Part shown: positions 1 to 64,000 of the stretch, piece by piece | How the letters are laid out: every line of letters begins with the position of its first letter | How positions within the stretch are numbered: position 1 is the first letter of the stretch | Assembly (NCBI GenBank): GCA_008632985.1 | Contig: QPGO01000072.1 | Coordinates: forward strand, 124,001-188,000 | Direction: 5' to 3' | DNA from: Psammoneis japonica | Lineage: Eukaryota | DNA length: 64,000 nucleotides | The notes under the pieces: model-generated | Database searches by the model: none | What the model saw: only the letters and a program-made list of their open reading frames with translations | What the model was told of the DNA's origin: nothing | Made by a program: the position numbers and the translations under genes

Positions 1-572
1 TTTCTGCAATAATATTCATGTGGCCCCACCTCTGAATATTGAGACGGCTGACGAGAGCCAAGGGGTTGCTCCCCGGTAAGGCGTTGACTGGTACTTCCAA
101 GGACGGGAGTGCCTTCAATCGCCGCAGACCCGAATCTCCGTTGCGATAGGGTTCACCTGCCCTCAAAGGTGGTTTGGATTGTTAAAGTTTTGCAGCTGGG
201 TGGCACAGGGAGCAGGTGGCACTGGATCAGTTGTGCAGGAGCATGGGAGTCTACGGTGTTGGAGCAGCTGGTCGTGGTTCTGTTGCATTGCAAACGTTAC
301 TTTTGTCCTAGAGCTCATCTCTGTGGCATTGTTTCTGACTTCAGTCATTAACAGCGTGTTCCATAGGGCACGCAAGAACGACGGCTGCTTCAGCTCTTAC
401 GACCACTGCTGCAACTCTTGTGACTACTGCTGTTGTTGCGACTACTGCAACTCTTGCGAACCCGGCTAAAAACAAAGGTTGTTGATACTGTTGGAGTGTA
501 GGAATCGGCAGCGTTGAAATAAAATAGTGAATCAAAAACTCATGCATAAAATATACCTAGTAATGATAACAT

Positions 573-3500
573 CTACCTTCTTGACTGCTGTCTCTTTGGG
601 CAATCCTTAGAATGCGCTGGTCGACCTCTTGGTCGGCACCCCGTCACGCTGTAGCTTTGCTGCAGCTTGTATTGTAGGAAAGCAGGACAACAGTACGGAT
701 CAATGTCTCGCTTCCTTTGATCTCGTATTGGATCATTAAGAGTTGAAAGAGCCGGTTGCACTTGATATGGAACAGATGGGAGGGCTGCACTCATGCTCGA
801 TGCAAAAGCAAGCTGTTGCGAGAGGGTGCTTCTCATGGCTTGCAACATGTTGAACTGCTCCTCGACTTGAACGTGAGCTGCATTAAGCAATGGAGTGGCA
901 TCCATGCACATAGGTTCAACCGTCACCTCGGGAGCCATCGCAATTTCGGCAATGCCGCTTGTAGGTTCAACGGTTGGCGCCGCTGCAGTTTCCCCATCGT
1001 CACGGTTTCCAACTTCTGATCTTGTTGTTCGCTTGTATGGATTTTGCACCGGTTTCGTCCCACAGAGATTGCACATGCATCGATCTGTCTCGGGGTGTGG
1101 AGCAATCGTTTCATTTCTTGCATTCTGCTCCAGCAGGTACTGGGACAAGAAACGCTCGCCGGTGTCCTCCTCGAGTTCCCTTACATTCGGATATGGCGCT
1201 TTCTTCCCCTTTTTTATTGCAAGGTTATTGATTTCAATTAGATCAAGTACATTCCGATGAGTAACCACGCCCCGAAAGTCGTATGGAATCTTGGCTCGCG
1301 CCGTTGCATCCATTTTCTCGATTCGCTCCTTCTCTTCGATTGTTTCATTGTACAAAACTAATCCTTCCAACGTAAGCAAGTCCATCAATGAATGTCTCAT
1401 TCCGCAATTTCCATAATGTGCCAGTGAATCGTGTGCCTTCTCCAATTTGGATTCTGGTCCTAGCAGCGTTCGCCACTTTACTAGTTTTGCTTTCGACCGC
1501 AGGGACGGCGCTACTGGCCAGTACTGCTCCGACTTCGGCACTGGAGTGTCTAATCCCTTAGAGGTTTCTTTCGCATTCAAAATTGCATCCTTTGTGTCGG
1601 TTGTAAACAGTGTTAGTCCACTGTCTGGATCTAGCCGTCCTCCGGCAGCGGGGGCTCCGTCGGAGGCAGTGCACTTGTATCGAGCAAACCAATCCTCAAG
1701 CAAAGTGAGCCTTTTCTCCAGCGGGTGCCTCCAGAGACGAATGTATTCCTGGTAGTGCTTCCACCTTGAAGAGTGGATGATATCTTGTATCTCCTCGTCA
1801 GAATGCTTTTTGTTGTTTAGAGTGCCATCCTTCAGGGCTTGTATCACAGCTTGGCGGTCGGACCACTCGGCATACGATACGGTCGCCTTAAGATCACTTA
1901 CAGCTTGCCAATAATCAGCATGCTCTTTTCGGAGCGTTCTTACAATTCGATGCATCCAATGAAAGAGCCCGAGCAGACAGATTAGGTTCATTCCGAAAAT
2001 TGTCTTCCATAGCTGCGACTTATGCGGCCAGGTGTCGCTGTAGTGGATTTTCGGTCGTACGTTTTTTCGCCTGGCAAACTGTTCTGCCGCGTGAGCAAAA
2101 TCTTTTGCTTCCAATGTTGGGGTTAGGCAAGCGGTTCCTACCTGCCCCTTTTCATTGCACATGGTGAACAGGCCAGCTGCTCCACCTGCTTTCTTTGAGT
2201 AGTTTTTGAGAATCTGAAAAGTGTGATCGGATGCGACACTCACGGCGGCTCCAACCATCTGTATTAATCTCGTGCACCTGTCATACGAGGACGTGGCCAG
2301 AGCTGTCAATTTTGATTTGCCGCTTTCGTCATAAAGATCGAGAAGTGCAGAGCCTGATGGACTGTACCCGCCCATCCAATCCTCAAAAGACACCCAGTCT
2401 TCGGTTTTGTCTATGGCTCGGTCATAGTATTCTTTCTGGAGGTCCTTGAAATAGTCGGCTCGCATTTGGTGCAGCATGTGCGAGAACTTATCCCCGCCTG
2501 CGTACGTGACAACAATGGACTCAAGGAGTCTTGTAGTTTCCTTGGTAAGATGCCACTTGTTGGTTGCACTAGCATACTTAGGCAACGTTGGATATGCTGA
2601 CTGTAGGCTTTTTGGCAGCTTGTGCAGTAGTCGACCGTCGTTGCCCTTGCATCGAATTTTGCATTGATTGCATTCGTACCACATTGACACCGCCATGTGC
2701 GTCTTCCCGCTGATGCAATATATTGGTGTCGCCCCACCGTATCGAGTAAAGTCCATACGGTCATGAATCATTTCACCGTCGCACTCTCCGTCAATGCAGG
2801 GGATGTAGATGTTAGGATAATTCAGCTCCCAACAAACAATGTGTATTATCATACCTTGCAGCTGATGGTAGTAATAATCAGGTGGCAATGTGCAGTCATC
2901 CTTGGGAACTTCAAATGATATTGTACCAGGAGGAAAAGTTTCATCCTTAAGCTCCAGCATCTCGTTGAGCTTAATACTTTTTGCTGTAGCCACAGGATAC
3001 TTGTTGCTGCCTTGCTCGAATCTGGGCTTGATAGAGTCCAACAGATAGCTGATGAGAGCACTTACTGCAGCCGGGCACTTCGTCCTCTCCTCGGAGTTCT
3101 CGTATTTTTTTACTCTTGCTCGAATCTCTTGTTTCAAAGTCTCAACCGAAAATTTTGTAATAGCGGCCGCCTTGCAAGTATTATCCGTGTACTCCACGGG
3201 GCCTGCAGCACCAGCCACCCCCGAATTCACCGGCTTGCAAACATTGGAAACACCTGGAGGAGGCAATATGATGCAAGCTTCAGGTCTCTGTGTTCCAAAA
3301 TGGTCTCGTATGGTCGAAACTCCCTCAACTGGGGCAGCCGGAATCGTGTTGTTCGTTTCGTGCAGCTCTTTATCGCGTCGCTCTGCATCCATGGTAGCTT
3401 TGGTGACGTTCACTTGCGAGTACCTTTTTGAAAATTTACATGTGGGATCATGGCCATGATGATATGTAGGACCTCTCTCACATCTCTTGCATTTCTTCGT

Positions 3501-3770
3501 TCCGTCGTCTACTCTTGCTACCTTACGCCCACTAAAATCGCTCTGATGCGTCCGCTTCTGGCGTGTGTGCGCTTGGCTTTTGCTCGTTTTGATGGAGCCT
3601 TTGCGTTTCTGGGATTGAATGCCCATGTTTCTAAAGAAAGGATGCAGCTGCCGCTCTTCGGCCTCTTTTGTTGGAGCAGATTCTTCCGTTACGTCCGTCA
3701 TCATCGAAGCACCAGTAGAGATTGTACTTTTCTCTCTCGTGGGTTTTTTTTGTGAGAGAATTTTTCTCAT
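573..3770 (-). mobile_element. Intact Mutator-like (MULE) DDE transposase ORF, ~1065 aa
   Basis: Intronless ORF from first ATG at 3770. Motifs VASDHTF (D1), CNEKGQV, YSDTW (D2), LGLFHWMHR (C/DxxH-like), SKLEKAH (E), plus Cys/His clusters at both ends. Termini not identified. Confidence 0.6.
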
Positions 3771-4389
3771 CGCGTGAGAAGTCTGTGTTGTTGTGATTTT
3801 CCGTGGCGCGAAAGGAAGATGACAGTCGGTCTCCGCATCATTCTGATTCTTGTGTCTGCTTTTGGAGAGTTGTCTCAACCTCCTCGTCCCTAAGTGATTG
3901 CGTCAGATTTTCCAAAAAAGTGTTAATTAATTAGTCGGAAAGTCCTCGACTTTCCGAGGGTCTCCCCTAAGTAGAAATCCCAAATGCTGAATTCTGATTG
4001 GCTCTCGTAGCGCCATTCCTAATCCTCCCTCGGGACCGAAAACCCCGTCTCAAATCTGAAATCTGAATCGTGCCACCGGAAAAATCAAAGACCGACATCA
4101 TGACGTTTTCTTGCTAAATAGCTCGAAATCTACTTAATCTTTTTCTCCTTACCTGAAAGCTACTTATTTGTAAGAAAACGAGCTCCCAGTGCAAGAAAAT
4201 CATGGTGGTCATGCGCGCTGTCGCGCGAGTAAGACCCCATGCAGAACAGGTTGTTCGTGCTTTTCTGCATTCTTCGGAGCGACGTGCAGACTATACTGAG
4301 ATTACCCGTAGAAAGCCAGTAGAAACAAGTAAAAAATCTACTTCATTTTTCTCGTAAAAGGGCCAAAATTTACTTTACTTACCCGACAT

Positions 4390-5690
4390 GATGTCAGTTT
4401 TTGAGTTTTTCGGTGGCACTTGTCCAAACATCCAATCTGCAACGTCATCGTCTCGATGTGTCACGGATGCGTCCCTCCGAGAGATTGGCCCAACACCTCA
4501 TCCCCAACAAATTGTCCATGGCCCACGAATGACTGAAAGATCTGACAACACTGTTGTCCAAAACAAGAGCACATTTTTTGGAAAACATGGCGGGAAAGCA
4601 TTGTGAGAAAATTTGAATGGAAAGAATCACAGACAGCACTCAGAAAAGCATGAGAACATTGGAGCTTGTCATTTGGGCTCGCGTGTGGCAGAATGCAGTG
4701 CATGCTCATGCAACGGCTTCATAAAACACGGCAAATGCCAGGACGTCCTCCTTCTTTTTCCCCTCTAAACTCATCACAAATCGCAAAAAGTCCTCGCCCT
4801 CCTCCTGGCTTTTGCCTGTGCTGAGACAGACAAAGTTTGCCGTCTCGTGAGCAATTTGTCATGATGTGGGGCTCCAGAGATCAGAGATGCTCTTGTGTTT
4901 TGTGCAGAGGTGTGACAGTGGCAGGTTTGCCTTTTTGCTGATTGCCAGGTTCTTTGTCTGCTGATTTGCAGTTGGTCTTTCTCTGGCTGGCAATCGACTC
5001 GCATTTGTGCTGGTGCTTGCGCGCCAAATGTCTTCTTAGTTTCCACGCCCGCTTTGCTGATGATTCTGGCGCTGTGCCACAATTTTCTGTTTTGGCTGCT
5101 GCTTGGAAACTGCCCAATCCCAGTCCAGCAAATCCAGGCCCAGCCGATCCAAGTCTGGTGGCGGTGGCCGCAGCACGGCTGTCAGGTCACAGTCAAAATC
5201 CGGTGGCGGCGGCGGAGGAGGAAGCAAGAGCAAATCCGGTGGTGTTGGAGGAGGAGGCAGCAAGAGCAAATCCGGAGGCAGCGGCAGAGGAGGAGGAAGC
5301 AAGAGCAAATCCGGAGGTGGCGGAGGAGGAGGAGGAAGCAAGAGCAAGTCCGGAGGCTGTCACCTTGAGCGACAGCTGGGTTTCCTTTGCTGTGGCGGGC
5401 CTTGTTTCAGCACAAATTGTTGTTTTGTTTTCACTGACATTGTTGCTTTGGTCTGTTTCTTTTTTGCAGGAAGAGTGAGCCACACTTGTGTGGCAGCCAG
5501 GCTTTGGTCAAGTGTTGCAACAAGAAGGGCGGTGGTTGGAGCAGCACCTCAGTTGGTGCACTGGACACACAGGGGTTGCAAATGCATGTGGAAATGGCAG
5601 CTTTTAGATGTTTGGGTGTCATTGTTTTCTTTCTTGACCACAGCTAGGTCATCGCATGGGCACTGATGACAGGAAGCAAGGAGGGCGGGA
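4390..5690. other. TpA-depleted island 1 (hypermutated repeat relic)
   Basis: About 5 TA dinucleotides in ~1.3 kb by eye; TG/CA-rich; ORFs here lack Tyr. Confidence 0.8.
5150..5357 (+). repeat. Minisatellite of 36-39 bp units (GGAGGAAGCAAGAGCAAATCCGG...) reading G-rich SKSKS repeats
   Basis: Four to five visible copies of agcaagagcaaatccgg followed by (ggn)n. Confidence 0.85.
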
Positions 5691-5977
5691 TAGTCTCTAG
5701 AGTGGAGTGGACACAGAGTGGAGGGGTCGCAGTCAGAGCATTCAACATGAGAAACAACCGGCTGACCAGCCGATGGATGGACAGTTTTTGGGCGTACTGT
5801 AGGCAGGCGGCGGGCCGCGCGGCATGCAACAGTGCACGCACGATAGATTTCACATTTCACAGAAGCGCCACACGCAATGGCGAATTTTGGCCGTCGCTAC
5901 CGTAGCAGCAGCGGACTCGTTTCGGGAACTTCCATCACTCGACTCAATACTACCCTATTCTTTAACAAAGATCCCCA

Positions 5978-7315
5978 ATGCTAAGTAGATTGGTTTCTTT
6001 GCCGCTTCGATTCTTACTCGTCCCCTCAAGCACAGAACCGATCTTTTCTGTGGCGCTCCATCAACAACAGGCGAGCAGCATGTCAACCGCGGCCGCCACA
6101 GCTTACCCTTGGGGCTGTACAGCCTTGGTTGATCCTGATTCGCATGAGGTTCAGATTGAACGACTAGTGGGTTACAAAGACACTGACGCAGACGCTGTTC
6201 GAAGGCTAGATGGCCTGACGAAGCTCCTCGACATGACAAAGAGTCCAGACTGGATGGAGTACATTGAAGTGGCGGAAGATCGAATCAACGATGAGGGTGG
6301 AGCGGGCGCTTACGACACAATGCGTTGTGACATGCTTGTTAATCCAGACCAGAAAGGTTCTAGATGGAACATTTGGGGAGAAGAGTTTCATTTGAATCGA
6401 CTGAGGAACTCGTTTCGATACCTGCTCCATGAGAATGATCCAGAATCGCACGGAACTGTTTCGGAAAGTGCCATTGGGATGGCCATGGAAGACTCCCATA
6501 AGATGCTCAAGCATTTACTTGGCGAGGCAGAAAAGGCAGACATATTTAAAGAAACCCAAGCGGAAGCTTCTAATCAGCAGTTGGAGGACGTTCTCGTCCA
6601 ACCAGTTCGTCTATCCTTGCTGTGGTCCCTTCCCAAGACGTTGAAAGGCCGGGTGGTCGTACGGGGCCATGCTTGCAGCACCACAAAGCCAGTTTTCATC
6701 CATCGACCATCCAAGCCGATTACTGTGACAATTGCTGCCGTTGGTCACAACACAACAACCATGGAGGTTGATGAATCCATGCCAACAAGGCTCCGTGACC
6801 CCCAACACAAGGTTGCTTCGTGGACACGCCTCCGACAGAAAATGGAGAACCCTGAAACGTACATGCCAGAGGGCGTATCCGAAGTACTCATGGTGCGACA
6901 ACGCAAACAAGATGGTGCGTTGGAAGTGCTAGAGGGCCTTACGAGCAACTTTTTTGTCATTTACAAGGACGGAACCATTCGTACTGCGGAGGAAGGAGTG
7001 CTGCATGGATATGCAAGGCACCTTGTTCTTGAATGTGCAGAATTTTGTGGCCTAGTCGTGGATAAGGATAGGCCTATTCTCATGAAAGACTGCACAGATG
7101 GCCTTTGGGAGGAAGCCTTCATTACTTCCTCGTCTCGACTGATCTTTCCAATATCGAAGATTCTCGTTCACACGGACGACAAGACGGACTTTACAGAGTT
7201 TTGGTGCGATCCGGTCCTGACAGAGGCATCCCAAAACCCTGTCAGGAAAGAAAAACAAAAGTGGAGGCAACTGTTGGACGAAATACTGAATCGAGCAGGA
7301 TACCCGGTCTTGTAA
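5978..7315 (+). CDS. PLP-dependent aminotransferase class IV family protein (BCAT/ADC-lyase-like)
   Basis: 445-aa ORF with EGLTSNFF, GVLHGYAR and EAFITSSSR fold-type IV motifs. Confidence 0.85.
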   Translation: MLSRLVSLPLRFLLVPSSTEPIFSVALHQQQASSMSTAAATAYPWGCTALVDPDSHEVQIERLVGYKDTDADAVRRLDGLTKLLDMTKSPDWMEYIEVAEDRINDEGGAGAYDTMRCDMLVNPDQKGSRWNIWGEEFHLNRLRNSFRYLLHENDPESHGTVSESAIGMAMEDSHKMLKHLLGEAEKADIFKETQAEASNQQLEDVLVQPVRLSLLWSLPKTLKGRVVVRGHACSTTKPVFIHRPSKPITVTIAAVGHNTTTMEVDESMPTRLRDPQHKVASWTRLRQKMENPETYMPEGVSEVLMVRQRKQDGALEVLEGLTSNFFVIYKDGTIRTAEEGVLHGYARHLVLECAEFCGLVVDKDRPILMKDCTDGLWEEAFITSSSRLIFPISKILVHTDDKTDFTEFWCDPVLTEASQNPVRKEKQKWRQLLDEILNRAGYPVL

Positions 7316-7580
7316 CAATCTGTCGGCAGAGGCGTGGAAATTAATGTAAACATCTAAAATCTATGTGAATCTACTTCTTATCTACAATAGACAAATGCCT
7401 CCCAGCTCAGCTGTGGATTCGTAAGGCCAATTCGACGTCGCAGCTTTCATTTTTTTTTATGGAATTGAATAACTGGTTTTCCATAAAAATGATGGTCACC
7501 ACGAATAGATCCGCGGCTACCGGTAAATGAAAAGATGGGCCGAGCGGGACAGGAATCGGGACATTGATGCCAACCTGACC
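7205..7580 (+). repeat. Left copy of ~380-bp direct duplication (live aminotransferase 3' end plus dead copy of MMSDH 3' end)
   Basis: Aligns with 9741-10124 from tgcgat(c/t)cggtcctgaca to gacattgat(g/a)ccaacctgacc; MMSDH-derived part has indels. Confidence 0.92.
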
Positions 7581-7589
7581 GAGACCAGA

Positions 7590-8850
7590 AGATGGAACAT
7601 TGAGGAGAAGGTGCAGATGTGGTAAAAGGCACTCTCGGTCTGGGTGTCATGCAGGTGTGTGGGCAGGCAGTTGAGGTTGGTGCGGAACAAAGAGAAGCCT
7701 TTTGCATGAGGCAGGTGTCGGTGAAAGCCAATGCTGCCAACAGGCTGACCACGGAAGCGGAGGCCAGTTGTGATTTCTGGCCCAAGCAGAGAGTTGGCAG
7801 CAGGGCTGAAAAAGGCAAAAGCTTGACACAAGGCATCTGCAGGGGAAATTCTTGGGAGTGGGAGCTGGAGCTGATGAGACACTGGGGAGGCAAGGATGCA
7901 CATCTTTTGGTGGCTGAGTTTTGTGCCATGCTGTGCTGGACTGGCAAATCTGGGTGAGCCACTCAAGAAACCACAGCAGCTCAGCATGTGGCAACCAGTT
8001 GTCAGTGTTGTCCAGCAGGGAAGTTGCAGAAGTTGCATTGGATGGATGAAGACAGGAGTGTGCAGCTCGGCATTGAGAGTGGCTTTTGAGGAGACAACAC
8101 TGAAAAGGCCAGAGCATTGGAGAACGGCGGGCCAAGTGGACAATCTTGGGTGCAAAGCCTTCCAGCAGCAAAAAGGAGTGCCATCTGCTGGAAGCATTGC
8201 AATGCCAGCAGATGTTGGAAGAAGCACAGCAGAGATTGATGAGTGGGAGGGTGGGGCATGGCAAAAAGCTGGGCCAGCATCAGGGAGAGTGCTTCCGGGC
8301 ATGCAAGGTGCTGGGGGAGCACTGTTTGCCAAAAAATGTGGTGGCTGAGGTTGATGGCAAGAAGAGATGGGTTGGGGTGTCTGCACCCTGATGGTGCTCA
8401 ATGTTGGTGTGAGTGGCATGGATGAGGCAGTTGAGGCCTCCTTTGGCCCCTGCCCCGAGTTGCGCCAAGGAACGGCAGACATGCCAGCTGTCTTGGCAAG
8501 GGAGCCCGCCCGCAACACACACCAGACAGTGGCGCCACAGCTGATGGGGTGCAGTTTGTTGGTGTGCAGCTTGTCAAGGTTTGTTTGGTTCTCATGCAAG
8601 GCAATGAAGCAACAGGCTGGTGGGAGTGGGCAGCAGATCTCATTGAAAGCCAAGCTGGCTTGGACGAGGAGGAGTTGTCGAGACGAGAGTTGCGAGGCTG
8701 GGCCTTGTTTGGGTTTTGAGGGATGCAGAGACTTTGAAGAGGGTGCAGGCCTTGAGCTGGTCAGTGGAGTCAGCAAAGGGGGCGTTGGCGGTGCCTGGTT
8801 TGCATTTGCTGAGAGCCGGCAGGAATTGTTCACATCTCTGGAGGGGATTT
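7590..8850 (-). mobile_element. TpA-depleted island 2: probable degenerate non-LTR (CRE/Ambal-like) reverse transcriptase relic
   Basis: Essentially no TA. Minus frame reads CFIALHENQTNLDKLH..LHPISCG..W and AVLLP..GIA, resembling the recalled RT motif YFIALHKD...KLRPIGIG..WRR with Y->C and R->H. Confidence 0.5.
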
Positions 8851-8991
8851 CAAAAGCGAGAGTCCATGCGCGTCTTGCGCGCGACGAGTGAAGGACGGCG
8901 CGCCGAAATTTTTCAACCACAAAAGAAACAACAATTCGGTGCGCTCACACTTTTCACGACGCCAATTCTTGTTTGCTCCATCCACATCATC

Positions 8992-9636
8992 ATGTCGCAC
9001 CGCCGTCAATTCGAGACCGAAACGGACCCGTTCCAGTTTGACAGAAACACTGTCAAGGGTTTCATCATTGCGTCGGATCCTTCTTCACCGGCGTGCGTGT
9101 CTCAATTCAATCGCCCACGCGCTGCTCTGGACATTGAGCAAATTGAGGGCGCCGCGGCACGCAGGATTGCAGATATCACGCGAGCCATGCTCCACAATGT
9201 CTGCGGAAAGGCACTTGTTGTAATGGAGCATAGCAAGCGCGTGACATTGACACCACGCGCTCTGACGTTTGCTCTGAGAGTTTTCGCCGTCGAAGAAAGC
9301 CGCGTGCTTCCCGCGGCCTTGAATCTTCCGCCCCAGGACGAAGCAGCCCAAGATGGAGATGAGGACGAACAGTGGCAGAAGGTGGCAGATGATCTTCAGG
9401 ACTATGACGCCAATGAAGATGTTGTGGGTGAAACCATGCACGAAGAAGACGATCCAGAGGAGGAGGCGTTCTCAGGCAAAAAACACGGCATTTCGCCCAA
9501 GAAAGCCGAGAAATTGTGGATCTGGACGATGATCAAGGAGTACCGCGTCGACTTTTCTGTTCGTAAAAAGAAAGAATTTTACTCTATCTTGGCGAATGCC
9601 ATGAACGGTTACATTCGCATGAAGTTCCTCCGTTGA
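8992..9636 (+). CDS. Divergent histone-fold protein (H4-like domain, acidic linker, possible truncated H3-like domain)
   Basis: MLHNVCGKALVVMEHSKRVTLTPRALTFAL aligns with H4 [30 protein letters not shown]; ATG at 8992, 214 aa. Confidence 0.6.
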   Translation: MSHRRQFETETDPFQFDRNTVKGFIIASDPSSPACVSQFNRPRAALDIEQIEGAAARRIADITRAMLHNVCGKALVVMEHSKRVTLTPRALTFALRVFAVEESRVLPAALNLPPQDEAAQDGDEDEQWQKVADDLQDYDANEDVVGETMHEEDDPEEEAFSGKKHGISPKKAEKLWIWTMIKEYRVDFSVRKKKEFYSILANAMNGYIRMKFLR

Positions 9637-9740
9637 GCCAACTCATGAAGCAGTTTCCGGTGGCATTTAGTTCATACATAACAATGCTATAGTTCCTTTT
9701 TCCAATGTCACTAGGATTTATATGTGTCAAAGAGTTGTAG

Positions 9741-10124
9741 TGCGATTCGGTCCTGACAAACGCATCCCAAAACCCAGCCAGGAAAGAAAAACAAAAGTGG
9801 AGGCAACCGTTGGACGAAATACTGAATCGAACAGGATACCCGGTCGTGTAACGATGTGTCGGCAGAAATACGCGAGCAAATAATAATGTACACATCATAT
9901 ATAATCTATGTGATCTACTTCTTACCTACAATAGGCATGGTAACGCCTCCCAGCTCAGCCGTGGATTCGTATGGCCAATTCGACGTCACAGTTTTCATTT
10001 GTGTATAGAATTGAACACCTTGTTTTCCATAAAAATGAACGTCACCACGAATGGATCCGCGGCTACCGGTAAATGAAAACATGGGAAGCGGGACAGGAAT
10101 CGGGACATTGATACCAACCTGACC
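9741..10124 (+). repeat. Right copy of ~380-bp direct duplication (dead aminotransferase 3' fragment plus live MMSDH 3' end)
   Basis: Direct alignment with 7205-7580. Confidence 0.92.
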
Positions 10125-11745
10125 AACATTTATTTCATGTTGAAATTTGCGTGCAGCTGCTCCGCTCTGCGTAAATATGGCACACCCATTGCCGTAGGGG
10201 TTTGCATTGATAATGTCCATAGCTTCCTCCAATGAATCGGCTCCCAGGCATACCAACACCGGACCGAATATCTCGGTCGTGTACGCAACATTGTCAGTCT
10301 TCACTTGTGAGAGAACACAAGGGCTGACAAAATTCCCGTCCTGATATCCATCCACCACTGTGTTTCGACCGTCCAAATCCAAGACCGCACCCTGTTCCAC
10401 TGCCTCCCCTACAATGCGCTCAACTCGTTCTTTGGATTCGGCGGAAATGAGGGGTCCAATATCCACTCCATCCTCTAAACCCGAGCCAACACGCAACTTG
10501 CTTGCCTCTGCTACCAAGTCCTGAACCCACTCGCGGGTGGATCCCACGAACACCACTGCGCTCAATGCCATGCAACGTTGTCCAGCAGCTCCAAAGCCCG
10601 CTCCGACCAAGGCCTTGATGGTGGATTCGCGATTTGCGTCCGGCATGATTACAGCTGAACAACGAATCAAATGAAAAGCAGTACACAAGTCAAATAAATA
10701 ATGGCATTTCCAAAACGTAGATAGCAAAGTAGGACATTCCTTACCGTGGTTCTTGGCACCGAGATTGGCCTGAACTCGCTTTCCATTCGCACTTCCACGT
10801 GCGTGAATGTAGTTACCAACACCACAAGAGCCCTGCAAGATATGAACACATGTATGAGAGACAAGCAAATCATAAATCCCACAATTCAGTATCCCAAGCA
10901 GTAGCAATGAGTTTACGCACCACGAAGGAAATGGCTCGAATATCATCATGATCACAAATGGCATCCACCGTTTCTTTACCGCCATGTACAATGTTCAATA
11001 CTCCGGGTGGTAAACCGGCGTCTTGAGCGAGTTGTGCAAGGAGCATGGATGCTCCAGGTGTCTTTTCACTTGGCTTGAGGACAAATGTGTTTCCACTCGT
11101 GCAGGCAAGAGGAAACATCCACAAAGGAATCATGGCTGGAAAGTTAAAGGGACAAACACCGGCACACACCCCCAAGGGTTGTCGATACGAAACACAGTCC
11201 ATCCCAGAAGCAGAGATCCCAGGCATTGCGTCTCCTAATAGCTTGTCTGCCACGTTGCAGGCCGTCTCGACAATTTCCAATCCACGAAACACGTCGCCAC
11301 GAGAGTCTTCCAGCGTCTTGCCGTTTTCAAGTGACACAAGGTACGCGAGCTCGTCGGTGTTTTGACGAATCAACGATTGATACTCCAACATCACGCGCTG
11401 TCGCTGTTGGACCGGCACGTGCTTCCAATCCGCAAAGGCTTCTTTTGCAGCTTGGACGGCGGTATGGAATTCATCAGGGGTCGTCTGTGGAACTTGGGCG
11501 AGAACTTTTTTCGAATTGGTGGGATCATGTACATTGAACCATTCGCTCGCCGTAGACGACGTAAATTCCCCATTGATCCAATTCTTGTAGAGCACCGGAT
11601 CTGCAGAACTGTCAACCCAATCTCCTGAATTCGCAGTCGAAGCAAACGAACGACGTGGGGCAGAGCTAAGAAGAGCTGTAGGTTTCCAACGGACGGCGAG
11701 TCCAAGGACACGGTACATATGGGTTCTCGACAGTTCAGATAGCAT
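9915..11745 (-). CDS. ALDH6A1: Methylmalonate-semialdehyde dehydrogenase, mitochondrial; introns 10833-10920 and 10655-10744
   Basis: [56 protein letters not shown] introns restore ISFV|GS and NH|AVIMPD. Confidence 0.95.
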
Positions 11746-12553
11746 ATTGTTAGACTACTACTTCTTCTATCTCTGAAGGGCGAAGGTAGTGTATCGTGCA
11801 TTGTGTGAAGATCTGAATGTCAGAATTGGCAAGCTTCCGAAACGAGTCAAGCGCGCTGCTTGCGCGCGATACGTGATGCCAATGATGGCCGGTAACTCCA
11901 TCCAGCGGCACCAACTTCTTTCTGGTCCCTTGTTGAGACTGCATTTTAGAGTATTGTAAGTGCAGAGAAGAGAGGTCGTCCAACAATTTTGGTTGCGTGT
12001 ACTAACTGTAGCGACAAAAATTCTTTTGCACTACCAACGTGCCACACTGTGCACTAGAAGTACAAAATCATATCCATCGCTACATACAGGCCTGATGATG
12101 AATACCGTGCATGAAAAGATGGGTCCCATTTTTAGGCTTTTTGGGGGGGGGCAACCACCCTTTGAGATTCTTCTCGCCTTCCTTTCTGTTCCGTTGCATG
12201 ATCAAACAACATCCTTTGCTCTTGACCAAAGACCTCCCTTGGGACCAAAATCTTCGAAATAGTCCGATTAGGACGGTGCCTAAGTAACGTTTCGCAATTG
12301 CTACTGTCGATCGTTAAATGACATAATTTTATTTATCTCATCTATACAAACCGAAAAAGTCGTAGGGCAGTATTACTATTTTGTCCATATCTAATCTCTC
12401 ACTTTTTCTTGCTCGGCTCTTCCTGTTTTCAACACTCTGTGGTGCCGAGTCAGTCTGGAAAAAGTCGAAAGTACGACTATGCTCGAAACGCGTTGCTTCA
12501 CTTTTTAATTCCTGTTCCTCCATTTTGATCATTACGTTCTTTATTGCACAAGG

Positions 12554-14868
12554 ATGATGGTCACGAGACTTGTTCTTGTTGCGTTGGCACTCTTTTGCCT
12601 TGTGTTGTGCGAACGATGTTCGCGATCTACAATTGACAAACCGGACCCTTGTAACGCAGTCGTCAGAAAGGCCTTTTCTTTTTGTGAGACCACGTACAAC
12701 TGATCCTCTCGGTTTGTGTGAAGGCCCTTGTTCTGAGCATGACGACTGTGGGCTGGGAATGAATTGCTACAAGTTGCGCAAAGGGCAAAAGCAAACCGGT
12801 CGAATCCCTGGGTGCCGAGGGCAAGACCCATGGCATCGAAGGTTTTGTTTTAAACCTGATAAAGGTGTTTTGGTAACCAAAGGACAGGAAGGAAAACCCG
12901 AAAACGCATATCCATTGGGGCTCTGTCAAGGTATTGTACTACGATGCGAATTGTTTTATGGATGTTGTTGACAGAAAGAATATGTTCTCACCTCATCACG
13001 TGTTTATAGGTAACTGTCGCGGAGATTCAGATTGCGCTCTGGGGCTCGTTTGTGATGCAAAGTCACTAGTTCCAGGCTGTCAAGGCTTTGGCGTTGCGAG
13101 TGAAAAATACTGTGCTTTCCCTCCTGAACCAAACACTTTGGTAAAGAAGGTGGAAAGGTTCAAGAGACCAAACAAAGCCCTCGGAAAGTGCGAAGGTGAA
13201 TGCATAGGAAATCGTTGTAGAGGAGGACTCAAATGCTTCGTTCGTGCAGGAAGTGAACGCATCCCAGGTTGCCAGGGGCTAGGAATCAATCAAGGCTCGT
13301 ACTGCTACAAGCCAAAACCAAACAGTCAGCCACGCGACGAAGGCACAGGGTCAAAACCAAACAGTCCGCCGCGCGACGAAGACACAAAACCTGAGCCTCA
13401 TGGCGGCAATCACTCCCCCAATAGCCACAACAAAGGCAACGAGGAAAAGGAAGAAGGAAAACAAGTTGGCGACTCGACCAATGTTCTTAGACACACCCAG
13501 GCGTGCACCGTTTTGTCGCCATGCTCGCGTTGCGAAGGCAATTGTGGAGGCAACAATGATAAATGCGAGGGTGACTTGATATGCTTTTCCAAGACGACAT
13601 ACAGCAAGATTCCCTTATGTAACGGCAAGGGTCAGCCAGGTATTGACTATTGCTCGTTGCCACACGAGACCAGACCTATAACATATTCGCCTGGTGAATT
13701 GTCCGTATACGAGGCCGGACTATTGCTCTCCACCGGATTAATAGCTCGTGTTATTGCGGTTCAGCATGAGAAGGTGCTGCTCGAGCACATTAACAAGAGA
13801 TCCAATGAGCACATGCATGTGGATCCAGATGGTGCGGCAGTGTTTGCAAATGAGGAGACTGGTGGATGGAAGTACGTTTCTAACTCGGAGAGCGCTTCAC
13901 AAGGTGGCGTTGGTGCGATTGAATTCAATTCTCGGGGGAAAGTAGTAGGCTACGAGCGACTCCTGTCCGGAACTCGGAGAAATTGCGGCGGTGGTGCCAC
14001 TTTCTGGTCTACTTGGATATCGTGTGAAGAAATTGAAGGAGGACAGATATGGGAGATTGATCCATTCGGCAAGCAGCCACCAAGGCAAACAATTATTGGA
14101 ATCGAAGGTGGAGACTTGTACGAGAGTGCTGCTTATGATAATCGCGACCCAGAAAATCCTGTATTTTACGTGACTACGGATGCCGAGGATGGCCCTTTGC
14201 TCAAGTTTACACCCGACAAAAGCGCTACCTTGCAGGCCTTGAAAACACAAGACTTTTCTCGACTCTTGCATTCCAACGAAACTGGTACAGCAAAGACAGA
14301 GTTTCTTGTGCTTGAGCCCAGCACACCGTCCAAGGATAAAGGAACCTTCTTCTGGACCGAAGACTTGACATTGGGTCGAACGAGCGCCTCTAATCTATAC
14401 CAGAACTGCGAAGGTATCGATCACAGAAATGGCAAGGTATTTTTTACTTGCAAACGGAATGAAGATTTGTTCATCTTGGATACCAAACGAGGGACCTACA
14501 CAAGGGAGTCGACAAGAAGTGGAGCGTTCAACGGAAACCCTGACCAGGTGGCGAGAGTGCTGGGCGGCAACGAGTCGGATTCGATTCTGTACTTTTGTGA
14601 AGCAAAAGGTTCTACAGCACAAGACTGCGGAGTTCATGGTCGTGATGGAAAGGGAGCCTATTTTACCATACTAGAGAATGCTGGCACTCTTCCGGAGCTG
14701 ACTGGGGAAGTCACCGGCTTAGCCTTCTCCCCCGACAACATGTTCATGTATTTCTCTTATCAGGTTCCTGGAAAAATATTTGAAGTAAAACGTACGGATG
14801 GGTATCCGTTTGGTGGCCAAACCTTGGATATCAGATACCACAAGATGACATCAGATACAACAAGATGA
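12554..14868 (+). CDS. phoX: Secreted PhoX-type (DUF839) alkaline phosphatase with N-terminal Cys-rich repeats; intron 12931-13009; apparent 1-nt frameshift near 12595
   Basis: PDGAAVF, YVSNSE, NCGGG.T.W.TWISCEE, EVTGLAFSPD motifs; repeated LGxCEGxC..D.DC..GL.C units. Removing one T from ctcttttgcc gives the signal peptide MMVTRLVLVALALFALCCA. Confidence 0.85.
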
Positions 14869-15627
14869 AGTCTTGAAGAACACAAGACCGTCAGAACGAC
14901 ACTATTTCATTTGGCGTTTTATTTTTCTGATGGGGGTAGAACAATGCACTCTGTTGTACGGATCAGTCAAGGGTTCAATAATTCTGAATTCCAAACGTGA
15001 TCAAATGAGCAACGGCAGTGTTATGCTTTCATGCATGGGATATGGTAGTCGCAAGGGGGTCATCACGGTGGGGCAAGTGCCGAAATACACTGTACATGTC
15101 TTATAGAAACTTTTGTTTAAAACGATTGGACTACTCACAAACGCAACCGTAGACTACAGCAGTGCCATGCAGATATCCCAGAGTTTTAGCATCCCACCTC
15201 ATCAAGAGGGAGAGAAAGGACCAAATCGTGCTACGATTCACCGAACCCTTCTGACAATTCATCAACAAAATCAACAAAACTCACAACATTGCTTGACAAA
15301 CACACAACGTCTGCATTCTCTCTCGTGAGCAACTTTGAAGATGCATCTCTTCATGTGGACAACCCACGTGGTGCATGTCTGTTGCTTGGATGGGCAAGAG
15401 GTGAATGGGTTCCATCATCAGGACTCTGGATCACATGCCAGAGCCTTTCACTGTGAGACAACTGCACTGCCATTTCAGAAGCAGCATGGGTGGCTCCACG
15501 AGTGAAGAAAATTGAAGCCCCAAAGACTGATGCTGGAGAGACTGGCCAACAAGCTGTCAAGCATGAAGCACCACAATGTGATTGCAGCCATGGGTGTGGG
15601 AGCCTTGGCGAGTGCTGGGATCCCCAA

Positions 15628-15830
15628 NNNNNNNNNNNNNNNNNNNNNNNNNNNNNNNNNNNNNNNNNNNNNNNNNNNNNNNNNNNNNNNNNNNNNNNNN
15701 NNNNNNNNNNNNNNNNNNNNNNNNNNNNNNNNNNNNNNNNNNNNNNNNNNNNNNNNNNNNNNNNNNNNNNNNNNNNNNNNNNNNNNNNNNNNNNNNNNNN
15801 NNNNNNNNNNNNNNNNNNNNNNNNNNNNNN
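15628..15830. other. Assembly gap (N run)
   Basis: Run of N bases. Confidence 1.
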
Positions 15831-18120
15831 GGGGGGCAAATGACAAGGATGTTTTTGTGTGTGGTTTGCTGGTCTTTGTCATTGTGACAAGTTTTCTCAA
15901 ACTGCCTGTCTTGTCAGAGATTGCTGCTCAGCCAAGAGAGTTGGCTGGTGTGCAGCATCTAGCCTCACAGCTGCTGACATGCAACATTTTGAAACAAGGC
16001 AGCTGTGATGGTGGTCCACCAAAGTTCTGTGGGTTGTGGCCAGGTGAGAGAAAAATTTGTTGTCTCTGCACAACAAAGTCTCTTCACAAAACTTCTCAGC
16101 AGATTCAAGATGAAAGGGCTTTTGAAGAAGCTGCAAAGTCTTGCATTTTTGCTCACTTGATTTGATGGACAACTTCGTGAAATTCCAAGCCACGGCAGTG
16201 GTTTCCCAACCACACCACTTGTTTCCATGACAAAGTGGTTGGATGGAAAGCATTTTGTCAGTGGTGGCACCTCCCATCACACCACTGTCAACATCCTCCA
16301 GTCTCTGGAACTTTGTCTGTGTGTGCCACCTCCTCACTGGCACAAGAACTTGACATGAGCAAGTCATGTGTGCAAAAACACCATTGCACTTTGGGGCCCT
16401 TCACTCTCCACTCTGACTGCCATTGCCACTCAAAAGCTCTGGCTGCTCCGTGGCCCCATCAGGTGCTTTTGTGATGAGCTCCCAGCTGGAGAATGGTGGG
16501 TTCTGCAAGTTGCATCGGCCAGATGATGAATTGTTTGAACCATCTGCACCTGCAAAAAGCAACTTGAGCAACCAGCCAAAGCAAGCGCCGTTGTGCCAGA
16601 TCTGGCACACATGTGAACAACCTGCAGAGAGTGGCACACTCCACATTGTGGATGCTGCTGGCAGCTCCCTCAACCAAGAGAGGGCAGCCCACTCATGTCC
16701 CTGTGATCAGTTCACAGAAGATGATGAATGGAGACTCAAATTGAGGCTCAGATCATGACCTCTTCTTGGGGGAGATGAGGAGGTGCAGTGCAAAGCCCTG
16801 TGGGCCCCATGTGTTGCCATTGGCAAAAGTCCTGAGAGCTTGAAAACAAATGAAAAATCCTGCATTGCAGGAGCAAAATGTGGCACTCACAACGTTCAAA
16901 AATGAGACACACAGAGAGTCAAAGTGGGCTGCATCTCACCAGCTTCATGTGGCTCCCATTGTGCAGCACAGCACACACACAGCAGTCATGACCCATCCCA
17001 TGGATTTTTCATCTCCTGAGAAAGCAGTGCCAGCAGCCTGCTCCAGCTCTGGGTGGAATGATTTTGGATGTTCTTGCACTCCTGACAAAAAAAATCTTTC
17101 TCAAACACTCACCTCCTCCACAATGTGAGTTTTCAAAAGAAAGGCATGCAGTCACATGGAACAACACAACACTTTGCATGTGACAAAAAGTCTTGCTTTG
17201 TTTGAAAATGTCAAAGTCAAAGCAAAGAGCAGATTGACAAGATGTGATTTTGCCAAGTGTCCCAAACTGCATGGTTTTGGACCACCACACCTGGAGTCAG
17301 AGCAGGCCCAGCACCTGCTTCAGCAACAGCGCTGCTGGAGCAATCCAACGGCAGCTGCAAAAATCCTCCAGTTGCTCAGCCAGCAGTCATCATGCCATGC
17401 TGCTGCCAGCATGGTGGTGAGGAAGGTCAAAGCTGACAAAGTGTGGGCATGGTGGCACAAGAGGGGCAAGCAGCAGCAGCATCTTTCTCAAGGAGCTGGG
17501 TGAGCAGAAATGGCTGGAGTGCTGGTGGTTTGAAAAAACAGAAGGGAAGCTTCCAGCTCAGTGCTTGATGCAGCTGACAAGGTGGCAGATGCACCAACTG
17601 CAGAGAATGCCAAGGAGCTTCTTCACATGCTTTTTGCAGAGGCCTGCTTGGGTGTTTGTTGTTGACTTGGGGTTGCATCAGCCTTCGTGCGCCTCCTTTG
17701 CAGAACTGTGTCTCAGTGCAAACCATCAGATGATGGAGGAACCCCAATGCATCTGGGCTCCGGAGCTTGTGTTTGTTGTTTGCACATCCAAGTGTGCAAA
17801 GGGCTGATCAAGAAAACACACAATGGCCAAAGTTTGCAGCAAATTGAAAGCACACACACTGCTTTTTCCAAACAAAATTGGAGTGGGGGACACACACACA
17901 TCTGATGATGAAAATGTTTGTTTGATGGTGTGATGCCACCCAGTCTGCTTTCAGGTGACATCTTTGATGGCTGGAGTTGGTTGGAGCAGCAGGGGCTGCA
18001 AATGTGGAGTTTACATTTGCTCAATTGTGGCTGTTGCCTCTGGTTGTCAAAGCTGTCTTTGACATCTGCCTTGTCACTGACAACAAACAAGTTGACAAGA
18101 CACAACTGAAGCCTTGGCTT

Positions 18121-18420
18121 TTCTCATCAGGAGAGAGAATTCTTCCCCCATCTCTGATGTGCCAGAGGGGCACATTGCTTGTGGGAGCTTCTGTGCTCAT
18201 GGGATGAGGATCTTGGAACTTTCTTTGTTTAAAAACAAAGGTGCAAAGTGCAAACTTCATTGGAAAAGACAGCTCAAACAGGGCTGCTCTCTCTGATGTT
18301 CAGTTGGACAGCTGCTGGGGGCTCTGGCTCAGCATGTGGCATTGTTGATTGCCACGGGGTTGGTGTGGGTGTCAATGTCATGCATCAGCAGCTTGCAATG
18401 TGCAGCACATGATGCAAGAG
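18121..18420 (+). repeat. ~300-bp dispersed repeat, copy 1 (copy 2 at 20613-20938)
   Basis: Shared blocks cttgtgggagcttctg, gatcttggaac, aacaaaggtgcaaagtgcaaactt, gcaatgtgcagca..tgatgcaagag. Confidence 0.85.
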
Positions 18421-19839
18421 TGTGCGATCCATTCAACAGCAACACTTTGCAATGTTTTTGTGTTCCTTGCAGCAAATGAAGTGAGCACAGCAACAGATGC
18501 TTTTGATGAGGAAATGAGAATGCTTGCACCAACATGTTTGCAAGTGACTTGCAACCTTGACACTCAAACTTTTGGCTTGTGCTCTGAGCTTCTGCCAGAG
18601 TGCAACATCTGGCTTTGCTCAGGCCACATTGCTGGACAGATCCCACACACTCCACTGCTGCTGCTGCTGCTGCCACAGCAGCAGCTGACAGATCAGGAGC
18701 GCACTGTTGGACAGATGTTTCAGACCTGCAAATGGATGTGCTGTGGAATGCATGCTGATGCAATGCATTCCCTGAGATGCAAAGAGAGAGTGCCACTCAT
18801 GGCAAGATCTTTGTCCAGGTGGTGTTCACATGTTGGCACAACGTTGCAGCCTTCTGAGACATTTGGTCCCATTGCCTGGCTTCCAATGATGGAGAAATTC
18901 CCTCAAGATGATTCAAGAAGCAAGAGTGCATGCAGAGCACCAGACCCTGTCAGAAACAGACAGCTCATGACATTGGCTGCTTCCTCATTGAAACATTGCA
19001 TCAAAATCAAAGTTGATGCCACAAAAAGACACACGCAGCACAGGGCCAATGCAACCATGCAATTCACGTCCTCAGGGGTCACTGCACCACAAACTGTGGG
19101 AATTGGGGACAACCACAATGGGGTGCACAACACCGCAAGCAACCATGTTGCATTGCCTGTCAGTGGGGAAAATTCATCAACAAATGAGTGCAAAATGAGG
19201 GTGTGAAGAACAGCCAAGATGCCATTTGTCACAACTGTGGCTTTGGCAGTGCACAGAGAATGACAAGCCTGCTGCTGAGAGTCCATCTCAAAGGGACTTT
19301 CCTGCACATCAAGCAACAATGCTGCAGCTGTCCTTGTGCACTTTCAGCGCTCTTCCATTGCTTTCCAGTGTGCTGCACTTTCAGCTGCACTCAGTCAAGG
19401 TCAGCTGCATTGTGCAAAATCTGGCCAGATTGCATTTCTGTGGATGGAGGGAAGTTGCTCAGGGGGTCATTGTGGCACAATCATTCACTTTGCATTAAAT
19501 GTGTGTTCCACCATGAGTGCAAAGATTGTCAAATTGTCATGACAGTCATTGTGGCTCACCATTTTAACAACTTGCATCATTGGGCGGGGCCAACATCACT
19601 CAAAACACCACCTCAAAGAGAAAACACAGAGAACTTCTTCTCCTCACAATCTCAATTTGGTCGCTGCAACACTGGCACCCGGAATTGCCCCAACCCCCTT
19701 TGTTCATCATCACACTTTGTCTCTTGACTGCACTCTGGAGGACATTGTGACACGCTTCCTCTCTGCGCTGAAGAGAAAAGACATGTTGGATGCCTCAAGC
19801 ATGTCATTGTCCTTGTCCTTGTCATCCTCATTGCATGAA

Positions 19840-20590
19840 GAGGACATTCTGTTTGCTCCAACTCCAGCTCTGGCAATTGTGGGAGTGGTTGACTTTTGCA
19901 AGAGCACTGAACAAAAGCTCTTCCAAACTGGTTTGGAAGAGCTGAGTGGAGAGATGTTCAACTGCACTCCAGGCAAACTCTTTCAGTTCCTCAAGAATGT
20001 CAACAACAGGGCCAGCTTGCTTGGATGGAATGACCTGGTCATGGGAATTTTCACAACACCCCCAAGGACCCTGATGACCCCAATGCAGTGCACTCAAACC
20101 TGATCACCAGTTGTGGTGAGATCAGCTTGGAGCACATCAAGAAACACCAGGAGCTGCACATGAGGATGAACCCTTGTTGTGCAGCCCAAAACACCACCAT
20201 GTTTGGACACTGTCTCATTGGTTTGATCTCCAAGAGTGGAAAGGAAAAGATGCACATCCATGACAAGTCCTGAAAGGCTGGAGACAAGATTTCTGGCTGT
20301 CTGCTTCTTGAGGTCAACACTCAAGAGTCATGCCTTGATGCAAACATGACCATGAGCATGATCTGTGTGAAACTTGTGGAGTTCTTTTGTCGACACTTGC
20401 CCACAATTGGTTCACAACATTGCAAAGTTCAATCAGCATGGCTCTCCTCCCCTCATGGCATTGAGGTCTCATGGCAAAACCATGATGGAAGACCTCCTGA
20501 CAAATCTGTTTGGAGGGCACTTGGCTGCTTCTGACAAGAGCTTTGTCAAGTGCACTGGAAACAAGCAAGAGGAACAAGTTGACAAGATTG
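19840..20590 (+). mobile_element. Diatom Copia (CoDi-like) gag relic, frameshifted
   Basis: FAPTPALAIVGVVDF..KLF..FNCTPGKLFQFLK..RA..GW, NLITSCGEISLE, EDLLTNLFGGHLAASDKSFVKC resemble recalled CoDi gag segments. Confidence 0.7.
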
Positions 20591-20612
20591 TGCAAGTGTC
20601 AAGCCCCAGCTC

Positions 20613-20938
20613 TTCTCACCCGGAGAGAGTGGCACTCTCCCCCGTGGCTCTGATGTGCTGTGCTGAAAGGGGCACATCACTTGTGGGAGCTTCTGCACTC
20701 ACAGGATGAAGATCTTGGAACATGTTTTTGCCCAAGCAACAAAGGTGCAAAGTGCAAACTTTGTCAGGAAAAACAGCTCAATCAGGGTCAGTCTTTCTGA
20801 TGTTCAGTCAGCCAGCTGCCTGCTGGGAGCTCTGGCTCACATGGTGTTGTTGTTTGCCATGGGGTTGATGCTGGTGTCGATGACATGTTTGTCAAAGCAT
20901 CTGCTGCAGCTGGCAATGTGCAGCATGTGATGCAAGAG
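20613..20938 (+). repeat. ~300-bp dispersed repeat, copy 2
   Basis: Aligns with 18121-18420; begins where the gag relic ends. Confidence 0.85.
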
Positions 20939-21477
20939 CTCGCAACACTTGTGCTTGGGCTCAACAAAGATGGAACATGCCAACATGTCCCACCAAATTC
21001 CAAGGCTTTGGCCTCTCTCTCTCCTGGTTGAGTGTTTGGTTTGAAGTGCAAAAACCGCAGCTCCTGCCCTGTTGCCTGTTGAGAACAACATTGCCTTGAG
21101 AGGCAGACAAGCTCTTGACATGTCATGTTGGGCCATTTTGAGTCACAGACTTGGGGTGTCAGTGGCCCACTCTCCTTGTGGTTGGACATGCCAGCTGCTT
21201 TGCTGTTTTGCACACGCAAAAAGCACGTGTCTCTGCAGCGTGGATGTTTCGCCATGTGGCATCATTTTTGACAGTGCCCAGCTCACCCCAGCTGACAGTT
21301 TGCACATGCAAAAGTTCACAAGGAGGCCTGCACACAGCCCTGGAAGAAGCCCCTGCAACCAAGCATGGCGCGTTGATGCTGTGCCCTTGTTTTTCGCTGT
21401 GTGCTGCCCACACTCATTGACAGGATTTAAACAAGATTGACCAACTCGATTAAATCCGACCCATCAACCTGAAAAAT

Positions 21478-21541
21478 TGCGATACCCAGGAATCGAACCT
21501 AGGTCCTCTTATAACCGGTTACCGACTAAACCATTTACCGC
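21478..21541 (-). ncRNA. tRNA-like Pol III unit in the 3' LTR (anticodon arm reduced)
   Basis: GCGGTA/TATCGC acceptor stem, A box TGGTTTAGTCGG, T arm CTAGG-TTCGATT-CCTGG, then a TTTTT run. Confidence 0.75.
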
Positions 21542-21978
21542 TTTCTTCAAACTGACAGGCTTTTTGTACATAGTCACACATGTTTCAGCCAGAGAGTGAC
21601 ATACACCTTTAATTCTTCTTAGAATTCTGTCACTCCCCATATGTCACGAAGCTGTCTGACGTCACGAAGCTGTCTGACGTTCCTTTCTTTGGACAATGAT
21701 ACTTCTCACAGCTCCCCTTCTACCTGGGCCACATTTTTCTGCACATGTCATGACCTCCCCGGCGAACTGATAATTGGGCGGCCATTCCGGCCTCGGCATC
21801 CCTAATAAGAGCACTATGTGCATCGTCGGTCTGTCTCACCGCAGCCTCTCCTCAGTTTTAGAGTCATCTTGAAGGAGCACACACACCTAGGTTCAAATCA
21901 TCAACGGTCCTCGCACCATGACAGGATTTAAACAAGATTGACCAACTCGATTAAATCCGACCCATCAACCTGAAAAAT

Positions 21979-22043
21979 TGCGATACCCAGGAATCGAACC
22001 TAGGTCCTCTTATAACCGGTTTACCGACTAAACCATTTGCCGC
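21979..22043 (-). ncRNA. tRNA-like Pol III unit in the 5' LTR
   Basis: Same as the other LTR, with a perfect D stem GTTT/AAAC. Confidence 0.75.
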
Positions 22044-22134
22044 TTTCTTCAAACTGACAGGCTTTTTGTACATAGTCACACATGTTTCAGCCAGAGAGTG
22101 ACACACACCTTTAATTCTTCTTAGAATTCTGTCA

Positions 22135-22490
22135 CTCATCCTCTCATCCAGCACTGCCACAACCCCCAAGTTTGCTTTGAAGAAACTTGGAAAAGGAGAC
22201 AAGGCTTTCCATTGCTGCTGAGAGAAGCCATCATTGAACAGCTCTTGGAGCCACGCAAAGAGCCCAAAGACAGTGGGGGGGGGGGGGGGCGGGAGTTTGA
22301 CGAACCTTGGCCTTGGCGTGGGTGCTTTGAGGACACTTCTTGCCACTTCTTGGCTCTGAGGATTGCCAAGCCTGCTGTTACAGTGCACCAGCAGCACACA
22401 AACCTCATGCTCCTGCCTGCAGACTCCACCAAACTTGCCTCACAACCACCTGCCTCTGTTGGGGCGGCTTGGCCCTCATGCATGCTCTGC
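22135..22490. other. Continuation of TpA-depleted island 3 beyond the TRIM
   Basis: About 1 TA in ~350 bp, then an abrupt return to TA-rich sequence. Confidence 0.8.
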
Positions 22491-23219
22491 CTAGACTACC
22501 TGCCGCAGGTGGAGCTTCTATGTACCGGTGCCGGCATCTCCGTGTCTGTTTCGTAATCTCTTGGCATCAATTATCATATATTCCGCTCTGAGGATGAACA
22601 TCTAAAAAGTTTCGTTGAGCGTTAGCAAAGTACTGTACTAAAGTATCGGTACATTATTATCGGAATCATCGTTTTATAAACCTATGACTATGTAGGTACT
22701 AAATACGATTTTGAAATCTTATTTAAAAATATTCATGCACTAAGAAGGCGAGATTTATTTGCCGTTCATGATTACCTTCATTATATAATAAATGTTAATA
22801 TATGCGGATGATTATATTTTTTTGCCGCAACGCACATAGGAAAACTCCAAAACAGAAGCGTGGCGATTGACGATGTTGTGGCTAATTTCTAATGCGCTGT
22901 CAATACTGTATAATTGCATTAACTTTGACTTCATTGTGTGGGCGAGCTGCAGATCACTCGATGGTGTCTAGTTGTGACAGTCGCTGTAAAAAAAGATCTT
23001 TCGGCTGCCGTCTTTGATGCGCCGCATCTCGATTCTATCATTTTTGCATCATGTGCGTCACATACATCATTGTCTAACGGAACGAAGGCCGCCTTGTTTT
23101 TTGAATTCAGATTTTGGTGCATTTCACCGTTTGAATCGATAGCTTTTTTCGTTGTTTCGCCGTTTACTCCTGAACTGTGCCGCACACAATTTTTGCAAAG
23201 TTCGTACCGTTTCGCAATC

Positions 23220-23955
23220 ATGACGAACAACCACTCGGATCCTTTTGACAATGGCGGGGACTTCGATACACTGAAAAAGCGTATTCAGCAGATGGAGCAC
23301 GATCATGCCAAGATGGCTCAGATGGAGAAGGATTATGCCAAAAATGTTCGCATGATGAAAGGCGTGTTTGGCAATCTCGAAAAAGCCGCTGCGGAGAAAC
23401 GAGACTTGGAGCAAAAGATCGAGGACAAGGACAGAGAAGCTCAAGAGAAAGACAAGATCATCAAAGACATGACCGCACGTGCCGAAGACATGGCCGCCAC
23501 CAGCAAGACGGAAGTCGAGGCTCTCGTGGCTTTCAACAGTGAGTTGGAGCAAGAAGTCCAGGAGAAGAACAGAGAAGCTCAAGAAAAAGACTGGAGCCTC
23601 CAAAACATGACCGAGCGCATGGAAACCATGGCCGCCGTCATGAAGAATGATCGTGAGGAAATGGAGTCTCTCCGGGAACAAGTTCCTGAATATTTGCAGG
23701 CTGTGAAGGATGGGTTGACTACTGATGTCACGGAGTGCGTTGGGGATCTCGTTGGCAATGCCTTCGCCAGTGTCACCCCACCCAGTTCTGTTGCGCGGCT
23801 TATGGCGGAGCCGAAAAAGAGGAGCCGAGATGAAAATCAAGATGTTTACGCCGCAGTCACCCCCCAAGAAGCAACGTACCGATACATCCCCTGAACTTCC
23901 GTCGGAGCTGGAGGAGGAGAAGAAGGAGGAGACGGATGACGGTGACATTTCGTAG
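23220..23955 (+). CDS. Hypothetical coiled-coil protein with an internal ~41-aa duplication; likely frameshift at a C run near 23862
   Basis: LEQKIEDKDREAQEKD..MAA and LEQEVQEKNREAQEKD..MAA repeats; alternative-frame tail PKKQRTD...EEEKKEE. Confidence 0.6.
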
Positions 23956-24120
23956 AGCCACAAAACTCTATTGTAGTCTAAAGCACTTTACTCTCTAGCA
24001 CACGTCCTCAGATTGACTACATAGAGGGTACGTATTCTCCGACGCTGTACGTCCACTTTCGTACCCTGACAACTGTAGAGCGTGTTATAAAACTTATTGA
24101 AAATTTTGTACTTGTGTGAT

Positions 24121-26514
24121 TTATTCGTTTGGCTTGATAGAAAGTTTCATAAAATCCCAAGCCGCTGCAACGGCTTCTTCGCCGAGGCCACTTGTCTCCA
24201 TAGCTTGCTGTTCTATCCTGGTTGCCAGGGATATACTCTCTGCGGACTGGTCGCCCTTGTATCTAGCGCTAAAGTGGTTCAGTATCAGTCGTTTGGCACC
24301 GATTTGTTTTGCGAATTCTCCCGCAGTATGTGGTGTGGAATGTCCATGAACAATAGCATCCTTTGTGACGGCAGTGATATTGGTGCCCCTGTCTATGCCT
24401 TGCAAGTATGTGTTGGTCGCCTCGTGGACCAGAACGTCAGCACCCTCGGCTAGACCAGCAATGGCTCTCGAATCCGACGTATCGCCGCAAATGACAACCT
24501 TTCTCCCAATTCGTTCTGGTTCGACGGCTTCCTCCTGCGACACAACCGTGCCATCTGGGAATGTGAAGGAGCTACCCTCTGGCATGTTCTTAATGACAGC
24601 CATCGCCTTCATGGGGACCTTAAAGCCAGCGTCTCGGAGGGCATCCACATTTCGCCTTACAATTGGCTCAACGAGTTCGTTTCGTAACCTGCCTGGACGG
24701 TTGTGTTCCTTTACCACGTACCCAACGCATGGGACCTACGATGCATGAAAAAAGGGTGAGGGCGAGATTGCCAAAGAAAAAGATTTTGAATCCGCTGACT
24801 TACGCTATGTGACATGGGTGCCGCATACACCGCGATATCTTGTTCGTCTTCCAACACCCACACCGGTGCGCCATCGGTAGCTTTTGGGTGGTTGTAGTCT
24901 GGCATAATGTCTCTGCAAGAAGCAATCGAGCAGATGTTTACTGAGATACGCTTCAAATGGATAATATTTGGTTTCTTCTCATAGTATCGTGTTCTTACCT
25001 CCCCCCGTCCAGCTCTCCGTACTGCATTGATGGTTCAAAGTCCATGTCTTTCGCACACGTCACCCAGCTAGAAGGATCTTCGCCCGCAAGCCCTTTGCTT
25101 CCCCAGAATTCTTGTTGTCGCTGTCTTCTCCTGTTTGAAGCAAATATCCCGTTGAAATACTTGCCCGTTCGAGTGTTTCGAACCCATTCGGGTGCAATCG
25201 GAACGTCCACCAGCTCGTGCACCCGATATCGGGGCACAATACGTGAGGCGGAATACCGAATCGCAACACGAAGCCACATGCGCAATCCCTCTGGACCGTA
25301 AATATCAATGGGCGCACCCGAGCGGTCCCAATCTTGACCGATTGTACAAAGCAAACCGGGTAAACCAAAGGTATGGTCTCCGTGTGCGTGTGTCAAGAAT
25401 ATTTTAGAAATCTTGCTTGGCTTGATGTACGGTGATTTTTGGAGTTGCAACTAAGAAAGAGAAACAACAAGAGAGACGTGAATGGGTAAGTTGCGCCATA
25501 ATCAGTCCGAGAATACTCACAAGGAAACTCTCAAAAGTGACATCCGATTGCGTTAAAAAAGATGATTATCGCCACAGGACATCGAGAACAAATAATACGT
25601 GTCCTCGGTCTGGTGCCAGCATCTTGTGTTTCGTCCTTTGTCATTTTTCATAGCTGACAAACAGATCGAGTAGTTTTTCTTACCTGCGTGCATTCGCCAG
25701 CATCAAAGAACCAAAGTCCTCCACCAATGGGTTGCGTTTTTGGCAGCAGGGATTGCTGCAACGAAGCTGGCAAACTGGTCAAGTGCCTTTCTTGATGACC
25801 TCGTCTCCATCTCAGTCGAAGCGCTGTACACGAAACACCACGAGTTATCCCAGGAGCGCAACTCGCGGTACCAATGGTGATGAGTTCAAAATCAGCTTCG
25901 GTGCTATTCTGCATGATGGGATGATGCATCTGTCGAACATCCAAGTCACCATCGCCCAGTGCGGTAAAGTTTTCATCCTGTAACGGAGGATATCGCTGAT
26001 AGACTTTTTCAAAAATTAAATCCTTTGGTGACATTGTAGCGTTTGTTTTGTCGTCATTATTTATGGATGATTCGCCATTGATTCCTACTATTGGGTCTTG
26101 CAGCGGTGGCATGCCGAGTGGTTGTTTTACGGAATTTTTTCTTTCTGTTGTTTCGGTTGGTAAATTTTGCTTGAGATAATCAATTAAATCTTGTTTTCGT
26201 TTCAGCTTGGAAGATAAGCCTCGCTTCATTAAATTTTGATCAATTAACAATTGACGCAATTCCTTTACAGTCATTTTTTCCAACGTTGTGTGCTGCTGAT
26301 TTATTGTGGAGGAATACAGGGAGCAGCAGCTTCGGGTAGTAAACGTGTGGCGCGGCGGCTGTACAAACGCTAACGTTGATGACCAACATGTCAATATAAG
26401 ACATGCTGCTGATAGCCTCCATGTCGAATAAGTTGTTCTTGACAAATGGTTGGATGAGTAAGAGCTATTTTCTATTGCTGTGAACTCATGGTTGGGTCTC
26501 ATTTTTTCTGGCAT
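24121..26514 (-). CDS. Ribonuclease Z (tRNase Z, MBL fold), multi-exon, probably plastid-targeted
   Basis: GTASCAP, FDAGE, THAHGDH, CGDT, VHEAT, HGHST, LNHFSARY motifs; STLAF presequence; SAP-like TVKELRQLL..KQDLIDYL segment. Confidence 0.92.
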
Positions 26515-27110
26515 GTTCTATGTGTGTGACGGTATGATCCTTCGATAGAGACAATCGAGCTGCTCTTTTTGCAGTATTCTTCTTTCTGAGGAATAACTGC
26601 TTGTGAGAGAACGTGATTGCGGTGTTTACCATGGACTAAACGCAGATTCTCGACCAGGGATTGTTAATTCAATGCGGTAGATGCTGATCGATGGCTGGAT
26701 CAGTCGATTGTCGGCGTGCGTTTGCGTGGCTGGTGGCGCCTCGCGTGTGGTGCGCGCGATGACTTGTGGGTTATGACGCCTTCTTTTCTTGCCAACGTCT
26801 GTCTTCAATTTTTCAAATAAAACAAGTGCTTTATTACACAATGGAGAAGATCATGTGGACAACACTATGGCTATCTTAACCCATCATATTACTAGTAGAG
26901 ACTTTCTTTTGACTTGTGGGGACTCCCTGCGTTCGTAGCTTGTCAATGGGAGGTCATCCTTTTATCCCGAAACACAATAACACCGGTTCACAAAAACGCG
27001 CGTAAAAACACGTCCCCCGATTCGCCGACATGATCTTGCTTGGCGATAATCAACAATACAAGCTCTCCCTCTCTCTCGTTGCTTGAAGAAACACGTCTAA
27101 CCCCCCTCAT

Positions 27111-28004
27111 TTAAGCAAGACTGTCCTTGAGCTTCATGACAGACACAAACGTGACATAGGCCGTTCCAATCAAGCTCACAGACAAAAGAGACTGTCGCGT
27201 GAGCGAGAGTCCTCCAGCCGCGAGCCTGCTCCAAAGAATGCCTCCAATCACACCGGCATTGACCGCATTCTTGACCTTGCCATTGCGTCCGCGAGCTGCA
27301 ACAAGGTAGTAGGCAGCAACGGCAAGACTGGCGGTGACTTCGGCCTTGCCGTCAAACCAGGGCACCAGGTTGGGTAAACCGGCACAGGCAGCCATAATGG
27401 TGGCGACCGCCGTGAAGCTTGACATGATCTGGAAGGCAGCATTGTGAATGTTCACGTCGTTGTCACTGGTACCACGAAGGGGAAGGCCGCTAACGAGGGA
27501 GGTGAGAAGCAAGTAGCGGAGAGGAGTAGCGCTCTCGAGTGCCTTGCCAGCGCACAAGTTGGCAACCGCAAGACACGAAATGTCGCGCTGCGATAGTTCG
27601 TTCTGGTCTTCGGCAAGAGACGACTTGGCAATTGAGGCAACCTGCGCAATCGAAACAAGAGGCCATATGTAAAAAATCCACTGCGGAAATGCCATTAGTG
27701 CAGGAGTAGCTACCGAATTGGCAAACGCCGACGGAGCTGCATCGATCCCGAGCCTCGAGGAGCCGGCCTTTTTCGCAAACCAACAGAGCGTGACAATGGC
27801 GGGAGCATGATCAATGAATCTCATGCCTCTCGTCATGACAGCGTCATCCACCTTCTCGATGATTTCTTCGGTACGGTCCAAGAAATCGTCCGTCACGTCC
27901 GTGACCTTGTTTGTCAGCGGCGGCATTGTCATGGCCCTGTTTCGGGTGGGAACAGGAGCAAACGCCGTCGCGACAGCGGGAAGGAGGAAAAGGAAGAAAC
28001 GCAT
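27111..28004 (-). CDS. Plastid-targeted multi-pass membrane protein, unknown function
   Basis: MRFFLFLLPAVATAFAP bipartite presequence; several hydrophobic segments; intronless ORF. Confidence 0.8.
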   Translation of the reverse strand: MRFFLFLLPAVATAFAPVPTRNRAMTMPPLTNKVTDVTDDFLDRTEEIIEKVDDAVMTRGMRFIDHAPAIVTLCWFAKKAGSSRLGIDAAPSAFANSVATPALMAFPQWIFYIWPLVSIAQVASIAKSSLAEDQNELSQRDISCLAVANLCAGKALESATPLRYLLLTSLVSGLPLRGTSDNDVNIHNAAFQIMSSFTAVATIMAACAGLPNLVPWFDGKAEVTASLAVAAYYLVAARGRNGKVKNAVNAGVIGGILWSRLAAGGLSLTRQSLLSVSLIGTAYVTFVSVMKLKDSLA

Positions 28005-28429
28005 CTTCGTGGGTTGAGACAACAACTACTCTTGCTAGCTACTACTAGTAGAGAGGATCGATGAAGCAATGTGAGAAGATTTCACTGCGACGACGACGTG
28101 GTGCGAACTGTTTTGTGAAGGGCGTGTCAAGTCTCAAGTATGATACATACAGATCCGAATATATTTTTGAAATTTTCGTGACACCTGTGATACCGATGAC
28201 ATAAAATGCGAACTCAATGACGTAATCTATAAGAAGTTCTACATATTTCTACATATTATGTACAAGTCCGTCTGTCTCTCGCGCGCCATAATTGTTTCGT
28301 GAGGCGCGAACCGCCGCTCACATTTTGGCGGAATACCTTCAGCGAGAGACTCTTTGCTCGAGCGGTGGACATTTTCACTTGTAACAATTACAAAACAAAC
28401 TCGAACTGCAGTTTCACACACTAGAGAGA

Positions 28430-28918
28430 ATGAAATTCGACGTGGCTCTTTACGTACTCGTTGCCGCGGCATTGGCCACAAGCGCACAGTCGTCCTCGCT
28501 GCGGGGCAATGATGTCGTGGCGGCAGAAGAACCAAACACAAGAATGCTGCAAGAAATGTACGATGACGAGGACGAAGACGAAGACGAATTCAATGAGAAC
28601 CTTGTCATTGAAGTGGACTTGGACACAGACGACGATGAGTATGGCAGTGACGAAGAATTTGAAATCGATGAAGATGGGGAGGAAGAAGAGGAAGATTATG
28701 AAAGCGAAGGGGAAGACGAAGTTGGTGAATACGAAAGCGAAGGGGAAGACGAAGTTGAAGAAAACGAAAGCGAGGACGATGAGGAATATGATGACGATTC
28801 GGTAGACTACGAAGAGGAGGAGTACCCGGATTATGATGACGACGATACCGACGATGATTCTGTTGATTTGGAGGCCGAAGAGGAGGTTTATTTTGACACC
28901 AACGAAGAGATGGAGTGA
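28430..28918 (+). CDS. Secreted highly acidic (D/E/Y-rich) protein
   Basis: Signal peptide, SLRG and RML (RxL) motifs, acidic body with YESEGEDEV repeats. Confidence 0.85.
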   Translation: MKFDVALYVLVAAALATSAQSSSLRGNDVVAAEEPNTRMLQEMYDDEDEDEDEFNENLVIEVDLDTDDDEYGSDEEFEIDEDGEEEEEDYESEGEDEVGEYESEGEDEVEENESEDDEEYDDDSVDYEEEEYPDYDDDDTDDDSVDLEAEEEVYFDTNEEME

Positions 28919-30074
28919 TTTCTGACCAAACCGGCTTCATTTCTCTCCCAATCCATTATTCCATTTCATTTACAGCAACCCCACATATTCTAGAGACAAC
29001 TTTTAAATCTTCCGCATGAATGCGAAGCTACTAGAAATACCTCGAACACTGGTTCTCTAGCTTTGTCCCTCTTTTTCGCATGTCCATACATAAAGCGAAC
29101 TCATCACTTCCGTATCCGTTTTGGAATCGGCCTACTTGACAATAACCTTTTCGGCCCCTCTGCCGCTCAATGATTGACTTCGCGTACTAAGCAAATATTT
29201 TCTTCCTTTGCTAACGGTAATGATTCTTTGACGATGTATAACACAAGCTCCTCTCTCCTCGAATTAGACCTAGAGTAGCAGTAGGGAAGACAGGAGCTAC
29301 GTACTTCTAGCTATACCGTAATGTATTTTTATTTGAAGGTCTGACTGTCGAAGGGAACTGTGGTGTGATGCGCCCAATCCAACAGCACATCATTCCAGAG
29401 CTTCTGTCTCTGCGAATGCAGGATTTGGATCTTGGATCTTCGACTTCGACGCGTTGGTATGGATGCAAGCAAGTCCAACGTTGGGGATGTGTTCGCGTCT
29501 GTTCTCGAGAATTTATTGTTTCGTTCAAAACTTTCAATTAGAATATACTGTAGTATTGTATGTGTGGCTCTTCATGATCGAAAAACAGAACAGCAAGTAC
29601 ACCCTCGACTGTCAAGCCTTGATCTCTGTTGCACAGCTTTCAGTTTTTCTCGCTATCTCATGCGACTACCACTGCACTATTCGCCTAGTAGGTCCAACGG
29701 GATTAGAAAGGAGAAGCTCTAGAGAGAAGTGGCTCCCTCTCAACTCTTGCTATAGAGTAGCATAGATCTACTACAATGGACTCTATGGACTCTAGAGAAG
29801 TAGTAGTAGTCTAGTAGAGAGAAGGTTAGAGCGCGTGGTAAGTGGGCTGTTCCTCGAGATTTGGAAAGGCATCGATCTCTTTAAATGTTCATCTACAGTG
29901 ACATAAGCCTTCGTAACATTGACAGACATCCTTGGGCACTCTCCTACGCACGTTTCTGGTACTATTTTGAGGTCATTTGGAAGAACAGTCATTATGACAG
30001 TCGAAGACATTTCCAAACGAATTTTGGTCACAAAACGCCTTGATGCTGTTGTGGATGCAACGAAAAAACAAAAC

Positions 30075-30787
30075 ATGTCGGTCACGATGAACAAAGGCGT
30101 GTCGTTTGCTGTAGCAGTGTTTGTAGTCGCTTTGTTTTTCGTCGTCAATAGACGTCGGATCGTGACAAAGACCTTGACAGTAAGGTCGGCGGCATGGAAC
30201 AAACAACAACAGGGGCGATCGCTTTTGGAGGATGCTTCAGAAAACATGAGAAACAAAAGAACGAGGACTTGAGTATGATGATCTTGATGAGTACGCCGCG
30301 GATACATTCGATGATGATGATATTCTAGATGATGAGGTATTTGAGGATGATTACATTGTCGAAGATGACGACGAGTACTCTGTCGATGTCGAAGACGACG
30401 ACGAGCCGGCAGAAAAGCAAGAAGATTCAGACCATGGATGGAGGTGCTGACGTTGTCAAGGATGAAGTCTTTGCATACGACGAGCAAAGTGACTATGGTG
30501 ATGCTGACCAAGATGCATTGGGCTTTGATGGCGATACAATGGAGAATGCGGAGGAATACCTTTTCGGGGACTATGATCCCGAACACAATGAAGACATGGC
30601 TGAGGACGTTGCGCTTCGCAAAGAGGAATATGGCGACTACGACCCAAGCGCTCCAAATCAACTACAAGGAGACATGGTGGAAGAAGACAAGGATCTATAC
30701 GGTGACTATGATCCGAGCGCAGTACAAGAGGAAGGTCATGGGTATGACAATGCGGAAAACCTCCTTGATGGAGAGAATGGCGCATGA
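30075..30787 (+). CDS. Signal-anchored acidic D/E/Y-rich protein broken by two apparent frameshifts (~30260, ~30432)
   Basis: Hydrophobic N-terminus plus RSLL, then acidic frame LEYDDLDEY..., then a frame with (F/Y)GDYDP repeats. Confidence 0.6.
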
Positions 30788-31401
30788 AGGATGGCGAGGG
30801 CATGGGTGAGCAGACGGAAACCACCAGGGAGTTTTATTACAAAGGAAATGAACAGGAATATTTTGAAGAGGACGAAGAAGGATCCTAGATCGTTATGGGC
30901 ATGTTGCGTCATGTTGGTTTCTGGGAGGCATTGGCGCCAATCGATGGGCAATGCACTGCCAAACCGCCAGGTCCGAGATAAGAAATTAGTGAAGAATGCT
31001 GTACATACCACCTCATCTTTTTCTCTTTTCAATCTGATTCGATTTCATGACAGCCGTGAGACAGCCGTGAGACAGCACAGCTATTCTAGACTCTGCACTT
31101 GTTACCCTCTTTTAGTACCTTTGGTAAACCTTGGTTTCATAGAGGCCTCTAGCTAGCTAGCTAGAGAGACCATACTCATTACGCCGAAACAGCGTGTCGG
31201 TCACGAACACCCGAATTTCAAATAAACGGACACTCTCTCAAACAGGCACCAACTTCTGCCCGCGCGCACACGTCGAACGTTGCGAGACGATGAGAAAAAG
31301 ACTGCCAATACAACGCAGCGCAGCAAGAAGCATCGCAACAGTCACTCTCTCAGTGATTATACGCCTCCCCGTAAAGATACCTTTCATCTCTGTTTTGAAA
31401 C

Positions 31402-31810
31402 ATGAAGATTCATCTTTGGCTATTTATGCTTCTTCTCGCCATGGCGTTGCTCTCTGCAGCCAGCGCTGATCCCAATCAGCCAACAGCTAACGAGGACGAC
31501 GACGATGATGATGAGTGAGTGTGAGCAAAACGCGGGTCGCCCTTGTCAAAAAGACCTAGTTTCTAACATTTTTATCTGTCGTATTCCTTCTTTCGATAAC
31601 GCCAGTGATGAGTACAGCGATGATGACTACGATGAGTGAGTGGCTGTCGGTTGTTTGGAAGTTCCGTTGGAAGGGTCATTTGTCTGCATGATTGATCAAT
31701 TGTTACTAACGCCTCTTTTCTTACTTGTTGTTTTGGTAACCCGATTCATAAACAGTGACTATGTCTTTGATGGAGATGAAGACGGGGATGAAGATGGAGA
31801 TGAACTGTAG
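31402..31810 (+). CDS. 65-aa secreted poly-Asp peptide; exons 31402-31514, 31606-31635, 31756-31810
   Basis: Signal peptide MKIHLWLFMLLLAMALLSAASA; two GTGAGT...CAG introns with CTAAC branch points; frame preserved; ends GDEL-stop. Confidence 0.8.
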
Positions 31811-32898
31811 AAAAGGAGCTGTAGAACTTGCTTGCAAGATGCGATTAGCATTTAGAGTCGGAGCGGTCGGATCGAAGAATCGAGTTGCGTGTAGCGCCAA
31901 ATTTAGGAGATGAAGCTTGGAGGACTAGCGCTTGTTGTTTTTCGGTACTGTATATAGCCTCTAGAGTCGGTAGATATTTTGGCTCTGTAGCTACTAGGTT
32001 TTTGTGAGCTTGTTAGCATGTTACTATTTGTCGAGACGACTCTCTACTTGTATTGATTTCCTCGTCGTGCCTCATGTTGACGTTATATCTCGACATACTT
32101 TCACGAGTTGTCGGCTTTTCAGGACGTTTATTATCTTCTTGGTTGTCTATTATTTGAAGTGGAAGCGATTGGAGATTTCAAAACTTTAAACATCATTCTC
32201 GTAAGATGTAATCAGCCGAAGAGCATTCCTAGGAACGAGAAGAGGCGGCGAACGCCGTGTGGCAACTACTGAAGAATATCTAGAGAGGGTACGAGTATAC
32301 AATATTGTAATAGTTTAGTTTCAGTGAGAGTTTTGTCTTTTTTCAAAACACCCATTATCAGCTTCGAACCAAGCAGGAAGAATGGTGCGGAAAATGCATT
32401 GATGATTCCACGCGGCGAAAGAAAAGAACACGGTAGAATCATCGTTCGAAGCATATTCAAGACGAACTGATGGCCGGTCGGCGGAAGAAGGTTCCGCACC
32501 GCGATTTGAATTTGAACGGGACAGATTTTGGGTAAAATGGTGCGCTTTTGATTTTTGCCTCGGTTTTGGAGTGAAGCTAGTTATGGCTTTATCAATTTGC
32601 ACATGAATGACCCAGCGTGCCAAAGTTGTGAGCACATTGTGTGCCAAGGCTTGTGATATCACTCTTTGGGTTCTCAAAAAACCGGAAGAATCTTCTCGGA
32701 ACAGCTCGACTTATGGAAGAATTTGCCGCGCGAGTAAGTGTGTGCTAAATTTTTCATGTGTGACGTGAGCCCGTAAGACCAATGCCCGCGGGACGCGGGA
32801 ATCATCGGCTTTGAAAACAACGGTCACAAAAAACGAACACATCCAACCATCACTTAAAGCACACAATCGTCGCAACGTGACATTATTCACTGGAAAAT

Positions 32899-34561
32899 AT
32901 GAATGAGGTGCCAAGCGCCATCTTCACAACCGCGGCTCCGGCAGCCATGGATGCGGACCCATCAAACGCCGCTGCCATGGGCGACTACGAGCAGCTCAAC
33001 TCCATCCCCGACGCCGACGGCAACCAAGAGGATGCAAGCGTTGCCGTTTCTTCGATCGAAACCTCGCCGTTAAGGAAGAGTCAAGAACGAAGCCGCGAAA
33101 GCGTCGACTGTCACGACAGCGATCCATCTCCGGATCGTAACGATACTCTTTTCGACAAGCCCTTCTATTCCACGAACTTCGTCTCCACGACCTTCAATTC
33201 CCCGCCGTGGAATAGGAGCGCCGACCCGACCGGACCGGATCCGAGCACGACGCACACAACGAATGCTTTGGCCGCGTACACCTCTCCGTGTCTCCGTCAA
33301 GTCGACACGACCGAGGAGAGAGACATGGTCCCAAGCTACCGCGAAGGAAGCGGCACCCGGCGTTATTCGGGCCCGCCCGAGTCATCGGGGGGATACCGCC
33401 ACCGCAGGAAATACTTTCCTCCTCGATATGGATCGCCCTACCCTGAAGTTAAGCCGTACATTTCTACAACTTTGCCTGGCGGATTCTACGATTTCTCCAA
33501 GGAGGCTAGTACCCCTCCAACTCGTCCCGATATCGAATACCAAGCACAAGTCCATCCCGCACCATTGTTTCCGTATCATTACTACCCGTATCAGGCTCCT
33601 CCCGTGGGCAAGAGCGAATACGTATCGCCCGCATCCAACGTTCGTCCCTGCCAACCTTTCCTTGGCGTGAGTCCGTATCAAGAGAATGGAAACCAAACCG
33701 TGTCGCGCGCCGTTACGTTTTCTCCCCAGAATCAAAAGGAAACAAAGACGTTGCCGCCTCCTCGTTCGTCTCCAGCAGCGGCATCCGCTCCTCCGGTAGC
33801 CAAGAGCGAATACGTAGCACCCCCATCCGACGGTTCCTATTTCCGAGACACGAGCCCCTATCACGAGACTGCAAAGGCCGCCGTGTCGATTTCTCCTGCC
33901 AGTCAAAAGGAACAAAAGCCGCCGCCGCATAGGATTCGTTCCTCTCCAGCATCCATGGCATCTTCCACCACCACCTCCGCCTCTTTGGCGTGGCTTCGCC
34001 CTCGCTACAACAAAAAGATGAGCAGGCGCAACAAGGTCTCATTGGACACGTGGTATGCACGCTTGCGAGATCTCTATGAATACAAGGCCAAGCACGGCGA
34101 CTGTATGGTTCCGCAAAAATATCCTCCCAATCCCGCACTTGGAGTTTGGGTGAACAAACAGCGTGTAAGTACAATACAAGCTACCAATTGTTCCAATGTA
34201 CAAATTCTGTAGACTCACTTTTTTGTTTTCCCAGATGGAGCATAAGCTTCGCGAAGATGGTGAAAAGTCATCCATGACGGATGAGAAGATGGAAGAACTT
34301 CAAAAGGTTGGATTCGTTTGGGCTAAACGCAGAGGCGATCATTCGTGGACGGCGAAATTTGAACAGCTGCGCAAATACTATTACGAGCATGGCGATTGCT
34401 TGGTTCCAACCAAGTACTCCAAGAATCCTTCGTTGGGCAGGTGGGTCAGCACTCAGAGGTCTCAGTACAAGTTGCTCCAGCAAGGACAAAGGTCAACCAT
34501 GACTGAGACGAGGGCCGCCAAATTGAGCTCCATTGGTTTCAAGTGGAACGTTCTCAAATAA
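32899..34561 (+). CDS. Helicase-associated (HA) domain protein; intron 34165-34234
   Basis: Two W....L..YK..HGDC.VP.KY..NP.LG.WV..QR repeats after a disordered Pro/Ser-rich N-terminus. Confidence 0.9.
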
Positions 34562-35109
34562 GGAGCTCCAGGCCAGACTTGGATTATTGGGTGCGCATAT
34601 CTGTGTTATATTCCGCACCGAGTTCCGAGCTTGCGAATCTATCCGCCACATTAAGGGCCTATGCCTTCTGTCTCGATCCTTGTTATGTCTCAAGAACACT
34701 CTGCTTCCGCTTTTTGGTGGAAAATATATGTAAGCCTCTACATTAAGTTATCCATTTCATTTTCTTCAAGAAGTATCCGCGCAGAATTCCGACACTGACA
34801 ACTAAATATTGACACTCTTTCCGAGAGGCTGATGACAAACAACAATCTCAGTCCAAAAATTCATGAGACTGATTTTCATAATCTGTGTCAAGCATAGCGT
34901 CCTACAAAAGGTGCGAGCGCAGCATATTCAACGAGATGTTGCTATAATGCTACCGGTTCCCATCATGATCAGCTTCACTTTTTGTGATTTGTGATGCGGG
35001 TTGTTGTGCTTTTCGCGAGAACGGAAGATCCTTTTTCGCGCGCTTTCGCTCACCATACAACTTTCCCTCCAATGCCACGTCATCAAATTGATTTCAATGT
35101 AACTTCATG

Positions 35110-35375
35110 CTCTACTCTACTCTCTAGAGTAGAGCTAGCTCTAGCTAGTAGTAGCTACTACTCTAGTAGAGAGAGAGAGTAGTAGTAGAGTAGAGAGTAA
35201 AAGTAGCTAGGGCCCTAGCTTTGGGAATCGCGATGCTTGAGTTGATCCTCTATTTATAGGCACTTTAGAGTACTTTAGCTAGAGTAGAGAGTACTCCAGT
35301 CGTACTACCGTAGAAGTAGCTACTCTAGAGGGTTCCTGCTTCCTGCCTACCGCTAGCTTAAAGCTAGGGCCCTAC
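35110..35375. repeat. TAG/CTA-rich low-complexity patch
   Basis: Dense ctagctagtagtagctactactctagtag and ctagggccctag palindromes. Confidence 0.75.
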
Positions 35376-35517
35376 CGAGTGCCATGGCAGTCCTCGCACT
35401 TCTGTGATCACAAAAATAATTCTTACAAATGGCCCCGAAGACGGTATCCTGTTAGGGCTTAACTGGTACGCTCCATTTCGGAAGCAAAAAGACAGCTCGG
35501 AAAAAATTGCCTATTGA

Positions 35518-37989
35518 TTAGTCCATCTTTTGATTCTTCTTAAAAAGTAAACCAACGAGCTTCAGGTACTGGTGGTTGAGAAGCGCAAGGATTATATCAA
35601 GCGTGTGATACGTTAGCGCTCCCTGGCTGCACAACACTAGACTTCGTAGAGGCATGTCATTCAACATGCTCTCTGCCATCTTCCGCGAGGCCTTGTTGTT
35701 TTTGTCGCTCTCCATGTGCTTCAGTGCACCTCTCTTTATGAAGAATGCCAACACGGAACCGAAAAGAGAGCGGCTCAGTTCTCCGATAATCGTATTACGA
35801 TGGAAATGGGATACGTTCTGCTCAGGTGCTGGCAAGCTCCCATCCAACATGAGTGCAAATTGCTCGTCCGATACTTCTGCAGGGAAAATAAGGTTGTCTT
35901 GCGGTGGGTGAGACATGCGTGCTTGCAAACTCGGCCGCTTTCCCGATAGATCTAGGCTGTGACGCGTACGAATGTCTCGACTGGATGATCCCACACGGAT
36001 TTCATACGCGCCGCTCTCAACAACCCATCCCGCTGCACCAACGTCATAAAACTGAAAGGATTCATTATTGAGAGAGAATACAACGGTCTTTCTCTCGCCC
36101 GGTTTCAAGAACACTTTGTCAAACGCCTTGAGCTCTTGCTCCGGTCTGTACACTTCACTTGAGGAAGAGTGGACATAGCACTGTACCACTTCTGACGCAG
36201 CAAAGCCTCCAGTGTTCTTAATGTCAATTTTGACCTCCACGCGAACTTCGTCGCCCTTGGATTTTTTCGACACTTTCATTTTGTTGTAGTCAAAAGACGA
36301 GTAGGAAAGCCCGTGTCCAAAGGGAAAGAGTACGGGCACTTTGGCCGTGTCAAAGTATCGGTAGTCCACGTTTAATCCCTCGCGATATTGTACCTGCTGG
36401 TTTTCACCAGGGAACCACTTGTGGGAAGCCACATCTTCAAGACGGACAGGAAAGGTCTCCGCAAGCTTACCAGACGGCGACGATACTCCGAAAATCAAAT
36501 CAACCATGGCCGCTCCTGATTCCTGTCCACCAAGGTACCCCTCAATGACCGCTTTGGGACTCTTTACCCATGATTCAATTGTCAGTGGAGGACCATTAGC
36601 GAGGACCACAATTGTGTTGGGATTTGCGCCGCAGACAGCTTGAATCAGGGCGCAATGCTGCGGAGGCATGTCCATGTTCTCTCGATCAAAACCTTCAGAC
36701 TCACAAATGCCCGGTAGACCCGTAAAGATGATGGCCACATCCGATGATTTCGCCGTTTCCGCGGCTTCTTGAAGTAGCTCCTCGTCGACTTCTTCTCCCA
36801 TTTCATCCTGGTGATAGCCCGGTGCAAACGAGTATTCGTTTGTGTGTTCCGATAACTGGTCCCAGGCAGTTTCAAGCTTTGTGGGTTTCACCTGAGAACT
36901 TCCCATACCTTGGTAGCGAGGATTCTTGGCAAAGTCTCCAATGACGGCTACTGAAGTGCCCTTCTTCAAGGGTAGGATCTTGTCGTCATTTTTCAACAGC
37001 ACGGCACAATCCATGGCCGCGCGTTTGGCTAGCTCAGCATGAGCTTCTGCATCAACCTGGCTGGTAGGCTCTCGAGCCTTCTTGTCCAACGCGTCCTTTC
37101 CCATGAGACTGAGACAAATTACGCGTCGAACGACCTCGTTCAGCTGGTCCTCTGACAAGGACCCTGCATTTTCCTGAATCGCATTAACGACATAAGAATC
37201 ATTGCTTCCAAAGCTGCCAGGCATCTCCAAGTCAACACCAGAAGCAATTCCCTTGATTCGATTGTCTGTAGCGCCCCAGTCTGTCATGATGACTCCTTCA
37301 AAGCCCCACTCCTTACGCAGAATCTGGCTCCACAAGACATTGTGTTCGCTGCATAGTGTACCATTGAGCTTGTTATAAGCCGTCATGAGAGTCCAGGGCT
37401 GAGCTTCCTTGATTGCCATCTCAAATCCACGCAAGTAGATCTCTCTAAGCGTTCGTTCGTCTACAATCACATTGACTCGGAACCGGTCAAACTCTTGATT
37501 GTTCACACAGACATGCTTGATACAAGCACCCACTCCCTGCGATTGAACTCCTTTGCAAAAGGCAGCTCCCATGACTCCGGTGAGATAGGGATCAGCCGAA
37601 AAGTATTCAAAGTTTCTGCCACACAACGGACTCCTCTTAATGTTCATACCGGGACCCAACACCACACCAACTTGATTTTGGTACGCTTCTCGTCCAATCG
37701 CTGCTCCAACCTGCTCGACGAGCTGAGCGTTCCAGCTAGAGGCCAGAGCCGATGCCGTGGGAAAGCAGGTTGCCGGAACACGTCCCTCCAATAAATCCAG
37801 AGCAACGCGTTTAATGACACCGTGAGGACCATCCGTGAGCATAATGGGTGGAATATCTGCGATAGGGATCGGCTTGAGATGCCACAAATCTTGACCGGAA
37901 CAGAGAGCCACTTTTTCATTGAGATCAAGCTTAGCTAAAATTTCATTGGCTTCAGCCACTTTGGATTTGATGCCAGCGTATGTTGCCAT
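35518..37989 (-). CDS. GH3 beta-glucosidase with C-terminal Fn3-like domain
   Basis: TDGPHG, PATCFP, GRNFEYFS.DP, KH..NNQE, MTDWG nucleophile motif, SEGFDR, FPFGHGLSY, ELKAF.KV.L.PGE. Confidence 0.93.
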   Translation of the reverse strand: MATYAGIKSKVAEANEILAKLDLNEKVALCSGQDLWHLKPIPIADIPPIMLTDGPHGVIKRVALDLLEGRVPATCFPTASALASSWNAQLVEQVGAAIGREAYQNQVGVVLGPGMNIKRSPLCGRNFEYFSADPYLTGVMGAAFCKGVQSQGVGACIKHVCVNNQEFDRFRVNVIVDERTLREIYLRGFEMAIKEAQPWTLMTAYNKLNGTLCSEHNVLWSQILRKEWGFEGVIMTDWGATDNRIKGIASGVDLEMPGSFGSNDSYVVNAIQENAGSLSEDQLNEVVRRVICLSLMGKDALDKKAREPTSQVDAEAHAELAKRAAMDCAVLLKNDDKILPLKKGTSVAVIGDFAKNPRYQGMGSSQVKPTKLETAWDQLSEHTNEYSFAPGYHQDEMGEEVDEELLQEAAETAKSSDVAIIFTGLPGICESEGFDRENMDMPPQHCALIQAVCGANPNTIVVLANGPPLTIESWVKSPKAVIEGYLGGQESGAAMVDLIFGVSSPSGKLAETFPVRLEDVASHKWFPGENQQVQYREGLNVDYRYFDTAKVPVLFPFGHGLSYSSFDYNKMKVSKKSKGDEVRVEVKIDIKNTGGFAASEVVQCYVHSSSSEVYRPEQELKAFDKVFLKPGERKTVVFSLNNESFQFYDVGAAGWVVESGAYEIRVGSSSRDIRTRHSLDLSGKRPSLQARMSHPPQDNLIFPAEVSDEQFALMLDGSLPAPEQNVSHFHRNTIIGELSRSLFGSVLAFFIKRGALKHMESDKNNKASRKMAESMLNDMPLRSLVLCSQGALTYHTLDIILALLNHQYLKLVGLLFKKNQKMD

Positions 37990-38346
37990 GGCAAGCTGTT
38001 GGTAGCGACTGGGGTTACAGAAAGGTTGTTGGATGCAAGTTGTTGTATGGTTGCTGCTGGGAATGACGACTCGTCTCTCATCTCTCATCGCAAGTGCGTC
38101 CACGTCGACGAGATTTTCGTCGCGACCAGTTTTAACGTCGAATTGATGACATCCAGACATGAGGATTTAAAATGTATTTCTCGGAGGGAGTTTCGGCGAT
38201 CAATTTTACCGTTGAACGGAAAGCTTTTCTACACGGATGCTCAGTATGGTGTTACGTAGTATCGATTCGCTCGAGCTCCCAGATCTTTTCGTTGCCACTT
38301 CCAAACTTTGGAACTTGCCCAACTCATTTCAGTGTATCCTGCGACC

Positions 38347-39130
38347 ATGTCAGTGTTTTTCGACTATCTCTGTGCTCCAATCTGCCTTCACAAGACAACA
38401 AATAAGCTTCGTGCTGAAGTGAATAGGTTGCAAGAAGAAAACGACCGGTTAAAAGGAGAAAATGATCGATTGGAGAGCTCAGTTACAAGGTAATACCCTG
38501 CGATTTTGCAAAAGCATTCCCGTTTATATTTATGCATAGATATCTCTCTCACAAATGTTTCGTAATCAATTGCATAGGCTAAAGGAGGTAGAAGGTCAAC
38601 TTGAAGAGATCAGTATCCTGCAAGGAAAGAGCGTCGACACGTTGGTGGAGCAGGTGAAAGAGTTTAAAAAGATCCAGGCAGACGTCAAGGTGTGTTCAAT
38701 GGCATAGCCTATCTCGATGCCGACAGCTTTCGTTTCATTGAAAGTGTGTAACCAATTTTTTGCGGATCTGCAACGATTTCTTTTTTTCATTGCCATGACT
38801 TAGGAAATCCTTCAAGCCAAGGTGTTGCAAAATCTAATCAGTGTCATAGTAAGCTCAGATACCGACAAGGATTTTGTTATTGACCCCGAGGAGGTTGATA
38901 ATCTCATTCTTCGTTGCAAAAATATGGAAGGAGTGGACTTTTCGGAAGAGAACTTTGCCAAAGCACTAAAGCGTAGTGGCTATGATCCGGAGGAAATAAA
39001 AGTTAGAGAAGGAGGATACGGGGTTGGAGCAGTCATTGAGGTGATGAAAAATCTCATGGATGATAATGTTGCAGAGGAAGATAATATTTTCACCCTAAAG
39101 ACGGATGTTCCTTTGAAGGAAACACAATAG
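38347..39130 (+). CDS. Small 3-exon coiled-coil protein with an EF-hand-like loop
   Basis: LRAEVNRLQEENDRL heptads; GT-AG introns near 38490-38577 and 38690-38803; DTDKDFVIDPEE. Confidence 0.65.
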
Positions 39131-39430
39131 ACATACGACACTTATAAGAGACAAGGGATTTAAGATTGGCAAAGCAGTACCGGTAGCCGTGTAAAGTGTA
39201 AACACGTTAACTACAACTAGAACGAATTTTTCGTGAGATGCACAGATAGCATTCTCATCGATAGATTTACAGTATCTGCGCGACCAACAACGCGGTTACC
39301 TTTACATGATTCTTCAGGGGATTTGTATGACACTTGTATGTATGCGGATAGAGCTAGCACGGACGACAACGGTCAGGAGGAAGTTCTATGGAATGCGAGG
39401 CATAAAATGCAGGGTGTTACTATATGTAGC

Positions 39431-42400
39431 TTAAACACAAAGCTGCTCCTCTCGCTCGATTCGGTCCATCGCCTTCATCGTAGACAAAATCCTGGGATGA
39501 TCGTCAGGGAAATCGAATGACTTGTACACTTCTAAAGCCGACTCAACATATGTCTTCGCGTCATCAAACTTGCATTGTCGAAGGAGAAGGTTCGCCATAT
39601 TGACATGAATGTCAGCAACTGCAGGGCTATCCTTTCCAACTGCAGCTTCAGCCAAAGGAATAGCTTTCTTGTAACACCTCGTAGCTTTGGACATATTTCC
39701 CAACGCCGTGTGAGAACTACCTTGACTTGCCAGCGTCCTTGCAACATCAATGTGGTTCTCTCCAAGTGTTTCTCTCCGAATCGTCAATACATTGTTCAGG
39801 ATCCTGAGAGCTTTCTCGTGCCGTGTGTTTCTCGCGTGAACGGCAGCAATAGAATGAAGGGTCGTGGCGACAAGGGGATGATCGATGCCAAGGAACTTTT
39901 CCCGCATGAAAAAGCATTCCTCGTAAGTTTTCAACGCGTCAGAAAGCTTATCGCTTCGGACCTGGGCTTTACCAATACTGTGAAGGGTTTCTGCAATATC
40001 TGGATGCTCCTCTCCGTAAATGCTCTTCTGGGTTCGCAGGATATCATTCAGTTGCTCCAACGCTGATTCGATTTCGTATCGTTCAGAGGAGATGTTTGCA
40101 ATTTCAAAGCGCGTTCGAAGAGTCGCCGGATGATCCATACCCAACAATGATTTCTGAATTCCCAACGCCTCTTCCAAGGAACTAGCAGCGGAATCATACT
40201 TGAACATCGTAGAGTGAACTGTACCGATGTGACAGAGGGTAGTCGCGACGACCTCGTGCTCATCGCCAACTGCGTCGCGTTGAATGAGGAGTGCTTCCTC
40301 AAATTCTCTGCGCGCTTTGCTGTAATGACCCAAATAGAAGTACACGACTCCTGTCAACACCTGTGATTCCGCCAGCTTGAGCTGATCACAACCAAGTTTT
40401 TGTTGAATAGCCAGAGCCTTCTTATAGTAGTCCAATGCCTCTAAGAAATGACCTGTTCGGCAAGCCAGGGTACCAAGACTCTGAAGGGTATGAGCAACTT
40501 CTTCCTGCTCGTCTGCCCCTCCCGCACCGTTGATCAACTGAAGCTTCTCCTCGAAGAATGCAACTGCCATTCGGTACGATCCAACTGATTCATGAGCCTT
40601 GCCAATTTTGTCCAACATGCCAGACTGCATAAATTCACTGCAACCATCTGCGTTAGATCGAATCGTCGACAAACTGTTACGCTCCTTATAGTAAACTGCA
40701 CCAATGCAAATCAATGTCTGCGCAACCAGGGGATTCCCAATGTCGTTGCCATAGTGGGCAGTGACGAGCTCCAGAGCCTTTCTGTGGTGCTCCACGGCTT
40801 GGTCAAAATCTCCCTTTCTAACCAGAAGCGTTCCGATACTATTCAACGTCTTCGCGTTTTCCGGGCGGTCATCGCCAAAAACAACATCTTCGATTCTGCC
40901 CGCTTCCTGGTAGTACTGCAAAGCGGACTCATAGTCTTTCTTTCGTGCGAATTTCTCGGCGAGAACATGGCAGGAACGCGCGACGTCCTCGTGATCTCCG
41001 AGTTCTGATTTCTGAATACGAAACGCGTCGAGTAGTGTAGTGTTGTTGACCTTTGCGACAGCGACAAGTTCAGCTGGGACATCTTGGCGCTTGGGCTCCC
41101 GGAACACCAAAATTTCATCAACCGAAGGATTTTCTGCCGAAGTTGGTGACATGGGGGCGTCATGATGCTTTTTCTTGCGAGGAGAAGGTGTGCGAGTTTC
41201 TTTTTCTTCGGTCGAGCTTACATCGTCCACAGCATCGTCATCTTTAGCGACGTCCGTGTTCACAACTTCAATGAAAGGCGCGGCGCTATCCGTGTCCTTC
41301 ATTTCGCAATGAACCACGTTGACGTTTCCCAAGAGGTAATCAAAGTCTCTTGCGTGCCCTCGCCGTACAGCGCAATGCGTCGAAACCGCAGCGGAGTCTT
41401 GTTTACTTTCAGCCAAAATACTTTTATCCTCGTTCTGCTGAAACGATGACTTGACGGCCCCAACAGCTCTGTGCGACACCATGTCAGAATCGTTGGAGTT
41501 CAGTCGCTCAACTCCGACCGAGTGACCTACCGACCTCTCAGATGTTTCGCCCAACTTTTGCATGTGGTGAATGGAAGATGCAGAGAGGAAGTTTTCGGCT
41601 ACAGCAACTGCCTTCTGGACGTATTCTGACTGAAACCAGCCATCCAACCCTTCGCTCGCACCGCCCCACCACCAACCTCCGCTTTGTACGCTTCTCCTTG
41701 AGACGAAGTCCTCTGGTGTAAACGTAATCTGTGAGACAGAATCATCACTGGATATAGAGACATAGCGAACTGGAGCTGTTGTGGGCTTTTCACGAACTCT
41801 CTCCTCGCGTATCCTAGGAGCACCCTCTCTGTGTTCTGGCATAGAATCCAGCGGTGCATTGTGGGACCCGCGTCGAAATCGCTTGGACAAAGCCTTGGTG
41901 AATCGAAGTCGAGGGGATGCTTTTGACCCCTTAAAAGGCGAATCATGAGGATCTTTTCCAGGAGAGGCATGGCGACCTTTTCCCGGCGTTCTCGGAGACG
42001 TGGCTTGCTTTTGTAGCGACGTAGAGGTAAGTCCCGAACTTGAGGAACGCGATTTCCTGCGATCGCGAGGAGGAATGCGATTTGATTTGACAGAACAATT
42101 CTCATCCTGTTCACTACCGCTGGTTGGGGTTTGGCTTCTTTCCCCATCATCAAAGGACATAGCCTTGGTGCTCTTGCGATTCTTGATGCCTTCATTGGCA
42201 GTTGAAGAGCCTTCGCGGCGACTTGGGTGGATCTCAGGAGAGGCACAAGATATACGTCGCGAGTTCTCACCGGTGTTGACCTTATCGCCCTCATCGTGCG
42301 ACGTACACGCCTCAGAAGCGCTATCAAAGAGAGCCCTATTAACATTCTTGCTTTCGTTGCTGGCACTGGATGAACACCTACGGAGATTTGAGTGTATCTC

Positions 42401-44644
42401 AGATGAGCCACTGTGCACACGTCGGAGCTTTTCGACCTCCTCACTCCTGTCTTCGTCATTCTCTTCATCGTTTCCACCAGACGCGTTCTGAAAGACAACG
42501 TATTCAGATTCAAATTCGGACCCCACTTTAGGTAGAGGTCTGACTTCTGGAAAAACTTTGCCGTCCGTCTCCACGACGTCGGATCCTCGGTCACTGTTGT
42601 CGTCGCAATTGTCCGTCGCGTCTGTTCTGGGCGTCAACGGAACACCAACAGAACTAGTTGGGTCTTCATAATGGTCGTTTTCAGTCTCAGAGGGCACGGT
42701 AAGTAGCGCTTGCGAAAGCGAATCGATGGGAATAATTTCATCATCGTCATGTGCATCGTACATGTCACGCTGATTCACCGGGACACCATTCTTTTCGTCA
42801 ATGGGTGATGTCTCGGTAGAGTCTCTGGTTCTTTCAACGGAAGATATTGTCACCTCGGTAGCACCTGTAAGATCGATTGTACCAACAAAGAAGTGCTTGG
42901 TAAAAGAATGATAATAATGACAAACCGATATGATTGGCGGTAGCGTAACTTACCAGACTTGGTCGATTCCACAAGGACACTGGGCTGGTCTTGCTCCGGA
43001 ACGGAAGACATGGCGTGCACATAATCCTCCTTAGTTGCATCCCAGACTAGCGGCATGTCGTCGGATGTCTCAGACGCTGACTGAAGAACCAGAGTCTCCT
43101 TTTCAAGCAATTTCTTAGCGAGATCAATCTTTTTTCGAATAGCACGTGCCTGCGGGTCACTCGACAACATCCCATTGGACTTCAGAATCCGGAGCGACAT
43201 TCGGAAGCACTGACAAGCCGTATGGTACGACTCTTTCATCATGTAACTTGTCCCAACAAGTCGTATAGATGCGCAACATCGACGTGGTGTTCACCCGTCA
43301 AGGCACGTTGTGATGTCAACGCCTCTTGGTAGGCATGAATGGCGTCATCGTATTCTCCATTGTTCACATACAGGTCTGCCATGCGGCATAAAACTTCCTT
43401 CACCTGCGACATGTAAGCGGCATCAACATCAACGACCGCCTTTCGAAATATGCGAAGGCTCTCTTCGTACAGATCTAGTGCACCGACCCAGTTGTCTTGC
43501 AACGCCATGACAGCAGCTACTGTGCGGAGCGAGTGCGCTACATCAACGTGATCTTCCCCCAAATTTTCAGCACGTAGCATCAGCACGTGTTCATAGCAGT
43601 CCAAGGCACCGTCAAGGTTCCCTTGTCGCTCGTGGATGATACCCATGTTGTTCATGGCAGCAAGCACGTCAGGATGTGCTGCATCATTATCCAAGGCTAG
43701 CCGAATATCCATTGATTTCTGGAGAGCCTCAATAGCATTGTCGTACTCGGCGACCTCAAAATACAAGCCCGCCATACTCATAAGCACAGTCGCCATTCTT
43801 TTTTGAACATCAACATCATTCGGGTGTTCATGGTGCTGGCATTTGAGAATTTCCATGGCTTCATCAAAGGAGGTCAGTGCATCATCGTGGTGACCCCGTC
43901 TGGCGTTGAGGTTTCCCAATTCCTTTAGCGACATGGAAAGCATAATACCTCGCTGTGAGTCATTCATTCCAACAAAGGCGACATTCCCGCCGTCCTGATC
44001 AAAATTGCCGCTCGCAACGTGTCGACTGGAATCTGTTTCATCAAAGCTCTGGTCGAGTCCCAGCATGAGCGACACAACGTTTTCGTGACAATCAATCGCG
44101 GCCGTTATTTCTTCCAAATACCTGGCATGAATTCCAGCTCGGCTCTGTAATGTCTCTGCAAGCATTTGTTCCAAGCACACCTCACGCGCAGCCGCATCGT
44201 CGTTCTGTCTATTACTACTTGTCTCTGGCTCTGCTCGTAAGGACCGCATACAATTTCGATAGAGTTCTTCTCCTTCCTGAAAACACCGCACCGCTTGCTC
44301 ATACCGTCTACAACGCTTATATACAAGTCCCATGTTATGCAGTGTCGCCGCAGAATTGCACTCGTCGACAATGCATTCAAGTTTGAGGTTGTTGTGCTCT
44401 CCGCGTGTCGTCTGTAAATGTCAAGGGCTTCTCGATATGCAGCAAGCGCGTCTTGGTAGCGCTGCGCCTTCCAGTACCGAGAGGCTCGCCGAGAATATTC
44501 AGACGCCAACGAAAGCAAATCGGACGCTAGCGATACGTGGTCCTGTTGGCGTTGTCGTTGTCGTATGCGAGGTCGATCGAGAGACGACACGGAGCAATCT
44601 GAATTCAGCATCCTGCTCGGACGCACAGAGACATCTCCCGACAT
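39431..44644 (-). CDS. Large TPR (kinesin light chain/nephrocystin-3-like) protein split across 4 ORFs by apparent frameshifts
   Basis: Many 42-aa TPRs (G.DHP.VA.TL..IG.V) in both terminal regions; abutting ORFs change frame near 44390, 43243 and ~42900. Confidence 0.8.
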
Positions 44645-45325
44645 TATTATTTACTACAAACTCAGCTTTTTTGATTTTCACTCGGCTCTTTTTTGTACAG
44701 TCAATGCCTTCACCGTGCTATTGTTGTTTTGATTTGAAGTTACGCGATAGACTATGCTTTGTTGTTGTTTGTCAACAACACTGCTGCTCATTGAATGGAG
44801 TAGTTTCGGTTGGCGATATTAGCAAATCAAACGCAGGTCTGTGTTGGCACGAGAGCGATGAGTATCAGAAAATGGGTACAAAACGAGCGATAGTGCGCAT
44901 AATTATTTCGATTCCCGCATAGGGACCATTTGAAAATACTACAGGTTTGAATAAATTCGAAATAAGGGATTAAACAGCAGAAAAATTGATCCCGAACACG
45001 TTCAACGGAAACTATATTATTTGTCAACAAATATTTGTATAAAAATTTGTAACGTATTAACTTTGATTGCTATTCATATTAGGCAGCCTTGCTTTTTCAC
45101 CACATTCTCATGCGCGCGATGCGTGCATGATGCGATGCATGCATGCGATCGATGCAATGCGATGCACTCACATTCGCAACGACTTCTAACACCCTACTAC
45201 TAGTAGGGCCCTACTGTACTCTATCGTAGCGCTTATCCTCCCACCCGCCGCATACGTGGGGCAAACACCCAACAAGTAAGATTACAAGACTGCATGCATT
45301 GTGTATGCTTTTTTAAAAAATATGT

Positions 45326-47749
45326 CTATTCACCCTTTGACCACCACCGTGATTTTTCCTCATCTCGTGGAGTTTCCACCATTCCATGAATTGGTTGTTT
45401 TGGTCTACCACCGGAAAGGATCGATGTAGCTCCCCGACTCCCTCCCTCCGTATTGATGACTGGACGTTTCGGTTTGACGCCCTTCTTCACCAAGTTCCGA
45501 ACCTCGTCACCTGTGAGAGTCTCGTATTCCAACAGCGTCTCTGCCAAGAGGTGATGTTGTTTGGAATACTTTTTCAACAAATTCGTCGCTCGTTCATAGG
45601 ACTGATCCGTCAATCTCTTGACTTCATCGTCGATTCTGGAACGAGTGCTTCCCGACGCACTCTCTTCGCCCGTTTCTCCACCGTAGTAGACCTTGCCGAT
45701 TTCGTCAGAGAAACCGAATTTCGTTACCATGTTGCGCGCAATCTTTGTCGCGTTTGCCAAATCACTCATGGCACCCGATGTTACCTCGTCCTTTCCAAAT
45801 ATCAACTCTTCCGCAACTCGACCGCCCATTGCGACATCCATAAAGGCCAGCATCTCTTTCAGAGATTGGGAAGTCTGGTCTCCCTCTGGTAGCATTGTAA
45901 CCATACCGAGCGAACTTCCGCGGGGCATGATGGTTGCCTTGTGAATAGGGTTTGCGCCATCCGTCAAGCATGCTACGAGTGCATGACCTGCCTCGTGGTA
46001 GGCTGTGCATCTGGCGGTTTTGGCCGTAATAACGGCCGTCTTGCGTTCAGCTCCCATGAGAATCTTGTCCTTTGCAAACTCTAGAACCGACATGGTGATA
46101 CTACTGAGACCGTCCACACTTGCCTTGAGAGCGGCTTGGTTCATGAGATTGAACAAATCAGCACCCGAAAAGCCAGTGGTGCCCCTAGCCAAAATATTGA
46201 GATCGACATCCTTGGACAGCTTCGTCCGTTTAGCATACATTTCCAAAATCTCTTTCCGTCCACCCACATCAGGAAGCGGCACTGTGACGTGCTTGTCGAA
46301 ACGTCCAGGTCGCAAAAGCGCCGAGTCCAAGCTCTCCATAAAGTTGGTGGCTCCAATAACAATAATACCATTATTCTCGTCAAATCCATCCAGCTGAACC
46401 AACAATTCATTCAAGGTCATCTTGAGAGCACTCTGGTCCTTCAACTTTCGAGTACCGCCAACAGCATCAATCTCATCGATAAAAATAATAGCAGGAGCCT
46501 TCTTCTTGGCAGCCTCAAACAACTCTCGAACACGCTTGGCTCCCAATCCGACATAGACTTCCTCAAACTGACTCCCCGAACTGAAAAAGAAAGGTACGCC
46601 GGCTTCTCCAGCAATTGCCTTGGCCAATAGAGTCTTTCCTGAAAAAATGGAAATGGTGGATACGGATAAGTGTCAGAGCTGACATGAAACTCGACTCACC
46701 CGCATTCCCACAGATTCAGAAATCAACATACCTGTTCCGGGAGGTCCAGTCAACAAAAGTCCACGAGGAAGCTTTCCACCCAATCTCGTGAATTTGCTCG
46801 GATCTTTCAGATACAAGACAATCTCTTCCAATTCCGCCTTGGCTTCTTCGACGCCCTTGACGTCTTCAAATCGCACCGTCGTACCCTCGGCTTCCTGCAC
46901 ATGTTTGGAATTGTTCATTCCCATGGCACGACCGACACCCTTTTCATCCACAAGCGCCGTCAATCCACTCACCACGACAAAGGCCACAAAGACATGGGTC
47001 GCCATGCGCAACAAAGCAGCCCTGGTATTGTTGGGTGCCTTGATTTGAACAAAAAGCGGATTCTTGGGATCCGTACCGCGAGAACCAAAGGGCGATGCTC
47101 CAATGGCTCCTGCAAGCGGAGCCAACGACCCACCACTGATACCAAGAGCACCACCACCACTTAGCACATTCATAACAGACGCTACTTGTTTTGATTTAGA
47201 AAGCTTTTTCGTTTCAGTGGAAAGTTCCGACAGAGCCCTTGCGGTATCAGGCGACGAAGAAAGACGCTTGATGAATTGATCCATCTGAAATCCACTGTAC
47301 AGCTGAGACGCTTGCATAGCTTGCAGATACATCAAGGCCACACGTTCGTCCATGGCATATTCTGGCTGCTGGAATCGTTCCACAGCCACAGACGGATGAC
47401 GACGAGCCAGTTCCGAAACAAATTCATACTGATGCTCAACCGAGGTGGGGTTTTCGTTCGCGGCCCATTCCAATTTTTTCAACTGATAATCCGAAAAGCG
47501 GTCTTTTAATGCCGATGTTATAATGGTACGATTGGTGGGGAACACGAGATTGTAATTGAGTTTCCTTGACGAACGTGCCAAGTGAGCCTCACGGAGCTTT
47601 GTAAAGTCCTGAATGAGTCAAATTCCGACGAGCACGTACAAGTGAGTACAAATTCTACGTAGAAACGAGTGAGTCAAGTGAGAAAGAAAAAAAGAGAATC
47701 GGAAACGTACATGATAACGCAGCTGTCCGGCATGAAGCTGGCTCCTCAT
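45326..47749 (-). CDS. YME1: Mitochondrial i-AAA metalloprotease FtsH4/YME1; introns 46639-46731 and probably 47609-47710
   Basis: GPPGTG|KT Walker A across the intron, [25 protein letters not shown] zinc motif. Confidence 0.93.
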
Positions 47750-48045
47750 CTTGATAGATATACTTTACGCGCTCTTGTGTCTCAAACAATGCAAGAGGGT
47801 GTATAGCGAGAGGGAGAAGTTACAGTTTGTGGCAACAGGTTGCGCCGCTTCTCCTCTCGTGGGGTGTTGTCTGTGTTGTTCTTGGAGAAGGCTTTGGAAA
47901 AACAGCATGCACGACAAACACGCGCGTTCGTGCGTGGATGACGGACAGAGGCGAGGCTAGAGGGGATGAGAAATCCCCGCCCTCTAGCCCCCCCCCCTGG
48001 TCTGCCTGCTCCCTCTTCCCCCATTTTAACTGAGGCACACCATAC

Positions 48046-49470
48046 GAGCGCGAGACTGAAGTTCCTTGGCCCTTCCACTTCCTCTGCTGATGGATCCCTT
48101 GTTGTTGCTTTGCTCAACAATGATGGCATCTTCCTTCTTCCTTTTGCTGTTGATGGCCTTGGTGTGGTCTCGGATTCTTTGCTGACCACCTTCTCTTCAG
48201 CTCTGCATTGTTCTCCATCCGATCTCAACCCAAGCCTCCCTGGTCCTCTCCTTCTGACCTTTGGTGCTCTGATGCTTCCCATTCTGCCTTTCTCTGTGCC
48301 TTTTCCTCTCCGTCTGCCCTTCTCCCTTTGGCTGATTTCACGCGGTGTCGCCTGTCCTCTCTGACCACTTTGGCAGCACTTGTCGCACTGCCCCCCCCTC
48401 CTGGTGGGCCCTTCAAGCTCTCAGCTGCAATGTGGCTCTTCATCCATCCATGCACACCCTCCAATTTACTTCCTCTCTTCCTGCTCCTTCATCTCCTCCC
48501 ATGCCATTGACCAAATGCCCTTGTCCCTGCATCTGGCGAGCTGCCTTCGTGCCTCCCTCAGCTGTTCCCTTCCATTCCATGTGAGCTCTTCATGACTCTG
48601 CACTTTAAAAAAGTCAGCCGAATGACTGTCTTTTGCCCTTTTGGAACAGCGTGCTTTGCCGCCATGACGGCAAAAATCCCGCTGCAGATCAATGACGAAA
48701 CCACTCTTTCAGACAAGGGGCAGCAAGGAAGAAGGTTTGCAGTGGCACACAGCACCTTTTTCCATTCTGCCAATGCTGCTGCACAACAACTGGCAGAGAG
48801 AAAGAAGAAGGAGGGGGGGGGGGGCGTGAGTGAGAGACAACCACGCTGTGCCGCGCAGGCCATTTCCGCTGCTCTTGCTCACCTGCTGGCAACAACAAAT
48901 TTGATGACAGTCACAGAAAAGCACCATTGCATGTGACATTTGGAAAGTCTGTCAGAACATTGGGGTGAAAGGTGGTTTGTTTCACAGCAGCAGCACACAA
49001 AGACAGACAAAAGAGTGCTGCAGCAAGTGGCTTGCTGACAACCATTGATCATGTGGCAAACTCTGTTTGCACAACTCATGATGGGTTGCAGGTCTTGTGC
49101 TCACTTTTTAGCTTCTACAAAAAGCACACAAAATGCAAACAGCAGCACAGCCAGCAGAGCCAAAGTCAAACAGAGGGTCGAGTGGGGGCTGAGGAAAGCA
49201 AGGGCTGAGGGTTGGCCAGAAGGACACTGCCCAACAGACAAAGCTTTCAGACATTCTGTGCATTGGCACTAAACAGGAATGAGAACACGTGTCAAAGCTG
49301 TGTGCTTTGCTGTGCTTTGTTTGCTGCGCACCTGTGTTTGTTCTTCTTTCCTCTTGTGGCGCCAGGGGGTGTGAGCTGGGCACAAACTTTTGCACAGCTC
49401 AGTTGTTCCCTCTGGGGGTGCAAACTTTTCCACTGGCTCAAATGTCAAACAGGCAGTGGCATCACTGTTT
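48046..49470. other. TpA-depleted island 4 (unidentified degenerate repeat)
   Basis: About 5 TA in ~1.4 kb by eye; TG/CA-rich; G and C runs. Confidence 0.85.
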
Positions 49471-49927
49471 GGTAAGTGTAGATGTTGGGCATGTTGAACA
49501 GTGTGAGCAGCTCAACATAGAGCAAGTGCGTGCATGATCATGCGATGCATCAAAGTTCCGCGGCAGAGTTTTTTTCGAAAAGTGAGCGGCGGTCGTGCGT
49601 GCAGGCTTCTTTGCGGTCACAATAGATTTTAAATTTCTGAAGTTATCTATTTAAAATCGTTGATATAATAGATTTTCATATATTCTCCAAACCCGTAGCT
49701 CATCAAATGCTTATACATAAACCAAAAGGTTAGATAAATTAGTATGAATGTAAAAATTACCTATTGCCCCGACTCCAAAAAAATGCCGAACATGCCACAT
49801 CATCACGGCCAAAAAACACCAACAGTCACACACACGAACCATCTGTTCAATCGTTCATCTCGTTGCTATTGCACACTGTACCGTATCAATCTTACTTTGT
49901 AGCGACACGCCACCTCTTTAAAAAGCC

Positions 49928-51349
49928 ATGTGTGGTACAAGCGTCGCTACTACGACAACGTTGCCTTCGTCGTCCGTGACGACGACAAAGCGCACAATGT
50001 CACGCGAGGACGTCTTCAAGGAATCCGATCCCGACAAGAAGTGTCTCATCATTATTGGTAGCGCCGTTTACGATGTCACCAATTGGATGGATCATCATCC
50101 CGGTGGACGACTGACGATTCGTGGTTTATCGGGAAAGGATGCGACCGACGCCTTTTACGTCAATCACTCTGCGGAAGTGCAAGCGTCTCTGTTGAAGAGG
50201 CCCGTGTATGCGGAGCTCGACGAGGAATCGAAAAACAAAATCGACGAAACCACGAGGGATTTCCGTAAGCTTACCAAGCAAATGGAAGAGGCGGGGTACT
50301 TTGATGTGGAGTACACGTTTTATTATTGGCTCTTTCTCAGGATCGGTTCGATCTTTGGTCTTGTTTTGGCGGGTGTGCTGTGCAGTGACTCTGTGTACGT
50401 TCATGCTCTGTCGGGGATGCTTCTGGGAGTCTTTTGGCAGCAGATTGCCTTTGTCGGACACGATATTGGTCATAACAGCGTCACCCACGATCGTATCAAG
50501 GATAATCGCTTGGGTCTTGCCTTTGGAAGTTTCTTTACAGGCATTTCTGTAGCGTGGTGGAAGCGCAATCACAATGTTCACCACGTGGTGACGAATTCGA
50601 TTGATCACGATCCGGACATTCAGCACATGCCCTTTTTCGCCGTGCACAAGAAATTTCTCGAGAATCCCGTTTTTTCGACCTTTTACAACCGTTTCCAACC
50701 GCTCAACAATGTGTCTCATGCGATTGTGGGCGTTCAGCATTACGCCTACTTCCCCATCATGGCCTTTGCGCGCTTTTATTTGTATGTGCAAAGCATTATG
50801 CATGCGCTTGGAGTGGGTCCGTATGATTTGAAGGAACAAGTGTACAGGCGCGATTTGCAGATTGTGTCGCTCTGTGGCTTTTGGACGTGGCTCCTCGCCT
50901 TGACCCTGTCTCTTCCCACATGGACATCCCGTGTCTTGTTTTTCCTCTTGGCTCACAATGTCGGTGGCATTTTGCACATTCAAATCACGCTGTCACACTT
51001 TGGCATGCCCTCCTACAGTGGTGACCCGTATCTCGACAAGGGCGAAGGCGAATTCTTCAAGACACAAACGGCGGGATCGCTCGATATCTTGTGCCCACCC
51101 AGTATGGATTGGTTTCACGGTGGACTCCAGTTTCAAACCGTCCATCACTTGTGGCCACGCATGCCCCGACGCAATTTGCGCAAGGCGCAAGCGCTCTTGA
51201 TTTCCTTTTGTGACGCGCACGGAGTCGAGTACAAGCGTGTCTGCTTTTCCGATGCAGTCAAGCTTACGATCGAGACCCTCAAGGAAACAAGCAAGAACAC
51301 AAAGTCCTTTTACCAGTTGCTTATGGAATCCATCAGTCTATCTGGTTAA
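49928..51349 (+). CDS. Cytochrome b5-fused front-end desaturase (sphingolipid delta-8/delta-6-like)
   Basis: HPGG, HDIGH, HNVHH, QTVHH boxes; DPDIQHMP; WFHGGLQFQ. Confidence 0.93.
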   Translation: MCGTSVATTTTLPSSSVTTTKRTMSREDVFKESDPDKKCLIIIGSAVYDVTNWMDHHPGGRLTIRGLSGKDATDAFYVNHSAEVQASLLKRPVYAELDEESKNKIDETTRDFRKLTKQMEEAGYFDVEYTFYYWLFLRIGSIFGLVLAGVLCSDSVYVHALSGMLLGVFWQQIAFVGHDIGHNSVTHDRIKDNRLGLAFGSFFTGISVAWWKRNHNVHHVVTNSIDHDPDIQHMPFFAVHKKFLENPVFSTFYNRFQPLNNVSHAIVGVQHYAYFPIMAFARFYLYVQSIMHALGVGPYDLKEQVYRRDLQIVSLCGFWTWLLALTLSLPTWTSRVLFFLLAHNVGGILHIQITLSHFGMPSYSGDPYLDKGEGEFFKTQTAGSLDILCPPSMDWFHGGLQFQTVHHLWPRMPRRNLRKAQALLISFCDAHGVEYKRVCFSDAVKLTIETLKETSKNTKSFYQLLMESISLSG

Positions 51350-52317
51350 GGGATGAGTGTGTATGGTTTATTTTTAGGGTTCTTTGAGAATTCCGATTAG
51401 TTCATGGTAATGTTTAGCTGTTAAATCATTAGTGAATAGAAGTAATTGAACTTGAAGTAGTAGTGGTTCATTCGTCGTTTGACAATGCGTTTTGACTAGA
51501 ATCGGAACGAATCAAGAAAGGTTACTGTAGGATTGGGCCAGAAACTTGTGACAGAGAAGGAAAAGCTGAAATACTTTGTAAATTCTCCTTGGTTTTCTAA
51601 GGGGGGCGAGTGCGTATAATTTGGGGCGAGTGCGTATTGGGGTGAAGACGCTACGATTTCGGTTGTGGTCCAACTAGCTACTCTTAAAACTGCGACAATG
51701 ATTATCCAGCATGGTGTATACAAGGGGTGCCCTTGCACTACGGCAATGTTAGTCAATGAACTGCCTTGAAATCTCTCAAAAATATTGCCAACATGTCGGC
51801 GGCAAAAACGCTGCTCAAGTTGCCATGACGCACGTGGTCCATCGAGCAGCGTCATTCACTTTGAAGTCACTCAGGCCATCTTCTATCTTCGTTTTCCTAC
51901 GTACGTCTCGCCTCGAGATTCGGGACGGGATGTTCATTGTCGTTCCGCGACGCATCAAAAAGTGGCCACAGACTGCTCAGGCGTTCAAATCCGCGACACT
52001 TTGGTCGTGTCCATAAGTAAATAGTGATCATAACCTTCTTTCATGACGTCGTAGTCCCTAATTCATTTTGTCCAATCGTAGGAGTAGACAACGTATTGAA
52101 TCTTGCCTGGGCTGTCGTTGTACCGGCACCTACGTGGCTCCTACGTAACGCTGCGCGACCAGTTTTGACGGATGAGACCCGAACGAAGATTTGCTGTAGA
52201 AAATGTACGATGTCCTACGAGATGCAACAAAAATCACAGAACTTGCATTTTCTCTTGTTCGTCTCATTCATTCAACACAGAGAGACTTGTTGCACCAAGC
52301 ATACTTGTGTTGAAATT

Positions 52318-55300
52318 ATGATGATATCAAGCGCTTATCGGTTGCTGTTGATTGCGGCAACGGGACGGTGTGCGTCAGCGCAAGTCCCGATTGGTTCTTT
52401 TGAAACGAGGAATCACGACGTTGACGGCGAAGTCTTTGCTCTCTCGGAACGAGTCCTCGAGGTGCGCAATTTCGTCTTTGACGGAAATGCTCCGGCTGCC
52501 TTCTTCTGGGCAGACGCAAGTAGTGATCCTACGAGTGGTGGTAGGATTCTTCGAGACGCGAGTCCTACGAACAGCTGTGGTACTCAACAGCTACCGGGTG
52601 CTAATGGAACCCAGACATTCAGGGTTGAATTCCCTGAAGAGACTTCAATCCTTGACTATCTGGGCGGATCTATAAGCGTTTGGTGCGAGGCATTTAGTGC
52701 CAACTTTGGAGAAGTCGTCGTACCCGCGGAGCTTCCAGGACTGTTGGCTACTGCTGATGGCCCAGCGTTGGAATGTTCCAAGTCATCCTCCGCCAGCGAC
52801 GGCCTCCTGATTGGTTCTTTTGAAACAAGGAATCACGACGTTGACGGTGAGGTCTTTGCTCTCTCGGAACGAGTGCTCGAGGTGCGCAATTTCATCTTTG
52901 ATGGAAACGCTCCGGCTGCCTTCTTCTGGGCGGACGCAAGCAGTGATCCTACCAGTGATGGTAGGATTCTGCAAGACGCGAGTCCTACGAACAGCTGTGG
53001 TACTCAACAGCTACCGGGTGCTAATGGAACTCAAACCTACAGGGTTGAATTCCCTGAAGGAACTTCAATCCTTGACTATCTGGGCGGATCTATAAGCGTT
53101 TGGTGCGAGGCTTTTAGTGCCAACTTTGGAGAAGTCGTCGTACCAGCGGAGCTTCCAGGACTGCTGGCGACTGCCGATGGCCCAGCCTTGGAATGCTCAG
53201 ATTCACCGGAACCTGGTCCCGAAGAACCAACTTCAATCCCCGTTGGCGAATTCAGGACGAGAAATCACGATGTCGCCGGACAAATGTTTGCTCTGTCGGA
53301 ACGCGTCTTGGAAGTTCGCAATTTTGTGTTTGACGGGAACGCACCAGCAGCTTTTTTTTGGGCCGACACAAGTAGCCGTCCTTCCGACAACGGCTTGATA
53401 TTGCAGGACGGTAGCCCGTCGAGGAGTTGTGGTGAGGACGAACTACCCGGTGCCAATGGAACCCAGACATACAGGGTGGAGTTTCCTGAAGGAACGTCTA
53501 TCTTGGACTACCTCGGCGGTTCAATATCTGTGTGGTGTGAGGAATTCAGCGCCAATTTCGGAGAAGTCATCGTCCCTGATTCCTTACCAGGGTTGCTCTC
53601 TACAGAAGACGGTCCAGCCTTGGAATGCTCTGCAAGTCCGGTCCCTCAAATTGCGGTGACACCCGCCGACTACAACTGTGAGCCTCTGAGTGATGAGTAC
53701 CAAGTGCGTTGGCAAGTACAAGGTGATGAGATTGCAATTGAACTGGTCGGTCTGATTGACGACGATGTCTATATGGGATTCGGACTCTCAGGTAGCAACA
53801 ACCAAACCTTAATGGTTGGTGCAGATGCAACCATCGCAGACTTCTTCAACGGGACCTTCCGCGCCCGTGACTTTTACATGAGCGAACAAGGCCAATGTAG
53901 CAGCAATGGCCTTGGAGTGTGCCCTGACGCTGGTGACAGTTCATTAGCTGACAATGTGACATCGGTCTCGGGTCTGCAAGAGGCAGGGGTCACGCTTGTT
54001 CGTTTCAAACGTCCATTGGAACCTTCCGATGTTGGTGGGATGGTAGCCGGGCAATCTGTTGACAGGTCATTTTCTGCGGAACCTGGTGTGTCATCTTTTA
54101 TTGTTTGGGCGCTTGGACCAATCCAGCTTGAAACTGGTTTACCATTTTTCCACTCAATTGACTTTGCGCGAGAGAACGTAGCCCTTGAATTCGGTCGAAC
54201 CGTTGCAAACAACTGCCCGCCTCTCGTTGGCGGGACAACAGCTCCAGCTCCCGGTACAGACGCCCCGGAATTGCCACCCTTTTTTCGACCTCCCATCGTT
54301 AACACAACGGAGCTAGTGGCTCACATTGGAATTTCGGGTGGAGAGCGTGGTGTGGAAAAAATAACAAATCGCACTGCATGGGGAATTGCATGGTGTAAGT
54401 GTGGCTTCGGCAAGATGTTTGTGTAGCTCTGTTCACGCCGCTTACTATTTGCTTCCTTCAAAATACAGACATCAACGACCTTCTTATTCCGGTTATCGAG
54501 ATGCGTCGTGGTACAACATATACTTTCAGAGTCAATGGCGGCGATGACCCATCGCAAAATTCACGATATCACCCTATGTACATTACGACAAGCGATTTAG
54601 GCGGTTACGCTCAGCGAACACCAGCGCAAAGACTTGAAGAAACAGTACTCGCAGGACTTAACATCGTGGATAACACGGACGAAGGCTTCGAAATTCTAGC
54701 GGCTGGTCCAATCTGTCTCTACGGGGCCACGGACGCCACAGCAGAAGCATCTATGTTTGGAACGTACGACCAGTTCTTCGCCTCGCAGGACACCTCATGC
54801 GCGGACGACACGACCCTCCTCGACCAAGCCGCAGTTCTCGAGTTCACGCCAGATGCGAGTACCCCTGACTTGATCTATTATCAATGCGTCACTCACACAA
54901 GTCTTGGCTTCGAGATTCGAGTTATCGACGAAGACGCTCCATCGATTGTCGATGTGGATTGCTCCACTTCAAGCACAATCGATCTCGGTGATATTGTCGT
55001 AAACGCTGTTGTTGATCCTGTGACAGCAACGCTGACCGCTGAAGTCATCTATAACGGTATCGGCTGGGTGGCAATGGGTTTCACGAACGGCGATGCCGTG
55101 ATGGTAGGATCAGAGGCCGTCATTGGTTTGCCAGACGAACCTAACGGCCCGTCCAACCCAGGAAAGTACAATCTGAATGCCCGTAACCTGCCTGGAGTTG
55201 AGCTAATGCCAGAAGCACAGCAGACGTTGATCAATTCAACCATTGAGCAGACGGAGTCGCAGACAATCATGAGGTTCACAAAGCTACTCGTGGAACCGGG

Positions 55301-56123
55301 CGAGCATCCAATCTCAGCTTCTCAGGAGAACACATTCTTGTTTGCATACGGGAGCGGCAATGATCTGGGTTTTCACCAAGCCCGCGGTGGTTTCTCAGCG
55401 CTTCTCAATCAATGTGCAGTATCGATTGATGGAAAGCTTCTAAATGCTCAGTTTGTCAATGGAGGAGGGAACATTGAGATTGAGTCTGATGACATGAACC
55501 GCAACATATGGGTAGCACACGGAGCGTGTGCGGCAACTGCATGGGCAATTTTGGTGCCGTTGGCGATCGGGTCCTCCATCATTCGCAAGACCTTGGAGTA
55601 TATTGGCCTACCCAAGGGGTCGTGGTTCATGCTTCATCGCGTATTGAACATGCTTGCCGCCATCCTTACCATCACGGCCTTTTCTTTGGCAGTGCACGGT
55701 ATCAACCAGCAGCCGGACTCGGAGCACTTTAATAGAGACACGCATCACACACTCGGATTGGTTATTTTTATCCTGACTCTGTTGCAAGCTCTTGGGGGAA
55801 TCCTTCGCCCTCATTTACCAGAGCCTATTGAAATCCATGAGTTGGATGAAGAAGATTCTCAGATGAAGACGACCAAGATGGTTCCAGGCGAGAAGAGCCT
55901 CCAACGCCGACTTTTCGAGGTAATGCATCGCGTTGTTGGAGTTGCATTGCTTGGTATGGCATGGTGGCAAGTCCAGAATGGGTTTACTCTTTTTGCCAAT
56001 CTTTTCAATGAGGACAACATCAAGAATACTTTCTGGGGCGTTGTAGGTGGCATCTGCGGCTTCTTCTTGATTGTGTTTGTTTATCAGAAAGTTGTGCTGA
56101 GCAAGAAGGCTGAGAAGAAATAG
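52318..56123 (+). CDS. 3xDM13 + DOMON + DOMON + cytochrome b561 membrane protein (Skeletor/Knickkopf-like); intron 54395-54468
   Basis: Signal peptide; HDVDGEV..FVFDG.APAAFFW..SISVWCEAFSANFG x3; YMGFGLSG..MVGAD; WGIAW|YIND; b561 His pattern (AHG, LHR, HH.LG, MHR). Confidence 0.9.
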
Positions 56124-56826
56124 GAGTCAGCAGATGGCTGAGTAGACCCAGAAACAGAACTCAGATAGCATGGACAGAGAATACTGCATTATAACGTAGG
56201 ATTTCTTTGTTTCAAGAAGCCTTGTTTCGTTATATTTAGCTCTAACGCGAAACTAGAAGTCGTTGTTACAATACTTGCGGCACGGTTCTCGTCCCAACGA
56301 ATGATGCTCCTTGGGTTATATACCATCACTCCCTCTGATGTGATGCTTGTACCAAATTAGGTATCGCATAGTATGGCGAGAACCCACGGCGCTCCGTGCG
56401 AGTCCAAGAAATCCCCTTGCGGTGGCCTCGTTTGCTCCATTTACCTTCAGAAATGTGTTGGAAAGAGACAGGACCGTGTGCACTACAGAATCTGAAACGT
56501 AGCGACACCGGGAACGCGGTCTTTTGTAAGATCATGAGTGGGGGAGCTTAGGGCCAGTACGTACTGACACGGGCAAATGAAAAATTGAAAAAGATGAATC
56601 TCTAGTCTGAATTTGTCCCATTTAAGAAGCGTGCGGCTCAAAGTAGTAGCCTATCGGAGACACGCCAACACACGGTGGGGCACGTGTGTTGTAACTATAC
56701 TCTTTCATCAATCGTTCCTAAACATGCAAAAGCTCTTTTTTATGCAAAGGATCTCAGTGCCGAAGATCTTCATGAAATGTGCAACCTCGTAAAATGTAAA
56801 CGTGCATCCGCGGGTGCCCAACCAAA

Positions 56827-59800
56827 TCAATCGTCGCTATCGTCACTACTGTCGCTACATTTCTGGGCGATGGTAATCCCACATTCATCATCACTGTCGC
56901 TGTCGAGTCTTCTGTCACTGTCACTGTCTGAGTCGTCACAAGGACCCATTTTGGTTTGCTCGACGAGCAAAATATCTTGAGCCACATCGCCGTTGTCAGG
57001 GTCATTATCGTAGACCAACTTGTCGCTGTCAGCCTTATCCCAAATCGATATCCGGAAACGATCATTTTTGGTGGCATCGACGGCCTGAACCATAAAGCCA
57101 TAATTGCCCTTCTTGTTGATCGTGCCAACGCCAATGATCAACGCCTTAGAGCCTGTGATGATGAGGGCCTCGTAGCCGGTGGAAACAAACTTCATCTGAA
57201 TACCCCTCTTTATAAGATTAAATCTCGCGCGGCCTTTAAGTTTGTTCCCTTCCTTCGTCTTCTTGTACTTCGCAACGATACTGAAACTTCCTTTCCCTTT
57301 TAAAGACATATCAGGCTTGTACGCCCCTGTTTCTGACATGATAGATCCACTACCCATGACACAACCAGCAGAGGGATCAGAGACCAATGCGTACTTGTAA
57401 TCTTTAGACACGCTGTCTCCGTCGTCGTCGGTGACAGTGCATGTGATGGCGTAGACACCAGCCGCGCTGTAAGCGTGAGAAGCCGATAACGTCAAGGCAT
57501 CTTGGTCCACTGAACCTGTTGTCGGGCCGCTGCCATCATTAAAGTCACACGAGCCTTCGTGTGTGTCTGGGATTCCTGGATCACTGAAACTGACTTGAAT
57601 ACCAACCTCTGTGCCAACCTCCACATGATCCGGACCAGTCATCGAATGGATGACTGGTGGAGCATTTAAAACCACAACCCTCGCCGAATCAAAGCCGCAT
57701 AAACCGTGATTATCACAAACTTTGAGATGCACCCATGGCTTGACATCGGAACCGGTAGCACGATCGAAATTATCGAGACCAGCAGCAGAGAAATTTGGAT
57801 TTTCTTCATTTGAATCATCGAAATCTGAGTCATCGTCAAAGTCCCACGCAAAAGTAATCGGATCGTTATCCGGATCATGTGATTTCGAGCCGTCCAGTTG
57901 AACGGTCCCGCCCTCTAGCACCTCATAAGCTTCTTTATTATTCCCATAGTCCTTCCCGGCATCGGCAACTGGTGGCTGGTTGGGCGTAAATTTGACATCA
58001 TACTGGTCTATGCAATCGATGTTGTCATATTCGATAGTGGCGCTGAACGTAATGATCACTGGGTCCACGGCTCCATCGGGAGGGGTCACTGTAGCTTGGT
58101 TGTCTTCATCGATAACAACGGTCCAACCGTCAGGCGCAATCGCCTCCCACGTGATATCTCCGCAGTCACAAGTTACAGTGCTGTCCAGGTTAATGGGATT
58201 GAATGGCATCAATTGATCCGGAATAAATGTAATGATGGGAGTTTCATAAACTTCGCCCTGGGCTGTGGCTTCCGTCGTGATAGGGATTGGTGTAGTGATC
58301 TCAAGTACAGCCTTCCAGGTTTTTGTGCCGTCTTCACTTTCAGTAACCGGCATTGTGAGTTTCTCGCTGCCTCTAAAGTTGGTGAGCTCTACACTTTGGT
58401 GAAGATCGTCGCCATGGAATACCTTGAGAATACCGTTGGCCTCAAAACGTTCGACCGAATAATGGACTTCAACATTAAATTCCTGTCCAGTACAGGTAAA
58501 GGGGGGCACGTTGACAGCGACCGACACCGGGAACACGGTCGCTTGTAAGATCATGATATACCAGGGAGTGGCCAGGTCTTTACCCCAACTACTATAGCCT
58601 GCCCACGAACCGTCTAAGCTCTGTGTGTTCACAAGGTGTTCTGCGTAGTCTCCCCACCAGTCTCCTTCTACTGTTTCGTCATTGGCGGGTGCATCGGGAA
58701 TCGTACTAATCCCCATGAGCTCGAGGCCCTTGAATGCCGCAAACATTGCATACGGATGTCCTTTATTCCCATACCAACCGCCGGACGGGCCGTTGCCCCA
58801 TTTGCTGTTGATGAAATTTGTCGCTTTGACAACTCGATCTTTTCCGGCTGGATCCTCAAGATAGTGGAATTCTACCAGCAACCCACCCGTCTTGCCAACA
58901 TTTGGCCATTGGTCCGGGTGATGGTAGCCAGAGGCACCATTAGCATCTTGTATATAGGTCACCCAATGTTCAAGTTCCGTTTTGACAAAGTCTGGGGCAT
59001 CTATTCCCCATTTTTCGGCAGCCACCAAGGCCAGCACTGGCCACTGCGATACCGAGTTGTCGGAATTCCCGGCACTATTACTATAAGGACTGTAGTACCA
59101 GCCACCCCGTCCCTTGCCACCATCCACCTGCCCCCATGCGAGCCAGTCGACCACATCCTCAACCACTTCCCGATAAGTCAAGCCGGCGCAAGCGCCCACA
59201 GTTACTTCTCTCTCTGGTGTGTTGGAGGCCACAATGGCAGGGATCACAATGCCGATTTCATACATCCTACTGTAATGTGAGAAGTAGATTCCCTCGCCGT
59301 TGCCATTCGTATCCGGATCGCCCGCAGGCTGAGGACTGATGGATTGCTTGTAGCATCTCGTGAATATGTAGTCGAGGCCCTTCTCCACCTCGGACGAGTA
59401 TGTATTGCTTTCATCTGGAAAGTTGCCTTCGTTCTCCATGGCATGAACAGCAGCTGCTGTGTTGGCCAAGTGAGGTCCGCTCCCAAAGGAACCATTAGAA
59501 TTCTGTTTGGTGGCAAGGTACGCTAGTCCAGCCTCGATTGCGTCATTGATCTCCTGATTGGTCGCAAGACGTCGACGAAGGGCCAATGGCTTCTTCACCA
59601 GGGAACGAGGCTTCAAGCCAGCGGGAGTGTTGTCGAGGACTTGTTCATCATCATCACCGCCACGAAGTAGATGATGATGGTCCGAGGTCTGCGTGGGAGA
59701 GTTGAGGGGTTAGTAGGGTGTGTGGTGTGTGTGTGATGAGACAGCATAGTACAGCATAGATTTTCAACTTGAGATTTGATAGCGCATACAAAGGACAGGC

Positions 59801-60430
59801 CGAATTGATAACACCAAGCGCGCGCGCTTTTGCGTAAGCGCAGCGCGCGCGTACGGTACAAGCAACTTGAAACTGTTGGCGAACTTGGATCGATGAGCTC
59901 GATCGCAAAAAGTAATAGTAACGCTCAACGCTCCTCTCGACATAACAATGGCGGTATGTGGTATGTGTGCAGTGTATGGGATATATCTTAGAGCTAGGGT
60001 AGCGCTTCAACAATGGACTCACCTCCTGAAGGCCATGCTGCTCCTCCTTAGCAATGACAAAGTCGAAGTTTTTGATCGTGTCTGAAAGTGGAACTGCCAA
60101 TAGGCATGGATTTAGAAGGCGATGCGCCCCGTCTCGGCAGACCCAGCACAAGAATATCACTTGCCTGCAGCCGCGCCGCATCCGAAAACAGCCAAGCTGA
60201 GTAGAAGAACACCCTTGGGGATCGTCATGGTCTCTCACTCTCACTATCTCTCTCCCTCTCTTGCTCCTTTGAGGATGCTGTGCTCCGCACTTTATTACTT
60301 CTTGTTCTTCTGAATGGTGTAAAAGCAAAAATGTACTATAAGACACAAGGAGAAAGTAGCAAGCAAGTAGCGAGGACAAGGCGAATCGTAGCAAAAAGAC
60401 GAAAGACTTTGATCGAAGACGGAGTAGCAT
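56827..60430 (-). CDS. Prenyltransferase/terpene-cyclase-like barrel plus PKD domain protein with a diatom-type leader exon; intron 59689-60022
   Basis: AIEAGLAYLA.KQN.NGSF, GGWYY, DNSVSQW, Q.LDGSW repeats; NQPPVADAG..LDGS.S.DPD and HAY..AGVY...TVTDDDG PKD motifs. Phase-0 GTGAGT...CTAAC...CAG intron joins the exon starting at 60430. Confidence 0.8.
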
Positions 60431-60552
60431 TCCATCGCAAGCACAAGTTCAAGTCTACTTGCCTTCTCGCTCTTCAGCCCACTTGTTCTGTTTGAGAATG
60501 TGAATCAATGCCATGCCAGATAGAAGCGGAGAAAGATAAAAAGAAATGAGAT

Positions 60553-61965
60553 GATAGACGGTGAAAAAGAAACGCGCGACTGCATTCGAATCATTGTCTG
60601 AAAACGTGCTCCGCAATGCTAACGCCAGCCCGCGTGTTCCGTTTGCCGCTATACGGGTATAGCCGCCGTCCACGGACTGCAAACATCATTGGATGAACAA
60701 TGATTGTTACTTACAAGCGTGTCTCAATGCGTTTGATGTTCCTGAAATCGTTCTTGATGTAGAGTTTTCTGATCGTTTCTTTGTCTCTTTTTCTATTTTT
60801 ATGAGAAGGGTGGTTCGACACCAAGTATAACATCGGGTTGTTCTCGTTCTCCGGTGATATTTCAAGAGTCATGAATAGCTATATGTTTCCGGATACAATG
60901 TTCTTTCAATGTTCATGAAGGTGTGGCACAGGACTTGCAAGAACGCTTTGGCGGGAATGGCGTCTCGGATTTCTCTGGACCGGAAGATCTCTAGGTTTCC
61001 CGGATAGTTCAATTCATACAGAGTGAGTCATGTGTTTCCCGGATAATTAGTAGAAGACTGTTCTGTCAACATTCAGGAACGTTTCATCCCTGAGAATAAT
61101 GTTTTGGGAGAAGCGAAGCGCTTTAATGTCCACGAAGGTGCGGCACAGGACTTGCAAGAACGCTTTTGCGGGAATGGCGTCTCGGATTTCTCTGGACCGG
61201 AAGATCTCTAGGTTTCCCGGATAATCCAATTGATACAGAGTGAGACATAAGTTTCCCGGATAATTAGTAGAAGAATGGTCATTCAACATTCGCGAACTTT
61301 TCATCCCTGAGAATAATGTTTCGAGAGAAGCGAAGCGCTTTACTTTTTTGCGAAGCGAAGCCGTCTCTTTTGCGAAGCCGTCTGTCCTGCAGCCGCCGGG
61401 CCCTCCACATGTACCGGTATCATACAGTACTTCTGCTCTTTTTTTTTGCTTTTCTCTACTCTAAAAGCTTCAGATGGGCTTGATAGGCGTCAATGGCAAT
61501 GCATGATAGTGCAAACAGAGAGTAATAGAGGCTTTGTATGGCTTTGGGTTCACTTCAAGCAATTTGCAGTCGAAGTACATAACATGCGAACTACTGTACT
61601 CAGCACTTGCAGAACGCTCCTACTATAGTACGTTAGAACATCCTACCTTTAATCTGAGATATTACTTCTAACGGGATGATATTGTCTGGAATACAATATA
61701 ACTTCAGGTTCGACACGGTTGATAAGTCGATAGACGGTTAAAAAGAAGCGCGCGACTGCATTCGAATCATTGTCCCAACACGTGCTCCGCAATGCTAATC
61801 CCCAGCCCGCCTGTTCCGTTTGCCGATATAGCCATCATCCAAGGACTTCGAACATCATTGGGTGAACAATGAGTGTTACTTACAAGCGCGTCCCACTGCG
61901 TTTTAATGAAATCGTTCTTGATGTAGAGCTTTCTGATCGTTTCTTTGTCTCTTTTCTTTTTATGA
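60553..61965 (+). repeat. Compound repeat: ~240-bp direct repeats (60553-60803, 61729-61965) enclosing a 217-bp tandem duplication (60908-61124, 61125-61342)
   Basis: Direct visual alignment (cgcgcgactgcattcgaatcattgtc; ggcacaggacttgcaagaacgcttt). Confidence 0.88.
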
Positions 61966-62321
61966 CAACCCTCCGAGTCGGTGCCTTATAATCGCTCCGA
62001 AAGGATTAAATAGCTGAAAACCATAAAAAGTGTACTTAGTCTCGATTGGTTCCCTGTACTTACTTTAAACGAAATCTACAACTCGGCATACTCGCCACGA
62101 ACGATCGAAGGGGCTAGTAATCGCCGAAAACGATTGCCATACTCGATCGTATACCGGTACCAGGTATACCTAGACAAATCGTCAACGCTACGTAGTTTTC
62201 GCTTTTTGTAATACATGTGCTGTAATAATGTGTAGTAACAGAATAGGAAGGAGTAGCTGAGCGAGACGCCAAATACAACTATCAATTCGTCCGAGAGTCA
62301 AACTACAACTCGACAATGGCG

Positions 62322-62957
62322 TCATGAACAAAGCTGCTCCGAAAATGATGAGAGCCTTGAAAGGGCAGGATATATACCTTCCTTACACGTGTGATCAATC
62401 ATACCTCCTGGGAATTTCCTTCCTTGAAAGAAACACTGCAACTCTTCCACATCGATCTCAGCAGTTTCGTCATCAAAACACAAAGGCGGTAGCGTCACTT
62501 CCCAGTGGGATTGCTGAAGTACCCATCTTGATGCTTCAACCATTCCTTTCCAGTCAAAATCATGGGCAGAACTGAAGTGTGAAACAACTTGTAGAGAATT
62601 GAGAAGCGAAGCGTGCTCCAGCACATGAGGGTGTTTCTTGATGTCTCGAAACAGCTGTCCGACCTTTTCTCTTGCCTTCTCTGTTTCAACCAGTTCCCAT
62701 GTATCGTATTTTTTGCATGTGCACTTTAGGAATCTACCTCCAGATTCACTCACATGATCAACTATTTCTTGGTACAGCATGTTTCTCAACTTTCGACAGC
62801 TTGGAGGAATCTGCTGGTACTCAGGGAGAGCCAAGCCGACAGCAGTCCTCAGGCAGACGTTTCCGACATGCATCACACTATGGTTGTCTTTTCCAAAGAG
62901 AATGTCATGGTCACGAGGGTTTAGAGTTTCTTGAAAAGGATCTTCTTCATCCATCAT
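62322..62957 (-). CDS. DUF6824-like diatom protein
   Basis: DILFGK..HVGN..LR..IVDHV..GGRFLK..W..AREKVGQLFRD signature. Confidence 0.85.
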   Translation of the reverse strand: MMDEEDPFQETLNPRDHDILFGKDNHSVMHVGNVCLRTAVGLALPEYQQIPPSCRKLRNMLYQEIVDHVSESGGRFLKCTCKKYDTWELVETEKAREKVGQLFRDIKKHPHVLEHASLLNSLQVVSHFSSAHDFDWKGMVEASRWVLQQSHWEVTLPPLCFDDETAEIDVEELQCFFQGRKFPGGMIDHTCKEGIYPALSRLSSFSEQLCS

Positions 62958-63399
62958 TGCGCCTTCGCAAGTTAATCGTATGCAAAATATGAAAGAAGTA
63001 TTCTGCTTTCGCGCGGATATGAAGAGTTTTTGTGGCGGCGCTCGAAGAACGATAATTATTATGTCTTACTGAAAATTGTGCAATTAAGACATGATATTGA
63101 GACATTTTATACTTAAGGATAAATATGTTCCACGCCACATGAAGGATATCGTAACAATTAAGGGGGTCATCCCCGCGTTTGTCCAAAAATTTTTTACCGT
63201 GGCATTTGAATAAGGTTATTTAGACCTATTAGGGTCTATTTTTGAATACAAAAATTATTCTTTTTGTTCACACCCGAGCACCGCGATCGAAGCACGACGA
63301 TGACGACAATCGTCGACAGTTCTCAAAAACGTAGCTTGCAGTCTTCAAACTTTTCATGCACACAAGATCTTTGATGCACAAGGAACATAAAATAAATGA

Positions 63400-64000
63400 G
63401 AGTTTGAAGACGGACCACATCCGTCACAGACTTGTGGCTTGCTGTTTTCACCATGGTGAAGCGTGGTGAAATTCAGGAAAAATGATGCAAAAAATGAGCT
63501 GTTCGGCAGAATTCAAGCTAAAAAAGTGGCAACCGGCCACCCTTGAGACTCCTGATTGCCAGTGACTTCACCACTCAGAGTGCAGTGAGGGCACGCAATG
63601 CTTTGGGTGGTGGGCCACATCCTGCGCTCGGGGCCATCTTCGCTGTGCTGCGACAAAATGCTCATGACCCAAAACAGCTTTCTTTCTCTCACAGGGGAAT
63701 GAATCACAAAAAAATCACAAATGAAAGCTTTGGGACAAAAAATTGGCATCCCAGATTCCACTGGAATGTCTCTCCTGATTTTGGTGAAGAAGAAGCGGGG
63801 GGGGGGGCACAGTGACGCTCCCAGCTTTCAGGGGGCCCCCTCCTCACTGCAGCTCTGCTTGTGCAGCAGCGACCCTCTTTTTTGTGGCTGCTGCTGCACC
63901 TGGATGGCAGTGACTGCAACAAGATCTGTCTTGGAGTTGGCTGACAAAAAAAAGAAATCGTGAGCCAAGAAGAGCCCCAGGGAAAGCAGGCTTGCTTGCT
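63400..64000. other. TpA-depleted island 5 (runs off the window end)
   Basis: About 1 TA in 600 bp by eye; TG/CA-rich. Confidence 0.85.

What the first reader, a model, noticed from the sequence alone, without database searches (positions are those of the whole stretch)
15240..21417. Candidate new genome-defence system: repeat-targeted erasure of TpA (and CpG) to TpG/CpA
Seen: about 5 TA dinucleotides in ~6 kb of sequence with roughly balanced base composition, while flanking DNA typically has one to several per 60-bp line. CG is also scarce, TG/CA are in excess, borders are sharp, and the same signature recurs in five more islands, at least two containing transposon relics. Survivors are mostly YTA/TTAA-like contexts. 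Known: 5mC deamination explains CpG loss; fungal RIP turns CpA into TpA and so enriches TA, the opposite of this. Inference: a second, A:T->G:C process acts on TpA in silenced repeats. Candidates are a TadA-like adenine deaminase acting on DNA (TadA-derived editors favour TA contexts) or error-prone repair synthesis by a Pol eta-like enzyme (WA->WG). I know of no description of this in diatoms, but could not search.
Basis: partly seen in the sequence, partly recalled or inferred. Interest (0 to 1): 0.95.

Follow-up and report, generated by a model that had tools for sequence, protein, structure and literature searches.

The report
TA-erased retrotransposon graveyards in an alga
Stretches of dead mobile DNA in this algal genome have had almost every TA (and most CG) rewritten to TG or CA, the footprint of a targeted hypermutation that so far has been described only once, in a 2026 preprint on an unrelated alga.

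Summary
Positions 15233-21417 hold 5 TA where about 245 are expected (Poisson P about 3e-97). CG is at 0.13 of expectation and TG/CA at about 1.9. Borders are sharp, and four further islands show the same signature.

It is a mutational footprint, not an artefact or a native composition:
- The TA+CG lost equals the TG+CA gained.
- Converting the window's own background in silico reproduces the island's dinucleotide profile.
- Two internal repeat copies differ by 12 TG<->CA swaps in 332 nt.
- Contigs of a public run reproduce the island.
- Two islands are frameshifted relics of one reverse-transcriptase family. Its Tyr and Arg positions now read mostly His or Cys, and 80 environmental relatives have normal TA content.

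"Repeat-targeted" is not shown, because a 390-nt host duplication beside one island is untouched. A Pol-eta mechanism is disfavoured, because AA is not depleted.

The process is no longer undescribed. A 2026 bioRxiv preprint measured TpA->TpG/CpA hypermutation of integrated viruses in Bigelowiella natans. This window extends that signature to a stramenopile (diatom-like) alga and to retrotransposon relics, at saturation and together with CpG decay. The enzyme is unknown.

The parts
15233..21417 (.). Main TA-erased, CG-poor island, left part. No recognisable gene.
   Evidence: 5 TA vs 245 expected; CG o/e 0.13; TG/CA o/e about 1.9. Pfam on 6 frames gave 0 hits. A word-index search with its 285-aa ORF gave no homologue.
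15628..15830 (.). Assembly gap (203 N) inside the island
   Evidence: An X1 contig reaches 132 nt into the gap from the right (record 4).
18086..18420 (+). Internal direct repeat, copy A
   Evidence: 74% identical to copy B, and 88% after purine/pyrimidine recoding. There are 12 TG<->CA swaps in 332 aligned nt.
20573..20938 (+). Internal direct repeat, copy B (about 2.5 kb downstream of copy A)
21418..22134 (+). TA-normal 717-bp LTR-type miniature element (LTRs 21418-21632 and 21919-22134, TG..CA ends, 5-bp target duplication CTCAT) inserted into the island. The insertion is polymorphic.
   Evidence: An X1 contig joins 21410 to 22133 without it, and summed contig depth at 21343-22009 is 921.6 against about 58 on either side. 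The span 21418-22137 holds 35 TA and 28 CG in 720 nt. The two LTRs differ by only two substitutions, TA vs TG and TA vs CA.
22135..22500 (.). Continuation of the main island beyond the inserted element
   Evidence: 0-2 TA and 0-2 CG per 100 nt up to about 22500, then 6-15 TA per 100 nt.
7580..8837 (-). Frameshifted, truncated reverse-transcriptase relic. It coincides with the erased zone of about 7540-8800.
   Evidence: A profile of 5 full-length RVT_1 proteins hits it at 43.6, 27.3 and 12.8 bits, collinear, profile positions 294-693 of 1229. phmmer gave 6 hits, best E 1.2e-5. Per 100 nt it holds 0-1 TA and 0-4 CG.
47984..48470 (+). Weak collinear relic of the C-terminal part of the same family, at the start of erased island 48044-49500
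   Evidence: Three collinear frame-shifted hits at profile positions 1029-1186 (i-E 2.2e-5, 0.013, 0.0031). The island has 5 TA and CG o/e 0.28.
4381..5605 (.). Erased island holding a 36-39-nt Gly/Ser/Lys-coding tandem repeat
   Evidence: 3 TA, CG o/e 0.53, TG 1.40, CA 1.71. Repeat family D3. No Pfam hit in 6 frames.
63400..64000 (.). Erased island that runs off the window end
   Evidence: 1 TA in 600 nt; CG o/e 0.30.
7195..7580 (+). Un-erased control: a host-derived duplicate of 9731-10124 (the 3' end of the aldehyde dehydrogenase gene), abutting the erased relic
   Evidence: 86% identity over 399 nt. The 54 mismatches are 23 transversions, 14 other transitions, 11 CpG-type and 6 TpA-type; TA 18 vs 25.

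Best explanation
The islands are dead, mostly retrotransposon-derived DNA lying between normal genes of a stramenopile (diatom-like) alga. After the DNA was already in the chromosome, a trans-acting, region-targeted process changed essentially every TpA into TpG or CpA. These are A:T->G:C transitions that hit either strand at random. A slower, separate decay removed 50-87% of CpG into the same two products; I infer, without testing, that this is deamination of 5-methylcytosine in silenced DNA.

The TpA process matches in signature the TpA->TpG/CpA hypermutation measured in mutation-accumulation lines of Bigelowiella natans (2026 preprint). I infer, but have not shown, that an adenine deaminase acting on DNA and guided by the silent-chromatin state of the target is the most likely chemistry. 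It works less well when a pyrimidine precedes the TpA, because YTAR sites are the ones that survive.

Shown: the signature, its post-insertion timing, its direction at the protein level, and its confinement to the relic. Inferred: the enzyme, the guide, and the cause of the CpG loss.
For: 1. Scale and borders: 5 TA vs 245.1 expected, P = 2.8e-97, with TA-free runs up to 2052 nt.

2. Mass balance: TA+CG frequency lost is 0.0896 and TG+CA gained is 0.0912, with base composition unchanged.

3. Forward model: I converted 98% of TA and 87% of CG in the window's own background at random to TG/CA. This reproduces the island's 16 dinucleotide frequencies (r = 0.97, RMSD 0.0072), against r = 0.67 and RMSD 0.024 unconverted.

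4. Timing: two internal repeat copies (332 aligned nt, 70 mismatches, 48 transitions) carry 12 TG<->CA double swaps at the same dinucleotide. That is the expected outcome if an ancestral TA or CG was resolved independently in each copy after duplication. Identity rises from 74% to 88% when transitions are hidden by recoding.

5. Direction: in the RT relic, at 7 columns where 3 or more of 5 intact relatives have Tyr, the relic has His 2, Cys 2, Ser, Leu, Phe and no Tyr. At 12 Arg columns it has His 4, Cys 1 and Arg 1. Leu (28 of 53), Pro (19 of 28), Gly (12 of 17) and Trp (3 of 3) are mostly kept. Relic Tyr is 0.29% and Cys 5.6%, against 2.3-3.7% and 1.1-1.6% in the intact proteins.

6. Not a property of the family: all 80 metagenome loci of the same RT family have TA o/e 0.44-0.78, and none is below 0.4.

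7. Target: the erased zone of about 7540-8800 coincides with the relic at 7580-8837. The adjacent host duplication is not erased.

8. Reality of the sequence: X1 contigs cover 15831-18998 with 23 substitutions and 11 gaps. They also cover 4396-5767 and 20544-22293, and lack the 717-bp insertion. Among the 40 displayed differences (of 125), TA at 15960 and 4723 in the reference reads CA and TG in X1, and 5011/12 and 17327/28 are TG<->CA swaps.

9. Precedent: in B. natans, 230 of 231 de novo mutations in two integrated viral regions were A->G or T->C, all at TpA. The TpA-poor, CpA+TpG-rich clusters there are enriched in RT and DDE domains (preprint Results).

10. AA is not depleted, and TG and CA are equal without strand runs (659 vs 650, z = -0.47).
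Against: - There is no nucleotide-level outgroup. The intact relatives are only about 30-38% identical as proteins, so direction rests on 7 Tyr and 12 Arg columns and on swap logic.
- The flagged main island has no identified origin, so 'TE-derived' is shown for two of the islands only.
- There is no evidence that the process is active now. The second island shows no difference between the reference and X1. The differences that were listed in the other islands include as many CpG-type and miscellaneous changes as TpA-type ones.
- The two LTR differences (TA vs TG, TA vs CA) cannot be polarised. My own arithmetic from the counts puts the chance expectation at about 0.06 if all substitutions were transitions.
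- X1 may be the same strain or its other haplotype, so it is not fully independent.
- No enzyme could be sought, because no genome was available.
- The lineage is placed only by homologues at 51-56% identity.
Confidence: 0.7

Rival explanations
1. The regional TpA->TpG/CpA process is the same, but the chemistry acts on thymine rather than adenine. Thymine at TpA would be modified enzymatically (for example oxidised to 5-hydroxymethyl- or 5-formyluracil by a TET/JBP-type dioxygenase), mispair with G and yield T->C. CpG loss would then come from the parallel C5 modification of cytosine.
For: Sequence alone cannot tell A->G on one strand from T->C on the other. Both erased steps, TA and CG, are self-complementary pyrimidine-purine steps, which suits enzymes that modify the pyrimidine on both strands. 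From recall, untested: 5-hydroxymethyluracil at TpA is known in dinoflagellates, and 5-formyluracil mispairs with G.
Against: No such modification or enzyme was examined here. The only study of the phenomenon favours adenine deamination, itself untested. The two erasures are decoupled in extent: 0-3% of TA is left everywhere, but 13-53% of CG.
Confidence: 0.12
2. Editing happened on RNA. Transposon double-stranded RNA was hyper-edited A-to-I in UA context, then reverse-transcribed and integrated, so the islands arrived already converted.
For: At least two islands are retroelement relics. From recall, and as discussed in the preprint: ADAR- and ADAT-type enzymes prefer U before the edited A. 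The erased zone ends within about 40 nt of the relic's end.
Against: Both strands are converted equally, with no strand patches in the main island (TG 659, CA 650, runs z = -0.47). Two copies within one island were converted independently. The displayed reference/X1 differences include 2 TA<->TG/CA changes and 2 TG<->CA swaps inside islands at fixed loci. In B. natans the mutations arise in situ in single-copy integrated DNA. Erasure of about 98% of sites is far beyond known RNA hyper-editing (recalled).
Confidence: 0.07
3. The islands are functional sequences, or foreign DNA, whose native composition avoids TA and CG. This would be selection or donor composition rather than mutation in place.
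For: Moderate TA and CG avoidance is common in genomes and viruses. The main island has no identified origin.
Against: An o/e of 0.01 over 6 kb is far beyond any avoidance I know of (recalled). The relics are frameshifted and truncated. TG<->CA swaps separate paralogous copies. Tyr positions now read His or Cys. All 80 relatives of the family have normal TA content.
Confidence: 0.04
4. The signature is a sequencing or assembly artefact.
For: The island holds a 203-N gap. The one public run that holds it may come from the same strain.
Against: X1 contigs at depth about 55 reproduce three islands at about 99% identity and differ structurally, since they lack the 717-bp insertion. Flanking genes in the same contigs are normal. 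No known platform error turns TA and CG into TG/CA region by region (recalled).
Confidence: 0.02

Closest known systems
TpA->TpG/CpA hypermutation of integrated giant-virus and virophage DNA in Bigelowiella natans (Mettrop et al., bioRxiv 10.64898/2026.01.13.699255; abstract, whole Results and Discussion read; supplements closed)
   Same: The dinucleotide target and products are identical. The process is regional. TpA-poor, CpA+TpG-rich clusters hold RT/DDE domains and many unannotatable ORFs. No enzyme is identified; an ADAT2-like candidate is proposed.
   Different: That case is a rhizarian, this one a stramenopile. There, de novo rates were measured and the hypermutable virus is only partly depleted (Rho TpA 0.45). 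Here only the end state is seen, at saturation (o/e 0.01). The identified targets here are retrotransposon relics. Here CpG is co-depleted; the preprint's main text never uses the word CpG. A flank preference (YTAR survivors) is seen here and is not reported in the text I read.
Repeat-induced point mutation (RIP) of ascomycete fungi
   Same: Post-insertion, regional transition hypermutation that kills transposons, with sharp borders and dinucleotide specificity.
   Different: The direction is opposite: RIP makes CpA into TpA and enriches TA. RIP depends on duplication, whereas here a 390-nt duplicate is untouched and the islands share no similarity within the window. The RID/Dim-2 machinery could not be tested.
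CpG decay of cytosine-methylated transposons (methylated TEs in diatoms are from recall, not checked here)
   Same: CpG->TpG/CpA in silent repeats; CG o/e 0.13-0.53 in the islands.
   Different: It cannot remove TpA. The extent of CpG loss varies between islands while TpA loss is complete in all.
Deaminase editing of retroelements and viruses (APOBEC on DNA, ADAR on RNA)
   Same: Hypermutation of invading nucleic acid with a fixed neighbour preference.
   Different: APOBEC gives C->T/G->A in TC/CC context. ADAR acts on RNA and on one strand per molecule. Here the changes are A:T->G:C, strictly at TpA, symmetric between strands and made in place.
ADAT2/ADAT3 with DNA activity (amphioxus BjADAT2, PMC10354150; only the search listing and start of the abstract seen, plus the preprint's account)
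   Same: An enzyme class reported to perform both A-to-I and C-to-U deamination of DNA. From recall, its natural tRNA substrate has U before the edited A.
   Different: No such gene was examined for this organism. No dsDNA, chromatin-guided activity is known.

Membership tests
TpA-targeted hypermutation of foreign DNA (B. natans type) | Clustered TpA depletion with matching CpA+TpG enrichment | tested here: met
   TA o/e 0.00-0.06 and TG/CA o/e 1.3-1.9 in six segments. TA+CG lost 0.0896, TG+CA gained 0.0912.
TpA-targeted hypermutation of foreign DNA (B. natans type) | The changes are A:T->G:C transitions at TpA, made in place | tested here: met
   Indirect. Tyr columns read His 2, Cys 2, Tyr 0 of 7. 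12 TG<->CA swaps separate paralogous copies. The forward model gives r = 0.97. No close nucleotide outgroup was available.
TpA-targeted hypermutation of foreign DNA (B. natans type) | The targets are foreign or mobile, non-host sequence | tested here: inconclusive
   Met for 7580-8837. Weakly met for 47984-48470. The main island and two others have no identified origin.
TpA-targeted hypermutation of foreign DNA (B. natans type) | A de novo mutation rate raised about 1000-fold in the region | not testable with these tools
   This needs mutation-accumulation or pedigree data. Reference-vs-X1 divergence is 0.7-1.1% in two islands against 0.015-0.036% in flanking gene contigs, but it is unpolarised and confounded by constraint.
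Fungal RIP | C->T at CpA, giving TpA enrichment | tested here: not met
   TA is erased and CA/TG enriched.
Fungal RIP | Dependence on sequence duplication | tested here: inconclusive
   A 390-nt duplicate at 86% identity is not erased. No similarity between islands within 64 kb. Copy number across the genome is unknown.
5mC-driven CpG decay alone | Accounts for all dinucleotide changes | tested here: not met
   It explains the CG loss only. TA loss (0.040 of dinucleotides) is nearly half of the total.
Pol-eta type WA->WG error-prone synthesis | A mutated after both A and T (the WA motif is from recall) | tested here: not met
   AA frequency is 0.081 in the island against 0.074 in the background.
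RNA hyper-editing before integration (ADAR-like) | Strand-asymmetric A->G along the transcript | tested here: not met
   TG 659 vs CA 650, runs test z = -0.47, in the main island.
Non-LTR/RT retroelement (the relic in 7580-8837) | Reverse-transcriptase domain | tested here: met
   The relic itself gets no Pfam hit. It aligns at 43.6 + 27.3 + 12.8 bits to a profile of five 1145-1279-aa proteins, all of which carry RVT_1.

The most novel reading that the evidence does not exclude
One chromatin-guided machinery erases both self-complementary pyrimidine-purine steps, TpA and CpG, in invading DNA. Candidates are a dual adenine/cytosine DNA deaminase of the ADAT2/3 type, or a paired pyrimidine-C5 modification route. 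On this reading it is an ancient defence that works like RIP, is shared across the SAR supergroup (stramenopiles and rhizarians at least), and permanently rewrites transposons and integrated viruses into TA-free, stop-poor 'graveyard' DNA.
Probability: 0.15. Interest if true: 0.9.

Novelty: new member of a known kind. Interest (0 to 1): 0.7.

Why it matters
TpA-specific A:T->G:C hypermutation of foreign DNA has, in the library I searched, one description: a 2026 preprint on a chlorarachniophyte. Its enzyme and guide are unknown.

Finding the same footprint in a stramenopile alga, at saturation and on retrotransposon relics, has three consequences:
- The process is not a curiosity of one species. 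It may be a widespread counterpart of RIP in eukaryotes.
- It gives a second lineage for phylogenetic profiling of candidate deaminases.
- It gives an end-state signature (TA o/e about 0.01, YTAR survivors, Tyr->His/Cys in relic ORFs) that can be searched for in any genome.

Two practical points follow. Such islands yield long spurious ORFs, because TGA is the only stop codon left. They also hide transposons from standard domain searches: Pfam missed the RT relic here.

Tried and rejected
- **Whole genome.** None is held for this window, so there was no genome-wide island scan and no search for deaminase, DNMT or TET genes.
- **Pfam on the islands.** Six-frame translations gave 0 families for the main island (6 frames). 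For the other islands, 24 frames gave 0 families except a weak Histone-fold match (20.2 bits, below cut-off). That match belongs to a likely host gene at about 9150-9640.
- **Main-island ORF.** A word-index homologue search with the 285-aa ORF gave none of 217 candidates at E <= 0.001.
- **Same RT family in the main island.** Only non-significant hits (tblastn E 0.39; HMM i-E 6).
- **RNA genes.** Rfam at gathering threshold gave 0 matches. ARAGORN gave 0 tRNAs, although the small element's LTR looks partly tRNA-like by eye.
- **Possible un-erased relative of the internal repeat.** In one search, short X1/X2 contigs share 39 nt (20680-20718) with the internal repeat and then run on into TA- and CG-containing sequence. 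A degenerate 39-nt pattern found nothing in metagenome contigs or viral contigs.
- **Expression.** No RNA holder is listed. X2 behaves like transcript contigs, with two GT..AG joints of 88-90 nt in the aldehyde dehydrogenase gene. It shows depth 0 over 15340-20675 (4.86 in the 20676-21342 bin) and over 7336-9336.
- **Earlier findings of this scan.** Nothing for this genome. A word search returned phage cases of CA/TG bias that did not bear on this reading.
- **Strand patches of TG vs CA.** None in the main island. Local skews in the small islands are no larger than those in coding background windows, so I drew no conclusion.
- **GC-biased gene conversion.** Rejected, because island GC (0.49) equals background GC.
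- **Literature.** Seven full-text searches found no description in diatoms or other stramenopiles, and only the B. natans preprint for the process itself. The preprint's supplementary tables could not be opened; its Table S2 of mutations may hold the flank contexts.

Full report
**1. Observation**

The flagged stretch, 15240-21417, has 5 TA (obs/exp 0.01), 44 CG (0.13), 702 TG (1.97) and 696 CA (1.91), with balanced bases. The window as a whole has TA o/e 0.52 and CG 0.86. TA-free runs reach 2052 nt, and the borders lie at 15233 and 21428. At the non-island TA rate, 245.1 TA are expected, giving Poisson P = 2.8e-97.

The same signature is present at 4381-5605, at about 7540-8800 (TA-free to 9174), at 48044-49500 and at 63400-64000. 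A sixth segment, 22135 to about 22500, is the main island continuing beyond an inserted element (section 4). A 203-N assembly gap lies at 15628-15830.

The few surviving TA sites are mostly in YTAR contexts: 11 of 19, against 352 of 2170 in the background, p = 4e-5.

**2. Is it a mutational footprint?**

Four results say that it is.
- *Mass balance.* The island has lost 0.0896 of its dinucleotides as TA+CG and gained 0.0912 as TG+CA. Base composition is unchanged.
- *Forward model.* I took the window's own non-island DNA and converted 98% of TA and 87% of CG at random to TG or CA. This reproduces all 16 dinucleotide frequencies of the island (r = 0.97, RMSD 0.0072). Unconverted background gives r = 0.67 and RMSD 0.024.
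- *Independent conversion of two copies.* The island holds an internal direct repeat, 18086-18420 and 20573-20938. In 332 aligned positions there are 70 mismatches, 48 of them transitions. Twelve dinucleotides read TG in one copy and CA in the other. Such double differences are what is expected if an ancestral TA or CG was resolved independently in each copy, so the conversion came after the duplication. With transitions hidden by purine/pyrimidine recoding, identity rises from 74% to 88%.
- *Symmetry.* TG and CA are equal and randomly interleaved in the main island (659 vs 650, runs z = -0.47). Both strands were therefore hit alike.

**3. Is the sequence real?**

One public run (X1, 2019) holds 82% of the island's sampled words. 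Its contigs cover 15831-18998 with 23 substitutions and 11 gaps. They also cover 4396-5767 and 20544-22293, at depth about 50-60. One flanking contig of 6.6 kb differs at a single base.

X1 may be the same strain or its other haplotype, so it is supporting evidence rather than fully independent evidence. It does differ structurally from the reference (section 4). Only 40 of the 125 differences were displayed. Among those 40, the reference's surviving TA at 15960 and 4723 read CA and TG in X1, and 5011/12 and 17327/28 are TG<->CA swaps. Many others are CpG-type or miscellaneous.

**4. What are the islands?**

Pfam sees nothing in any frame of the main island. In the other islands it sees only a weak histone-fold match, which belongs to a probable host gene at about 9150-9640.

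An exhaustive phmmer search with the 467-aa open frame of the second island gave six weak hits, best E 1.2e-5. Two of them carry RVT_1. A profile search then recovered five full-length proteins of 1145-1279 aa, all with RVT_1. A profile built from these five hits the minus strand collinearly at 8837-8688, 8465-7947 and 7936-7580 (12.8, 27.3 and 43.6 bits; profile positions 294-693 of 1229), with a frameshift. This is a truncated reverse-transcriptase relic.

Three weaker collinear pieces (profile positions 1029-1186) lie at 47984-48470 on the plus strand, at the start of the fourth island. The zone with 0-1 TA and 0-4 CG per 100 nt (about 7540-8800) coincides with the relic.

The origin of the main island remains unknown.

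At 21418-22134 the main island is interrupted by a 717-bp element. It has LTRs of 215 and 216 nt with TG..CA ends and a 5-bp target duplication. The span 21418-22137 holds 35 TA and 28 CG in 720 nt. Summed contig depth at 21343-22009 is 921.6, against about 58 on either side. The element is absent from an X1 contig that joins 21410 to 22133. It is therefore a young, polymorphic insertion.

**5. Direction of change**

At seven alignment columns where at least 3 of the 5 intact proteins have Tyr, the relics have His 2, Cys 2, Ser, Leu and Phe, and never Tyr. At twelve Arg columns they have His 4, Cys 1, Ser 3, Leu 2, Lys 1 and Arg 1. Other residues are largely kept: Leu 28 of 53, Pro 19 of 28, Gly 12 of 17, Trp 3 of 3.

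Tyr (TAY) to His (CAY) or Cys (TGY), and Arg (CGN) to His or Cys, are the products predicted for TA->CA/TG and CG->CA/TG. Relic Tyr is 0.29% and Cys 5.6%, against 2.3-3.7% and 1.1-1.6% in the intact proteins.

The family itself is not TA-poor. All 80 loci of this family fetched from metagenomes have TA o/e 0.44-0.78, median 0.685. That fetch is biased towards intact copies, because it seeds on conserved peptides.

**6. What is targeted?**

Repeats as such are not shown to be the target.
- The islands share no similarity with each other in the window, even after recoding.
- A 390-nt host-derived duplication (7195-7580 against 9731-10124, 86% identity) abuts the erased relic. Its differences are an ordinary mix: 23 transversions, 14 other transitions, 11 CpG-type and 6 TpA-type. 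It keeps 18 TA against 25 in its partner.
- The young LTR element inside the island is essentially untouched. Its two LTRs differ by only two substitutions, TA vs TG and TA vs CA. This is suggestive, but it cannot be polarised. My own arithmetic from the counts puts the chance expectation at about 0.06 if all substitutions were transitions.

**7. Mechanism**

- The strict TpA requirement, with AA not depleted (0.081 vs 0.074), argues against Pol-eta-type WA mutagenesis.
- Unchanged GC content argues against biased gene conversion.
- Strand symmetry and in-place divergence argue against RNA editing before integration.
- CpG loss varies between islands (13-53% left) while TpA loss is complete in all of them. 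The two processes are therefore at least kinetically separate, and the TpA process is the faster.
- No deaminase, methyltransferase or dioxygenase domain is present among the window's ORFs. Those scanned were 25 ORFs of at least 200 aa and 71 further stop-to-stop frames of at least 110 aa. The agent therefore acts in trans.
- The chemistry (adenine deamination on DNA, or thymine modification) and the guide are inferences.

**8. Comparison with what is known**

Seven full-text searches returned one relevant work: Mettrop et al., bioRxiv 10.64898/2026.01.13.699255. I read its abstract, whole Results and whole Discussion and ran a term search on it.

In mutation-accumulation lines of Bigelowiella natans, 231 of 302 nuclear mutations fell in an integrated giant virus and a virophage. 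Of these, 230 were A->G or T->C, all at TpA. Rates were about 6e-7 per site per generation, and the mutations arose in only some lines. Genome-wide TpA-poor, CpA+TpG-rich clusters there are enriched in RT and DDE domains and in unannotated ORFs. An ADAT2-like protein is proposed as the deaminase. The text does not mention diatoms, stramenopiles or CpG. I could not open its supplements.

The present window shows the same signature in another lineage. Its flanking genes are eukaryotic and intron-poor: HA domain, DM13/DOMON, FtsH, GH3, cytochrome-b5 desaturase and DUF6824. The desaturase's best homologues, at 51-56% identity, are from diatoms (Stephanopyxis turris, Nitzschia, Pseudo-nitzschia) and other ochrophytes. 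None is close, so 'diatom' is likely but not established, and the organism is certainly not B. natans.

**9. Verdict**

This is a new member of a very recently described kind of genome hypermutation. It is seen here at its end state, on retrotransposon relics, together with CpG decay, and with a flank preference (YTAR survivors) that can be tested. The enzyme, the guide and current activity remain open.

Noticed in passing
window 21418-22134: A 717-bp LTR-type miniature retroelement: LTRs of 215 and 216 nt with TG..CA ends and target duplication CTCAT. Summed contig depth over it in X1 and X2 is far above that of its flanks. It is absent from one X1 contig, so the insertion is polymorphic. By eye, part of the LTR resembles the T-arm of a tRNA in reverse, but ARAGORN and Rfam call nothing.
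   Followed up: partly
window 7195-7580 and 9731-10124: A direct duplication of 386-399 nt (86% identity) of the 3' end of the aldehyde dehydrogenase gene. It brackets the RT relic and a small histone-fold gene at about 9150-9640. It looks like a very long target duplication, or a segmental duplication made at insertion.
   Followed up: partly
window 20680-20718: Short contigs of runs X1 and X2 share these 39 nt with the island's internal repeat and then continue into TA- and CG-containing sequence. They may come from an un-erased, perhaps transcribed, relative of the island's ancestor.
   Followed up: partly
window 5196-5371: A 36-39-nt tandem repeat coding for Gly-rich SKSKSGG units lies inside a TA-erased island. 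X2 contigs match it only partly and run on elsewhere, so similar repeats exist at other loci.
   Followed up: no
window 52385-53630: Three tandem copies of about 420 nt (70-93% identity) inside the DM13/DOMON gene, matching its three DM13 domains.
   Followed up: no
window 60545-61968: A cluster of direct repeats: 217-nt tandem copies at 60905-61338, and about 250-nt copies spaced 1.17 kb apart at 60545-60807 and 61721-61968. TA content is normal and no function is assigned.
   Followed up: no
window 10654-10920: Two introns of 88-90 nt with GT..AG ends, on the minus strand in the aldehyde dehydrogenase gene, are spliced out in an X2 contig. X2 therefore behaves like a transcriptome, although its kind is recorded only as 'DNA?'.
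   Followed up: no
window 4800-5099, 8300-8499, 49100-49299: Local TG-versus-CA skews inside the small islands (for example 45 vs 17). They could mark strand-biased conversion, but they are no larger than skews in ordinary coding windows.
   Followed up: partly

What the first reader, a model, noticed from the sequence alone, without database searches (positions are those of the whole stretch)
19840..20590. Copia gag relic with tyrosines recoded to Cys/His
Seen: NLITSCGEISLE, NLFGGHLAASD, FVKC and RHLPTIGS, with no Tyr anywhere in the relic. From recalled diatom CoDi gag these positions are typically Tyr (YGEISLE, FKGYLAASD, FV.Y, YMP). TAY->TGY (Cys) or CAY (His) is what TpA->TpG/CpA predicts, and CpG decay cannot produce it. 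This gives protein-level polarity for the hypermutation.
Basis: partly seen in the sequence, partly recalled or inferred. Interest (0 to 1): 0.7.

Follow-up and report, generated by a model that had tools for sequence, protein, structure and literature searches.

The report
Tyrosine-erased diatom Copia gag relic
This dead diatom retrotransposon fragment has lost every TA step in its DNA to TG or CA, which turned its conserved tyrosines into cysteine or histidine, the protein-level mark of a transposon-directed mutation process that my searches found described only in one preprint on an unrelated alga.

Summary
Confirmed. The stretch is a 5' LTR plus broken gag of a diatom-type Copia element inside a ~7-kb block with 5 TpA where ~390 are expected. 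'No Tyr' is trivial (no TA in any frame), but the polarity is real: columns that are Tyr in 101-119 of 120 homologs, with no Arg, read Cys (TGY) or His (CAY), alternating between sibling copies. In a near-intact sibling's RT, 12 of 18 conserved Tyr are Cys/His while Phe, Gly, Asp and Lys are all kept. Young copies lost ~78% of TpA but ~6% of CpG, after insertion (one-sided LTR damage), on both strands, without strand runs, preferring TAC/TAT. The process makes no stop codons; it kills by missense. The scan noted it before on many other pieces of this genome, and a 2026 preprint reports the same signature in Bigelowiella. Added here: the same Tyr erasure in one public gag cluster and 3-4 public RT proteins with no close match in this genome, so probably other organisms; kb-long hot/cold tracts; spliced antisense contigs in a sister family. 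Enzyme unknown; DNA adenine deamination is the best guess (~45%).

The parts
15233..22490 (.). TpA-erased, CpG-depleted block that contains the relic (N gap 15628-15830; interrupted by a young TA-rich insertion)
   Evidence: TA positions and bins; 5 TA in 5981 bases of 15234-21417, 388 expected
19515..19739 (+). 5' LTR relic, ~70% identical to the 225-bp LTRs of sibling element L011
   Evidence: blastn to both LTRs of L011
19783..20576 (+). Copia gag relic, 5' ~60% of the ORF; frameshifts near 20066 and 20411-20450, TGA at 20271; truncated at ~20576
   Evidence: six-frame translation; 71% DNA identity to L011 with indel list; 120 homologs
20112..20114 (+). TGT (Cys) at the 'YGEI' column; homologs Y69/H49/C1; siblings 7 Cys, 1 His, 1 Tyr counting the window
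20394..20396 (+). CAC (His) at LDxYxP; homologs Y106/F12/C1, no Arg
20437..20439 (+). CAT (His) at FNxYV; homologs Y101/H19
20518..20520 (+). CAC (His) at FKGY; homologs Y118/H2, no Arg
20551..20553 (+). TGC (Cys) at FVxYI; homologs Y119/C1, no Arg
17387..18279 (+). TA-erased pieces of a kinase-like multicopy gene (non-LTR sequence hit by the same process)
   Evidence: tblastn to the L095 ORF, 36-42%; weak Pkinase match of that ORF
20577..21394 (+). second TA-erased piece of the kinase-like gene, directly after the gag truncation
   Evidence: tblastn 31-33%; 74% repeat with 18086-18420
21418..22134 (-). young miniature LTR element (TRIM-like): ~215-bp LTRs 21418-21632 and 21919-22134, CTCAT target duplication; keeps most TA; its LTRs differ by one TA/TG, one TA/CA and one indel

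Best explanation
The stretch is a dead 5' fragment (LTR + gag) of a diatom-lineage Ty1/Copia element. After insertion, a host process acting on chromosomal DNA changed A:T to G:C almost only at TpA, on either strand, site by site, until TpA was nearly gone; slower CpG decay followed. Because Tyr codons (TAY) all contain TA, Tyr becomes Cys (TGY) or His (CAY) depending on the strand hit; ATA/CTA/GTA/TTA and junction TAs give further missense. No stop can be created, so the element is inactivated by missense, including the RT YxDD tyrosine. SHOWN: polarity, both strands, post-insertion timing, TA-before-CpG order, extended context (A changed best in TAC/TAT, worst in TAA), kb-long hot and cold tracts, sparing of flanking DNA. 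INFERRED: targeting by a silenced-chromatin or RNA signal rather than by DNA copy number alone; a defensive role. GUESSED (about 45%): adenine deamination to inosine by a TadA/ADAT-fold enzyme.
For: Protein polarity: 62 of 68 mapped copy-by-column cells at 10 gag Tyr columns are Cys or His, 3 Tyr; 9 of 10 columns show both Cys and His among copies (L003/L004 not independent). RT of sibling L011 vs 120 homologs: Tyr kept 6/18 (9 Cys, 3 His, including YTDD to CTDD); Phe 10/10, Gly 18/18, Asp 20/20, Lys 12/12, Arg 10/13 kept. DNA polarity in a sister family with TA-rich copies: against L037, 7 TA-poor copies at 94-96% identity kept TA 43/276 (137 TG, 94 CA) but CG 413/434; AA to AG 0/482, GA to GG 0/527. 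After insertion: 7 of 19 LTR pairs lost 11-17 TA on one LTR and 0-1 on the other. Independent hits: unrelated insertions share the same outcome at 52-73% of doubly changed sites, two copies with the same target site at 109/109. No strand runs: 616/1174 neighbours alike vs 605 +/- 13 in permutations. Context fit: +1 C 3.7, T 3.1, G 1.7 relative to A; 3 of the 5 TA left in the window block are TTAA, among the most resistant 4-mers (kept 0.63). New stops in 13 copies: 7, all CGA to TGA. Flank next to a heavily hit element: 72/72 TA alike between the two copies. Same signature measured directly in B. natans mutation-accumulation lines (bioRxiv 10.64898/2026.01.13.699255).
Against: No enzyme is shown. 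Deaminase searches found only an ordinary set (9 and 5 matches; one TadA-like, one ADAT2-like, no expansion). TpA is palindromic, so the data cannot say whether A or T is the modified base. Hot/cold tracts are partly recombination or assembly chimeras: L064 has mismatched target sites and L058's middle is of the main-family type; the read test of one boundary was inconclusive. No TA-intact copy of the window's own subfamily was found (best TA o/e 0.38), so DNA polarity comes from sister families. A defensive role is inferred; the family with TA-rich, identical-LTR copies shows that elements still spread.
Confidence: 0.8

Rival explanations
1. Same targeting, but thymine is the modified base: T in RTA (the mirror of TAY) is oxidised or otherwise modified in silenced DNA and then mispairs with G or is repaired to C.
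For: The palindromic site makes GTA/ATA T-to-C identical to TAC/TAT A-to-G. Thymine modification of repeats in dinoflagellates is recalled, not checked here.
Against: No Tet_JBP match in the genome, but that search rang in no control genome, so it is uninformative.
Confidence: 0.15
2. Error-prone repair synthesis (Y-family polymerase) around methyl-C deamination mismatches in methylated repeats produces the A:T to G:C changes.
For: CpG loss is higher in hot than in cold tracts, 92/1635 vs 10/539 (summed). Five Y-family loci exist; many DNMT-domain matches (27).
Against: AA to AG 0/482, whereas pol-eta errors are recalled to hit WA (AA as well as TA); no strand runs; TA loss is ~14-fold more frequent than the CpG loss that should trigger it.
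Confidence: 0.15
3. RNA editing (ADAR-like, UA context) of element RNA or cDNA, fixed by retrotransposition.
For: UA preference of ADAR is cited in the B. natans preprint; some TA changes are shared by both LTRs, so they passed through reverse transcription.
Against: TG and CA are near equal on the sense strand (638 vs 539); one-sided LTR damage; kinase-like and DNMT-like non-LTR copies are hit.
Confidence: 0.04
4. Ordinary CpG decay or neutral ageing: Cys/His come from Arg codons.
For: The old relic has lost CpG too (1 of 53 CpG of L011 kept) and some conserved Arg became Cys/His.
Against: 0 Arg in the homologs at the gag Tyr columns; young copies are TA-poor with normal CpG.
Confidence: 0.01
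5. Sequencing or assembly artefact at modified TpA sites.
For: Some copies are chimeric.
Against: 31-mers of the window are in a public run (0.78); two assembled copies of one insertion agree 109/109; the signature recurs in unrelated public proteins.
Confidence: 0.02

Closest known systems
TpA hypermutation of integrated viral DNA in Bigelowiella natans (Mettrop et al., bioRxiv 10.64898/2026.01.13.699255; read parts 1-3 of 5: abstract, introduction, results, discussion; methods and supplements not seen)
   Same: TpA to TpG/CpA only, both strands, confined to foreign or selfish DNA, TpA-poor clusters enriched for RT and transposase domains; ADAT2-type deaminase proposed, not shown.
   Different: Here a diatom-like host (the preprint does not mention diatoms or stramenopiles); LTR elements and multicopy genes rather than giant-virus and virophage inserts; erasure runs to near completion (TA o/e ~0.01 vs 0.45 there); followed by CpG loss; extended context, tract structure and lack of strand runs were not reported in the parts I read.
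Repeat-induced point mutation (RIP) of ascomycetes (RID/DIM-2; general features recalled; relation of diatom DNMT4 to RID from passages of PMC9998398)
   Same: Dense, dinucleotide-specific transitions in mobile DNA after insertion, sharp borders, genes spared.
   Different: Opposite direction (A:T to G:C; RIP makes TpA from CpA); creates no stops; LTRs, the most repeated part, are often spared; four tandem 95-97% identical kinase-like copies keep most TA; no strand-coordinated runs.
Diatom Ty1/Copia elements (CoDi; Maumus et al. PMC2806351, passages)
   Same: LTRs with TG..CA ends, target duplications, ORF1 followed by PR-IN-RT-RH pol in siblings; nearest named RT hit is a Fragilaria crotonensis protein at 64%.
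   Different: Window copy is a truncated, frameshifted relic; CoDi group not assigned.

Membership tests
Ty1/Copia LTR retrotransposon | gag ORF followed by pol with integrase before RT (RVT_2) | tested here: met
   Met in siblings and outgroup: L011 gag 441 aa, gag_pre-integrs and SH3 then RVT_2; L103 gag + 1407-aa pol. The window copy itself lacks pol.
Ty1/Copia LTR retrotransposon | LTRs and target-site duplication | tested here: met
   Window 19515-19739 matches both LTRs of L011; LTR pairs and 5-bp TSDs in the sister family. No 3' LTR or TSD for the window relic.
CoDiI/CoDiII lineages | RT clusters with named CoDi elements | not tested
   No named CoDi sequences were held. Diatom affinity only: F. 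crotonensis RT hit, one Atlas cluster with a single Bacillariophyta record.
B. natans-type TpA hypermutation | Transitions restricted to TpA, giving TpG and CpA | tested here: met
B. natans-type TpA hypermutation | Confined to foreign/selfish DNA, host genes spared | tested here: met
   TA bins of window and loci; host genes with normal TA flank the block. Some multicopy non-LTR genes are also hit.
B. natans-type TpA hypermutation | Ongoing, ~1000-fold raised rate measured in living lines | not testable with these tools
   Only recent activity is implied (TRIM LTRs, near-identical LTR pairs).
B. natans-type TpA hypermutation | ADAT2-like deaminase with HxE, PCxxC and the Asn noted in the preprint | tested here: inconclusive
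   L077 has HAE, PCxxC and GCRN, but this looks like the ordinary tRNA enzyme (recalled); no activity shown.
Fungal RIP | C:G to T:A transitions, mostly at CpA | tested here: not met
   CA kept 543/550, TA kept 43/276
Fungal RIP | Triggered by DNA duplication itself | tested here: inconclusive
   Tandem kinase-like copies keep 54-82 shared TA with 4-13 lost per copy; LTRs often spared; but multicopy DNMT-like segments are erased.
Fungal RIP | Occurs in the sexual cycle, needs RID | not testable with these tools
   DNMT-domain genes present; none tested.

The most novel reading that the evidence does not exclude
Several diatom lineages run an unrecognised genome-defence system in which a host enzyme, steered to silenced and antisense-transcribed mobile DNA, deaminates adenine (or modifies thymine) in chromosomal TpA sites with a TAC/TAT preference, disabling elements by stripping tyrosines rather than by making stops. 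It would be a natural DNA A-to-G editor, shared or convergent with Rhizaria, and detectable in protein databases as Tyr-to-Cys/His erasure.
Probability: 0.45. Interest if true: 0.92.

Novelty: new variant of a known kind. Interest (0 to 1): 0.74.

Why it matters
A natural, targeted A:T to G:C mutator acting on chromosomal DNA would be a third kind of mutational genome defence beside RIP and APOBEC, and a source of a natural DNA adenine editor. The protein-level mark is portable: Tyr lost to Cys/His with Arg, Phe and Gly kept can be screened in any protein collection, and here it already flagged one gag cluster and 3-4 RT proteins outside this genome. It also warns that LTR-pair dating and TE annotation in such genomes are biased, since damage is one-sided and leaves frames open.

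Tried and rejected
Pfam on the relic's frames and on intact gag homologs: no gag family. Test of one hot/cold boundary (L057) with public contigs: inconclusive, the piece table was cut and contigs of many copies overlap. X2's cover on L057 stops near locus 3550 and 8050, close to where hot tracts of L059, L065 and L062 end; lack of cover is no evidence, so this is only a lead. No RNA holder listed for the window stretch. Intron versus exon of the antisense joints: TA kept 92/417 vs 143/771, no clear difference, so no sign of guidance by a mature spliced RNA; the spliced span has no frame over 127 codons. Antisense donor enrichment is absent from 5 outgroup loci and cannot be read in the TA-erased families, so it is not shown for the window's relic. 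Tet_JBP and MT-A70 searches found nothing but rang in no control. Five Y-family polymerase loci and the deaminases look ordinary. Six metagenome loci related to gag all have normal TA (o/e 0.65-0.80). Seven other protein clusters show 0 Tyr/Cys/His-only variable columns. A paper check of the TadA sequence preference gave no usable statement; the UAC preference is recalled only. Literature searches for the process in diatoms listed nothing that describes it (listings and abstract starts only); one search found the B. natans preprint; one search found nothing on spliced antisense RNA of diatom LTR elements. The library lacks most subscription papers, and the preprint's supplements were not seen; they may hold context data.

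Full report
Observation. The 751 bases hold no TA and one CG. They lie in a block from 15233 to about 22490 with 5 TA in 5981 read bases up to 21417, against 388 expected; the gene-rich background has TA o/e 0.59 and CG o/e 1.04. No frame on either strand contains Tyr, so 'no Tyr' is only a restatement of 'no TA'. What needs testing is what the Cys and His once were, because CpG decay of Arg (CGY) gives the same two residues.

What the stretch is. A DNA search of the own genome gave 9 other matches at 72-81%. Some belong to near-complete elements: L011 has 225-bp LTRs, a 441-aa ORF1 and a pol with gag_pre-integrs, SH3 and RVT_2 matches. Window 19515-19739 matches the LTR and 19783-20576 the first ~60% of ORF1. 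An intact public relative (L103) has the same ORF1 followed by a 1407-aa pol with YTDD. The nearest named RT hit is a Fragilaria crotonensis protein at 64%. So this is a truncated diatom-type Copia gag; a CoDi group was not assigned. It sits between decayed pieces of a kinase-like multicopy gene, and a young miniature LTR element is inserted at 21418-22134.

Protein polarity. I aligned 120 homologs and read the codon of each of 9 genomic copies at each column. Fifteen columns are Tyr in at least half the homologs; none has any Arg. The window maps to 10: 5 are Phe or Gly, mostly as in the siblings (family substitutions), and 5 are Cys or His. At the 10 columns that vary among copies, 62 of 68 cells are Cys or His, 3 Tyr, 2 Ser, 1 Arg, and 9 of 10 columns show both Cys and His. 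The YGEI column is weak alone (49 homologs have His), but FKGY (Y118) and FVxY (Y119) are clean. The old relic also shows CpG decay: 1 of 6 conserved Arg kept. The RT of L011, which still has normal CpG, gives the cleanest control: 12 of 18 conserved Tyr are Cys/His, including the YTDD tyrosine, while Phe 10/10, Gly 18/18, Asp 20/20, Lys 12/12 are kept and Ile goes to Val, Met or Thr.

DNA polarity and timing. No TA-intact copy of the window's subfamily turned up among 30 loci, but a sister family has both kinds. Against TA-rich L037, seven copies at 94-96% identity kept 43 of 276 TA (137 TG, 94 CA) and 413 of 434 CG; AA to AG was 0/482 (copies pooled, not independent). I fetched 20 whole elements. 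Seven of 19 LTR pairs lost 11-17 TA on one LTR and 0-1 on the other, so the damage came after insertion. Different insertions agree at 52-73% of doubly changed sites, about what site preference gives, while two copies of one insertion agree 109/109. In hot tracts 1177 of 1514 TA are gone (tracts were defined on these same data) against 92 of 1635 CpG: TA goes first, CpG later. The window's miniature element shows the start of the process: its LTRs differ by one TA/TG, one TA/CA and one indel.

Clues to mechanism. Neighbouring changes are not strand-coordinated (616/1174 vs 605 +/- 13), which argues against a processive single-strand enzyme or long repair patches. Read as A-to-G, the base after TA matters most: C 3.7, T 3.1, G 1.7 relative to A (bootstrap 5-95%: 3.1-4.6, 2.6-4.0, 1.4-2.3). 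Three of the five TA left in the window block are TTAA, as this predicts. TAC resembles the tRNA site of TadA (recalled, not confirmed), but the mirror reading, T-to-C in GTA/ATA, fits equally. The process cannot make a stop; the 7 new stops in 13 copies are all CGA to TGA, and the RT YVDD is C/HVDD in 6 of 14 copies. Damage comes in kb-long tracts, for example 107/128 then 3/159 in L057 and 171/213 then 1/48 in L059. Against this, L064 has mismatched target sites and L058 has a replaced middle, so some mosaics are recombinants or chimeras, and my read test was inconclusive. LTRs are often spared and four tandem kinase-like copies keep most TA, while DNMT-like multicopy segments are erased: copy number alone is not the trigger. 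Enzyme searches gave only ordinary sets or uninformative blanks.

Beyond this genome. Among 213 gag proteins scored, 175 have no Cys/His at 10 Tyr columns, 27 have 1-3, and the 11 members of one cluster (P0098) have 6-9, with 15 columns varying only among Tyr, Cys and His. Among 120 RT homologs, 103 have none of 18 changed, 13 have one, and P0338, P0262, P0246, P0336 have 15, 12, 7 and 3, with Arg largely kept. Best matches in G000 are 47-51% for P0098 and 59-63% for P0262 and P0338 (only part of the candidates is scored). These most likely come from other organisms; their DNA and hosts were not seen.

Known or new. The scan had noted this process on many other pieces of this genome, and one note led me to the B. 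natans preprint, of which I read parts 1-3 of 5 plus passages. It reports the same TpA-only signature in living lines and proposes an ADAT2-like deaminase. My searches listed no description in diatoms. The process works like RIP in logic but fails its defining spectrum. I file it as a new variant of the B. natans kind: other supergroup, retrotransposons and multicopy genes, near-complete erasure.

Verdict. Confidence in a post-insertion, DNA-level, TpA-specific host process 0.8; in adenine deamination as the chemistry about 0.45. Interest 0.74.

Noticed in passing
L057:3667-7907 (G000:C21), sister Copia family L052-L065: Contigs of run X2 skip 13 stretches of 70-113 nt on the strand antisense to gag-pol; 12 of 13 read GT..AG in a TA-intact copy, 7 with GTAAGT; run X1 shows none. 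GTAAGT occurs 11 times antisense, 0 sense, 1.2 expected. This suggests a multiply spliced non-coding antisense RNA built into the element; X2 is recorded only as 'DNA?'. The joints all lie in the part of the element most often TA-erased, and the donors themselves contain TA.
   Followed up: partly
window 21418-22134: Miniature LTR element (TRIM-like) with PBS-like and PPT-like sites on the minus strand and a CTCAT target duplication, younger than the TA-free block.
   Followed up: partly
window 4381-5605, 7624-9174, 48044-49473, 63300-64000: Further TA-poor blocks; 47980-48485 matches repeats flanking L053 and L064; the others were not identified.
   Followed up: partly
window 7195-7580 vs 9731-10124: 86% identical partial duplicate of the 3' end of an aldehyde dehydrogenase gene; keeps 16 of 18 TA although next to a TA-free block.
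   Followed up: no
L086-L088, L092 (G000:C301, C297): Multicopy DNMT-domain segments are themselves TA-erased (o/e 0.07-0.10), with TG-versus-CA differences between copies; a TA-normal relative exists at L083.
   Followed up: partly
L095-L097, L099 (G000:C12): Tandem family of an 837-aa kinase-like ORF, 95-97% identical, mostly TA-retaining; decayed relatives flank the gag relic in the window.
   Followed up: partly
L011:7556-8554: A 332-aa TA-poor open frame with no Pfam match lies just upstream of the Copia 5' LTR.
   Followed up: no
L053, L055, L056, L058, L059, L062 LTRs: TA changes at the end of the LTR are present in both LTRs of several copies, so lightly mutated parents were still copied.
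   Followed up: partly
window 573-3902 (-): 1109-aa open frame with no Pfam match and normal TA.
   Followed up: no

What the first reader, a model, noticed from the sequence alone, without database searches (positions are those of the whole stretch)
21418..22134. Young LTR pair caught in the act: both substitutions are TA->TG/CA
Seen: the TRIM keeps normal TA/CG content although both flanks are TA-free, so it inserted after the flanks were mutated. Its LTRs, identical at insertion, differ by ccattTAccg vs ccattTGccg, gtgacaTAcacc vs gtgacaCAcacc, and one T indel. The first change breaks a pair in the tRNA-like acceptor stem, suggesting TA is ancestral. Both are A->G in a T-A-Y context on one strand or the other. 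Inference: the process is ongoing and position-dependent. Only two events, so weak alone.
Basis: partly seen in the sequence, partly recalled or inferred. Interest (0 to 1): 0.8.

Follow-up and report, generated by a model that had tools for sequence, protein, structure and literature searches.

The report
Young retroelement with two TA-site changes
A tiny, recently inserted retrotransposon sits inside a stretch of diatom DNA that has lost all its TA dinucleotides, and the only two base differences between its twin end-repeats are at TA sites, which hints, on just two events, that the TA-erasing mutation process was still at work after it arrived.

Summary
Window 21418-22134 is a 717-bp minus-strand TRIM: 215/216-bp LTRs, TG..CA ends, 5-bp duplication CTCAT, PBS and a short PPT. 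Its LTRs carry a degenerate tRNA-like module (Helenus/TRIMp3 type). The LTRs differ by two transitions (TA/TG at 21537/22039, TA/CA at 21602/22104) and one T indel.

The TRIM has normal TA and CG content. It lies in a ~7-kb island with TA o/e 0.01, CG 0.12 and TG/CA about 1.9. The island's TA+CG loss equals its TG+CA gain, and repeats inside it differ by TG<->CA doublets, so TA and CG were converted in place.

The chance that both LTR differences toggle TA is 0.013-0.06. TA-ancestral polarity is favoured by the tRNA-like stem at site 1 and by the island's near-absence of regained TA (p=0.025). It could not be settled by a family consensus: the window holds no other copy, no genome is held, and two metagenome scans found nothing.

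TpA-only A/T->G/C regional hypermutation was shown experimentally in Bigelowiella natans (2026 preprint). This window is from a diatom. I read the finding as a probable but unproven (n=2) trace of that kind of process acting after insertion.

The parts
21413..21417 (.). target-site duplication CTCAT, left copy
   Evidence: Read from the sequence. It is identical to 22135-22139.
21418..21632 (-). LTR of 215 bp (the 3' LTR in the element's own minus-strand orientation); it carries TA at both variable sites (21536-21537 and 21602-21603)
   Evidence: It starts TGACAG and ends CTGTCA, a 6-bp terminal inverted repeat.
21478..21541 (-). tRNA-like module in the left LTR: acceptor, D arm and T arm (GGTTCGATTCC) with a truncated anticodon arm, followed on the minus strand by T5 (complement of 21472-21476)
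   Evidence: Rfam RF00005 matches model positions 1-71 at 17.5 bits, E=1, below the gathering score of 29. ARAGORN finds no tRNA.
21633..21638 (-). short polypurine tract GGGGAG directly upstream of the 3' LTR (minus strand)
   Evidence: Read from the minus strand.
21633..21918 (-). internal region of 286 bp, with an exact 18-bp tandem duplication and no long ORF
21900..21918 (-). primer-binding site TGGTGCGAGGACC... abutting the 5' LTR (minus strand)
   Evidence: Read from the minus strand. It begins TGG directly after the LTR's terminal CA.
21919..22134 (-). LTR of 216 bp (the 5' LTR in the element's orientation); it carries TG at 22038-22039, CA at 22104-22105 and the extra T (22020-22022)
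22135..22139 (.). target-site duplication CTCAT, right copy
15233..21417 (.). left part of the TA- and CG-purged island that received the TRIM; it includes an assembly gap of N at 15628-15830
   Evidence: In 15961-21417 there are 4 TA against 1279 TG+CA. TA o/e is 0.01, CG 0.12, TG 1.90 and CA 1.85.
22135..22480 (.). right part of the island, up to a sharp switch to TA-rich DNA near 22490-22520
   Evidence: There is no TA in 22138-22378, and CG o/e is 0.22. TA positions are listed.
18086..18420 (+). repeat inside the island, paired with 20573-20938 at 74% identity, whose copies differ by TG<->CA doublets
   Evidence: 9 of 12 isolated two-base differences are TG<->CA.

Best explanation
A non-autonomous LTR retrotransposon of TRIM size, with a degenerate tRNA-derived module in each LTR (Helenus/TRIMp3 type), integrated into a diatom chromosome and made a 5-bp duplication. 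Its target was an island in which essentially every TpA, and most CpG, had been converted to TpG or CpA. Because the TRIM still has normal TA and CG content, it most likely arrived after the bulk of that conversion. Since integration its two LTRs have diverged at two bases, and both are TpA in one LTR and TpG/CpA in the other. I read both as TpA->TpG/CpA changes in the right-hand LTR. That is A->G on one strand or the other in T-A-Y context, made at the DNA level by the same TpA-directed process that emptied the island. An adenine-deamination type mechanism is an inference. The mutation type matches the region-bound TpA hypermutation measured in Bigelowiella natans. The process would therefore have been active after the insertion and able to reach DNA placed inside an island. 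Shown here: the element's anatomy, the differences, the island signature, and conversion in place. Inferred: the polarity of the two changes, their cause, and that the process continues today.
For: Conversion in place: the island's loss of TA+CG (0.0933 of dinucleotides) equals its gain of TG+CA (0.0957). An intra-island repeat pair differs by TG<->CA in 9 of 12 isolated doublets, against 1 of 10 in three non-island pairs. TG 639 and CA 640 show no strand clustering (runs z = -0.31). Both LTR differences toggle TA: chance is 0.026-0.06, or about 0.013 against the window's background of 6 of 64. Polarity: site 1 keeps a U-A pair of the tRNA-like acceptor stem only in the TA-bearing LTR. If the changes were instead TG/CA->TA, the LTRs would show 2 new TA per 58 TG+CA sites while the island shows 4 per 1279 (conditional binomial p=0.025). 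Context: 4 of the 5 TA left in the island are YTAR, p 0.003-0.016. The island's TGY fraction (0.549) and RCA fraction (0.577) fit a T-A-Y preference model (0.553) better than a no-preference model (0.504). Both LTR sites are non-YTAR. Precedent: in B. natans mutation-accumulation lines, 230 of 231 mutations in two hypermutable regions were A->G or T->C, and all of these fell on TpA.
Against: There are only two events. The pattern was noticed after the island hypothesis existed, and if CpG toggles had also counted as a hit the chance rises to about 0.09 (my arithmetic from the site counts). No family consensus or second copy polarises the sites. The tRNA match is below Rfam's threshold, ARAGORN finds nothing, and the folds are no better than shuffles, so the stem argument is soft. 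The T-A-Y evidence rests on 5 sites and a model with a coding-DNA baseline. If the rate were as high as in B. natans (about 6e-7 per site per generation), a TRIM with 35 intact TA would be only thousands of generations old, which is a narrow window. No island ORF shows viral or transposon ancestry (0 of 87 reach a Pfam cut-off), so the targeting rule is unknown.
Confidence: 0.58

Rival explanations
1. Coincidence. The two differences are ordinary background transitions of either polarity that happen to fall on TA/TG and TA/CA sites, and the island-making process had stopped before the TRIM arrived.
For: n=2. Under a context-free model the chance is 0.026-0.06, which is not negligible for a pattern looked for after the fact. 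The TRIM's TA o/e (0.65) equals the genome's (0.61), so there is no visible purge. The 4-5 TA regained in the island are about what background C->T would give over an LTR-age time span (my rough estimate).
Against: The empirical background is 6 of 64, which gives about 0.013 for two of two. The reverse polarity is disfavoured (p=0.025). The context and stem arguments point the same way.
Confidence: 0.3
2. Reverse polarity. The right LTR keeps the ancestral TG and CA, and the left LTR gained two TA by C->T (G->A) at CpA/TpG, a RIP-like or plain deamination change.
For: The LTR has as many TG/CA sites that can become TA (27-29) as TA bases that can be lost (24-28). C->T is usually the commonest mutation (general knowledge).
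Against: The island has 1279 TG+CA sites and was exposed at least as long if the TRIM post-dates the purge, yet it holds only 4 TA (p=0.025). The G at 22039 breaks a stem pair that the A at 21537 keeps. TA is depleted in this DNA, not enriched, which is the opposite of RIP.
Confidence: 0.07
3. Artefact. The differences, or even the islands, come from assembly errors: haplotype mosaics in a diploid diatom, collapsed repeats, or base-calling errors at modified bases.
For: An assembly gap lies inside the island (15628-15830). I have no reads. Modified bases can cause systematic C->T or A->G miscalls on some platforms (recalled, not tested).
Against: A 203-N gap of estimated size suggests paired-read scaffolding rather than raw long-read consensus (inference). 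The island signature is complete over 6 kb and has sharp edges. Real TpA hypermutation of this kind was verified by Illumina resequencing in another alga.
Confidence: 0.04
4. The LTRs were never identical. The differences arose during reverse transcription or from an unrepaired heteroduplex at integration.
For: Reverse transcriptases are error-prone (general knowledge). The T-run indel is a typical slippage error.
Against: Three errors in about 430 copied bases is far above usual error rates (general knowledge). It gives no reason for both substitutions to sit on TA. Editing of the RNA template itself cannot make the two LTRs differ, since both are copied from the same U3-R-U5 (established LTR replication scheme).
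Confidence: 0.01

Closest known systems
Region-bound TpA hypermutation in Bigelowiella natans (Mettrop et al., bioRxiv 10.64898/2026.01.13.699255). I read the abstract, the Results, the Discussion and searched passages.
   Same: The changes are A->G/T->C only at TpA, giving TpG or CpA according to strand. They are confined to particular regions next to normally mutating DNA. The long-term trace is TpA-depleted, CpA+TpG-enriched clusters, many without annotation.
   Different: That work is in a chlorarachniophyte; this window is from a diatom. There the targets are integrated giant-virus and virophage DNA that still holds 3.3% or more TpA; here the islands are fully purged (TA o/e 0.01), show no recognisable viral or TE protein and are also CpG-depleted. 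CpG, LTR elements and 3' context are not mentioned in its text. Ongoing activity is measured there and only inferred here from two sites.
Helenus / TRIMp3, TRIMs with a tRNA-like sequence in the LTRs (Kojima 2024, PMC10886601). I read the abstract, sections 3.1 and 3.5, and a term search.
   Same: A short non-autonomous element with two LTRs, PBS and PPT, a 5-bp duplication as in fungal and plant Helenus, and a tRNA-derived piece with GGTTC (box B) in each LTR that is not a functional tRNA.
   Different: Helenus is reported from fungi, animals and plants. The words diatom, stramenopile and oomycete occur 0 times in that paper. Here the anticodon arm is truncated, box A fits only partly, and only one copy is available.
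Repeat-induced point mutation (RIP) of fungi
   Same: A transition-only, dinucleotide-specific mutation process that degrades particular genomic regions and leaves sharp compositional islands.
   Different: RIP makes CpA->TpA and so enriches TpA. Here TpA is erased and CpA/TpG enriched, the opposite direction.
CpG decay by 5-methylcytosine deamination
   Same: CpG->TpG/CpA with a matching rise in TG/CA. The big island has CG o/e 0.12.
   Different: It does not touch TpA. CG depletion varies between the islands (56 CG in the TA-free run 7624-9174 against 7-18 in the four runs of the big island), while TA loss is total in all of them. Neither LTR difference is at a CpG.
ADAR-type A-to-I hypermutation of retroelement or viral RNA
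   Same: A->G changes with a preference for a 5' U/T.
   Different: Editing of the RNA template would be copied into both LTRs alike, so it cannot produce LTR-to-LTR differences. ADAR's preferred 3' neighbour is G (recalled), whereas the hints here point to a 3' pyrimidine.

Membership tests
TpA-directed regional hypermutation (B. natans type) | Substitutions are almost only A->G/T->C at TpA | tested here: inconclusive
   2 of 2 LTR substitutions toggle TA with TG/CA. Polarity is favoured but not proven. n=2.
TpA-directed regional hypermutation (B. natans type) | Long-term trace: TpA depletion coupled to CpA+TpG enrichment in clusters | tested here: met
   TA o/e 0.01 and TG/CA 1.90/1.85 in the island. 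Loss 0.0933 against gain 0.0957. TG<->CA doublets in 9 of 12.
TpA-directed regional hypermutation (B. natans type) | Restricted to regions, with normal DNA alongside | tested here: met
   13 TA-free runs of 250 bp or more, forming about six islands, in a window whose other DNA has TA o/e 0.61.
TpA-directed regional hypermutation (B. natans type) | Targets are of foreign (viral or transposon) origin | tested here: inconclusive
   0 of 87 island ORFs of 70 aa or more reach a Pfam cut-off; 2 weak chance-level hits. The sequence may be too degraded to tell.
TpA-directed regional hypermutation (B. natans type) | New mutations observed in real time (mutation-accumulation lines) | not testable with these tools
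   No reads, lines or genome are held.
TRIM / Helenus (TRIMp3) | Two LTRs, under about 1 kb in all, no coding capacity, TG..CA ends, target-site duplication | tested here: met
   717 bp, LTRs of 215/216 bp, TGACAG...CTGTCA ends, 5-bp CTCAT on both sides.
TRIM / Helenus (TRIMp3) | PBS next to the 5' LTR and PPT next to the 3' LTR | tested here: met
   On the minus strand, TGGTGCGAGGACC lies directly after the LTR and GGGGAG directly before the other LTR. The PPT is only 6 nt.
TRIM / Helenus (TRIMp3) | tRNA-derived sequence with boxes A and B in the LTR | tested here: inconclusive
   Rfam tRNA gives 17.5 bits against a gathering score of 29. ARAGORN finds none. GGTTCGATTCC is present, box A reads TAGTC..GG against TRGCY..YGG, and a T5 run follows.
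TRIM / Helenus (TRIMp3) | A dispersed multi-copy family | not testable with these tools
   No second copy in the window, no genome, 0 hits in two metagenome scans.
RIP | CpA->TpA, giving TpA excess | tested here: not met
   TA o/e is 0.01 in the island.

The most novel reading that the evidence does not exclude
A diatom runs a still-active, region-bound DNA mutator that converts the A of T-A-Y to G on either strand. It erases TpA from silenced DNA completely, alongside slower CpG decay, and has begun to hit a retroelement that landed inside such a region. This would be a second, phylogenetically distant occurrence of the B. natans type of TpA hypermutation. It would come with a refined sequence context, a target with no viral hallmarks, and a natural insertion clock for measuring the rate.
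Probability: 0.4. Interest if true: 0.8.

Novelty: new member of a known kind. Interest (0 to 1): 0.55.

Why it matters
TpA-specific, region-bound A->G hypermutation of nuclear DNA has one description so far, a 2026 preprint on a chlorarachniophyte. That is the only relevant paper in my searches. Finding its full long-term signature in a diatom would suggest the mechanism is widespread among algae, or arose more than once. A young insertion inside a purged island acts as a natural timer. If many such LTR pairs show TA-only differences, they give the current rate, the sequence context (T-A-Y is hinted here) and the targeting rule (place versus sequence) without any experiment. On its own this single pair is weak evidence.

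Tried and rejected
Family consensus. BLAST of the TRIM against the window gave only chance matches of 35 nt or less. No whole genome is held. Exact-pattern scans of the metagenome collection with the LTR-end+PBS 23-mer and the tRNA-like 22-mer gave 0 loci each. The best protein relatives are 88% identical or less, so this species is probably absent from the collections.

tRNA status. ARAGORN found 0 genes. Rfam was empty at E<=1 over 4 kb and sub-threshold over 761 bp. Single-strand folds do not give a cloverleaf, and z is about -1.1. I therefore call the piece tRNA-like only.

Origin of the islands. Pfam was run on 23 and then 87 island ORFs, and on neighbouring ORFs. Nothing viral or transposon-like turned up. 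The 475-aa ORF at 7517-8944 looks like low-complexity read-through, which is possible because TAA and TAG cannot occur in TA-free DNA.

Strand-clustered events. A runs test on TG versus CA order showed no clustering.

Spill-over at island edges. The repeat at 7195-7580, which abuts an island, has 19 TA and 19 CG against 24 and 24 in its partner. That is too small a difference to interpret.

I considered whether the window is B. natans itself and rejected it: the FtsH and desaturase relatives are diatoms.

Full report
THE ELEMENT

The window holds direct repeats at 21418-21635 and 21919-22137.
- The LTRs are 215 and 216 bp. They begin TGACAG and end CTGTCA.
- The 5-bp target-site duplication CTCAT lies at 21413-21417 and 22135-22139.
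- The element is oriented on the minus strand. There, TGGTGCGAGGACC... follows the 5' LTR directly as a primer-binding site, and GGGGAG precedes the 3' LTR as a short polypurine tract.
- The 286-bp interior has no long ORF and contains an exact 18-bp tandem duplication.

Each LTR carries, in the element's orientation, a tRNA-like piece followed by T5. It has an acceptor arm, a D arm and a T arm (GGTTCGATTCC), but a truncated anticodon arm. Support for a tRNA origin is only partial:
- Rfam's tRNA model scores 17.5 bits (gathering score 29, E about 1).
- ARAGORN finds nothing.
- Folding energies do not differ from shuffles.

This anatomy is that of 'Helenus' TRIMs (TRIMp3), described from fungi, animals and plants with 5-bp duplications in fungi and plants (Kojima 2024, PMC10886601; I read the abstract and sections 3.1 and 3.5). 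That paper does not mention diatoms or stramenopiles.

THE DIFFERENCES

The LTR alignment has 219 columns, two substitutions and one gap.
- Substitution 1: A at 21537 against G at 22039 (TTTACCG / TTTGCCG).
- Substitution 2: T at 21602 against C at 22104 (CATACAC / CACACAC).
- Indel: TT against TTT at 21519-20 / 22020-22.

The left LTR has TA at both sites, and the right LTR has TG and CA. If TA is ancestral, both changes are A->G after T and before a pyrimidine, on the plus and the minus strand respectively.

THE SETTING

The genes in the window point to a diatom.
- Domains found include HA, TPR, DM13/DOMON and a cytochrome-b5 desaturase.
- The desaturase is at most 56% identical to its relatives, whose few named sources are mostly diatoms.
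- An FtsH fragment is 79-88% identical to its relatives, whose named sources are diatoms: Cylindrotheca, Nitzschia, Pseudo-nitzschia and Chaetoceros.
- No hit reached 100% identity, so the species itself seems absent from the collections.

Most of the window has TA o/e 0.61 and CG 1.04. From about 15233 to about 22480, however, TA o/e is 0.01, CG 0.12, TG 1.90 and CA 1.85. The TRIM interrupts this island with 35 TA (o/e 0.65) and 28 CG (0.82).

Smaller TA-free stretches lie at 4381-5605, 7624-9174, 23335-23691, 48044-49109 and 63520-64000. Their CG content varies: 56 CG in the 1551-bp run 7624-9174, against 7-18 in the four runs of the big island (728-2052 bp each).

THE ISLAND WAS MADE BY MUTATION IN PLACE

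Three results support this.
- The dinucleotide budget balances: TA+CG falls by 0.0933 and TG+CA rises by 0.0957 relative to non-island DNA.
- Two copies of a repeat inside the island (18086-18420 and 20573-20938, 74% identical) differ by TG<->CA in 9 of 12 isolated two-base differences. The figure is 1 of 10 in three non-island repeat pairs. This is expected if each ancestral TA or CG was resolved independently to TG or CA in each copy.
- TG (639) and CA (640) are equal and are not clustered by strand (runs z = -0.31). The hits were therefore independent and fell on both strands.

No island ORF matches a protein family (0 of 87 above cut-off), so I cannot say what the islands once were.

ARE THE TWO LTR DIFFERENCES PART OF THAT PROCESS?

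Chance. Counting every possible substitution in the LTR, the probability that two differences both toggle TA with TG/CA is 0.026-0.028 if two-thirds of substitutions are transitions. It is 0.06 if all are transitions. Empirically, 6 of 64 isolated single differences in three non-island repeat pairs are such toggles, which gives about 0.013 for two of two. If toggles of CG had also been counted as a success, the model figure rises to about 0.09 (my arithmetic).

Polarity. No other copy exists in the window, no genome is held, and two metagenome scans returned nothing. Two indirect arguments favour TA as ancestral.
- At site 1 the TA-bearing LTR keeps a U-A pair in the tRNA-like acceptor stem. 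Rfam aligns model positions 1-71 to that LTR but only 8-63 to the other.
- If the changes were TG/CA->TA, the LTRs would show 2 such events per 58 sites. The surrounding island, exposed at least as long if the TRIM post-dates the purge, shows 4 TA per 1279 TG+CA sites (p=0.025).

Context. Three observations hint at a T-A-Y preference.
- 4 of the 5 TA left in the island are in Y-TA-R context (three are TTAA), the one context with no T-A-Y on either strand (p = 0.003-0.016 by the null used).
- The TRIM's own TA are enriched in that context (9 of 23 unique sites against a 15% baseline, p=0.005).
- The island's TG are followed by a pyrimidine in 54.9% of cases, and its CA are preceded by a purine in 57.7%. 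A T-A-Y preference model predicts 55.3% and a no-preference model 50.4%.

Both LTR sites are non-YTAR. These context results are post hoc and rest on small numbers or on a coding-DNA baseline, so I treat them as hints.

WHAT IS KNOWN

Six usable literature searches found one relevant work: Mettrop et al. 2026, bioRxiv 10.64898/2026.01.13.699255. I read the abstract, the Results, the Discussion and searched passages.
- In B. natans mutation-accumulation lines, two integrated viral regions mutate about 1000-fold faster than the rest of the genome. Of their 231 mutations, 230 are A->G or T->C, and all of these fall on TpA.
- The genome holds 124 TpA-depleted, CpA+TpG-enriched clusters, mostly unannotated.
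- An ADAT2-like deaminase is proposed as the agent.
- The text does not mention CpG, LTR elements, diatoms or a 3' context.

The mutation type, its regional confinement and its being ongoing are therefore already described, in a distant lineage. The diatom case, the completeness of the purge, the accompanying CpG loss and the T-A-Y hint are additions.

WEIGHING

The coherent reading is that the TRIM landed in an already purged island and has since taken two TpA->TpG/CpA hits. Four points count against over-reading this.
- There are two events, and no direct polarisation.
- The tRNA argument is sub-threshold.
- At B. natans rates (about 6e-7 per site per generation) an element with 35 intact TA would have to be only thousands of generations old. 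Either the process is much slower or episodic here, or we are seeing a narrow time window.
- 'Position-dependent' is not shown. If targeting is by sequence rather than place, the TRIM could even predate the purge and the two hits would be spill-over.

RNA-level editing can be excluded as the source of LTR-to-LTR differences, because both LTRs are copied from the same template segments (established replication scheme). I put 0.58 on the TA-directed reading, 0.30 on coincidence, and the rest on reverse polarity, artefact and reverse-transcription error.

VERDICT

The kind of process is known from one recent preprint in another alga. This is a probable new instance in a diatom, and the TRIM is a diatom example of a known TRIM type.

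Noticed in passing
window 4381-5605, 7624-9174, 15233-22480, 23335-23691, 48044-49109, 63520-64000: At least six TA-free islands lie in 64 kb, about a fifth of the window. TA loss is total in all of them, while the CG count varies from 56 in the 1551-bp run 7624-9174 to 7-18 in the four runs of the big island. TA loss and CG loss therefore look like two separable processes. Two islands sit between divergently oriented genes.
   Followed up: partly
window 15960, 18012, 18230, 19496, 19565; island 15961-21417: 4 of the 5 TA surviving in the big island are in Y-TA-R context (three are TTAA). TG-Y and R-CA are over-represented in all or most islands. Both observations fit a T-A-Y preference of the TA-erasing process. 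The B. natans preprint's text does not describe this context.
   Followed up: partly
window 21478-21541 and 21979-22043 (minus strand): The TRIM's LTRs contain a degenerate tRNA-derived module followed by T5. [quoted passage not shown]
   Followed up: partly
window 7195-7580 and 9731-10124: Two direct repeats, 86% identical, bracket the TA-free island 7624-9174. Both keep normal TA content right up to the island edge, so the edges are sharp. Each starts with TGGTGCGA, the first 8 bases of the TRIM's primer-binding site.
   Followed up: partly
window 7517-8944 (minus strand): A 475-codon open frame runs through a TA-free island. It has no Pfam match and a low-complexity P/S/L/H/C-rich translation. 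TA-free DNA cannot contain TAA or TAG, which inflates ORF lengths and could mislead gene callers.
   Followed up: partly
window 15628-15830: A 203-base run of N (assembly gap) lies inside the big island.
   Followed up: no
window 22275-22289: A G15 homopolymer lies in the island flank just right of the TRIM.
   Followed up: no
window 60553-61968: A cluster of short repeats lies outside any island: 60905-61125 and 61122-61342 are tandem at 91% identity, and 60553-60807 and 61729-61968 are 84% identical. I used them only as a background mutation sample.
   Followed up: partly
window 9148-9279 (plus strand, within ORF 8647-9636): A weak histone-fold match (Pfam Histone, E=2.8e-4, below the cut-off) lies at the right edge of the island 7624-9174.
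   Followed up: no

Follow-up and report, generated by a model that had tools for sequence, protein, structure and literature searches.

A recently mobile, probable Helenus-type TRIM with tRNA-like modules in its LTRs in a diatom-like genome

The locus and its gene-rich surroundings

The window analyzed here, by which we mean the whole 64-kb stretch of DNA, is eukaryotic and gene-rich. Its long open reading frames (ORFs) include those for TPR proteins, a GH3 glycosidase, a DM13-DOMON protein, cytochrome b561, and PhoX, along with an FtsH-type protease, an aldehyde dehydrogenase, and a front-end desaturase. Among the 28 of 63 long ORFs that were scanned, none carried a reverse transcriptase or integrase domain. 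The GH3 ORF matched only bacterial-labelled clusters in the Protein Atlas. For the DM13-DOMON frame, the first 25 matches were 47 to 57% identical to the query, and the named relatives (2 of 28 matches) belong to the diatoms Epithemia and Nitzschia, for which reason we refer to the host as diatom-like.

Several parts of the window are repetitive or irregular in their own right. Three collinear segments at positions 7195 to 7539 recur about 2.54 kb away, at 9731 to 10085, with 88 to 91% identity, and this arrangement suggests a local tandem duplication of about 2.5 kb beside the aldehyde dehydrogenase frames. The aldehyde dehydrogenase itself (9915 to 11754, minus strand) is divided between two overlapping frames that match positions 3 to 212 and 242 to 461 of the Pfam Aldedh model, and its gene therefore contains an intron or a frameshift. 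Three repeats of about 300 nt, spaced 420 to 432 bp apart in the DM13-DOMON frame (52385 to 53536), correspond to three DM13 domains and are thus an ordinary domain repeat. Between 60546 and 61903, a 217-bp tandem pair (60905 to 61338, 91% identity) lies between 77-nt repeats about 1.17 kb apart and makes up a repeat cluster close to the window's end, and a 1,109-amino-acid open frame at 573 to 3902 (minus strand) had no Pfam match.

The element that is the subject of this study is an LTR element of 717 bp, located at positions 21418 to 22134 and oriented on the minus strand (Table 1). It consists of two direct repeats in an A-B-A layout, spaced 501 to 502 bp apart and 98.6% identical, with three differences between them (two substitutions and one single-base indel). 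Both LTRs start with TGACAG and end with CTGTCA, which gives the element TG..CA termini. The PBS is of the TGG type and complements a tRNA 3' end of the form ...GGTCCTCGCACCA, and the PPT-like tract is a short, G-rich purine stretch. Because these two features are placed at the matching LTR junctions, the sense of the element is that of the minus strand. The only long ORF touching the element (21951 to 22439, minus strand) had no Pfam match.

TABLE 1 Features of the element and its insertion site, in window coordinates
Feature	Position	Strand	Basis or remark
TSD CTCAT, left copy	21413-21417	.	5 nt repeated at 22135-22139
3' LTR in element sense, 215 bp	21418-21632	-	Direct repeat of 21919-22134
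T5 run, 3' LTR, one base past module	21472-21476	-	A+TTTTT = 21472-21477
tRNA-like module, 64 nt, without anticodon arm, 3' LTR	21478-21541	-	Rfam RF00005, 17.5 bits, model positions 1-71
B box of 3' LTR module	21489-21499		Consensus pattern match
A-box-like motif of 3' LTR module	21522-21533		Relaxed pattern match
Internal part, 286 bp, no recognizable coding capacity	21633-21918	-	ORF and Pfam check
PPT-like tract, sense ...ATATGGGGAG, abutting 3' LTR	21633-21642	-	Read from sequence
Perfect 18-bp tandem duplication in internal part	21643-21678	.	Repeat search
Antisense T-arm-like piece, 6 nt beyond 13-nt PBS core	21885-21899	+	Inverted repeats
PBS, sense TGGTGCGAGGACC, from first base past 5' LTR	21906-21918	-	Read from sequence
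5' LTR in element sense, 216 bp	21919-22134	-	Direct repeat of 21418-21632
T5 run, 5' LTR, one base past module	21973-21977	-	A+TTTTT = 21973-21978
tRNA-like module, 65 nt, 5' LTR	21979-22043	-	Rfam RF00005, 17.5 bits, model positions 8-63
B box of 5' LTR module	21990-22000		Consensus pattern match
A-box-like motif of 5' LTR module	22024-22035		Relaxed pattern match
TSD CTCAT, right copy	22135-22139	.	Directly after second LTR; skip in the empty-site contig = 717+5

The insertion interrupts no convincing ORF. A 370-bp segment is repeated about 2.5 kb apart with 74% identity (18086 to 18420 and 20573 to 20938). An insertion into a duplicated gene was considered and rejected, as this segment is all that is shared and 480 bp separate its end from the element. 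A run of 15 G residues (22275 to 22289), surrounded by mixed sequence, lies 140 bp from the edge of the element.

A tRNA-like module in each LTR

Each LTR contains, at LTR positions 92 to 156 in element sense, a module that retains an acceptor stem, a D arm, and a T arm of a tRNA, lacks the anticodon arm, and has A+TTTTT after it. The two copies differ by T or C at module position 5 and by one additional A in the D loop. In these respects the original prediction, which was made from the sequence alone, described the module accurately: the sequence that it quoted occurs in both LTRs in element sense with the variants as written, a T run follows each copy, and an anticodon arm said to be cut to about 10 nt corresponds to the 11 to 13 nt or so that we observed between the D and T arms. 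The predicted acceptor, D, and T arms are likewise present, as is an exact B box, but the A box departs from its consensus at one position. The roughly 11 to 13 nt take the place of both the anticodon arm and the variable loop, and the module therefore cannot be a working tRNA. We accordingly rejected a functional tRNA gene, a reading for which ARAGORN was negative as well, with zero tRNA calls in the 64-kb window.

Similarity to the tRNA family was found at a weak level. Both modules matched the Rfam tRNA model with 17.5 bits, below the gathering score of 29, and the anticodon-arm positions are mostly missing from the alignment. The covariance similarity anticipated in the original prediction is thus present, spanning model positions 1 to 71 in the 3' LTR, but it stays under the family cutoff, and ARAGORN does not share it. 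The E value of 1.3 for this match refers to 1,001 bases (21300 to 22300) searched on both strands with 4,227 families; by our arithmetic, it would be about 3e-4 if the tRNA family alone were counted. A scan of the whole window with E values up to 10 returned six unrelated weak matches and no additional tRNA-like match, and since both LTR matches themselves fall outside that list, the scan sets no background rate at 17.5 bits. Matches to RAGATH-32 and mir-51 near the element scored far under their cutoffs and were set aside as chance.

The promoter-like boxes differ in how distinctive they are. The B-box consensus GGTTCGANTCC has two matches in 64 kb, one in each LTR module, where 0.14 would be expected, and the box itself is exact (GGTTCGATTCC). 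Box A reads TGGTT...CGG, with one mismatch to TRGCY (T where the consensus has C), and the relaxed A-box pattern is no rarer in the window than chance would have it (4 matches versus 3.0 expected). The last 22 nt of the module occur at only two sites in 64 kb when three mismatches are allowed, and none of 100 shuffled sequences reached two. The distance from the start of the A box to the start of the B box is 34 to 35 nt, compared with 44 nt or more in canonical tRNA genes by tRNA numbering.

The minimum free energy (MFE) fold of the 65-nt copy contains the acceptor stem, the D hairpin, and a 7-bp T hairpin, and the fold energies of the modules are ordinary (z scores of -1.1 and -1.25). Only two runs of four or more T residues occur on the sense strand of the 717 bp, each directly after a module; the count itself points toward the depletion that would be expected but is not significant (2 observed versus 2.85 expected from shuffles).

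A further piece of the internal part resembles the module. Positions 21885 to 21899 are complementary to the T arm of the module at 13 of 15 positions, and the MFE fold of the 184-nt leader pairs the two. That fold is not significant (z score of -0.9), and the contig of public sequencing run X1 that covers position 21889 has a G there, which weakens the pairing. We do not claim a functional long-range stem between the T arm and this piece.

Copies of the element and variation among them

Base-by-base reading was confined to the one copy in the window; other copies were seen through variant tables and contig pieces. Three public sequencing runs of the same organism, all from one sample and study, were compared with positions 20900 to 22700. 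One 1,035-nt contig from run X1 covers 20900 to 21410 and resumes at 22133 to 22293, and it therefore represents an empty site. It skips 722 bp, i.e., the 717 bp of the element plus one copy of the 5-bp TSD, with 7 nt that fit either side. Contig pieces in X1 that match the stretch number 73, of which 27 are at least 99% identical, 21 are 95 to 99% identical, 16 are 90 to 95% identical, and 9 are less than 90% identical. Summed word depth in this run is 232 to 1,770 over the element versus 25 to 49 over its flanks, a measure that should not be read as a copy number. Unrelated sequence belonging to other copies joins exactly at the LTR edge at 21418.

From these contig pieces and the empty site, it follows that the family is multicopy, includes old as well as very young members, and is polymorphic here. 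The element is recently mobile and inserted here recently, and the family is probably still active, judging from a filled and an empty site that segregate. The claim of the original prediction that the element is a TRIM thus held, given its TG..CA ends, 5-bp TSD, PBS, PPT, empty-site contig, and many other copies. A sensitive blastn search found no second copy in the 64-kb window; run X1 contains many other copies. Searches elsewhere yielded no further copies; patterns for the module, exact or gapped, had 0 matches in the metagenome, viral, and genome contig collections, and a pattern for the LTR-end/PBS junction had 0 matches in the viral contig collection.

Variation among copies was examined over the 215-nt LTR at 21418 to 21632, where X1 has 12 variant sites at 10% or more of depth. 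Ten are in the 151 nt outside the module and two are inside it, at 21484 (3' strand of the acceptor stem) and 21510 (the stump of the anticodon region), with none in the A or B box. The direction of this pattern is the one that constrained boxes would give, but there are too few sites for a test and we take them as a hint. Against such a constraint, two of the three differences between the LTRs of the present copy lie within the module, and one of them unpairs acceptor pair 5-68 in the 5' LTR copy.

Some copies depart from this one in the internal part. Divergence sets in at 21659 in three X1 contigs and at 21662 in a fourth, within the 18-bp duplication, and another retains the LTR and the first 8 nt of the PBS before it differs. 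In addition, a 1,183-nt X2 contig matches positions 21802 to 21983 exactly, a span that takes in the start of the LTR, the PBS, and 117 nt of leader, and continues for 1,001 nt that were not aligned to the stretch, of which the 30 letters adjoining the match were read. This contig may come from a larger relative with the same LTR, PBS, and leader.

Relation to Helenus and the role of the module

TRIMs with tRNA-derived sequence in their LTRs have been described under the name Helenus (Kojima 2024, Biology 13:119, PMC10886601) and are grouped with Cassandra and Ajax, which both carry 5S-derived sequence, as TRIMp3 (PMC10886601). Helenus elements occur in fungi, animals, and the lycophyte Selaginella, measure 311 to 1,263 bp, have a PBS and a PPT, and produce TSDs of 5 bp in fungi and Selaginella and of 4 bp in animals (PMC10886601). 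They conserve box A (TRGCY ... YGG) and box B (GGTTC), a conservation that extends over more than 200 independent families, and most of them are not functional tRNAs (PMC10886601). In the portion of the consensus data available, the module is found in the 3' half of the LTR with a short T run after it, and the internal parts of fungal Helenus end in G-rich tracts like the PPT described here (PMC10886601). The tRNA-derived nature of Helenus was established with Censor against Repbase tRNA and SINE2 sequences, and the proposed origin is the insertion of a SINE2 into an LTR (PMC10886601).

The present element agrees with Helenus in nearly all of these features. It is a TRIM of less than 1 kb (LTRs of 215 and 216 bp, an internal part of 286 bp, and 717 bp in total) with TGGTGCGAGGACC at the first internal base, ...ATATGGGGAG at the internal end, and a short TSD, CTCAT on both sides, of the 5-bp size seen in the fungal and plant members; the 722-bp skip and the many copies attest to its transposition. 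The module reads in the sense direction and sits in the 3' half of the LTR with a short T run next to it, as in the Helenus consensus sequences available. It carries GGTTC of box B and YGG of box A, with one mismatch to TRGCY of box A, and is not a functional tRNA. Its tRNA derivation is indicated by the Rfam match (17.5 bits, under 29), the exact B box, and the D and T hairpins, with ARAGORN negative. The element differs from Helenus in its diatom-like host, in the complete deletion of the anticodon arm, which leaves a module of 64 to 65 nt, and in a PBS whose start complements the 3' end of the module plus CCA over 8 nt. Its LTR starts with TGACAG, whereas fungal Helenus LTRs start with TGTTG.

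Neither Table 1, the main text, nor the supplement of PMC10886601 lists a stramenopile or an alga with Helenus, and we found no tRNA-bearing TRIM in diatoms in the literature; the available sections of Maumus 2009 (PMC2806351) mention neither tRNA nor TRIM. Four 13- to 15-nt motifs of the element are absent from the supplementary text of PMC10886601, including its consensus file, and the element is therefore an independent lineage. The original prediction had called the element a tRNA analogue of Cassandra, and this remains apt as a description, but the novelty that it implied does not stand, as such elements have been published as Helenus (PMC10886601). The present element thus belongs to the Helenus kind, in a lineage from which the kind has apparently not been reported before.

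Other small noncoding elements share some of these traits, and three were compared with the one described here. Retrozymes are nonautonomous LTR elements of plants in which a hammerhead ribozyme in the LTRs yields circular RNA. They resemble the present element as small noncoding LTR elements with a structured RNA module in both LTRs, and this identity was rejected: no ribozyme family was among the six Rfam matches in positions 21300 to 22300 with E values up to 10. Like the element, tRNA-derived SINEs (SINE2) are short, noncoding, and multicopy and have a tRNA-derived head with A and B boxes. They lack LTRs, PBS, and PPT, end in a LINE-derived or A-rich tail, and rely on LINE machinery and target-primed reverse transcription for their copying, which leaves TSDs of variable length; the LTRs, PBS, PPT, and 5-bp TSD of the element show that it is no SINE2. 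Cassandra, a TRIM of plants (Kalendar et al. 2008, as cited in PMC10886601), is likewise a nonautonomous LTR element with a small-RNA gene module in its LTRs; according to the sections of PMC10886601 that cover it, this 5S rRNA-derived module supplies a Pol III promoter and terminator, and its transcripts are reported to begin within the 5' LTR module and to terminate within the 3' LTR module. Cassandra differs in its 5S rRNA sequence, type 1 promoter, and plant hosts from the element here, whose module is tRNA derived and would be of type 2. Identity with Cassandra was rejected, since no 5S rRNA match was found by Rfam in 21300 to 22300 with E values up to 10.

Taken together, we conclude with good confidence that the locus holds, on the minus strand, one copy of a multicopy, recently active, nonautonomous TRIM of the Helenus/TRIMp3 type in a diatom-like genome. 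By analogy with the Cassandra and Helenus model, an autonomous LTR element would supply in trans the reverse transcriptase and integrase by which this one is copied. The TSD of 5 bp fits a Copia-linked pattern, in that 5-bp TSDs of fungal Helenus are linked to Copia (PMC10886601) and the accessible part of PMC2806351 describes a diatom Copia element with a 5-bp duplication.

What the module does for the element is a separate matter, on which our confidence falls somewhat short of even. We tentatively propose that the module serves as an internal Pol III promoter and that the T5 run marks the R/U5 border. This is our leading model because of Kojima's argument for Helenus and the Cassandra precedent (PMC10886601). 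Under this model, U3 would comprise LTR positions 1 to 91, R the module of about 66 to 70 nt, and U5 the last 55 nt or so, and Pol III would pass the T5 run of the 5' LTR and halt at that of the 3' LTR to give a genomic RNA of about 570 nt. The model requires a leaky T5 run, because a T5 placed right after the module would otherwise stop Pol III in the 5' LTR. Its own authors regard Pol III transcription as unproven for Helenus (PMC10886601). The shortened distance between the A and B boxes, the T5 run, and the possible larger relative with a shared LTR call for caution about the use of Pol III; for a larger relative, Pol III is unlikely to be the polymerase.

These same points feed the most serious competing reading, in which the element is the same TRIM but its family is transcribed by Pol II, and the module is a passenger, a relic of an old tRNA gene or SINE fragment caught in the LTR, with boxes that persist merely because the copies are young. 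The youth of many copies is real enough, as 27 of the 73 X1 pieces are at least 99% alike and little time for decay has passed. A passenger would also be free to lose its anticodon arm and shorten its box spacing, to collect two of the three LTR differences, and to stand before a T5 run that would abort Pol III transcripts, and the X2 contig points to a larger relative with the same LTR. Against this, the B box is exact, and the common variants number 0 in the boxes versus 10 sites in the other 151 nt. The sense orientation, the position in the LTR, and the placement of the only sense-strand T runs directly after the modules also follow what the available Helenus consensus data show, and the boxes are conserved in more than 200 independent Helenus families (PMC10886601). 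Given how close together the boxes lie, the difficulty posed by the terminator, and the larger relative that may exist, we grant this reading a sizable minority of our confidence, and on balance we find it doubtful.

A bold but very unlikely proposal is that the module makes an RNA that acts by itself. A Pol III transcript of about 65 to 70 nt ending at the T5 run could be trimmed at its 3' end, receive CCA, and prime reverse transcription of its own family, or else serve as a tRNA mimic; if this were true, the element would provide both promoter and primer for itself. With CCA added, the last 5 templated nucleotides of the module give an unbroken 8-nt complement to the beginning of the PBS, and 10 of the last 13 nt match the PBS ungapped. 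In the X1 contig that retains the LTR and these 8 nt before it differs, a hand count finds that the complement of the PBS agrees at 13 of 15 positions with the module's 3' end and its CCA. The T5 run follows one base past the acceptor end, as in a real tRNA gene, and the T-arm-like piece just beyond the PBS could offer a second contact. However, 3 of the 8 matching nucleotides are the universal CCA, and the variant match rests on a single contig. Acceptor ends of the form GCG...CGC-A are common among tRNAs, so that the match is accounted for by a regular cellular tRNA of that family; most simply, the module and the tRNA used as primer are members of a single tRNA family. Complementarity of this sort between module and PBS was found in no Helenus family (PMC10886601).

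The original prediction also considered TFIIIC binding as an insulator inside silenced chromatin. In such a reading, the module would be a binding site for TFIIIC, like an ETC site, and form a chromatin boundary for the host or the element instead of a promoter. In favor of it, the B box, to which TFIIIC binds with high affinity, is exact and the A-box side is degraded, and this copy does lie in gene-rich DNA. On the other hand, no silenced region is evident in the window, and the silenced setting that had been supposed finds no support in the gene-rich 64 kb around the element, which contain no other copy and no reverse transcriptase or integrase domain among the 28 of 63 long ORFs scanned. 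Moreover, the element is polymorphic (present or absent) at this site and so has no fixed host function here, and we regard the boundary reading as very unlikely. Finally, the A-B-A layout with 501- to 502-bp spacing could be read as a local 1.4-unit tandem duplication of a 501-bp segment with a tRNA pseudogene and not as a transposon, but this is practically out of the question, being refuted by the precise empty-site contig in X1 and by dozens of contig pieces with different flanks, besides the TG..CA termini, the 5 bp of flanking DNA that are duplicated, and a PBS and PPT placed at the junctions where an LTR element would have them.

As a Helenus-type TRIM, the element does not introduce a new concept, since the kind has been known since 2024 from fungi, animals, and one lycophyte (PMC10886601). 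It is likely the first example from a diatom or any stramenopile and as such would favor the view that LTR elements with borrowed Pol III gene modules arose repeatedly and independently. Its reduction is extreme, with little of the tRNA left beyond the arms that hold the A and B boxes, and this bears on which parts such an element needs. LTRs of this kind may be mistaken for tRNA pseudogenes in the annotation of algal genomes. With a filled and an empty site that segregate, the family could be studied in culture.
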